Below, piece after piece: positions 1 through 32,000 of a DNA stretch of 32,000 bases. Source of the DNA: Acidothermus cellulolyticus 11B (GTDB lineage: Bacteria; Actinomycetota; Actinomycetes; Acidothermales; Acidothermaceae); the NCBI RefSeq assembly GCF_000015025.1, contig NC_008578.1, positions 180,001 to 212,000 of the forward strand, read 5' to 3'. Made by a program: the position numbers and the translations under genes. The notes under the pieces are model-generated. The model ran no database searches and had not been told where the DNA came from. It saw nothing but the letters and a program-made list of their open reading frames with translations. The first letter of the stretch is position 1; every line of letters starts with the position of its first letter.

Positions 1-916
1 CGTATTTCCCGGTGTTGACGAACCAGCCGGTCCACGAGATGAGGTACGTGGCGAGCGGAACGAGAATCGTTGTCGCAAAAAGCCCGGGAACGTCCCGAAC
101 CGCCGTCGTGAGCGCCGGACGGGGCAGGCCGGCTGCCCGCCGTGCGCCCATCGTCCAGACGGAGGCGAGAACGCCGAATGCCGGGAGCAAGTAGACGCCG
201 TCCCACTTGGTCGCGCAGGCGGCTCCGAGGCAGAACATCGTGGCGATGAACCACCAGCGGACGCCGATGTGCGGCTGTTCGGCCGATGACGCGCCGCCGC
301 CGGTGGTGTCCGCCGCCCGGATCCGAGCGGCCGACCATGCAGCCAGCCGGGCCCGGACCTGGTCGCGGTCGAGGATGAGACAGGCAAAAGCCGCCACGAT
401 CCAGAACATCAGAAAGATGTCCAGCATCGACGTCCGGCTCTGTACGAATTCCAGGCCGTCGAGGCTGAACAGCAGCCCGGCGACGCACCCCAGCAGGGTC
501 GAGCGGGTCATCCGTCGGGCGGTGCGGGCGACGATGAGGACGGCGAGCGTCCCGACAACCGCGGCACTGAACCGCCAGCCGAGACTGTTGTCGCCGAAAA
601 TCCACTCACCAAATGCGATCATCCATTTGCCGAGCGGCGGATGGACGACATAGCCCGGCCCGTTGTCGGTGTTATTGAGCTCGACACCGTGGGTGAGGAG
701 GCTGTGCGCGTCGTGCGCGTAGTACACCTCGTCGAAAATCTTGGAGCTCGGATAGCTCAGATTGTGGAACCGGAGATATCCGGCGAATGCGGTGATGAGC
801 AACGGCCCAACCCAGCCGACGACCGGGTTGCCGGCGAACGCGGGGGCCAGGCGGTCGCGGATTACCCGTGCCTGGGTGCGCGATGCTACGAGCGGGGCCG
901 GCGGGGAGAGCGTCAC
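1..916 (-). CDS. pmt: Protein O-mannosyltransferase (GT39/PMT family), N-terminal ~305 codons; the gene runs off the left window edge
   Basis: Absent from the ORF track because it is open at position 1. My minus-strand translation from GTG (916..914) reads VTLSPPAPLVASRTQ...LLITAFAGYLRFHNLSYPSSKIFDEVYYAHDAHSLLTHGVELNNTDNGPGYVVHPPLGKWMIAFGEWIFG...LATYLISWTGWFVNTGKY. FDEVYY (loop-1 DE motif) and HPPLGKW are PMT/GT39 hallmarks, and there are several hydrophobic helices. Plus-strand ORFs 12..194, 207..653 and 641..946 are antisense shadows. The position next to rsmI matches Rv1002c/Rv1003 synteny. Confidence 0.8.
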   Translation of the reverse strand, partial: MTLSPPAPLVASRTQARVIRDRLAPAFAGNPVVGWVGPLLITAFAGYLRFHNLSYPSSKIFDEVYYAHDAHSLLTHGVELNNTDNGPGYVVHPPLGKWMIAFGEWIFGDNSLGWRFSAAVVGTLAVLIVARTARRMTRSTLLGCVAGLLFSLDGLEFVQSRTSMLDIFLMFWIVAAFACLILDRDQVRARLAAWSAARIRAADTTGGGASSAEQPHIGVRWWFIATMFCLGAACATKWDGVYLLPAFGVLASVWTMGARRAAGLPRPALTTAVRDVPGLFATTILVPLATYLISWTGWFVNTGKY

Positions 917-932
917 GGGCACATCGTAGGGG

Positions 933-2006
933 TCAGGAGAAGGTGACGCCCGCCGACGTCGGCGCGAGTTCCACCCACGCCCGCCCAGGCCGGAGCGGAA
1001 TCACCCGCCCGGCGTTGTCGCGGATCACCATGGGTGCAGTGAGCGACGAACGGCTCCACCGGCCGGCGATCCGCACGCCGTCGCGCAGCACCCAGCAGTC
1101 ACCGGAGCCGATGACCGTCGGCCACGGTTCGACCGCACCGGTGACGTCGCGAATACCGCTGTCCCGCAGGGTGACCCGGAGAATAACCACGTCGGTGGCC
1201 CAGACCTGGCTGCCGTCGGTGAGGATGTCGGCCCGTCCGTCCTGCCACCGCAGGTAACGCTGGCCGTCCCAACGCCAGTCCGCGGTCGCGGCGGCGAACC
1301 GGACGACGGCCTCCTGCGTTGGCGTCCCCGCTGCGGGAGCCGGAGAATACGTGAAGATTTGATGCGGCGGACCCATCGTCGGTGCGAGCTGCTCACCCCG
1401 TGCGTACAGCCTTGTCGTCGAATCGAAGATCTCGTGCGGAATCGGTCGCCCCGGGAGCTTGATGAACAGGCTGTTGTCCGCGTCGAAGGACATCAACACT
1501 GCGGTCGAATTCGCTTTGACCGGAGCGATTTCCAGATTGTTCGCACCGGAGTACGCGAAGTAGCCGCCGCCGAGGAGCCGGAGCAGGTCGCCGTCCACCG
1601 GGCGTGCGGACCGGATCGGCCCGACCAGGGCGGCGTCCTGGGACTGGAAGACGACGAACAGCCGGGTCAGTCCACCCTCGACCGGGGTGTCAACGACCAG
1701 ATCCGCGTTGTTCAAACCCGCTTGCGGGAACGAGCCGGCGACGTTGTCGACTTTGATGGCCAGCGACGGGCGGGTCGCGTTGGGACCGCCGGCGGGCATC
1801 CCGGTCAGTGGGAAGACCTGCAGCGGTGACGCGACGGCCGGCGACGGTGCCGGCGTCAGCGTGGTCACATCGGACGAGCTGTGGCCGGACGCCGACGGCT
1901 GGGCCGCTGACCGGTTCTGGTGCGGTGCTGTCGCGCATCCGGCGAGCAGTGTGCTGCTGATCACTGTGACGAGGAACGTCAACGAGCGGTGATGCGGTCG
2001 GGGCAT
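933..2006 (-). CDS. Secreted lipoprotein, DUF3048 (YerB-like) family
   Basis: 357-aa ORF. The N-terminus MPRPHHRSLTFLVTVISSTLLAGC has a lipobox (LAGC). The core PLTG...RPSLAIKVDNV...PQAGLNNADLVVDTPVEGGLTRLFVVFQS...VGPIRSARPVD matches my memory of the DUF3048 N-domain signature (PLTG / RP-AV-DN / GL--AD / EGGITR / GPVRSAR). Its stop at 933 lies 17 nt before the pmt GTG, so the two are probably co-transcribed. Confidence 0.75.
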   Translation of the reverse strand: MPRPHHRSLTFLVTVISSTLLAGCATAPHQNRSAAQPSASGHSSSDVTTLTPAPSPAVASPLQVFPLTGMPAGGPNATRPSLAIKVDNVAGSFPQAGLNNADLVVDTPVEGGLTRLFVVFQSQDAALVGPIRSARPVDGDLLRLLGGGYFAYSGANNLEIAPVKANSTAVLMSFDADNSLFIKLPGRPIPHEIFDSTTRLYARGEQLAPTMGPPHQIFTYSPAPAAGTPTQEAVVRFAAATADWRWDGQRYLRWQDGRADILTDGSQVWATDVVILRVTLRDSGIRDVTGAVEPWPTVIGSGDCWVLRDGVRIAGRWSRSSLTAPMVIRDNAGRVIPLRPGRAWVELAPTSAGVTFS

Positions 2007-2153
2007 GGGGGAACCATAGTGGCCGAAACTGAGAAATCCACGACGCCGTCCGACGAGTCGCCGGCAGGTTGGCTGCCTGAGTTGGCGGTCCCTGCTGCTG
2101 CCTGACGCGTCGGCAGCGTCGCTGCCCGGGTCGGCGGTCCCTGCTGCGGGGCT

Positions 2154-2951
2154 GTGGGGTCTGCCGGAGTCCCCTGCTCCGGCGTGTCCGTCTGCTTGGA
2201 TGACCCCGTGGGTGTTCTCGTTGTGGCGGCGACGCCGATCGGCACCGCGGAAGACGCCTCCCCGCGGTTACGCGAGGCGCTCGCAACCGCAGAGGTCGTG
2301 GCCGCCGAGGATACCCGCCGCGTACGGCGGCTCGCTGCGGCACTTGGCGTGCAGCTCGAGGGCCGTGTCGTGTCGTACTACGACGCAAATGAGCGGCAGC
2401 GGGCCCACGAATTGGTTGCGGAACTGCAGGCCGGACGGCGGGTCGTGCTCGTCACGGATGCGGGGATGCCGCTGCTGTCGGATCCCGGATATCGCCTGCT
2501 CACCGAGGCCATCGCCGCCGGAATTCCCGTGACGTGCATTCCCGGGCCCTCGGCGATTACGACGGCGCTGGTGGTGAGCGGGCTTCCGGTTGACCGATTC
2601 TGCTTCGAGGGATTTCTTCCCCGCAGGCAAGCCGGACGCCGATCCCGCCTCGCCGAGCTGGCGGATGAGCCGCGCACGATGGTGTTCTTTGAGGCGCCGC
2701 ATCGGCTGGCTGCGACATTGGCTGACATGGCGGCGGTTCTCGGTCCCGAGCGCCGCGCGGCGGCGTGCCGCGAACTCACCAAGACCTACGAAGAGGTCCG
2801 GCGTGGCAGCCTTGTCGAGCTTGCCTCCTGGGCGGCCTCCGGAGTACGCGGCGAAGTCACGCTTGTCGTCGCGGGTGCGCCGCGTGTCGCTCGTCCGAGC
2901 GGCCGGCGGGGGACCGTCGACGGCGATGGGACGGACCCCGGCTCACGGTGA
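2154..2951 (+). CDS. rsmI: 16S rRNA (cytidine1402-2'-O)-methyltransferase RsmI
   Basis: The translation VLVVAATPIGTAEDASPRLREALATAEVVAAEDTRRVRRL...LVTDAGMPLLSDPGYRLL...IPGPSAITTALVVSGLP..FCFEGFLP...FFEAPHRL carries typical tetrapyrrole-methylase-fold RsmI motifs (TPIG, AEDTR, DAG-P-SDPG, PGPSA, FEGFLP, FYE/FFE-PHR). The true start is more likely the in-frame GTG at 2208 (VGVLVVAATPIG). Confidence 0.88.
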   Translation: MGSAGVPCSGVSVCLDDPVGVLVVAATPIGTAEDASPRLREALATAEVVAAEDTRRVRRLAAALGVQLEGRVVSYYDANERQRAHELVAELQAGRRVVLVTDAGMPLLSDPGYRLLTEAIAAGIPVTCIPGPSAITTALVVSGLPVDRFCFEGFLPRRQAGRRSRLAELADEPRTMVFFEAPHRLAATLADMAAVLGPERRAAACRELTKTYEEVRRGSLVELASWAASGVRGEVTLVVAGAPRVARPSGRRGTVDGDGTDPGSR

Positions 2952-3160
2952 TTAACGAGAGCCGGCAGCCGCGGGCAATGCCCGGTTGCTGCGCCGGGTG
3001 CAGTTGCCGCGCACCGGGTGTGCACGCTGCGCCCCGGTGTGCCGCGCACCGGCCGTGCCCGGCGACGCCCGGCGGATCGGACACCGGCCGTGCCCGGCGA
3101 CGCCGCCGGTGACGCCGGTGTGACTCGATCTCGATTCCCCGCTCCCGATACCCTGAACGA

Positions 3161-4780
3161 GTGACCAAGACCTTCTACGTCACCACGCCGATCTATTACG
3201 TCAACGACGCGCCGCACATCGGGCACGCCTACACGACCGTGGCCGCTGATGTTTTAGCGCGCTGGCACCGGCAGCGGGGCGAGCCGGTCTGGTTCCTCAC
3301 CGGCACCGATGAGCACGGTCAGAAGGTGCTCCGTAGTGCGCAGGCCGGCGGGGCGTCCCCGCAGGAATGGGCCGATCGGCTGGTCGCGGAGGCGTGGCAG
3401 CCGACGTGGCGTGAGCTGGATATCTCCTACGACGATTTCATCCGCACCACCGAGCCGCGGCATACCGGTCGCGTGCAAGCGTTTCTCCAGCGCCTGTACG
3501 AAAAGGGCGAAATTTACGAAGGCGTCTATGAGGGGCCTTACTGTGTTGCGTGCGAGGAATTCAAGCTCCCCGGTGAACTGGTGTCCGGTGAGGGAGAATA
3601 TGCGGGTCAGCAGGTCTGCCCCGTTCACCGTCGTCCGGTCGACCAGCTGAGTGAAACCAATTACTTCTTCCGGTTATCCAAGTACGCCGATGCGTTGCTG
3701 GACCACTACGCCGCCCATCCGGAAGCGGTGGAGCCGGAGAGTGCGCGCAACGAGGTGATGCAGTTCATTCGGCAGGGGCTGCAGGATCTGTCGATTTCCC
3801 GGTCAAGTTTCGACTGGGGCGTCAAGATTCCGTGGGACGATCGGCAGGTCGTCTACGTCTGGTTTGACGCGCTTTTGAATTACATCACGGCGATCGGATA
3901 CGACGCTCCCGATGAGACGATGCGGGCGCGCTTCGCATCGACGTGGCCTGCGGACGTCCACCTTGTCGGCAAGGATATTCTGCGCTTTCACGCCGTCATT
4001 TGGCCGGCGATGCTGCTCGCCGGCGGGCTGCCCCTTCCTCGCAAAGTATTCGCGCACGGTTGGCTCCTCGTCTCCGGCGAGAAGATGAGCAAGACGCGGC
4101 TGACCGGCATTGCGCCGACGCAGCTGACGGCGCACTTCGGCTCGGACGCCTTCCGGTATTACTTCCTCCGCTCGTTCCCGTTCGGTCAGGACGCCTCGTT
4201 CTCCTGGGAGGAGATGAGCGCCCGTTACACCGCGGAACTTGCCAATGGATTGGGTAATCTCGCGTCCCGCGTCACGGCGATGACCGGGCGGTACTTTGAC
4301 GGCGTGCTGCCTGTTCCCGGCGAGGTGACGGCGGCGGAGCAGCGGGTCGCCGATGTGTTGGCCGCGGTGGTTCCCGACGCGGACGCCGCGATGGACCGGC
4401 TTGACTTTTTCACGGCCCTGGCGCGCATTTGGGACCTCGTTCTCGTGCTCAATGGGTATCTCACCGAACAGCAGCCGTGGCAGCTCGCGAAACAGGACGA
4501 CGGCGAGGCACGCATCCGGCTGGCCACGGTGCTGTATACCGCAGCGGACGGCTTGCGCGCACTCGCGGTGCTTCTCAACGCCGTCATGCCTCGCGCGTGC
4601 AGCCGGTTGTGGGAGCAACTCGGTGCGGAGGCAACTCTTGGGCCGCTGGGCAGCCAACGCATCTCCGACACAGCCCGGTTCGGCGTCCTGCCGGCAGGAA
4701 GCCGGCTCACCAAGCGTGATCCGCTCTTTCCCCGGCTGGCCGAGGACGCCTCCGGGGGGCAGGCCGAGACATCGTCATGA
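3161..4780 (+). CDS. metG: Methionine--tRNA ligase (class I aaRS)
   Basis: 539 aa from a GTG start. HIGH motif (APHIGHAYT) near the N-terminus, KMSKS motif (KMSKTR), a zinc-knuckle-like CVACEEF...CPVHRRP segment and a WPADVHLVGKDILRFH block. Confidence 0.97.
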   Translation: MTKTFYVTTPIYYVNDAPHIGHAYTTVAADVLARWHRQRGEPVWFLTGTDEHGQKVLRSAQAGGASPQEWADRLVAEAWQPTWRELDISYDDFIRTTEPRHTGRVQAFLQRLYEKGEIYEGVYEGPYCVACEEFKLPGELVSGEGEYAGQQVCPVHRRPVDQLSETNYFFRLSKYADALLDHYAAHPEAVEPESARNEVMQFIRQGLQDLSISRSSFDWGVKIPWDDRQVVYVWFDALLNYITAIGYDAPDETMRARFASTWPADVHLVGKDILRFHAVIWPAMLLAGGLPLPRKVFAHGWLLVSGEKMSKTRLTGIAPTQLTAHFGSDAFRYYFLRSFPFGQDASFSWEEMSARYTAELANGLGNLASRVTAMTGRYFDGVLPVPGEVTAAEQRVADVLAAVVPDADAAMDRLDFFTALARIWDLVLVLNGYLTEQQPWQLAKQDDGEARIRLATVLYTAADGLRALAVLLNAVMPRACSRLWEQLGAEATLGPLGSQRISDTARFGVLPAGSRLTKRDPLFPRLAEDASGGQAETSS

Positions 4781-5601
4781 GTGATTACCGGCCGGCGGCG
4801 ACCGAGCGTCCAGCGCCGCCGATCCCACCGCGGCTCGCCGCACCCGCGGTCGACGCGCACTGCCATGTGGATCTTCTCGACGTGCCGGTGGCTGAGGCGG
4901 TTGCTGCGGCGCGGGCGGCCGGTGTCGAACGGCTCGTCACCGTGGGGTACTCCGTGCCGAGCTCCCAATGGTGTGCGCGGGTCGCGGAGGAACACGCGGA
5001 AGTGGTCGCGGCCGTCGCTGTGCATCCGAACGACGCAATGGACGCCGACGCAGACGCTCTCGGCGTTATTGCGGAGCTTGCGGCATTGCCACAGGTACGG
5101 GCGGTCGGCGAGACGGGTTTGGATTATTACTGGAAGCGCACCGATCCCGCGGTGCAGCAGGAGATTTTCCGTCGGCACATTGACATCGCCAAGCAGCTCG
5201 GCAAGGCGCTGGTCATTCACGACCGCGATGCGCACGCGGATGTGCTGCGAATTCTCGATGAGGTCGGCCCACCCGAACGGACGGTCTTCCACTGTTTTTC
5301 CGGCGACCTCGCCATGGCTAAAATGTGCGTGGAAAAAGGCTATTTTCTGTCCTTCTCCGGCACCGTCACCTTCAAGAACGCACCAGACGTTCGTGAAGCA
5401 GCCGCCTGGACGCCGTTGGACGCGATGCTCGTCGAGACGGATGCGCCGTTTCTCACGCCGATGCCCTATCGCGGGCACCGGAACGGGCCGTATCTCGTCG
5501 CCCTCACCATTCGAGCCATCGCCGCATTGAAAGGCGTCCCGGAGGAGGAGGTCGCAACCCGGACGGCAGCGAACGCCCTGCAGGTCTTCGGTTCGTGGTA
5601 G
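4777..5601 (+). CDS. tatD: TatD-family metal-dependent hydrolase (DNase)
   Basis: 274 aa. Motifs VDAHCHVD, AVAVHPN, AVGETGLDYYW, QQEIFRRHIDIAKQLGKALVIHDRDAH, VFHCFSG, SFSGTVTFKNA and VETDAPFLTP are TatD/YcfH signatures. The ATGA overlap with the metG stop (4777-4780) suggests translational coupling. Confidence 0.92.
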   Translation: MSDYRPAATERPAPPIPPRLAAPAVDAHCHVDLLDVPVAEAVAAARAAGVERLVTVGYSVPSSQWCARVAEEHAEVVAAVAVHPNDAMDADADALGVIAELAALPQVRAVGETGLDYYWKRTDPAVQQEIFRRHIDIAKQLGKALVIHDRDAHADVLRILDEVGPPERTVFHCFSGDLAMAKMCVEKGYFLSFSGTVTFKNAPDVREAAAWTPLDAMLVETDAPFLTPMPYRGHRNGPYLVALTIRAIAALKGVPEEEVATRTAANALQVFGSW

Positions 5602-5955
5602 CAGGGCCCGGCGCTGAGAGATAGCTCACATCGGCTGTTGCGTCGCTTCTCGGCGCGGCGGCGGACGCCCGGAGCTGGTTGACCGCGGGGCGGCGTAATC
5701 CGGGGCAACCTCGCCGCGGCGGCGACCCTCCCCGGCCGCTGCGCGGCGGGCTCGCGCGTCGACGACCCCGTCGATTTCCCGGCCGTCGTCCACCCGGCCC
5801 CTGCGCGGCGGACTTGCGGAGGCGGTGGCCGGTTGTTACCGTCGCTGTGGCGTCCAGCGGCTGCTGGATGTCCGCCGGGGTGGGACGGCCGTAAGAATTA
5901 CGCTTATGTGATTCCGGCTGTTCACGTCACCGGCAGGCCGAGTCCGGGGAGTGTT

Positions 5956-7062
5956 GTGCGCAAGCGGCTCATTCTGGCGACCGGCTCCGGTTTGGTCGCA
6001 GCGGCGGTGCTCTCCGCTGCAGCCGGCTATGCGGCTCACCAAGCATCCGTTGTCCTCGTTGTCGACGGCCACGTGCAGCACGTTCGCACGCATGCCCGCA
6101 GTGTGGCCGACGTGTTGAAGAAGCAGCACATTGCTGTCGGTCCGCACGATTCTGTCACGCCGGCGACGAACTCCCGGATTCACGACGGGCAAACGGTAAC
6201 CGTTACGCACGGCCGATTGTTGACTGTCACTGTCGATGGCGTCACCCGCCGAGTATGGGTCGCGGCCAACAGCGTTGCCGACGCGCTGCGGTACATCGGT
6301 ATTCGTACGGCAGGCGCGCGCCTCTCGGTGAACCGGTTCGCGCGCGTCCCGTTATCCGGCATGGACATTTCCATCAACCTCCCGCACACGCTCTCCGTTG
6401 TCGTCGACGGGCGGGTGCAGAGCATCGTCACCACAGACGACACAATCGGCGGCGCCCTGCAGAGTGCCGGTATCCGGCTGAACCCAGATGACGAAGTCTC
6501 GGTTCCGTTGGAGGAACGGCCTGCTGACGGCGTGACGGTCGTCATCACCCGGATAACAATCGGTCAGACGACCGAGCAGGTTCCGATTCCGTATAACACG
6601 GTCACCACATACGATTCCTCGCTCTACGTCGGAACACGGAAAGTCTCCCAGTTGGGGCATAACGGCGTCCTTGTCCGGACGTACCGGGTCACGTATGCGA
6701 ACGGAACGGAGCGCAGCAAGCAGTTGCTGTCGTCGCAGGTCAGCGTTCCACCGACACCTCAAGTTGTGCTGGTCGGCACCAAACCCATTCCGGTCGCACC
6801 CGCGCCGACATACTCCGTAAAATCCGACGGTTTGAACTGGGCCGCGCTCGCCCGGTGCGAATCAGGCGGCCGACCGAATCTCGTGGATCCCCCGTATTAC
6901 GGGCTGTACCAATTCACCCTGCCCACCTGGCGGGCCGTTGGCGGCCGGGGGTTGCCGAGCGATGCATCGCCGTCCGAACAGACGTACCGCGCCCAGCTCC
7001 TTTACCAGCGGAGCGATTGGCGGCGGCAGTGGCCCGTCTGTGGGCATTATCTCTTCAGCTGA
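5956..7062 (+). CDS. rpfB: Resuscitation-promoting factor RpfB-like (3x DUF348, G5, Rpf transglycosylase domain)
   Basis: The ORF is open from 5833 (TTG). I prefer GTG 5956 (VRKRLILATGSGLVAAAVLSAAAGYAA is a membrane anchor/signal; GGGGAG lies 4 nt upstream). GTG 5908 is an alternative. There are repeated V.VDG....V.T....V.D.L units (DUF348), then a G5-like segment (ITIGQTTEQVPIPYNTVTTYDSSLYVGTRKVSQLGHNGVLVRTYRVTYANGTE). The C-terminus WAALARCESGGRPNLVDPPYYGLYQFTLPTWRAVGG is the Rpf lysozyme-like domain with the catalytic Glu in CESGG. Confidence 0.9.
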   Translation: MRKRLILATGSGLVAAAVLSAAAGYAAHQASVVLVVDGHVQHVRTHARSVADVLKKQHIAVGPHDSVTPATNSRIHDGQTVTVTHGRLLTVTVDGVTRRVWVAANSVADALRYIGIRTAGARLSVNRFARVPLSGMDISINLPHTLSVVVDGRVQSIVTTDDTIGGALQSAGIRLNPDDEVSVPLEERPADGVTVVITRITIGQTTEQVPIPYNTVTTYDSSLYVGTRKVSQLGHNGVLVRTYRVTYANGTERSKQLLSSQVSVPPTPQVVLVGTKPIPVAPAPTYSVKSDGLNWAALARCESGGRPNLVDPPYYGLYQFTLPTWRAVGGRGLPSDASPSEQTYRAQLLYQRSDWRRQWPVCGHYLFS

Positions 7063-7182
7063 CCGCGTGGTAACATACCCACATCTTTTCAACGGATCAC
7101 GCCGTGAATATCCACGAATTTTCTCGCACTCATACGGTTTGGGCTCCGGTTTTCCGGCGCGGCGTCAACGTACCATGAGGTC

Positions 7183-8055
7183 GTGTCAGACGCTGGTCAT
7201 GTCGACGCGGTGTGCAAGCCGCTCGGCGCTGCGGACATTCGGGAGCTCGCGCGGAGTGCCGGAGTCCGGCCGCGCAAGACATTCGGCCAGCATTTTGTTG
7301 TCGATCCCGGAGTGCTGCGGAAAATCGCGCGATATGCCGAATTGTCGTCCGAGGACATCGCGCTTGAGATCGGCCCTGGTTTCGGTTCCCTCACCCTGGT
7401 GCTGTTGCCGCTGGTCCGTCGCCTGCTTGCCGTCGAGATTGACCGAGTGCTGGCCGCCGTCCTGCCGGAGACGATTCGTCGTCGCTGTCCGGCGTTCGCC
7501 GACCGGCTCGTGGTCGTCCACGGTGACGTTCTGCGGCTGACAACTCTCCCGGACGATCCAACGGTTCTTGTCGCCAACTTGCCCTACAACGTGGCGGTAC
7601 CCGCCGTGCTGCGGGTATTCGAGCGATTTTCCACCGTGACGCGGACGGTCATCATGGTGCAACGGGAGGTGGCCGAGCGGCTCTGCGCGGATCCCGGTTC
7701 ACCTGCGTACGGTGCGCCCTCGATAAAACTGCGGTGGTACGGTCGGGCGAGGATCGTCGGCTCGGTCTCCGCCGACGTCTTCTGGCCGCGGCCGCAGGTG
7801 GAATCCGCCGTGGTGCGGATCGATCGGCAGCCGCCGCCCGTTCCCGGGGTCGACCGCGCGGCGGTCTTTGCCGTCATTGACGCCGCATTTGCCCAGCGGC
7901 GGAAGATGTTGCGGCGCGCGCTGAGCGGCTGGGCCGGTTCGGCACAGGCGGCCGAGGAGCGGATCCTTGCCGCCGGCCTTCGGCCGACCGACCGGGGCGA
8001 GGCATTGACTCTCGCTGACTTTATTCGACTGGCACAGGCACCGCCGACTCGATAG
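7183..8055 (+). CDS. rsmA: 16S rRNA (adenine1518/1519-N6)-dimethyltransferase KsgA/RsmA
   Basis: 290 aa. Motifs KTFGQHFVVD, LEIGPGFGSLT (SAM-binding glycine loop), ANLPYNVAVP and FWPRPQVESAVVRI are KsgA/Erm-family signatures. Its position after rpfB matches Rv1009/Rv1010. Confidence 0.94.
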   Translation: MSDAGHVDAVCKPLGAADIRELARSAGVRPRKTFGQHFVVDPGVLRKIARYAELSSEDIALEIGPGFGSLTLVLLPLVRRLLAVEIDRVLAAVLPETIRRRCPAFADRLVVVHGDVLRLTTLPDDPTVLVANLPYNVAVPAVLRVFERFSTVTRTVIMVQREVAERLCADPGSPAYGAPSIKLRWYGRARIVGSVSADVFWPRPQVESAVVRIDRQPPPVPGVDRAAVFAVIDAAFAQRRKMLRRALSGWAGSAQAAEERILAAGLRPTDRGEALTLADFIRLAQAPPTR

Positions 8056-8171
8056 TTTTCGAAGACGCTCCCCGATTGCGCGGTACCTGACCGGACGACA
8101 GATTGCACGTCCCGTTGGGCCAGAAGTGCGGTTATGTGCGTCGCGATCATACTTCCGCTTGGCACATCGGC

Positions 8172-8200
8172 TTGACAGCTGCCGCAGGCTCTCCTACCGT
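8172..8200 (+). promoter_or_regulatory. Candidate sigma-A type promoter of the esterase gene (TTGACA-17 nt-TACCGT)
   Basis: TTGACA at 8172-8177, an exact 17-nt spacer, then TACCGT (TAnnnT) at 8195-8200. The same architecture is found upstream of the xylanase gene (10732-10760). Sequence pattern only. Confidence 0.45.
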
Positions 8201-8216
8201 TACGCCGAACCCTCAT

Positions 8217-8246
8217 TTGTTGCCGAAACTTTCAGAGGCGGCTGGA
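8217..8246 (+). promoter_or_regulatory. 30-bp box TTGTTGCCGAAACTTTCAGAGGCGGCTGGA, copy 1 (candidate operator / leader element)
   Basis: Identical 30-mer at 10779-10808. Both copies start 17-19 nt downstream of the putative -10 hexamers. It contains the odd palindrome GAAA-C-TTTC. The flanks on both sides have diverged while the 30-mer has not. Confidence 0.5.
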
Positions 8247-8339
8247 GATCGGCGCAGGGGTTACGGGGGACGGCTGCCGCCACGGTGAGCGACATCGTCG
8301 GCGGCGGTACACGTCACCGTTCCAACAAAGGAGACTTCC

Positions 8340-10310
8340 ATGCGACGTATTGGACGACGCCTGGCGGTTTGGCTAAGTGCCGGGACTGTTGCGATCACGG
8401 CGGCCATGACGGGATTCCTTGGGGCCGGTGGTGCACGCGCCGCCTCGACAGGCCCGATCCCACCCGGCGTGTTGACGCAAGTAACGAATTTCGGCACGAA
8501 TCCCACGGCCTTGAACATGTACGTCTATGTACCGCAAAATCTGGCTGCCCGGCCTGCTCTGCTGGTCGCCATTCATTACTGCACGGGCAGTGCGCAGGCA
8601 CTGTTCAGCGGCTACGCGCACGACTTTGTGACCGCAGCTGACCGGTACGGATACATCATTGTCTTCCCGGAGGCCACCCGTAGTGGTCAGTGCTTCGATG
8701 TCTATAGTCCGCAAGCACTTGCCCGCAACGGCGGCAGTGACCCGCAAGGCGTCATGTCCATGGTGTCGTGGGTCGAGAGTCAATATCCCATTGACCGCAG
8801 TCGCGTCTTCGCCATGGGCGTATCGTCCGGCGCCATGATGACGAACGTACTGCTCGCCGAATATCCCGATGTTTTCGCGGCCGGTGTCGCCTTCATGGGT
8901 GTCCCGTACGGATGCTTCGCGACGGGCAGCGCAAGTGTGACGTGGAACAGTCAATGTGCCAACGGCCAGGTGATTAAGACGGCCCAACAGTGGGGCGACC
9001 TTGCCCGGTCGGCTTATCCAGGTTACACCGGCGGGTACCCGCGCATTCAACTCTGGCACGGCACGGCGGATACCACGCTCAACTACGCAAATCTCGGCGA
9101 AGAGGTCAAGCAGTGGACCAACCTGCACGGACTCTCGACAACGCCGACTTCGAGCGACAGTCCGGTGTCCGGATGGACACGAAGCCGGTACGGCAGCACG
9201 ACGACGCAGCCACCGGTCGAAGCGATAAGTGTGGCGGGTGCGGGTCATGTCCTGCCGCAAACCGGAATGGACGCGTACGCCATCACATTCCTCGGTCTTG
9301 ACAGTGCGGGTGGGTCGGTGTCGCCGTCTCCGTCGCCGTCGCCGAGTCCGTCGCCGTCGCCGAGTCCGTCGCCGAGTCCGTCGCCGAGCCCATCCCCGTC
9401 GCCGAGCCCGTCTCCGTCGCCGTCTTCGTCGCCGGTGTCGGGTGGGGTGAAGGTGCAGTATAAGAACAATGATTCGGCGCCGGGTGATAATCAGATCAAA
9501 CCGGGTTTGCAGGTGGTGAATACCGGGTCGTCGTCGGTGGATTTGTCGACGGTGACGGTGCGGTACTGGTTCACCCGGGATGGTGGGTCGTCGACACTGG
9601 TGTACAACTGTGACTGGGCCGTGATGGGGTGTGGGAATATCCGCGCCTCGTTCGGTTCGGTGAACCCGGCGACGCCGACGGCGGACACCTACTTGCAGTT
9701 GTCGTTCACCGGCGGCACCTTGCCGGCTGGTGGGTCGACGGGTGAGATTCAAAGCCGGGTGAATAAGAGTGACTGGTCGAATTTCACCGAGACGAATGAC
9801 TACTCGTATGGGACGAACACCACCTTCCAGGATTGGTCGAAGGTGACGGTGTACGTCAATGGCCGGTTGGTGTGGGGGACTGAACCGTCCGGCACCAGCC
9901 CCAGCCCGACACCGTCCCCGAGCCCGACACCGTCCCCGTCCCCGAGCCCGAGCCCGTCGCCGTCTCCGAGTCCGTCGCCGAGTCCGTCGCCGAGTCCGAG
10001 CAGCTCGCCGTCGTCTGGGTGTGTGGCGAGTATGCGGGTGGACAGTAGTTGGCCGGGCGGGTTTACCGCCACGGTGACGGTGAGTAATACCGGTGGGGTG
10101 TCGACCAGTGGTTGGCAGGTCGGGTGGAGTTGGCCGTCGGGTGACAGTCTGGTCAACGCGTGGAATGCGGTGGTGTCGGTGACCGGGACGTCGGTGCGGG
10201 CGGTCAATGCCTCCTACAACGGGGTGATTCCCGCGGGTGGGTCGACGACGTTCGGGTTCCAGGCCAACGGCACACCCGGCACCCCGACCTTTACCTGCAC
10301 CACCTCCTGA
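8340..10310 (+). CDS. Secreted carbohydrate esterase (PHB-depolymerase/feruloyl-acetylxylan esterase fold, CE1-like) with C-terminal CBM3 and CBM2
   Basis: RBS AAAGGAGA 6 nt before the ATG. Signal peptide MRRIGRRLAVWLSAGTVAITAAMTGFLGAGGARA. The catalytic part has LLVAIHYCTGSA...IIVFPE and the nucleophile elbow GVSSG in RVFAMGVSSGAMMTNVL, then LWHGTADTTL. A Ser-Pro linker follows (~9319-9440), then CBM3 (VKVQYKNNDSAPGDNQIKPGLQVVNTGSSSVDLSTVTVRYWFTRDG...), a Pro/Ser/Thr linker, and CBM2 (GCVASMRVDSSWPGGFTATVTVSNTG...TFTCTTS). Confidence 0.9.
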   Translation: MRRIGRRLAVWLSAGTVAITAAMTGFLGAGGARAASTGPIPPGVLTQVTNFGTNPTALNMYVYVPQNLAARPALLVAIHYCTGSAQALFSGYAHDFVTAADRYGYIIVFPEATRSGQCFDVYSPQALARNGGSDPQGVMSMVSWVESQYPIDRSRVFAMGVSSGAMMTNVLLAEYPDVFAAGVAFMGVPYGCFATGSASVTWNSQCANGQVIKTAQQWGDLARSAYPGYTGGYPRIQLWHGTADTTLNYANLGEEVKQWTNLHGLSTTPTSSDSPVSGWTRSRYGSTTTQPPVEAISVAGAGHVLPQTGMDAYAITFLGLDSAGGSVSPSPSPSPSPSPSPSPSPSPSPSPSPSPSPSPSPSSSPVSGGVKVQYKNNDSAPGDNQIKPGLQVVNTGSSSVDLSTVTVRYWFTRDGGSSTLVYNCDWAVMGCGNIRASFGSVNPATPTADTYLQLSFTGGTLPAGGSTGEIQSRVNKSDWSNFTETNDYSYGTNTTFQDWSKVTVYVNGRLVWGTEPSGTSPSPTPSPSPTPSPSPSPSPSPSPSPSPSPSPSPSSSPSSGCVASMRVDSSWPGGFTATVTVSNTGGVSTSGWQVGWSWPSGDSLVNAWNAVVSVTGTSVRAVNASYNGVIPAGGSTTFGFQANGTPGTPTFTCTTS

Positions 10311-10490
10311 CCACCGGTCCAACCCAGGGGTGCCGCGGCCCCGGCTAGGGGCAGGGACGCAGCACACACCAGCCCACCACCCGGCCGCGGCCGCGACACG
10401 CCGTCCACGCCACGGGGGTATGGGGCGGTCACCCACCCGGTGACCGCCCCACACAACCCCACCACCACCCCACACCACACACACGAGCGT
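9314..10490. repeat. Long direct repeat, copy 1 (1177 bp): linker-CBM3-linker-CBM2 coding module plus 180 bp of 3' flank
   Basis: Aligns to 11947-13117 at offset 2633, shifting to 2627 after an extra GTCGCC (one Ser-Pro) near 9356-9361. The only substitution I found is G10400 vs C13027. Translations of several different frames on both strands are identical between copies (e.g. 9491..9688 = 12118..12315 and 9800..10207 = 12427..12834), which implies nucleotide identity. Confidence 0.97.
10422..10450 (+). terminator. Stem-loop terminator candidate after the esterase gene (12-bp perfect GC-rich stem, no U-tail)
   Basis: GGGGCGGTCACC (10422-10433), loop CACCC, GGTGACCGCCCC (10439-10450). It is followed by a G-free C/A tract rather than a T-run, so it is either an I-shaped actinobacterial terminator or a Rho-assisted one. 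Confidence 0.55.
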
Positions 10491-10731
10491 GGTGTCGACG
10501 AGGATGGTCGTCTGCCGGATGGCGTGCCACCGGCGCCATCTGGGTGACGGCCCAGCGGCAGTGGTGTCGGCCGAGGATGGTCGTCTGTTGCACTGGTGCT
10601 TGTCAGGTTGTGTGCCGGCTGCTTGTACCCGCCCGTTCGCCGAATATCGGTCGACAATTTTCGAATCCGATCGGGTGTGGACGCGTAACGCTGATGGCCG
10701 ATTACTCAGTGAATTCCGGCTGATTACCGTC

Positions 10732-10760
10732 TTGACACTGCAGAGACAGTCCTCTAACCT
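10732..10760 (+). promoter_or_regulatory. Candidate sigma-A type promoter of the xylanase gene (TTGACA-17 nt-TAACCT)
   Basis: TTGACA at 10732-10737, a 17-nt spacer, then TAACCT at 10755-10760. This parallels 8172-8200. Confidence 0.45.
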
Positions 10761-10778
10761 GCCGGCAGGCTCCTGGCA

Positions 10779-10808
10779 TTGTTGCCGAAACTTTCAGAGG
10801 CGGCTGGA
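10779..10808 (+). promoter_or_regulatory. 30-bp box TTGTTGCCGAAACTTTCAGAGGCGGCTGGA, copy 2
   Basis: Identical to 8217-8246 and in the same position relative to the putative promoter. Confidence 0.5.
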
Positions 10809-10900
10809 AGGCATGGCATCCAGGAGGACGGGGGAAGCCGCCACGATCTCCGGCGTCGGCGGTTGTCGTGTGTACCCGAGTTCCGATGGAGGAGATTTTC

Positions 10901-12937
10901 ATGCATCACGCGATGCGAAGAATGGTGACGTCGGCCAGTGTCGTCGGCGTCGCTACGCTTGCCGCCGCCACCGTTTTGATCACAGGCGGCATCGCCCACG
11001 CTGCGTCCACCTTGAAACAGGGGGCGGAGGCGAACGGCCGCTACTTCGGCGTATCGGCGAGCGTCAATACACTGAACAACTCAGCTGCCGCTAACCTGGT
11101 CGCCACGCAATTCGACATGCTAACGCCTGAGAACGAAATGAAGTGGGACACCGTCGAGTCGTCGAGAGGATCCTTCAATTTCGGTCCAGGCGATCAGATC
11201 GTCGCTTTCGCCACTGCACACAACATGCGGGTCCGTGGTCACAACCTGGTCTGGCACAGCCAGCTGCCCGGATGGGTGTCGAGCCTGCCGCTGAGCCAGG
11301 TTCAGTCGGCCATGGAGTCACACATCACGGCTGAAGTGACGCACTACAAGGGCAAAATATACGCCTGGGACGTAGTGAACGAACCGTTCGACGACAGCGG
11401 CAATCTCCGCACCGATGTTTTCTATCAAGCGATGGGAGCGGGCTACATCGCCGACGCCCTGCGGACCGCCCACGCCGCCGATCCAAACGCGAAGCTCTAC
11501 CTCAACGACTACAACATCGAGGGTATCAACGCCAAGAGCGACGCGATGTACAACTTGATTAAGCAACTGAAGAGCCAGGGCGTGCCCATCGACGGCGTCG
11601 GCTTCGAGAGCCACTTCATTGTCGGGCAGGTTCCGTCGACCCTGCAGCAAAACATGCAGCGCTTCGCGGACCTCGGCGTTGACGTCGCCATCACCGAGCT
11701 CGACGACCGGATGCCGACTCCACCTTCGCAGCAGAATCTCAACCAGCAGGCGACAGATGACGCCAATGTCGTCAAGGCCTGCCTTGCGGTTGCACGCTGT
11801 GTCGGCATCACTCAGTGGGACGTCAGCGACGCGGACTCGTGGGTGCCCGGCACCTTCTCGGGTCAGGGTGCAGCGACAATGTTCGACAGCAATCTTCAGC
11901 CAAAGCCAGCCTTCACCGCCGTCTTGAACGCGCTCAGTGCAAGTGCGTCGGTGTCGCCGTCTCCGTCGCCGTCGCCGAGTCCGTCGCCGAGTCCGTCGCC
12001 GAGTCCGTCGCCGAGCCCATCCCCGTCGCCGAGCCCGTCTCCGTCGCCGTCTTCGTCGCCGGTGTCGGGTGGGGTGAAGGTGCAGTATAAGAACAATGAT
12101 TCGGCGCCGGGTGATAATCAGATCAAACCGGGTTTGCAGGTGGTGAATACCGGGTCGTCGTCGGTGGATTTGTCGACGGTGACGGTGCGGTACTGGTTCA
12201 CCCGGGATGGTGGGTCGTCGACACTGGTGTACAACTGTGACTGGGCCGTGATGGGGTGTGGGAATATCCGCGCCTCGTTCGGTTCGGTGAACCCGGCGAC
12301 GCCGACGGCGGACACCTACTTGCAGTTGTCGTTCACCGGCGGCACCTTGCCGGCTGGTGGGTCGACGGGTGAGATTCAAAGCCGGGTGAATAAGAGTGAC
12401 TGGTCGAATTTCACCGAGACGAATGACTACTCGTATGGGACGAACACCACCTTCCAGGATTGGTCGAAGGTGACGGTGTACGTCAATGGCCGGTTGGTGT
12501 GGGGGACTGAACCGTCCGGCACCAGCCCCAGCCCGACACCGTCCCCGAGCCCGACACCGTCCCCGTCCCCGAGCCCGAGCCCGTCGCCGTCTCCGAGTCC
12601 GTCGCCGAGTCCGTCGCCGAGTCCGAGCAGCTCGCCGTCGTCTGGGTGTGTGGCGAGTATGCGGGTGGACAGTAGTTGGCCGGGCGGGTTTACCGCCACG
12701 GTGACGGTGAGTAATACCGGTGGGGTGTCGACCAGTGGTTGGCAGGTCGGGTGGAGTTGGCCGTCGGGTGACAGTCTGGTCAACGCGTGGAATGCGGTGG
12801 TGTCGGTGACCGGGACGTCGGTGCGGGCGGTCAATGCCTCCTACAACGGGGTGATTCCCGCGGGTGGGTCGACGACGTTCGGGTTCCAGGCCAACGGCAC
12901 ACCCGGCACCCCGACCTTTACCTGCACCACCTCCTGA
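10901..12937 (+). CDS. Secreted endo-1,4-beta-xylanase, GH10 catalytic domain + CBM3 + CBM2
   Basis: The ORF is open from 10868. I prefer ATG 10901 (GGAGGA 7 nt upstream; MHHAMRRMVTSASVVGVATLAAATVLITGGIAHA is a signal peptide). GH10 motifs: TPENEMKWD, RGHNLVWHSQLPGWV, the acid/base Glu in WDVVNEPF, and the nucleophile Glu in AITELDD. The C-terminal 330 aa are identical to the esterase tail. This architecture matches what I recall for Acidothermus cellulolyticus Xyn10A. Confidence 0.95.
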   Translation: MHHAMRRMVTSASVVGVATLAAATVLITGGIAHAASTLKQGAEANGRYFGVSASVNTLNNSAAANLVATQFDMLTPENEMKWDTVESSRGSFNFGPGDQIVAFATAHNMRVRGHNLVWHSQLPGWVSSLPLSQVQSAMESHITAEVTHYKGKIYAWDVVNEPFDDSGNLRTDVFYQAMGAGYIADALRTAHAADPNAKLYLNDYNIEGINAKSDAMYNLIKQLKSQGVPIDGVGFESHFIVGQVPSTLQQNMQRFADLGVDVAITELDDRMPTPPSQQNLNQQATDDANVVKACLAVARCVGITQWDVSDADSWVPGTFSGQGAATMFDSNLQPKPAFTAVLNALSASASVSPSPSPSPSPSPSPSPSPSPSPSPSPSPSPSPSSSPVSGGVKVQYKNNDSAPGDNQIKPGLQVVNTGSSSVDLSTVTVRYWFTRDGGSSTLVYNCDWAVMGCGNIRASFGSVNPATPTADTYLQLSFTGGTLPAGGSTGEIQSRVNKSDWSNFTETNDYSYGTNTTFQDWSKVTVYVNGRLVWGTEPSGTSPSPTPSPSPTPSPSPSPSPSPSPSPSPSPSPSPSSSPSSGCVASMRVDSSWPGGFTATVTVSNTGGVSTSGWQVGWSWPSGDSLVNAWNAVVSVTGTSVRAVNASYNGVIPAGGSTTFGFQANGTPGTPTFTCTTS

Positions 12938-13117
12938 CCACCGGTCCAACCCAGGGGTGCCGCGGCCCCGGCTAGGGGCAGGGACGCAGCACACACCAGC
13001 CCACCACCCGGCCGCGGCCGCGACACCCCGTCCACGCCACGGGGGTATGGGGCGGTCACCCACCCGGTGACCGCCCCACACAACCCCACCACCACCCCAC
13101 ACCACACACACGAGCGT
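11947..13117. repeat. Long direct repeat, copy 2 (1171 bp)
   Basis: See copy 1. It ends 16 nt before the ispE start codon. Confidence 0.97.
13049..13077 (+). terminator. Stem-loop terminator candidate after the xylanase gene (identical to 10422-10450)
   Basis: GGGGCGGTCACC-CACCC-GGTGACCGCCCC. The ORF-track start 13067 for ispE falls inside this stem, which argues against that start. Confidence 0.55.
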
Positions 13118-13132
13118 CTACCATCGAGACTC

Positions 13133-14065
13133 GTGTCGGTGACCGTCCAAGCCTCGGCGAAAATCAACCTGTATTTGCGGGTCGGCCCGTTGCGGTCCGA
13201 CGGTTACCACGATCTTGCGACCGTATTTCACGCCGTATCGCTCCACGATGAGATTACCGTCGAGGAGAGCGAGCATCTCTCTCTTGAAATCTGCGGAGAG
13301 CAGGCGGAGAAAGTCCCGCTTGACGGCGACAATCTCGCCGTCCGTGCGGCAATGCTGCTTGCCAGGCGGCTCGGGCGGGAACCCGGAGTCCGGATTGTCC
13401 TCCGTAAGGGAATTCCGGTTGCGGGTGGAATGGCCGGCGGCTCTGCTGATGCTGCAGCGACGCTCATCGCATGCGCGGCGCTGTGGCATGCGGAACTTCC
13501 GCATGACGAGCTGATGACGTTGGCCGCGCAACTCGGGAGCGACGTACCGTTCTGCGTTGTCGGCGGTACCGCGTTGGGCCACGGGCGGGGTGAACGTCTG
13601 GCACCGGTGCTCGCGGCCGGACCGTGGTACTGGGTTCTTGCGTTGGCCGATGGCGGATTGTCAACGCCACAGGTGTACGCCGAATTCGACCGCCGCCGCG
13701 CATCCGGGGACGGTGAGCTACGCGAGCCCGGGGACGGCGAGCCGCTCGACGTACCGGCTGCCCTCCTCTCCGCCCTCCGGGACGGCGATCCCAAACGGCT
13801 CGGCTCGCTGCTGCACAACGATTTGCAGGACGCCGCTGTCGCCCTGCGGCCCGCGCTTGGCCGAGTGCTCGAAGCGGGGCTGGACGGCGGAGCCCTCGGA
13901 GGCATCGTCTGCGGTTCCGGCCCCACCTGCGCTTTTCTGGTGTCCGACCAGGACGCAGCTGTGGACCTCGCGGCACGATTGGCCGGCTCGGGATGGGTGC
14001 GCGCCGTGCGCTGCGCAACCGGACCGGCCGCGGGCGCGCGCATTCTCGCCAGGACCGCGGGATAA
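13133..14065 (+). CDS. ispE: 4-diphosphocytidyl-2-C-methyl-D-erythritol kinase (MEP pathway)
   Basis: GHMP-kinase motifs: AKINLYLRVGPLRSDGYHDLATVF, and the phosphate-binding loop IPVAGGMAGGSADAAA. The in-frame GTG at 13133 (VSVTVQASAKINL) gives a canonical N-terminus. The upstream part of ORF 13067.. lies in the repeat/terminator and encodes only a Pro/His/Thr-rich read-through. Confidence 0.9.
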   Translation: MSVTVQASAKINLYLRVGPLRSDGYHDLATVFHAVSLHDEITVEESEHLSLEICGEQAEKVPLDGDNLAVRAAMLLARRLGREPGVRIVLRKGIPVAGGMAGGSADAAATLIACAALWHAELPHDELMTLAAQLGSDVPFCVVGGTALGHGRGERLAPVLAAGPWYWVLALADGGLSTPQVYAEFDRRRASGDGELREPGDGEPLDVPAALLSALRDGDPKRLGSLLHNDLQDAAVALRPALGRVLEAGLDGGALGGIVCGSGPTCAFLVSDQDAAVDLAARLAGSGWVRAVRCATGPAAGARILARTAG

Positions 14066-14120
14066 GCGATCAGTCACGGTGCAGGCGCTGCGCGTCCAAC
14101 GTGCCTGGCCCCGCGCGGAT

Positions 14121-15059
14121 CTATGACGGAACCCCCTTGCGCAGCAACTCCCGTACGTCACCAACCGGGCCTAAGTGCTGGAGCTTGTCAGGATTGACGA
14201 TCGAGTACACCGCGCCTACACCGTTTTCTCCGATGTCGAGAATGGCGACGCTCAGCAACTGACCGGAGCGATTGAAGAACAACGCGCCGGGTTGCCTATT
14301 GATTTCCGTAACGCGATACCGGACACCCAATCGGCGAGCTGTTCGGCCAAGGGATGCGAGAAAAGCGGCGACCCGATCCCGCCCGCAAATGGGTATCCGA
14401 GCGGCGGGTGCCTGTCCACCACCGTCGCCGTACGCAGCGGCGTCCATCACGAGGAGGTCGACCAGCGCCGCGACATCGCCGTCACCAACAGCGGCGAAGA
14501 ATCGACGAGCCAACCGTTCCTGCTCATTCTGGGATATCTTGGTTCGTCTTCGGCCCGACGCCTGGACATGCCGGCGCGCTCGGACCGCAAGTTGGCGACA
14601 ATACGTCGCGCTCTTCCCTATCATGCGGGAGATTTCTGGATACGAGTAGTCAAAGATATCGTGGAGCAGGAAAACAGCACGCTCCAGTGGACTCAATCGC
14701 TCGAGGACGACAAGGAATGCAATGGAGAGCGAGTCAAGTTGTTCGACGTAACGCGCACCGTCCACGACGGAGTGTTCGGTGACGAGTGGTTCCGGCAACC
14801 ACGTCCCAACGTACTGTTCCCGCCGCGCCCGGGCCGAGCGCAAATAGTCGATCGACAGGCGGGTGACCACAGCCGTCAGATACGCGGGCACGGATTCAAT
14901 GTCGCGCACACGATCGGCGTCGAGGGCGTAAAAGCGCACGAACGCCTCTTGTACGATGTCCTCCGCCTCGGCGACACTGCCGAGCATCCGGTAGGCGACG
15001 GAGAACAGCATCCGCTGCAACGTTGGATATGCGCCGTCCGCCATCGACCGGTTCACCAT
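14121..15059 (-). CDS. ECF sigma factor, group ECF41 (SigJ-like) with C-terminal SnoaL-like extension
   Basis: The ORF is open to 15341, but ATG 15059 is preceded by GAGAGGA. Region 2: LQRMLFSVAYRMLGSVAEAEDIVQEAFVRF...PAYLTAVVTRLSIDYLR. Region 4: LSPLERAVFLLHDIFDYSYPEISRMIGKSATYCRQLAVRARRHV. A ~100-aa tail follows (FFAAVGDGDVAALVDLL...VTEINRQPGALFF...VYSIVNPDKL), typical of ECF41/SigJ proteins. No anti-sigma gene is adjacent. Confidence 0.85.
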   Translation of the reverse strand: MVNRSMADGAYPTLQRMLFSVAYRMLGSVAEAEDIVQEAFVRFYALDADRVRDIESVPAYLTAVVTRLSIDYLRSARARREQYVGTWLPEPLVTEHSVVDGARYVEQLDSLSIAFLVVLERLSPLERAVFLLHDIFDYSYPEISRMIGKSATYCRQLAVRARRHVQASGRRRTKISQNEQERLARRFFAAVGDGDVAALVDLLVMDAAAYGDGGGQAPAARIPICGRDRVAAFLASLGRTARRLGVRYRVTEINRQPGALFFNRSGQLLSVAILDIGENGVGAVYSIVNPDKLQHLGPVGDVRELLRKGVPS

Positions 15060-15237
15060 TCCATGTCCTCTCACTGTGCCTTTCCGGCCACTGATTGTGA
15101 GCCGCCGACCACTGGTCACGTCGTACGCCCGTGGACGGCACGCCGACTGCATGCCGGGTTGTAGCGCGGAGGCGGTCGCGTCGCGCGGGCGTGGACGGCG
15201 GGTCGAGTCCCGCGGAACGGCGGCCGCCGTGGGTGGG

Positions 15238-16191
15238 TCACGTCGCGTGCTCGTGGACGGCGGAGCTGAGTCCGTCGCGAAAACCGAGGCGCCAGGTTGA
15301 CCAACGCGGTCGCCAACCCAGCTCCGTTTTCGCCTTGGCATTCGACATTCCGGCTACCTGCGTCATCAGTGCCGTCACTGCTGCACCGGCAATGAGCCGT
15401 CCACACGCGGCCGGAATCCTCCGCGGCGGTGGTGCGCCGAGAACACGAGCAAGATAGGGCAACCACTCGGTAACCCGCGCGGGTTCGTCGTCCGCGATAT
15501 TGAACACACCCTCCGCGTTCGCGTGCATCGCGGCAACCGCAGCGTGTGCGGCGTCCTCAACATGAATCCACGACCATACCCCGCTGCCCTTCCCTATGAT
15601 CGGTAGTCGGCGTCGCCGGACCAATGCGACCAGCTCATCAGAGGCGCCGGGCCCATAGAAGGTTCCATACCGCAAGACAACCCCGGAGAGGGGACTCGAG
15701 GCGACCAGCTCCTCCTGGCGGCGCAGGGCATCGAGTGTCCGTCGCGCACGGCCGAAAAGAGGTTCGGAATCAAAGGGTGTCTCCTCCGTGCTAAGTTCTC
15801 CGGCACCAGGAGCGTAGGGCCATCCGCCGTAGCCTTGCGCGACGAAACGTCGGACGCCAACGGCACGAGCGGCGGCGAGAAGGTATTCGGTTCCGCGGGT
15901 GCGAAGCTGGTTCGTCACGGAGAACGCTCTGTCGAATCGACGCAGGTTTTGCGCGCCTGCCAGCCCGGTCATCTGGTGAATGATGACCTCAGGTTCGATC
16001 CGGGCAACCACGTCGCCGACGGCCTTAGGGTCCAGGCCGTCCATGACGACAGGTGTGGCGCCGAGACGGCGTAGCAGCGGCATTTTCTCCGCCATACGGG
16101 TCGTAGCGACGACCTCGTGACCGGCCGACGCGAGAAGTGCGACGAGTGGTCGGCCGACAGCGCCGCTGCCACCCGCTATGAGTACCCGCAT
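15238..16191 (-). CDS. NAD(P)-dependent epimerase/dehydratase-family (extended SDR) protein
   Basis: ATG 16191 is preceded by GAGGAGGG. The N-terminus MRVLIAGGSGAVGRPLVALLASAGHEVVATTR is a Rossmann GxxGxxG. The 154 codons upstream in ORF 15238..16653 are Arg/Gly-rich and span frame-incompatible repeats. This is the COE partner expected next to ECF41 sigma genes. Confidence 0.85.
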   Translation of the reverse strand: MRVLIAGGSGAVGRPLVALLASAGHEVVATTRMAEKMPLLRRLGATPVVMDGLDPKAVGDVVARIEPEVIIHQMTGLAGAQNLRRFDRAFSVTNQLRTRGTEYLLAAARAVGVRRFVAQGYGGWPYAPGAGELSTEETPFDSEPLFGRARRTLDALRRQEELVASSPLSGVVLRYGTFYGPGASDELVALVRRRRLPIIGKGSGVWSWIHVEDAAHAAVAAMHANAEGVFNIADDEPARVTEWLPYLARVLGAPPPRRIPAACGRLIAGAAVTALMTQVAGMSNAKAKTELGWRPRWSTWRLGFRDGLSSAVHEHAT

Positions 16192-16375
16192 GCTGACACC
16201 CTCCTCTGTAGTCCGACGACAGGAAGGCCCAGCCGGGCCCGCCGCCGCCTGGTCGACGATCAACCGCGAGGCGTCCACCACCGGAATGCTCCCGCTCTGG
16301 ACATCGCCCACCGTCGGGCCATGGCCCGTCGATCGCGATGTTCGTTGGCGCTCCTGCGGCGGCCGCCACTTGTTT

Positions 16376-16402
16376 GACGAGGTTGCCTCCGTTGCCGTGA
16401 CA
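16376..16402 (-). promoter_or_regulatory. ECF41-type promoter motif TGTCACG-N16-CGTC upstream of the epimerase gene
   Basis: The minus strand reads TGTCACG (16402-16396), exactly 16 nt, then CGTC (16379-16376). The published ECF41 target consensus, as I recall it, is TGTCACA-N16-CGTC, giving 10 of 11 specified positions with exact spacing. It lies ~185 nt upstream of ATG 16191. Confidence 0.55.
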
Positions 16403-16495
16403 GCTGGGTTGCCGGGCCCGCCTGTTGTGGCAGGTCCAGCAAGCCGGCCCCTCCTGATCCACTCGCTGGCAGCGTCGGGTTCGCCACACCTGATC

Positions 16496-16604
16496 GGCTC
16501 GCCGGCTGCGACGCCTGCGACCGGTCCGCTCGCCGTCCACGCCTGTGACCGGTTGGCTCGCCCGCTGCGACGCCTGCGACCGGTCCGCTCGCCGTCCACG
16601 CCTG
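16496..16604. repeat. Tandem direct repeat, 2 x 50 bp with 59-bp period, non-coding
   Basis: GGCTCGCC(G/C)GCTGCGACGCCTGCGACCGGTCCGCTCGCCGTCCACGCCTG occurs at 16496-16545 and 16555-16604 with 1 mismatch (16504 vs 16563). The period is not a multiple of 3, and the copies are read in different frames by every overlapping ORF. Confidence 0.92.
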
Positions 16605-16889
16605 CTCGGTGCGCCGAGCCCCCGGGCGCGGACCATCGGCACCGCACCGGCACTCCGTCCCGCCGAAGCGGACATCATCGCGGCTGCACGGCAAGCGTGT
16701 AGAACCGTGCCTGCACGCGGCGGATAGAGTTTCAGCGGAGCGCACGCCCGACGGAATGGGACCGACGATGCTGGTGAGTCTGCACAGCGAATTCCCCCGG
16801 ACCGCCGGCCACCGAGCCGGCCGGCCGAACACTTACCGTGCGGCGAGATCCGCGGGCGACTTCGACGTCCTCTTCAATGCGATCACCCG

Positions 16890-17843
16890 ATGGGATCCGT
16901 CATGAAAACGCGTGCCGCGCGGCTTATCCGTCACGGTGAACCGCTCGTCGTCGAGACGGTCGAGCTTCCCGAACCCGGCGGTGACGAGGTATGCGTGGAA
17001 CTCGCATTCGCGGGAGTGAACCCCGTCGACTCGTACATCATCGCCGGTCGGGTCGCCCCTGACGCCCCGCTGCCGCGAATCGTCGGAATCGAAGCGAGCG
17101 GATATCTCGACGGCCGGCCGGTCCTCGTGTACGGCGAAGGGTTCGGCCGAGACCGTGACGGCGGCTACGCGCGACACGCCGTCGTCCCCCGGTCTGCGGT
17201 TCATCCGCTCCCGGAGGGCATCGACCTGGCTGTCGCGGCGTGTATCGGCGTGGCAGGCGCGACTGCTTGGCGCGTGGTCGAAATGGCCGGTGTCGGAAAT
17301 GAGGACCGCGTTCTCGTTCTTGGCGGCGCAGGAGGCGTTGGGCTTCCCGTCATCTCGTATGCACGCTCGAAAGGTGCGCGGGTCTGGGCGCAGACGAGCA
17401 ACCCAGAGAAAGTTGACGCAATGCACCGCGCCGGTGCCGAGAAGGGCGTAGTAGCCGACGCAGCGGCGCTTGCCGCCGCGATTGCCGACTTCGCTCCGAC
17501 CGTGGTGTTTGACCCCCTGGGGGGATCGTTCACCGGAATTGCGATTCGCGCTCTGCAGCCGCGGGGCCGGTTGGTGATTTATGGGACGAGCGCAGGGCCG
17601 GACGCGGAGATCCCGCTGCAGGTCCTGTACCGCAATAATCTGCGCATGCTCGGGTATGGCGGGCTGATCGCGTCACCGGAAGAGCTCCGCGAAGCAGTCA
17701 CCGCGGCGATTGCTGCGGTTGCGGCCGGACGGATGCACATTCCCGTGGGCGCTCGGGTCGCCCTTGACCAAATCAACGAAGCATTTGCCTTGTTGCGGCG
17801 GAGGAGCATCCCGGGCAAAATCGTCGTCGATCTGCGGGATTGA
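16890..17843 (+). CDS. Medium-chain dehydrogenase/reductase (quinone oxidoreductase / zinc-type alcohol dehydrogenase-like)
   Basis: 317 aa. GDEVCVELAFAGVNPVD, GIEASG and VLVLGGAGGVGLPVISYARSKGARV (NAD(P) Rossmann) show the MDR fold. The start could also be ATG 16902 (MKTRAARL). Confidence 0.85.
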   Translation: MGSVMKTRAARLIRHGEPLVVETVELPEPGGDEVCVELAFAGVNPVDSYIIAGRVAPDAPLPRIVGIEASGYLDGRPVLVYGEGFGRDRDGGYARHAVVPRSAVHPLPEGIDLAVAACIGVAGATAWRVVEMAGVGNEDRVLVLGGAGGVGLPVISYARSKGARVWAQTSNPEKVDAMHRAGAEKGVVADAAALAAAIADFAPTVVFDPLGGSFTGIAIRALQPRGRLVIYGTSAGPDAEIPLQVLYRNNLRMLGYGGLIASPEELREAVTAAIAAVAAGRMHIPVGARVALDQINEAFALLRRRSIPGKIVVDLRD

Positions 17844-17920
17844 CGCACCGGCAAGGCGTTGACCCCGGCCAGGCATCGACCCTGCGATAAGGATGCGCAT
17901 GCAATGATGCGGACGACGAC

Positions 17921-18973
17921 ATGCCGCGTCTGATGCTGCCCTGGCAGGCGGCTGCGCTGATCGCGGTCGCGTGCGTCGTGGTGGGTGAAGGTGCACGGGG
18001 CATCGCCTGGCTCTACCGGCGTCGGGTGCGCCGAGAATTGCCGGACAACGCGGGGCGCACGATTTCCGGCGGCGCAGCGTTCTTTCGAGAAGCCGGCATT
18101 ATCTTCGCCCTGTACGGTCTCTGGCAACTGGCGGGCTCATACTCCCTGGGTCGCAGCAGCGATGCAGTCGCCCACGGCGCCTGGGTCTGGCACGTCGAAC
18201 GGCTCTGGCACCTGCCAGACGAAGCAGCCGTTCAGCGACTCATCATCGGCACACCGTGGCTCGTCCGCGCCTGCAACGTGTACTACGCGACAATGCATTT
18301 CGGCGCGTTGATCCTGCTCTTGCTTTGGCTGTTCTTTCGCCATCGCGATGCTTATCCGCGGGCACGCTTCACGATTGCAGCCACCACCGCGGCGTGCCTG
18401 GTTGTCGCACTCGTGCCGGTCGCTCCTCCCCGCCTCGTCAACGTCGGGATGATTGACGTGGCCCGCGTTTACCACGAATCCGTCTATACAAGCACCTTGA
18501 CGGTCGACCAATACAGCGCAATGCCCTCGGTCCACGTAGCGTGGGCGGCGATCGTTCCGCTTGTCGTGGTGCGCGCCGGCCGCAGCAGATGGCGTTGGCT
18601 GACGATTCTTCACTTTCCCCTGACGGTATTCGTGGTCGTGGCGACGGCAAATCACTACTGGGCGGATGGCATCGTCGCATTGTTCTTACTCGCGATGGTG
18701 CTTGCCGCCCAGCACGTTGGGGACCGTCTGCGCCGGCGCGTGCCGTGGACGAGGCAGAAATCGACCGCGGTTATCCGCCGGTCGCCGAGAAGTGCTGATA
18801 GTCCGGCGACGCCCATCGTCCACCCCACCGCCAACCGATCGCAGCGAACGCCTGCACCAGGACGCCTCCCGCTACGGCCATTCCCGGCTGGTAGCGGGAG
18901 CGATCGACATACCGGGCCCCGCCGGCCGGAAGCACCCGCCCGCCGTCCAGATAGGGATTTTCGACCGGATTGA
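17921..18973 (+). CDS. PAP2-superfamily integral membrane protein (PAP2_3 / inositolphosphotransferase-like)
   Basis: There are ~6 hydrophobic helices. SAMPSVHVAWAA ... ATANHYWADG resembles the C2/C3 phosphatase motifs (S-x-H ... NHY-x-D) of bacterial AUR1-like PAP2 proteins. The last ~67 codons (Arg/Pro-rich) overlap the convergent M15 gene. Confidence 0.7.
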   Translation: MPRLMLPWQAAALIAVACVVVGEGARGIAWLYRRRVRRELPDNAGRTISGGAAFFREAGIIFALYGLWQLAGSYSLGRSSDAVAHGAWVWHVERLWHLPDEAAVQRLIIGTPWLVRACNVYYATMHFGALILLLLWLFFRHRDAYPRARFTIAATTAACLVVALVPVAPPRLVNVGMIDVARVYHESVYTSTLTVDQYSAMPSVHVAWAAIVPLVVVRAGRSRWRWLTILHFPLTVFVVVATANHYWADGIVALFLLAMVLAAQHVGDRLRRRVPWTRQKSTAVIRRSPRSADSPATPIVHPTANRSQRTPAPGRLPLRPFPAGSGSDRHTGPRRPEAPARRPDRDFRPD

Positions 18974-19682
18974 CATCGACCGCGAGGCCGTACGCGTGAA
19001 CGGACCATCGCGGTGGTCCGGCTGCGACGGCGTACCGGCAATTGAACGCCGAGGTATTATCCGCCGCCATGGAGGCGTCGTCGCTGCCGCCGAATTCGGC
19101 AATCGGCCGGACGCTTCGAATGGGGAACCGCGCCTGGTAAAGGCGTTGGAATACCTCCGTGACAGCGGTCACGGCGGAAACGTTGACGACGAGGCGTCCC
19201 AGGTGCGGCTGCCCGTCGAATCCCCAGTAGGAGAGGGTTATTTGACGAAGCTGGTCCGGGCTTACCGGGCACCCGGGGTGCCAGCTCGCGCCGAGCTCTT
19301 GCGCACTGACCGGGCGGACCGAGGAGACGAAACCGCCGGTTCCCGCCGACTGAGTTGGCGTCGGTGTGACGGTCGGCCGCCGTCCCGCCGGGGGCGTCGG
19401 TGACGCGGTCGTGGCGATTGGTGCCGGCGTGGATGCGGCGATCGACCCTGAGGCATTCGGCGGATGCGGCGTTGATGACGGCGGAATCGCCCGGCCGGCG
19501 GTCAGCGGTGTTGGTGAGGGTGGAATCGTCGGGCCGGCGGTCAGCGGTGTTGGTGACGATCGCGAGAGCTTGTGGTCTGTTGCCGGGTTCGCCGCTGTGC
19601 AGGCGGCGACGAGAACCACGCCGGCGACAACGATCGCAACAAGAGGTCGGCGCGACCGTCCCGACGTGAGCCGCCAGCGCAC
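18771..19682 (-). CDS. M15-family (VanY-like) D-alanyl-D-alanine carboxypeptidase lipoprotein
   Basis: The C-terminal domain has WSVHAYGLAVDVNP (H-x6-D zinc/catalytic block) and SPDYQHFS (final His). The ORF is open to 19874, but GTG 19682 gives VRWRLTSGRSRRPLVAIVVAGVVLVAAC, a textbook lipoprotein signal (lipobox VAAC). A Pro/Thr-rich linker contains a 13-aa tandem repeat. Confidence 0.8.
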   Translation of the reverse strand: MRWRLTSGRSRRPLVAIVVAGVVLVAACTAANPATDHKLSRSSPTPLTAGPTIPPSPTPLTAGRAIPPSSTPHPPNASGSIAASTPAPIATTASPTPPAGRRPTVTPTPTQSAGTGGFVSSVRPVSAQELGASWHPGCPVSPDQLRQITLSYWGFDGQPHLGRLVVNVSAVTAVTEVFQRLYQARFPIRSVRPIAEFGGSDDASMAADNTSAFNCRYAVAAGPPRWSVHAYGLAVDVNPVENPYLDGGRVLPAGGARYVDRSRYQPGMAVAGGVLVQAFAAIGWRWGGRWASPDYQHFSATGG

Positions 19683-19913
19683 CCGTCGAGCGGATGTCCC
19701 GATCTTCGGGCAACTCGGGGCCGACAAGCTGGGCCTCCAGCGCACCCGTCGAGCGTATCGAGGCGGCGTGACGCGGCACGGCCTCGCGGATCGGTCTGCG
19801 GTCAGCAACGCCAGAGCGCAGACGCCGTCGCGGCATCCTGTCGTTCGCGTCGTACGCCGAACCGACCCGCCCAACCGGCCAATCCGGCCTTGCTATGCTG
19901 AGCCTCACCTTAG

Positions 19914-19932
19914 TAAGGTAAGCCTGAACTAA
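19914..19932. promoter_or_regulatory. IdeR/DtxR iron box upstream of efeU
   Basis: TAAGGTAAGCCTGAACTAA matches 17/19 positions of the degenerate iron-box consensus TWAGGTWAGSCTWACCTWA, and 15/19 of TTAGGTTAGCCTAACCTAA. It ends 14-23 nt before the efeU start candidates. The cognate regulator gene ideR is 3.6 kb downstream. Confidence 0.6.
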
Positions 19933-19946
19933 GCGAGATCGAGGAG

Positions 19947-20807
19947 TTGGGCACCGTGCTGGCGACCTATGTGATCGGCTTACGAGAAGGACTCGAAGCT
20001 GCGCTGATCGTCGGGATCATTGCCGCGTTTCTGCGCCGACAAGGCCGGATGGACGCGTTGCGGCTCGTCTGGGTCGGGGTGAGCGTCGCCGTCGCGCTCT
20101 GCGCCGGTGTCGCCGTCACGTTGCAGGTCATCTCCGCGGAATTGCCGACCCGTGCGCAAGAAGGCCTGGAGACCGTGGTGGCCGTACTCGCCGTCTGCAT
20201 GGTCACCACGATGATTCTCTGGATGCGGCGTCACGCCCGGGCGCTGAAGGGGGAACTTGAGCGCGCAGCCGCATGGGCGCTCGAGCACGGCTCGGCGTAC
20301 GCCATGGTTGGTATGGCGTTTCTCGCCGTGCTCCGCGAAGGCTCTGAAACGGCCGTCTTCTTGTTGGCGGTGCTGCAGCAACCGGGGGTGCGGGCCATCA
20401 CCGCGGGCGGCGGCGTCATCGCCGGACTCGTCACCGCCGTCGTCATCGGGTGGGGGATTTACCGCGGCGGCGTGCGACTCAATCTCACACGCTTCTTCCG
20501 TGCGACCGGCGTCGTTCTCGTTCTCGTCGCTGCCGGGCTTGTCATGAGTGCCCTGCACACGGCCCATGAAGCCGGCTGGCTCAACGCCGGGCAATCGCAG
20601 CCCATCGACATCGCGTGGCTGGTGCGGCCGGGGACGCCGATCGCCGCGCTGGCAACCGGCGTCCTTGGTCTGCAACCGCATCCAGCGCTCGCGGAAATCG
20701 TCGGCTGGTGCTGCTATGTGCTGCCGATGCTGGCCGTTGTGCTCCGGCAGCCGCGCCGGCCCGCCACGACGCCGAGGGTGGCGCCGGAAGTGTCCGCAAC
20801 CTCGTGA
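19947..20807 (+). CDS. efeU: Ferrous iron permease EfeU (FTR1/OFeT family)
   Basis: Two RExxE iron-binding motifs (GLREGLEAAL and LREGSETAVF) and seven hydrophobic helices. The ORF-track start 19947 is TTG. GTG 19956 sits 9 nt after GAGGAG and is more likely. Confidence 0.9.
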   Translation: MGTVLATYVIGLREGLEAALIVGIIAAFLRRQGRMDALRLVWVGVSVAVALCAGVAVTLQVISAELPTRAQEGLETVVAVLAVCMVTTMILWMRRHARALKGELERAAAWALEHGSAYAMVGMAFLAVLREGSETAVFLLAVLQQPGVRAITAGGGVIAGLVTAVVIGWGIYRGGVRLNLTRFFRATGVVLVLVAAGLVMSALHTAHEAGWLNAGQSQPIDIAWLVRPGTPIAALATGVLGLQPHPALAEIVGWCCYVLPMLAVVLRQPRRPATTPRVAPEVSATS

Positions 20808-20868
20808 CCAGCGGTCGACTGTCGCATCGCGACGGACTTTCCCATCGCGACAAATCGGAGAGGTGACA

Positions 20869-22026
20869 ATGGCGAGTGTTCGGCGGTTCGGTCCAGCGGG
20901 CGGCGTTCGGCGGTTCGGCCTGGTCGGCGGCGTCGTCCTGGCGCTCGTGAGTGGCTGTTCGTCGGACAGTGGAGGCACCACCCCACGGGGTATCGGGACA
21001 GACGCAGGCACCCGGAATGTGAACATCGTTGTGACCGCTGAGGGATGCCCACCCAGTCCGGCGCGCGTTGACGCCGGCCTCATCCGATTTCACGTGCGCA
21101 ACCAGAACGCTTCTGCCGTGACCGAGGCGGAACTCCTTGCCGGCTCGACAATCCTTGGCGAGAAGGAGAATCTCGTTCCCGGACTGGACGGAACCTTCAC
21201 GCTGCGCCTCCAACACGGGCGATACACCGTCTATTGTCCGAACGCCAAGCAACCACGCAGTGATTTCGTCGTGACCGGGGAGAATGCGTCACCCACGGCT
21301 GCTGCGGCCACGGAAGCCGCGGCGCGCTACCACCAATTCGTCGTCGGTCAGGTGCAGGCGCTGGTCACGGGCACAGCGACGTTCTGTGCGGCGGTCAAGG
21401 CTGGTGACCTGGCGGCGGCACGGCGGGCATATCCGGCAGCGCGGTGGCACTACGAGGCCATTGAACCCGTGGCGGAGAGTTTCGGTGATCTCGACCCCGC
21501 GATTGATGCCCGCCTGGATGACGTCGCAGATCCGGCCGAATGGACGGGCTTTCATCGACTCGAAAAGGCGCTCTGGCAGGACGATTCCCTGGCGGGCATG
21601 ACCGCGGTGGCCGACCGGCTGCAAAGCGACGTCCGCACTCTTGCTGACCTCGTCGCAACCCAGACCTATCAACCGGCACAAATTGCCAACGGCGCCGTGG
21701 AACTCCTTGATGAAATTGCGCGCAGCAAGGTCACCGGCGAGGAAGAGCGGTACAGTCACACGGATTTATATGACATCGACGCCAATCTCGCCGGCTCGAA
21801 AGCTGCTTTCCAAGCCGTCGAACCGATTCTGCGTGAACGTGATCCGGCGCTCGCGACAACCATCGATGCGCGTTTTGCCGACGTGGAAGCCGCGTTGCGT
21901 CCGCTTGCGCGCGGCACCGGCTGGGTGTCGTACGAGGCCGTGGACGCCGCGACCCGCAGGAACCTCGCGCAGCGTATCGACGCGCTCGCGGAACCCTTGT
22001 CACGAGTTGCTGCTGTCGTCGGCTGA
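20869..22026 (+). CDS. efeO: Iron uptake system component EfeO (cupredoxin-like N-domain + M75/imelysin-like domain), lipoprotein
   Basis: ATG 20869 is preceded by GGAGAGGTG. The signal MASVRRFGPAGGVRRFGLVGGVVLALVSGC has a lipobox. The N-domain (IRFHVRNQNASAVTEAELL...GRYTVYCP) and C-domain (HYEAIEPVAESFGDLD, WTGFHRLEKALW with HxxE) are typical of EfeO. The ORF-track start 20548 overlaps efeU. Confidence 0.87.
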   Translation: MASVRRFGPAGGVRRFGLVGGVVLALVSGCSSDSGGTTPRGIGTDAGTRNVNIVVTAEGCPPSPARVDAGLIRFHVRNQNASAVTEAELLAGSTILGEKENLVPGLDGTFTLRLQHGRYTVYCPNAKQPRSDFVVTGENASPTAAAATEAAARYHQFVVGQVQALVTGTATFCAAVKAGDLAAARRAYPAARWHYEAIEPVAESFGDLDPAIDARLDDVADPAEWTGFHRLEKALWQDDSLAGMTAVADRLQSDVRTLADLVATQTYQPAQIANGAVELLDEIARSKVTGEEERYSHTDLYDIDANLAGSKAAFQAVEPILRERDPALATTIDARFADVEAALRPLARGTGWVSYEAVDAATRRNLAQRIDALAEPLSRVAAVVG

Positions 22027-22043
22027 TACCAGGTTGATGTGCA

Positions 22044-23336
22044 ATGACTGAGGCATCTGGCGGCGTCACGCGACGGCGTTTTCTCGGCGGCCTCGGACTT
22101 GCCGGCGGAGGTCTCGGGATCGCAGCCGCCTTCACGGGCGGAAGCGCAGCCGGCGCCGTCCTCGGCCTGGTCGACCGATCCCCTGACGGGCGATCTGAGC
22201 AGGCGGCGGGTGCGGTGTCGACACCGGGTCGCGTGGTCCCGTTTCGGGGGCGCCATCAAGCCGGCATCATCACGCCGGCCCAGGATCGGCTGGTCTTTGG
22301 CGCGTTTGACGTGGTGACGGATTCAGCGGGTGCGCTACGTGACGTGCTGGACGCGTGGACGATTGCCGCTGAAGCAATGACACAGGGTCGCTCCGTGCCA
22401 GCAGATGATGGGAGCCCGCAAGCACCACCCACCGACACCGGCGAGGCACTCGGTTTACCGCCGGCCGCGTTGACGGTGACGATCGGGTACGGGCCGCGAC
22501 TCTTCGCGCGATTTGGGCTCGCCACCCGTCGCCCGTCAGCATTGGCCGAGCTTCCTCCGCTTCCCGGCGATCGACTCGATCCGGCCCGGTGTGGCGGGGA
22601 CATCTGCATCCAGGCGTGCTCCGACGATCCGCAGGTCGCATTCCACGCGGTGCGTAATGTGACCCGGCTGGGCCGGGGTGTCGTGGTCCTCCGGTGGCTG
22701 CAGCTCGGTTTCGGACGCACCTCGTCGACGACGACCGGTCAGCAGACGCCTCGTAACCTGATGGGCTTCAAAGACGGCACGCGGAATCTCCGAGCCGATG
22801 ACACGGCCGCATTGGATCGGCACGTGTGGATTGGTACGGAGACCGACCAACCGTGGCTCATCGGCGGCAGCTACCTCGTCGCGCGGCGGATCCGGATGTT
22901 GATCGAAGCATGGGACCGGGCGTCGCTGAGCGAGCAGGAACGGGTGATCGGCCGGCGTAAAGTATCGGGCGCTCCGCTCACCGGATCCAGGGAATACGAC
23001 CCGCCGGATTTCTCCGCCGTGCGGGCCGGCGAACTGGTCATCCCGTCGGACGCCCACATCCGGCTGGCCAGTCCCGAGCACAACGCCGGACGCCGAATGC
23101 TTCGTCGCGGCTACTCCTATACCGACGGCATCGATCTCTCAACCGGGGAGCTGGACGCTGGTCTGTTCTTCATCTCCTTCCATAAGGATCCCGCAACATT
23201 CATCGCCGTCCAGCGCATTCTCGGCACCCAGGACGCGCTGCGGGAGTACATCGTGCACACCGGGAGCGCACTTTTCGTCTGCCCGCCGGGTTTGCAGGAC
23301 GGCGAATCGTGGGGGCGCCAACTCTTCGGCGCGTGA
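22044..23336 (+). CDS. efeB: Dyp-type peroxidase / deferrochelatase EfeB, Tat-exported
   Basis: Twin-arginine signal TRRRFLGGLGLAGGGL. Dyp motifs GFKDGTRN, AHIRLA and RRGYSY. Confidence 0.92.
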   Translation: MTEASGGVTRRRFLGGLGLAGGGLGIAAAFTGGSAAGAVLGLVDRSPDGRSEQAAGAVSTPGRVVPFRGRHQAGIITPAQDRLVFGAFDVVTDSAGALRDVLDAWTIAAEAMTQGRSVPADDGSPQAPPTDTGEALGLPPAALTVTIGYGPRLFARFGLATRRPSALAELPPLPGDRLDPARCGGDICIQACSDDPQVAFHAVRNVTRLGRGVVVLRWLQLGFGRTSSTTTGQQTPRNLMGFKDGTRNLRADDTAALDRHVWIGTETDQPWLIGGSYLVARRIRMLIEAWDRASLSEQERVIGRRKVSGAPLTGSREYDPPDFSAVRAGELVIPSDAHIRLASPEHNAGRRMLRRGYSYTDGIDLSTGELDAGLFFISFHKDPATFIAVQRILGTQDALREYIVHTGSALFVCPPGLQDGESWGRQLFGA

Positions 23337-23497
23337 CGCAGCGTCGTTGCGCGCCAGTGATCCGGCGCGTGACGCAGCATCGGCGAATGCCGGCGGTCCC
23401 GCCGCGTGACGCCGCTCCTGCCGGCCGGACTCGTCCGGCCCGCTGCCGCCGCGCTGTGCCGCGCGGGTGACCCGTTCGTCCTGCGCTGCCGGAGCAC

Positions 23498-24274
23498 TTG
23501 CGACTCATGCGCGAGAATCGAACCGTGAACCAGGCGCACGATTTGATCGACACCATTGAGATGTATCTCCGCACGATCTACGAACTCGAGGAGGAGGGTG
23601 TCGTTCCGCTGCGGGCCCGGATCGCCGAGCGGCTCGGGCAGAGCGTACCGACCGTTTCACAGACCGTCGCGCGGATGGAGCGACACGGCCTGGTTCACCT
23701 CGAAGGCGACCGCCGCCTTGAACTCACGCCGCAAGGGCGGGCAGCCGCCACCCGCGTCATGCGCAGGCACCGGCTCGCCGAGTGTCTTCTTGTCGACGTC
23801 ATTGGGCTGGATTGGGAGCTCGTGCATGAAGAGGCGTGCCGCTGGGAGCACGTCATGAGCGAAGAGGTGGAGCGGCGGCTCTTGGAGATTCTCGGCCATC
23901 CGACCGAATCGCCGTACGGAAACCCAATTCCAGGCCTCGACGAACTCGGCGAACCGCGCCGCGATGTCGCTTTCCGCGAAGGACTCGTGCCGCTCCCGTC
24001 GATTCCGGACCAGTTTGACCGGGTCATTGTCCGCCGGATCGGGGAGCCGCTCCAGTCGGACCGGGCGCTCCTTGGCCGACTCCGTCGCGCCGGGGTGCGG
24101 CCGAACGTGCCGGTGCCTGTGCGCCGGGAGTCGCGCGGCGGGGTGTGGCTGGGCCGCGAGCCGGACGCCGTCCACCTCGAGGACGCGGCCGCTGCGCACG
24201 TCTTCGTCCGACCGGTCGAATTGGAGGGCGTCGACGGTTCGGCGGCTGCTGCGGGGGCGGCGGCGCGTGCATGA
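23498..24274 (+). CDS. ideR: Iron-dependent transcriptional repressor, DtxR/IdeR family
   Basis: [50 protein letters not shown]...[40 protein letters not shown]...[10 protein letters not shown] is near-colinear with M. tuberculosis IdeR as I remember it. A C-terminal SH3-like domain is present. The start is ambiguous: TTG 23498, ATG 23507 or GTG 23525. Confidence 0.93.
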
Positions 24275-24337
24275 GGGGACGCCGCAACTCTGACAGACGC
24301 TGCAACCGTGACAGGTGTCATGGACAAGTACTGAGGG

Positions 24338-25369
24338 GTGACACTTCCCGGCCGGAGTGTCGTCGGTGACGATGAACCCATGACCGATCGGGTAACGGCG
24401 GCAACCGGCGTCGCCGACAGCGCCAGGCCGGACGTCGAGCGGAGGGTGCCAACGGACGGTCCGGCGAAGGAGACCGTCGGCGTGCGCCTGGACGGAGTTC
24501 GCAAGTCATTCGGAGCCGTGCGGGCGGTTGACGGTATTGACCTCACCGTGTGCCCGGGTGAGACCGTCGCGTTGCTCGGTCCGAATGGCGCAGGGAAATC
24601 CACCACCATCGACATGATCCTGGGACTGCTCGCGCCCGACTCGGGGAGCATCGCGGTGTTCGGCACGACACCGCACGCCGCGGTTCGCCGCGGTGCCATT
24701 GGCGCGATGCTGCAGACCGGAAGCCTGCTACGCGACCTGACCGTCCGCGAACTGCTCGCCATGATGGCCTCGCTGTACCCGCGGCACATGGCCGTCGACG
24801 ATGTGCTCGAACTCATGGGCATCCGGGCCATTGCCCAGCAGCGGACGGAGCGGCTCTCCGGCGGCCAGGTTCAGCGGGTTCGCGCCGCGCTTGCCCTGCT
24901 GCCCGATCCGGAACTGCTCGTCCTCGACGAACCCACGGTGGCATTGGACGTCGAGAGCCGGCGCGCGTTCTGGCAATCCATCCGGGATTTTGCGGCTCAG
25001 GGCCGAACCGTTGTGTTCGCCACGCACTACCTCGATGAGGCAGACAGTTACGCGGACCGTGTGGTGGTGCTCTCCCGCGGGAGGATCGTCGCCGACGGGC
25101 CGGCCAACGAAATTCGCGCCATGGCAGGGATGCGGACGATCCGAGCCACCATTCCCGAGGCGGACGACGCCCGCTTGGCGGCGTTGCCCGGCGTCCGCAT
25201 GGTGGAGCGGCGCGGCAGCGCTGTCGTGTTGCGTTGCGCAGACTCCGACGCGGCGATCCGCGCTGTGCTGGCCGTTTATCCGGATGCGAAGGACATTGAG
25301 ATTTCCAGCGCCGGGCTGGAGGAAGCGTTCTTGTACCTCACCGGCGACGGCCGGCACGCCGGGCCATGA
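24338..25369 (+). CDS. ABC transporter ATP-binding protein (ABC-2/DrrA-like exporter)
   Basis: Walker A GPNGAGKST, signature LSGGQVQR, Walker B LLVLDEPT and the H-loop ATHY. ATG 24380 is an alternative start. Confidence 0.92.
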   Translation: MTLPGRSVVGDDEPMTDRVTAATGVADSARPDVERRVPTDGPAKETVGVRLDGVRKSFGAVRAVDGIDLTVCPGETVALLGPNGAGKSTTIDMILGLLAPDSGSIAVFGTTPHAAVRRGAIGAMLQTGSLLRDLTVRELLAMMASLYPRHMAVDDVLELMGIRAIAQQRTERLSGGQVQRVRAALALLPDPELLVLDEPTVALDVESRRAFWQSIRDFAAQGRTVVFATHYLDEADSYADRVVVLSRGRIVADGPANEIRAMAGMRTIRATIPEADDARLAALPGVRMVERRGSAVVLRCADSDAAIRAVLAVYPDAKDIEISSAGLEEAFLYLTGDGRHAGP

Positions 25370-25441
25370 CACGTGTCGCCGTGCGGGCGCTTGTCGAGGT
25401 GTGCGGGCTGCGGTATCGACCGATAAGACGGGAGACACAGA

Positions 25442-26167
25442 GTGAACGCGACGTACCTGCGTTACGAATTGCTTCGTCTGTTCCGGAATCGCCGTTATTT
25501 TCTCTTCTCGCTGGCGTTCCCGCTGCTCTTTTTCTATCTGATTGCCGGTAACAATCGGCATGTGACGTTGGACGGTATTCCGTTCCCGACGTACTACCTT
25601 GCGGGGATGACGGCCTTCGGCACCGTCGGTGCAATGGTCGCCGCCGGCGGCCGGATCGCCGCCGAGCGTGCCGTGGGCTGGAACAGACAATTGCGGCTCA
25701 CGCCGCTGCGAACGGTTGATTATGTGTGGGCGAAAGTTCTGACCGCGTATGCAATGGCGGTCGTCACCATCGTGGTGCTCTTTTTCGCTGGAGCGACGCT
25801 GGGTGTTCCGTTGCGCTTCTCTGAGGTGCTCGCGATGACCGGGCTGGTTCTCGTCGCACTGGTGCCGTTCGCCGCGCTCGGCATCCTGCTCGGACACCTC
25901 CTCACTCCGGAGACCATGGGACCGGTCGCCGGGTTCGGCGTTGCCGTCCTCGCGTTTCTCGGTGGGGCGTGGGGACCCATCGGCGCAACCGGGGTGCTCC
26001 ATCACGTGTCGCAAGCCATTCCGACGTACTGGCTGGTGCGCGCCGGCCGCCTGCTGCTCGGGGAGCCGGCATGGTCACCGCTCGGCTGGTTCGTCGTCGT
26101 GACCTGGTCGGTGGTGCTTGGCGTCTTGGCCGGATGGGCGTATGGCCGCGACACTAAACGGGTCTGA
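25442..26167 (+). CDS. ABC-2 type transporter permease
   Basis: 241 aa with six hydrophobic helices. GTG start with GGGAGA 6 nt upstream. It immediately follows the ATPase gene. Confidence 0.82.
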   Translation: MNATYLRYELLRLFRNRRYFLFSLAFPLLFFYLIAGNNRHVTLDGIPFPTYYLAGMTAFGTVGAMVAAGGRIAAERAVGWNRQLRLTPLRTVDYVWAKVLTAYAMAVVTIVVLFFAGATLGVPLRFSEVLAMTGLVLVALVPFAALGILLGHLLTPETMGPVAGFGVAVLAFLGGAWGPIGATGVLHHVSQAIPTYWLVRAGRLLLGEPAWSPLGWFVVVTWSVVLGVLAGWAYGRDTKRV

Positions 26168-26251
26168 GCGTCGCGTTTCGACGGACCGCCGCCTCCGGCC
26201 GACGGTGGGCAGACTGAAGGACGGTCGGCCGCACCTCGAGGGAGGTGATCG

Positions 26252-27448
26252 GTGACCGTCCCCGAGAGCTCCGGAGTCGGGGGGTCCCGGCTGCGCGCGC
26301 GTTGCACTCCCAGCGCCGGTACGCGGTGGCGGCGCGCCGGCGGCATCTGGCTCTTCTACCTTCTCGGCCCGCTCATCGCAGCGTGGCGCAGCTCAAGCCC
26401 GGTGGTCGCGGTCGTCGGGTCGTTCCTTCTGCTGGCGTTCTCCGTCGTCTACCTCTTTGGCTTCCCGCGTGTCTGGCCCGCTGCCCGGCGTCGCCGTGAC
26501 GTTGTGCTCGTGAGCGGGACGCTGGTCATCCTCTCGGCCGCGTCCATCGCACTCATCGGCCCGTCCGCTCTGGCGACCTGGGTCTTTGTCGCGGTGACCT
26601 GGGTGGTTCTGCTGCGTTGGCAGATTGCCGTTCCTCTCGTACTCGCGCTTGCCGCCGCGGCGCTGGCCGTCCCGCAGCACGTGCCCGGTTGGCATTTGCG
26701 CGGACCTCAGTGGTCGCTCGCGGCGAGCATTGCCTTCGCCAGTTTCGCCGTCCTTGCCGTCGTGCGGGCCAATCAGAGCCTTGCCGCGGCGCGGGCCGAA
26801 GTCGCTCAACTGGCTGCGGAACGGGAACGGTTGCGGATCGCCCGCGATTTGCACGATCTCCTCGGCCACTCGCTGACGACGATCACTGTGAAGGCCGCAC
26901 TCGCGGCGCGTCTGGCGGATCGTGACCTCACCCGGGCGCGCAACGAGATCGCTGATGTGGAGGCGTTGGCCCGCCGGACGCTCGCGGATGTGCGGGCTGC
27001 CGTCGCCGGCTATCGCGACGTTCGCTTGGCGACCGAAATCGCTACCGCACGGGAAGTCCTCGCCGCCGCCGGGATCGAAGCGGATCTGCCTCGGGTGGTG
27101 GACGACGTCCCCGCCGAGCTTGCCGGGCTCTTTGGGTGGGTGGTTCGCGAAGGGGTGACGAACGTCGTCCGGCATTCGCAGGCCAAGCGGGTACGGATCA
27201 CCGTCGACCAGCGCGTCATCGAGGTGGTCGACGACGGTGTTGGCGTGCTGTCAGCCGTCGCGGACGCCGCGCTGGCGGCGTCCGGCAGTGGCGGGGGAGG
27301 AGGTCACGGCCTGCTGGGATTGGCCGAACGGGTGGCTGCCGCCGGGGGCCGGCTCATCACCGGTCCAGCCGACGGGTTCGGCGCTCCGGGGTTCCGACTG
27401 CGGGTCGAGGTGCCTGCCTTGGCCCTGACGTCAGGGGAGGCGTCGTGA
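26252..27448 (+). CDS. Sensor histidine kinase, HisKA_3 (DesK/NarX-like) family
   Basis: A multi-helix N-terminal membrane domain. H-box ERLRIARDLHDLLGHSLT. HATPase_c N-box REGVTNVVRHS and G-box GHGLLGLAER. RBS GGGAGG lies before GTG 26252. Confidence 0.9.
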   Translation: MTVPESSGVGGSRLRARCTPSAGTRWRRAGGIWLFYLLGPLIAAWRSSSPVVAVVGSFLLLAFSVVYLFGFPRVWPAARRRRDVVLVSGTLVILSAASIALIGPSALATWVFVAVTWVVLLRWQIAVPLVLALAAAALAVPQHVPGWHLRGPQWSLAASIAFASFAVLAVVRANQSLAAARAEVAQLAAERERLRIARDLHDLLGHSLTTITVKAALAARLADRDLTRARNEIADVEALARRTLADVRAAVAGYRDVRLATEIATAREVLAAAGIEADLPRVVDDVPAELAGLFGWVVREGVTNVVRHSQAKRVRITVDQRVIEVVDDGVGVLSAVADAALAASGSGGGGGHGLLGLAERVAAAGGRLITGPADGFGAPGFRLRVEVPALALTSGEAS

Positions 27449-28062
27449 CGCACCGGACGATCCGTGTGCTGATGGCCGATGATCAGCATCTGGTGCGGGG
27501 AGCCCTTGCCACCCTGCTAGCCCTTGAGTCGGACATCGAGGTGGTGGCCGAGGTTGGCCGCGGCGATGACGTCGTTGAGGCGGCGCGGCGGACCGCGGCC
27601 GATGTCGCCGTCCTTGACATCGAAATGCCCGGGTTGGACGGCCTTGCCGCGGCCGCCGCATTGCGCCGCGAGGTTCCCGACTGTCGGGTGCTCATCGTGA
27701 CCACATTCGGCCGCGCCGGGTATCTGCGCCGGGCCATGGAGGCAGGCGTGTCGGGGTTTCTTGTCAAAGATGCACCCGTCGAACGGTTGGTGGACGCCGT
27801 CCGCCGAGTGGCTGCCGGACAGCGGGTCGTCGATCCGGAGCTTGCCGCTGCAACCTTGGCGGCCGGCGCGAATCCGTTGACGGCCCGGGAGCAGGAGGTA
27901 CTGGCCGCGGCGCGGGGCGGCGCCACCATCGCCGACATCGCGGGCCGGCTCTTCCTCAGCGAAGGGACGGTTCGCAATTACTTGTCGGCCGCGATTGCCA
28001 AGACCGGCGCCCGGAACCGTATCGAGGCACTCCGGGTCGCGGAGGAGAACGGCTGGCTATAG
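27445..28062 (+). CDS. Response regulator, NarL/LuxR (FixJ) family
   Basis: GTG 27445 overlaps the kinase stop (GTGA), with AGGGGAGG upstream. The receiver domain is IRVLMADDQHLVRGAL...VAVLDIEMPGLDG...LIVTTF...GFLVKD. The C-terminal LuxR HTH is LTAREQEVLAAARGGATIADIAGRLFLSEGTVRNYLSAAIAKTGARNRIEA. The ORF-track start 27136 lies inside the kinase gene. Confidence 0.92.
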   Translation: MTHRTIRVLMADDQHLVRGALATLLALESDIEVVAEVGRGDDVVEAARRTAADVAVLDIEMPGLDGLAAAAALRREVPDCRVLIVTTFGRAGYLRRAMEAGVSGFLVKDAPVERLVDAVRRVAAGQRVVDPELAAATLAAGANPLTAREQEVLAAARGGATIADIAGRLFLSEGTVRNYLSAAIAKTGARNRIEALRVAEENGWL

Positions 28063-28419
28063 CCGGCACCCCGGCCGTGTCAGGCCCGCGAGGTTTACCG
28101 GCCGTGTTGAGCCCGCGGCGGTTTTACCGGTGTTCTCGCAGATTTCTCGCGTCGCGACGGGCAATTGCGGGACCCGGCTGCCAGGATCGAACCGATGAAT
28201 GGGAGCCACCGGCTGAGCGGGAGCCGCCGGCCGGACGACCGGCGTGATGCGCACGTCCACCCGCCCGCGCAGGCCCTTCCGGAGGTGCACCCACTGGAGG
28301 GGTCGGTGCGGATCTCCCATCAACGATGTGGAGCGGGTGCCGATGGAAACGATGACCGGAACCCGGTCCCGCGAGCGCCGACCGCTCGCCGTGCGTGATC
28401 GGTGGGGAAGGAGACGGCG

Positions 28420-29907
28420 ATGGCCACGACGTATGAACCGCCTGCCTCACCGAGCCGGCCGGCGGGCGGAAATCCCGACACCGTAACTCCCGCCCCGGGT
28501 ACTGAGCATCCCGTCCCTGGCGCTGGGCCGCTGACGCGGAGTGCGGCGCAGACCGGCCACGTCGTCGTACTCGACACCTCGGCGCTGATGGCCGACCCCG
28601 AGGGCATTTTCGACGCGTATCCCGGCGCTGACCTCGTCATCCCGCTTGCCGTCATTCAGGAGCTTGACGGCCTGAAGAAACGCTTGGATCCTGCCGGCGC
28701 GGCGGCCCGCGACGTGCTGCGCCGGGTGGAAGCACTCCGGCTCGCCGCCGGCGGGGACCTGCGCGAGCCGTTGCAGCGCCGGGTCGGGGGGACCGTCCGG
28801 ATGCAGGTGAACGGCGTGCACGCCGCCTTGCTCCGGCGCTATGGCCTGCATGCCGACAGTCCGGACAACCGGATCGTCGGCACAGCTCTTGCCCTGGCCG
28901 CCGCGCAACCCGACGGTCCGCAGGTGCTCGTGGTCTCCAACGACACCGCCCTGCGGCTGACCGCGGCCGCCGTCGGCCTGGCTGCGGCGGAGCACAACCC
29001 GCTGGACGCCGCCCCCGCCCACGCCCGGCCGGACGGCTGGATCGCCCTCGAGGTTTCGCCGGAGGTCCTCGACCAGCTCTTCGAGAACCGGCTGATTGAC
29101 GCCGCGAGTGTCGGCGCGTCGGACGTGGCGGAGAACACGTTCGTCGTCCTGCGCGCCGGAACGAGTTCGGCGCTGGCGCGCTACCGCAACGGCCTGCTCC
29201 GGGTGCTCGACCAATTGCCGCCGATCTGGGGTCTGCGGCCTGCGAACAAGGAGCAACGCTTCGCGCTGGACCTGCTGCTGGATGACGACGTGCGGGTCAT
29301 CGTCCTGGACGGGCCGGCTGGGACAGGCAAGACGCTCTGCGCGGTGGCGGCAGGCCTGCACATGGTGGTCGAGCAGCACCGCTTCGAGCGGATGTCGGTG
29401 TACCGGCCGGTCATACCGGTAGGCCAGGCGGATCTCGGCTACCTCCCCGGCACCTTGGACGAGAAGATCGATCCGTGGATGGCTGCCATCACGGATGCCG
29501 TGGCGGCGCTCTCCGGGGACGGGCTGGATCGACGCCGCCGCCAGGAGGGGACGCGCGGCAAGGTCGCGCAAGATTCGCTCGATTACATCAAGGCGCAGGG
29601 GTTGCTCACCATGGAGTCGGTGACCCACCTGCGTGGACGCACGCTGCACTCGACTTTCGTCCTCGTGGACGAGGCGATGAACCTCTCCCCGCAGGTCGGC
29701 AAGACCCTGCTCACCCGGATCGGCGCTGACTCTAAGATCGTTCTGACTGGGGACACGTCACAAATTGACGCACCGTTTCTGTCTGAGCGGACGAACGCGC
29801 TGACCGCCGTCGTGTCTGCCTTTGCCGGTCAGCCGTGCTTCGGCCACGTGCGGCTCACCCGCGGTGAGCGATCACCCGTTGCGGAGCTCGCAGCCCGTCT
29901 CATGTGA
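28420..29907 (+). CDS. phoH2: PhoH2-type protein: N-terminal PIN ribonuclease domain fused to a PhoH ATPase/helicase domain
   Basis: PIN: VVVLDTSALMADPEGI...VIPLAVIQELDGLK...DNRIVGTAL. PhoH: Walker A LDGPAGTGKT, Walker B FVLVDEAMN, and GDTSQID. ATG 28420 follows AAGGAGA by 5 nt. GTG 28402 is also in frame. Confidence 0.9.
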   Translation: MATTYEPPASPSRPAGGNPDTVTPAPGTEHPVPGAGPLTRSAAQTGHVVVLDTSALMADPEGIFDAYPGADLVIPLAVIQELDGLKKRLDPAGAAARDVLRRVEALRLAAGGDLREPLQRRVGGTVRMQVNGVHAALLRRYGLHADSPDNRIVGTALALAAAQPDGPQVLVVSNDTALRLTAAAVGLAAAEHNPLDAAPAHARPDGWIALEVSPEVLDQLFENRLIDAASVGASDVAENTFVVLRAGTSSALARYRNGLLRVLDQLPPIWGLRPANKEQRFALDLLLDDDVRVIVLDGPAGTGKTLCAVAAGLHMVVEQHRFERMSVYRPVIPVGQADLGYLPGTLDEKIDPWMAAITDAVAALSGDGLDRRRRQEGTRGKVAQDSLDYIKAQGLLTMESVTHLRGRTLHSTFVLVDEAMNLSPQVGKTLLTRIGADSKIVLTGDTSQIDAPFLSERTNALTAVVSAFAGQPCFGHVRLTRGERSPVAELAARLM

Positions 29908-30092
29908 GCCGGGCTTAGGTCGGCGCTGCCGGCGTCCGATGCTGTGAAAGTCATGTGACGGCTGAGACCGTCGGGCCGTGCGGCGGCGGATGGGTTTCCG
30001 GGACAGCTGTGACCAGCGAGTTTGTTGGGATGGCTGTTGCGTGTGTGAAAAAGCCGCTATGGTCGTGCCGACAGGGAGTGGGAGGTGCGCCG

Positions 30093-31385
30093 GTGCGGGC
30101 TGGCCGATGGCTCACGACCGTAGGGCTGGTGGTCGCGTTCACCGTCGGAGCCACCTGCCCAGCGCTCGCCGACAAGCCGCCCATCATCCCGAGCCAGTCC
30201 GAGGTGGACGCCGCCCGGGCCGCCGCACAGGCGAAGGCCGCGGCGGTCGCCCAGACCGAACAGGCGCTCGCGGATGCGAACGCGCAGCTGCAGAAACTGA
30301 ACGATCAGGTTGAGACCCTGGTCGAGGCGTACAACGGTGCGATGGTCCGTCTCCAGGATGCCCAAGCCAAGGCTCGGGCCGCCGCCGCGAATCTTGCCGC
30401 AGCCCGCGCCGCGCATGAGCAGGCGCAGATCGAGATGGATCAGTTCGCCGCGCTGACCTACATGGGCGCCGGCGACGTCGCCAAACTGACCGCGTTGCTC
30501 TTCGCGCCTGACCCCGAGCGGTTCTTGACCAGGGCCGGGACTCTCGCCGCGATCGATCGGCACCGTCAGGGAATCATCGCGCTCACCGAGGCCACCGCTC
30601 AGGCTGAAGCGAGCGCCGCAGCTGCCGCGGCACAAGCCCTGGGCCAGCAGCAGAAGGCCGCGGACGCCGCGGCCCGCGCGAAGGACGCCGCGGTCCAGGC
30701 GGTGAACGCCCAGGCTGCCGAGGTCGCACAGATCACCCAGCGCAAGCAGGACCTGCAGGCTCAACTCGCCGTGTTGCAAGGGAAAGCCAAGAGTCTCGCC
30801 GAAGCACGTGCCCGGGGACTCGCCGAGCTCGCCGCTCAGCGCGCGGCTGCTGCGGCCGCCGCAGCTGCAGCAGCAAAACGACGGGCCGCGGAGCAGGCGG
30901 CAAGCGAATCGGGGACCGGCTCATCGGCTGGGCCGGTGGGCAATCTGCCGACCCCGGGAATGGGTCACTCGATCTCGACGCCGCAGCAGCGCGCCGGTGC
31001 GGTCGCCTTCGCCCGGTCACAGATCGGCGTCTGGTACCGATGGGCCGGCGCCGGAGAGGTGGGGCCGACCGTCACGGACCAGGGCATTCAGAACGTGCCC
31101 GGATATGACTGCTCCGGATTGGTCATGCGGGCGTACGAATCGGTCGGCATCGAGCTCGGCCACTACACCGGCTTGCAGTGGGACGAGGGGATGCATGTCT
31201 CGCAGGACCAGCTCATGCCGGGAGATCTGGTCTTCTTTGCCACCAACGTCAACGATCCCAGCACGATTCATCACGTCGGCATTTACATCGGCAACGGCCA
31301 AATGATTGATGCTCCGCAGACCGGAGAGCAGGTCGGCATCCACAATGCGTTCCGGCCGGATTACATCGGCGCGGTTCGCCCCTAG
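30093..31385 (+). CDS. RipA-like secreted peptidoglycan endopeptidase (long Ala/Gln-rich coiled coil + C-terminal NlpC/P60 domain)
   Basis: GTG 30093 follows GGGAGTGGGAGG. The signal is VRAGRWLTTVGLVVAFTVGATCPALA. The NlpC/P60 catalytic Cys is in GYDCSGLVMRAY and the His in IHHVGIYIGNGQMIDAP. The ORF is open from 29955, but that extension lacks signal-like features. Confidence 0.88.
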   Translation: MRAGRWLTTVGLVVAFTVGATCPALADKPPIIPSQSEVDAARAAAQAKAAAVAQTEQALADANAQLQKLNDQVETLVEAYNGAMVRLQDAQAKARAAAANLAAARAAHEQAQIEMDQFAALTYMGAGDVAKLTALLFAPDPERFLTRAGTLAAIDRHRQGIIALTEATAQAEASAAAAAAQALGQQQKAADAAARAKDAAVQAVNAQAAEVAQITQRKQDLQAQLAVLQGKAKSLAEARARGLAELAAQRAAAAAAAAAAAKRRAAEQAASESGTGSSAGPVGNLPTPGMGHSISTPQQRAGAVAFARSQIGVWYRWAGAGEVGPTVTDQGIQNVPGYDCSGLVMRAYESVGIELGHYTGLQWDEGMHVSQDQLMPGDLVFFATNVNDPSTIHHVGIYIGNGQMIDAPQTGEQVGIHNAFRPDYIGAVRP

Positions 31386-31441
31386 CAGGACGCCGCACCG
31401 CACAGCAATCGGGCATCCGGTCGTGCGGCCGCAGCGGGTGG

Positions 31442-31468
31442 GCGCGGGGGAGACGACGATCCCCGCGC
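31442..31468. terminator. GC-rich hairpin between the convergent ripA-like and ppa genes (possible bidirectional terminator)
   Basis: GCGCGGGG (31442-31449) pairs with CCCCGCGC (31461-31468) across an 11-nt loop. There is no clear U-tract on either side. Confidence 0.4.
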
Positions 31469-31503
31469 GGGCCGCGACGTCATTACCGTGGCGCGTGAGT
31501 GCG

Positions 31504-31989
31504 CTATGCGCCGGCGGCAAGCCGCTCCCGGGAGCGCCGGATTTCTTCCTCTGCTTCGGCGCGTCCCGCCCAGGTGGCGCCTTCGACGGATTTCCCAGGC
31601 TCAAGGTCTTTGTACACCTCAAAGAAATGCTGAATTTCCAATCGATCCCAGGCGGGAATGTCTTCCAGCTCCCGGATGTGGCTCACCCGCGGATCCCGCG
31701 CCGGCACGCACAGGATTTTGTCGTCGCCGCCCTTCTCGTCGGTCATCCGGAACATGCCGATGGCCCGGCACAGAATGAGGCACCCCGGGAAGGTCGGTTC
31801 CTCAACCATGACCAGCGCGTCCAGCGGATCGCCGTCCGCGCCTAGGGTGCCTTCGATGAAGCCATAGTCGGTCGGATAGCGGGTCGCGGTGAAGAGCATC
31901 CGATCCAACCGGACCCGGCCGGTGGCGTGGTCGTATTCGTACTTGTTCCGCTGTCCTTTAGGGATTTCGATCGTGACGTCGAATTCCAT
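31504..31989 (-). CDS. ppa: Inorganic pyrophosphatase (family I)
   Basis: 161 aa. Canonical family I motifs [31 protein letters not shown] and [16 protein letters not shown] lies upstream of ATG 31989. Confidence 0.96.
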
Positions 31990-32000
31990 GCCGGTCCTCC

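Follow-up and report, generated by a model that had tools for sequence, protein, structure and literature searches.

Two adjacent carbohydrate-active enzyme genes of Acidothermus cellulolyticus 11B are interposed between ksgA/rsmA, encoding the 16S rRNA adenine dimethyltransferase (positions 7183–8055; Pfam RrnaAD, 1e-43), and ispE, encoding CDP-ME kinase (13133–14065; NCBIfam PRK03188, 6e-134). All features described here lie on the forward strand of a 32,000-nt stretch of DNA, referred to as the window. Gene 1 encodes an esterase (8340–10310) and gene 2 the GH10 xylanase Acel_0180 (10901–12937), and both end in the same series of parts, namely a linker, a CBM3, a second linker, a CBM2 and a stop codon, followed by a 180-nt non-coding tail. 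The GTG start of ispE is located just 16 nt beyond the end of the xylanase copy of this series; a leaderless ispE promoter (TACCAT, 13119–13124) was considered and dropped, its spacing to the GTG at 13133 being unconvincing.

Domain architecture of the two enzymes

The unique part of the esterase gene (8340–9313) comprises a signal peptide and a catalytic domain identified through Pfam, NCBIfam and PDB matches. Pfam returned Esterase_PHB (2.4e-14) ahead of CBM_3 and CBM_2, NCBIfam returned e_dPHAscl_type1 (6.9e-82), and the GxSxG nucleophile motif reads G-V-S-S-G in the translation. Since the nearest solved structures are a feruloyl esterase (8iy8, 4e-74) and an acetylxylan esterase (5x6s, 1e-66), gene 1 encodes a CE1-type esterase, as the first-pass annotation had proposed, with acetylxylan or feruloyl esters as its predicted substrates. 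Its locus tag, judged from adjacency to Acel_0180, is presumably Acel_0179, and a literature search on 'Acel_0179' found no paper.

The unique part of the xylanase gene (10901–11946) likewise consists of a signal peptide and a catalytic domain. The latter matches Glyco_hydro_10 over nearly the full profile (7.3e-115; profile positions 2–310 of 311), again followed by CBM_3 and CBM_2, and contains the acid/base motif WDVVNEP and the nucleophile motif ITELD, as expected of a GH10 endo-xylanase and in agreement with the earlier assignment. The published Acel_0180 primers match the window exactly and span 1929 bp, with the forward primer at 11006–11028 and the reverse primer at 12914–12934 (the latter also matching 10287–10307 in the esterase gene); with genomic DNA as template, PCR yielded the corresponding 1.9 kb product, whose sequence was determined and whose expression gave an active xylanase of 69 kDa (PMC4994175).

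The linker-CBM3-linker-CBM2 architecture claimed for both genes was recovered by Pfam in each of them (CBM_3, 1.7e-22; CBM_2, 5.5e-23), and the modules matched solved structures of CBM3 (2l8a, 2e-40, and CipA) and CBM2 (1exg, 1.7e-14). In the esterase translation, CBM2 spans GC... to ...FTCTTS, in keeping with the terminal Cys pair of CBM2a. The CBM2 of Acel_0180 has been classed as type 2a (PMC4994175), so that the shared tail is predicted to be a cellulose-binding CBM3 plus CBM2a pair.

Upstream of the two genes, the first-pass annotation had noted related but diverged promoter and leader regions. The relatedness holds for a few elements, namely TCTTGACA, an element resembling a -10 box and a 30-nt block that matches exactly, and does not extend to the remaining upstream DNA, which could not be aligned. 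The inferred esterase promoter carries a TTGACA -35-like hexamer (8172–8177) that is invariant in an alignment of the upstream regions of the esterase, the xylanase and the esterase of a sister-species MAG (see below), followed by the 30-nt block TTGTTGCCGAAACTTTCAGAGGCGGCTGGA (8217–8246), which contains CGAAACTTTCA and matches 10779–10808 at 30/30 positions. Sequence and alignments place the inferred xylanase promoter in a unique intergenic region (10491–10900) with a TTGACA -35 (10732–10737), the second copy of the block (10779–10808), a ribosome-binding site GGAGGAG (~10888–10894) and an imperfect direct repeat (~10489–10514 and 10571–10597). We found no ksgA or ispE remnants and no wider 5′ duplication in this 10491–10900 spacer, the 30-nt block being all that is shared. 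Judged by the sequence, the 5′ relatedness is thus that of a short regulatory block and not of a diverged duplication.

The core of this block, CGAAACTTTCA, is found at just two places in the window, where 0.06 occurrences would be expected. It resembles the BxlR operator of Streptomyces xylan genes, the palindrome CGAAACTTTCG (PMC4743123), to which 10 of 11 bases match at both 8223–8233 and 10785–10795, making these candidate operators by sequence match. Both 11B promoters carry the motif within the 30-nt block, downstream of -35/-10-like elements, and both putative operators depart from the Streptomyces palindrome by one half-site mismatch. Upstream of the MAG esterase the block is kept with 3 changes, and the operator-like motif there reads CGAAAGTTTCA. 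The esterase and the xylanase are probably co-regulated within a xylan-degrading system.

A near-identical 3′ module shared by both genes

Pairwise alignment of the 3′ portions of the two genes showed copy A (9314–10490, 1177 nt, in the esterase gene) and copy B (11947–13117, 1171 nt, in the xylanase gene) to match perfectly save for one 6-nt indel and one substitution, so that the earlier description of a near-identical 1.17 kb module was correct to the base. Copy A is composed of a Ser-Pro linker (9314–9440), CBM3 (9441–9890), a Ser/Pro/Thr linker (9891–10013), CBM2 (10014–10307), the stop codon (10308–10310) and a non-coding tail (10311–10490), and is delimited by the alignment together with Pfam CBM_3 and CBM_2 and PDB matches. 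The corresponding parts of copy B, delimited by the alignment, the Acel_0180 reverse primer and three strain contigs (L076, L077 and L079), are a linker (11947–12067), CBM3 (12068–12517), a linker (12518–12640), CBM2 (12641–12934), the stop codon (12935–12937) and a tail (12938–13117). The sole substitution, G10400 versus C13027, falls in the non-coding tail. The indel is a single Ser-Pro unit of the hexamer-repeat linker, present in the longer copy A and of ambiguous placement around 9348–9361; the linker DNA as a whole consists of 12-, 18- and 30-nt repeats, and the indel corresponds to one such unit. Counting every synonymous and non-coding site, the two copies thus differ at 1 of the 1171 nt aligned (0.085%), a degree of identity that cannot be due to chance. 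Nor is there the scatter of substitutions expected of ordinary paralogy. A repeat search within the 32,000-nt window recovered the A/B pair and no third copy of the module.

Both edges of the repeat are sharp. It begins 4–6 codons past the end of the catalytic domain in either gene (...FLGLDSAGG/SVSPSP in the esterase, ...LNALSASA/SVSPSP in the xylanase), which bears out its reported start at the junction of catalytic domain and linker. The 12 nt immediately 5′ of the copies (9302–9313 and 11935–11946) are identical at 9 of 12 positions, while the flanks further 5′, and those 3′ of 10490 and 13117, are unrelated and could not be aligned. Near-identity that is bounded by unrelated flanks and includes silent and non-coding sites is a pattern expected of gene conversion.

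The repeat continues for 180 nt beyond the TGA stops, through a hairpin and a C/A tract, as had been noted. Folding of tail A gave a hairpin with a 13-bp GC-rich stem and a 5-nt loop (10421–10451; -30.6 kcal/mol, z = -4.5), and the same 13-bp stem is found in tail B (13048–13078). On its 3′ side lies a 34-nt G-free C/A tract (~10452–10485 in copy A), with one T in the 39 nt after the hairpin. The term terminator used in the first-pass annotation was only partly borne out: the hairpin is strong, but it lacks the U tract of a canonical intrinsic (Rho-independent) terminator, and a consensus promoter/terminator scan called no site in either tail or either promoter, so that the element is at most a putative terminator. 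A search of Rfam at the gathering threshold returned nothing in the window, indicating that the tail does not belong to a known RNA family.

Divergence in related strains and in a sister species

Three metagenome contigs from close strains (L076, L077 and L079) provided a scale for the identity of the two copies. Each begins inside the module, so that their coverage runs from there and excludes the preceding catalytic domain, and all three independently reproduce the junction of tail B with ispE. Neither the hairpin nor the 95 nt next to it varies among them. In ispE these strains differ from 11B by 1.3–1.9%, about 15-fold more than copies A and B differ from each other. The variable tail site is C in all three, as in copy B, so that the G at 10400 probably arose in copy A afterwards.

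Within the module the contigs behave differently. L077 shows 0/511 changes against 11B in the module and 16/1243 in the flank. L076, a short-read contig that is possibly chimeric, differs from 11B at 28/455 positions in CBM3 (6.2%), 1/296 in CBM2 (0.3%) and 18/1243 in the ispE flank (1.45%). The excess of CBM3 over ispE divergence is significant (Fisher P = 1.4e-6), with the proviso that short reads from paralogues may have been joined into a chimera in this contig. The CBM3 differences affect 13 codons synonymously and 11 non-synonymously. L079 begins at 12642, which is the exact breakpoint of L076.

An orthologue of the esterase is present in Acidothermus sp. HOT.MAX.052 (contig L072), at the same position after rpfB-ksgA, and encodes 656 aa. 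Its catalytic domain shares 82% amino-acid identity with that of 11B, and its terminal CBM2 is 81% identical at the amino-acid and 79% at the nucleotide level, whereas the CBM2s of copies A and B are 100% identical. That paralogous modules within one genome are more alike than esterase orthologues across species is again as expected under gene conversion. The internal module of the sister-species esterase is a CBM2 and not a CBM3, its own two CBM2s being 69% identical; the internal module may have changed in the MAG lineage instead of in the 11B lineage. By eye, the first ~30 nt past its stop resemble the 11B tail; the contig ends 75 nt after the stop, in poly-G/poly-C junk. The presence of a homologous terminal CBM2 in this orthologue indicates that a CBM2 tail at the locus predates the species split (~20% divergence), and an old tail set against an A/B difference of 0.085% points to recent non-reciprocal recombination.

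More distant homologues gave a similar contrast. Among the best 120 listed for each catalytic domain (top identity 77%) none carried a CBM3, and the modules appended in these actinobacterial proteins were a single CBM2, a CBM13 or none. The protein database gave no match above 77% for the esterase in close strains, and no syntenic GH10 orthologue was found in the outgroup, the best GH10 matches being just 77% identical and non-syntenic. As a control for ordinary divergence of paralogues, the CBM2 tails of an esterase/GH10 pair from a single cluster in another actinobacterium are 75% identical over 72 nt, to be set beside the 69% of the two MAG CBM2s.

Origin and significance of the near-identity

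Taken together, the CBM2-CBM2 esterase of the sister species, the CBM3-less homologues and the 75%-identical control tails favour the proposal of a very recent copy or gene conversion with module shuffling. The reading that we prefer, with a probability of roughly 70%, is that a pre-existing, diverged tail was overwritten very recently through homologous recombination of a non-reciprocal kind, in the form either of gene conversion or of tail replacement. The segment running from the first linker through CBM3, the second linker, CBM2 and the stop codon to the 3′ UTR of one gene would have overwritten the homologous but diverged CBM tail of the other, with the 5′ joint in the repetitive Ser-Pro linker DNA already present in both genes and the 3′ joint at the end of an older 3′ tail common to both. 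Lacking a counterpart in the esterase of the sister species, CBM3 would have been carried as a heterologous insert between two homologous arms. Both enzymes would thereby have come to share their predicted cellulose-targeting modules, CBM3 plus CBM2a, together with an identical 3′ RNA hairpin. Mechanism and direction, like any role of the hairpin, are inferred, and the esterase is slightly favoured as the recipient.

The most serious competitor, although considerably less probable, is a single recent duplication with no ongoing homogenisation, either by Campbell-type integration of a circularised, module-bearing xylanase gene or by illegitimate copying of the 1.17 kb onto a tail-less catalytic gene. 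It would account for the sharp edges and for the lack of residual homology past 10490 and 13117; the order of esterase catalytic domain, module, unique 1.46 kb, module and ispE is the product of a single-crossover integration, and the strain contigs, which cover nothing 5′ of the module, are compatible with it. Against it stand the orthologous terminal CBM2 (81%) of the sister-species esterase, from which at least one locus had a homologous tail beforehand, and the ~30 nt after its stop that are similar by eye. The unequal divergence of segments inside the module in the strain contigs is likewise not predicted by a single duplication, with the proviso that L076 is possibly chimeric.

An assembly artefact, in which a single repeat was entered twice during genome finishing or the sequence was misjoined, is very unlikely. 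Near-identical repeats are classic sites of misassembly and the two junctions of copy A are attested here by the genome assembly itself; yet the copies are distinguished by one SNP and by an indel of 6 nt, copy B is backed by the genomic PCR, sequencing and active 69 kDa product of Acel_0180 (PMC4994175) and by the three contigs at its ispE junction, and the MAG esterase is likewise CBM-tailed and of the same length class. We give slightly less credence still to a mobile or horizontally acquired cassette (a transposon, an integron-like element, or plasmid or phage cargo): the two genes do break an otherwise conserved rpfB-ksgA-ispE housekeeping block, but inverted repeats are absent, neither the DNA between the copies nor that beside them contains an ORF for a transposase or integrase, and plasmid and phage collections gave no match. 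The esterase also occupies the same site in another species, which makes the insertion old and the identity recent. Finally, purifying selection for the function of protein and RNA might explain the invariant hairpin and its adjacent sequence in the strains, but acting alone it does not hold ~330 synonymous third codon positions constant, nor 180 nt of non-coding DNA, and CBM3 of L076 does vary at both synonymous and non-synonymous codons; selection alone is effectively refuted by the synonymous-site identity.

Extending the preferred reading of recent non-reciprocal recombination, we tentatively consider a broader scheme that, taken as a whole, is rather unlikely. The linker-bounded CBM3-CBM2 segment with its 3′ UTR would be a genome-wide, concertedly evolving Acidothermus cassette, with Ser-Pro hexamer-repeat linker DNA as its recombination joint and tails being exchanged across many CAZyme genes over the time in which strains diverge, the tail of copy B being also co-opted for expression signals of the essential ispE.

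The pair has a precedent. Work by Kellett in 1990 reportedly described two adjacent hemicellulase genes whose catalytic domains are unrelated and which share, down to the nucleotide, a non-catalytic region for cellulose binding, attached through linkers rich in Ser; a recent duplication or conversion with domain shuffling is said to have been the interpretation then as well. The 11B pair has these traits in common with that case. The earlier region is reportedly N-terminal and a CBM2a (plus CBM10), whereas that of 11B is C-terminal, is a CBM3-CBM2 tandem, runs 180 nt into the 3′ UTR and comes with outgroup evidence of a different earlier tail. Ectopic gene conversion and concerted evolution of bacterial paralogues, such as tuf genes and rRNA operons, similarly yield within-genome near-identity at silent and non-coding sites against divergence between species, through RecA-type exchange between repeats, be they dispersed or in tandem. 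The 11B pair shows the same contrast; unlike in those systems, the homogenisation is sub-genic, the upstream gene parts are non-homologous and the 5′ edge falls in low-complexity linker repeats. Within A. cellulolyticus 11B itself, secreted CAZymes (the Acel_0180 xylanase, GuxA/Acel_0615 and others) have Ser/Pro-rich linkers to CBM3 and CBM2 (PMC4994175, PMC9181691). These are of the same architecture type, Acel_0180 being the copy B gene itself; the two papers treat domain architecture alone and mention neither the neighbouring esterase nor the nucleotide identity of the tails.

The 11B tail pair is a clean example of the long-known swapping of binding modules between enzymes, a phenomenon known since 1990, and opens no new biological question. 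Its value is that of a dated, base-level snapshot of the remodelling of modular plant-cell-wall enzymes: an entire binding tail, 3′ UTR included, was transferred from one gene to a neighbour whose catalytic domain is unrelated, and was joined within the repeats of the linker DNA. For users of the system, the uncharacterised esterase beside Acel_0180 carries exactly the same predicted CBM3-CBM2 targeting, and a primer designed to the tail will anneal to the esterase gene as well as to the xylanase gene. The two copies are also, by sound inference, a substrate for homologous recombination that could delete the catalytic region of the xylanase.

Two adjacent genes with a shared 3' module

The gene at 8340–10310 encodes a 656-aa secreted protein in which domain search recovered an Esterase_PHB/CE1-type domain, a CBM3 and a CBM2, and its closest solved structures are the feruloyl esterase 8iy8 (4e-74) and the acetylxylan esterase 5x6s (1e-66). 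The gene that follows (10901–12937), whose ATG is preceded by the ribosome-binding site GGAGGAG, encodes a GH10 domain (7e-115) and then the same CBM3 and CBM2. These domain and structure matches bear out the catalytic calls of the first-pass annotation, a CE1-like esterase and a GH10 xylanase. Within the module, the CBM3 is similar to the cellulose-binding CBM3 of 2l8a and CipA, and the CBM2 to the Cex CBM2a.

Direct alignment of 9250–10560 with 11880–13190 showed that the 3' parts of the esterase gene (copy A, 9314–10490) and the xylanase gene (copy B, 11947–13117) are perfectly identical apart from two differences: copy A has one 6-nt unit more within the hexamer-repeat linker, and a single base is substituted (G10400 in A, C13027 in B; 0.085% divergence). 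The boundaries and both differences are exactly as first described, with no other difference in the alignment, and the identity does run 180 bp past the stop codons. The repeat is thus real and was read correctly from the start. Of the 12 nt 5' of it, 9 are identical between copies; beyond these, the aligned flanks are unrelated. A repeat search covering the window returned these two copies, with neither a third one nor an inverted repeat. The start-to-start spacing, after the indel, is 2627 bp; by RecA-dependent recombination, such direct repeats would plausibly allow the xylanase promoter and catalytic region to be deleted.

Copy B is confirmed by experiment: primers DC701 and DC702, used to clone the xylanase gene Acel_0180 from A. 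cellulolyticus 11B genomic DNA (PMC4994175, supplementary Table S1), match exactly at 11006–11028 and 12914–12934, which also identifies the window as DNA of strain 11B. The predicted amplicon of 1929 bp agrees with the published "1.9 kb", and the clone was sequenced and its product described as an active 69 kDa GH10-CBM3-CBM2 enzyme (PMC4994175). The reverse primer has a second match in copy A (10287–10307). A literature search found no mention of the upstream neighbouring esterase, presumably Acel_0179.

The gene order is rsmI, metG, tatD, rpfB, ksgA, esterase, xylanase and ispE, the two CAZyme genes lying between ksgA and ispE. In Mycobacterium tuberculosis, for example, ksgA and ispE adjoin each other (Rv1010/Rv1011), and rpfB-ksgA-ispE is contiguous in mycobacteria (Rv1009–Rv1011); here this block (5833–14065) is broken up by the CAZyme genes. 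Elsewhere in the window (19947–24274) lies an EfeUOB-like iron-uptake cluster that encodes an FTR1 permease, a cupredoxin/imelysin protein and a Dyp-type peroxidase, with a gene for an iron-dependent repressor of the IdeR/DtxR family after it; this cluster is ordinary and unrelated to the repeat.

The module in related genomes

In the metagenome-assembled genome of the sister species Acidothermus sp. HOT.MAX.052, a contig (L072) carries rpfB, ksgA and an esterase orthologue of the same length (656 aa). This orthologue matches the 11B esterase at 82% identity in the catalytic domain and 81% (79% nucleotide) in the C-terminal CBM2, and its internal module is a second CBM2 rather than a CBM3. On visual comparison, the first ~30 nt 3' of its stop codon resemble the 11B tail. 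This contig ends 75 nt after the stop (L072 4787–4861) in ~15 G followed by ~40 C, leaving nothing readable 3' of the esterase; the homopolymers most likely stem from an error of assembly or sequencing where a GC hairpin or repeat is difficult to read. Given the CBM2-CBM2 tail of the orthologue, the esterase of the common ancestor, at a divergence of roughly 20%, already carried a linker-CBM-linker-CBM2 tail, whereas the two 11B copies are only 0.085% apart.

Ordinary divergence between paralogous tails is shown by two controls. In a contig of an unrelated metagenomic actinobacterium (L087), the tails of GH10-CBM2 and esterase-CBM2 genes in one cluster are only 75% identical over 72 nt, and the sister species' own two CBM2s are 69% identical. 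The L087 cluster (2672–7326), in which the GH10-CBM2 xylanase and the homologous esterase-CBM2 gene lie with two LacI-family regulators, indicates that the xylanase/CE1-esterase pairing recurs, there with only distantly related CBM2 tails. Among the best 120 listed homologues per catalytic domain (identity at most 77%) none carried a CBM3, the appended modules being a single CBM2, a CBM13 or nothing.

A metagenome scan yielded three short-read contigs of close strains that start within the module and continue into and past ispE: L076 (Ga0070738_10056386), L077 (Ga0209061_1015576) and L079 (Ga0070737_10020058), with flanks ~99% (L077) or ~98.5% (L076 and L079) identical to 11B. In L076, differences from 11B reached 15% in linker 1, 28/455 (6.2%; 13 synonymous and 11 non-synonymous codons) in CBM3 and 17% in linker 2, with 1/296 in CBM2, 5/171 plus two indels in the tail and 18/1243 (1.45%) in the ispE flank (CBM3 versus flank, Fisher P = 1.4e-6, in a possibly chimeric contig). 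In L077, the module part showed 0/511 differences and the ispE flank 16/1243. The module therefore appears not to evolve in step with its flanks, as recurrent exchange among paralogous tails would predict. L076 could, however, be a chimera of two paralogues, since these short-read contigs begin inside linkers and L079 starts exactly at the breakpoint of L076 (12642). The starts of all three contigs within Ser-Pro linkers (window equivalents 11953, 12607 and 12642 for L076, L077 and L079) imply that short-read assembly fails at the linkers or modules, an indirect sign that these strains, too, have the module in several copies. At the A/B-variable site 3/3 contigs have C, as in copy B, suggesting that G10400 changed in copy A after transfer. 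Near window positions 16200–16440, divergence rises sharply (6–7%) in each of the three contigs.

Origin of the identity

The first-pass annotation had offered recent copying or gene conversion. With 0.085% between copies of a tail whose ancestry reaches back ~20% divergence, the best-supported account is that the two tails recently underwent a non-reciprocal homologous exchange. The left joint would lie in Ser-Pro linker DNA, which is built from 12/18/30-nt repeats and is also the site of the sole A/B indel, and the right joint where an older 3' tail common to both genes ends; these homologous arms would have brought CBM3 across as a heterologous block between them. The esterase is mildly favoured as recipient, since CBM3 is missing from the outgroup esterase and the derived base is in copy A; transfer in the opposite direction, into the xylanase, is only somewhat less likely, and the internal module may have changed in the sister-species lineage instead.

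A one-off duplicative insertion, such as single-crossover integration of a xylanase gene already bearing the module, would leave the same map and is a real alternative to homologous exchange, one that we consider rather unlikely. An assembly artefact is poorly supported beside the published clone of copy B, and so are a mobile element and selection alone.

CAZyme domain shuffling via Ser/Pro/Thr-rich linkers is textbook knowledge, and a 1990 study reportedly described identical cellulose-binding domains on the adjacent hemicellulase genes xynB and xynC of Pseudomonas fluorescens subsp. cellulosa. The CBM3/CBM2 architecture of A. cellulolyticus enzymes has been published (PMC4994175, PMC9181691). 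Three points appear not to have been described: that the tails of Acel_0180 and the esterase gene beside it are identical at base level, that this identity reaches 180 nt into the 3' UTR, and that the sister-species orthologue differs in having a CBM2-CBM2 tail.

Promoters and 3' tail

The 5' regions had been called related but diverged; what they share is limited to TCTTGACA, a -10-like element and a 30-nt block without mismatch, TTGTTGCCGAAACTTTCAGAGGCGGCTGGA (8217–8246 and 10779–10808), and the rest is unalignable. The block contains CGAAACTTTCA, matching at 10/11 bases the BxlR operator CGAAACTTTCG of Streptomyces xylan-utilisation promoters (PMC4743123), and is kept with three changes upstream of the sister-species esterase (L072 2861–2890). 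We interpret it as a regulatory site common to both promoters, probably a xylobiose-responsive repressor site, and not as a leftover of a duplicated 5' region. GGCGGCTGG, 3' of the palindrome in the block, is also conserved. Directly after tail A, an imperfect direct repeat, GTGGTGTCG(A/GC)CGAGGATGGTCGTCTG, occurs at ~10489–10514 and ~10571–10597 (82-nt period) with a small palindrome, GATGGCG...CGCCATC, between its units, and has no further copies in the window.

Folding of the 180 nt 3' of each stop gave a hairpin (-30.6 kcal/mol, z = -4.5) whose GC stem spans 13 bp and whose loop has 5 nt; a ~34-nt tract of C and A only comes after it. The hairpin and C/A tract initially described thus stand; the terminator label is unproven, since a U tract is absent, a terminator scan called no site in the tail and no Rfam family matched it. 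The hairpin might just as well stabilise the 3' end, and the tract, rich in C and devoid of G, is tentatively reminiscent of a Rho loading region. Relative to 11B, L076 and L079 have 5 substitutions and a 7-nt deletion within the first ~75 nt of the tail, and the hairpin and its surroundings are invariant. Copy B stops 16 nt before the GTG (13133) of ispE, an essential MEP-pathway gene that could be transcribed by read-through from a xylan-regulated gene or from an unrecognised promoter; its start lies ~55 nt beyond the -30 kcal/mol hairpin. In the predicted fold, CTCGTGT, a stretch that covers this GTG, can base-pair with the final 8 nt of the repeat (ACACGAG...).
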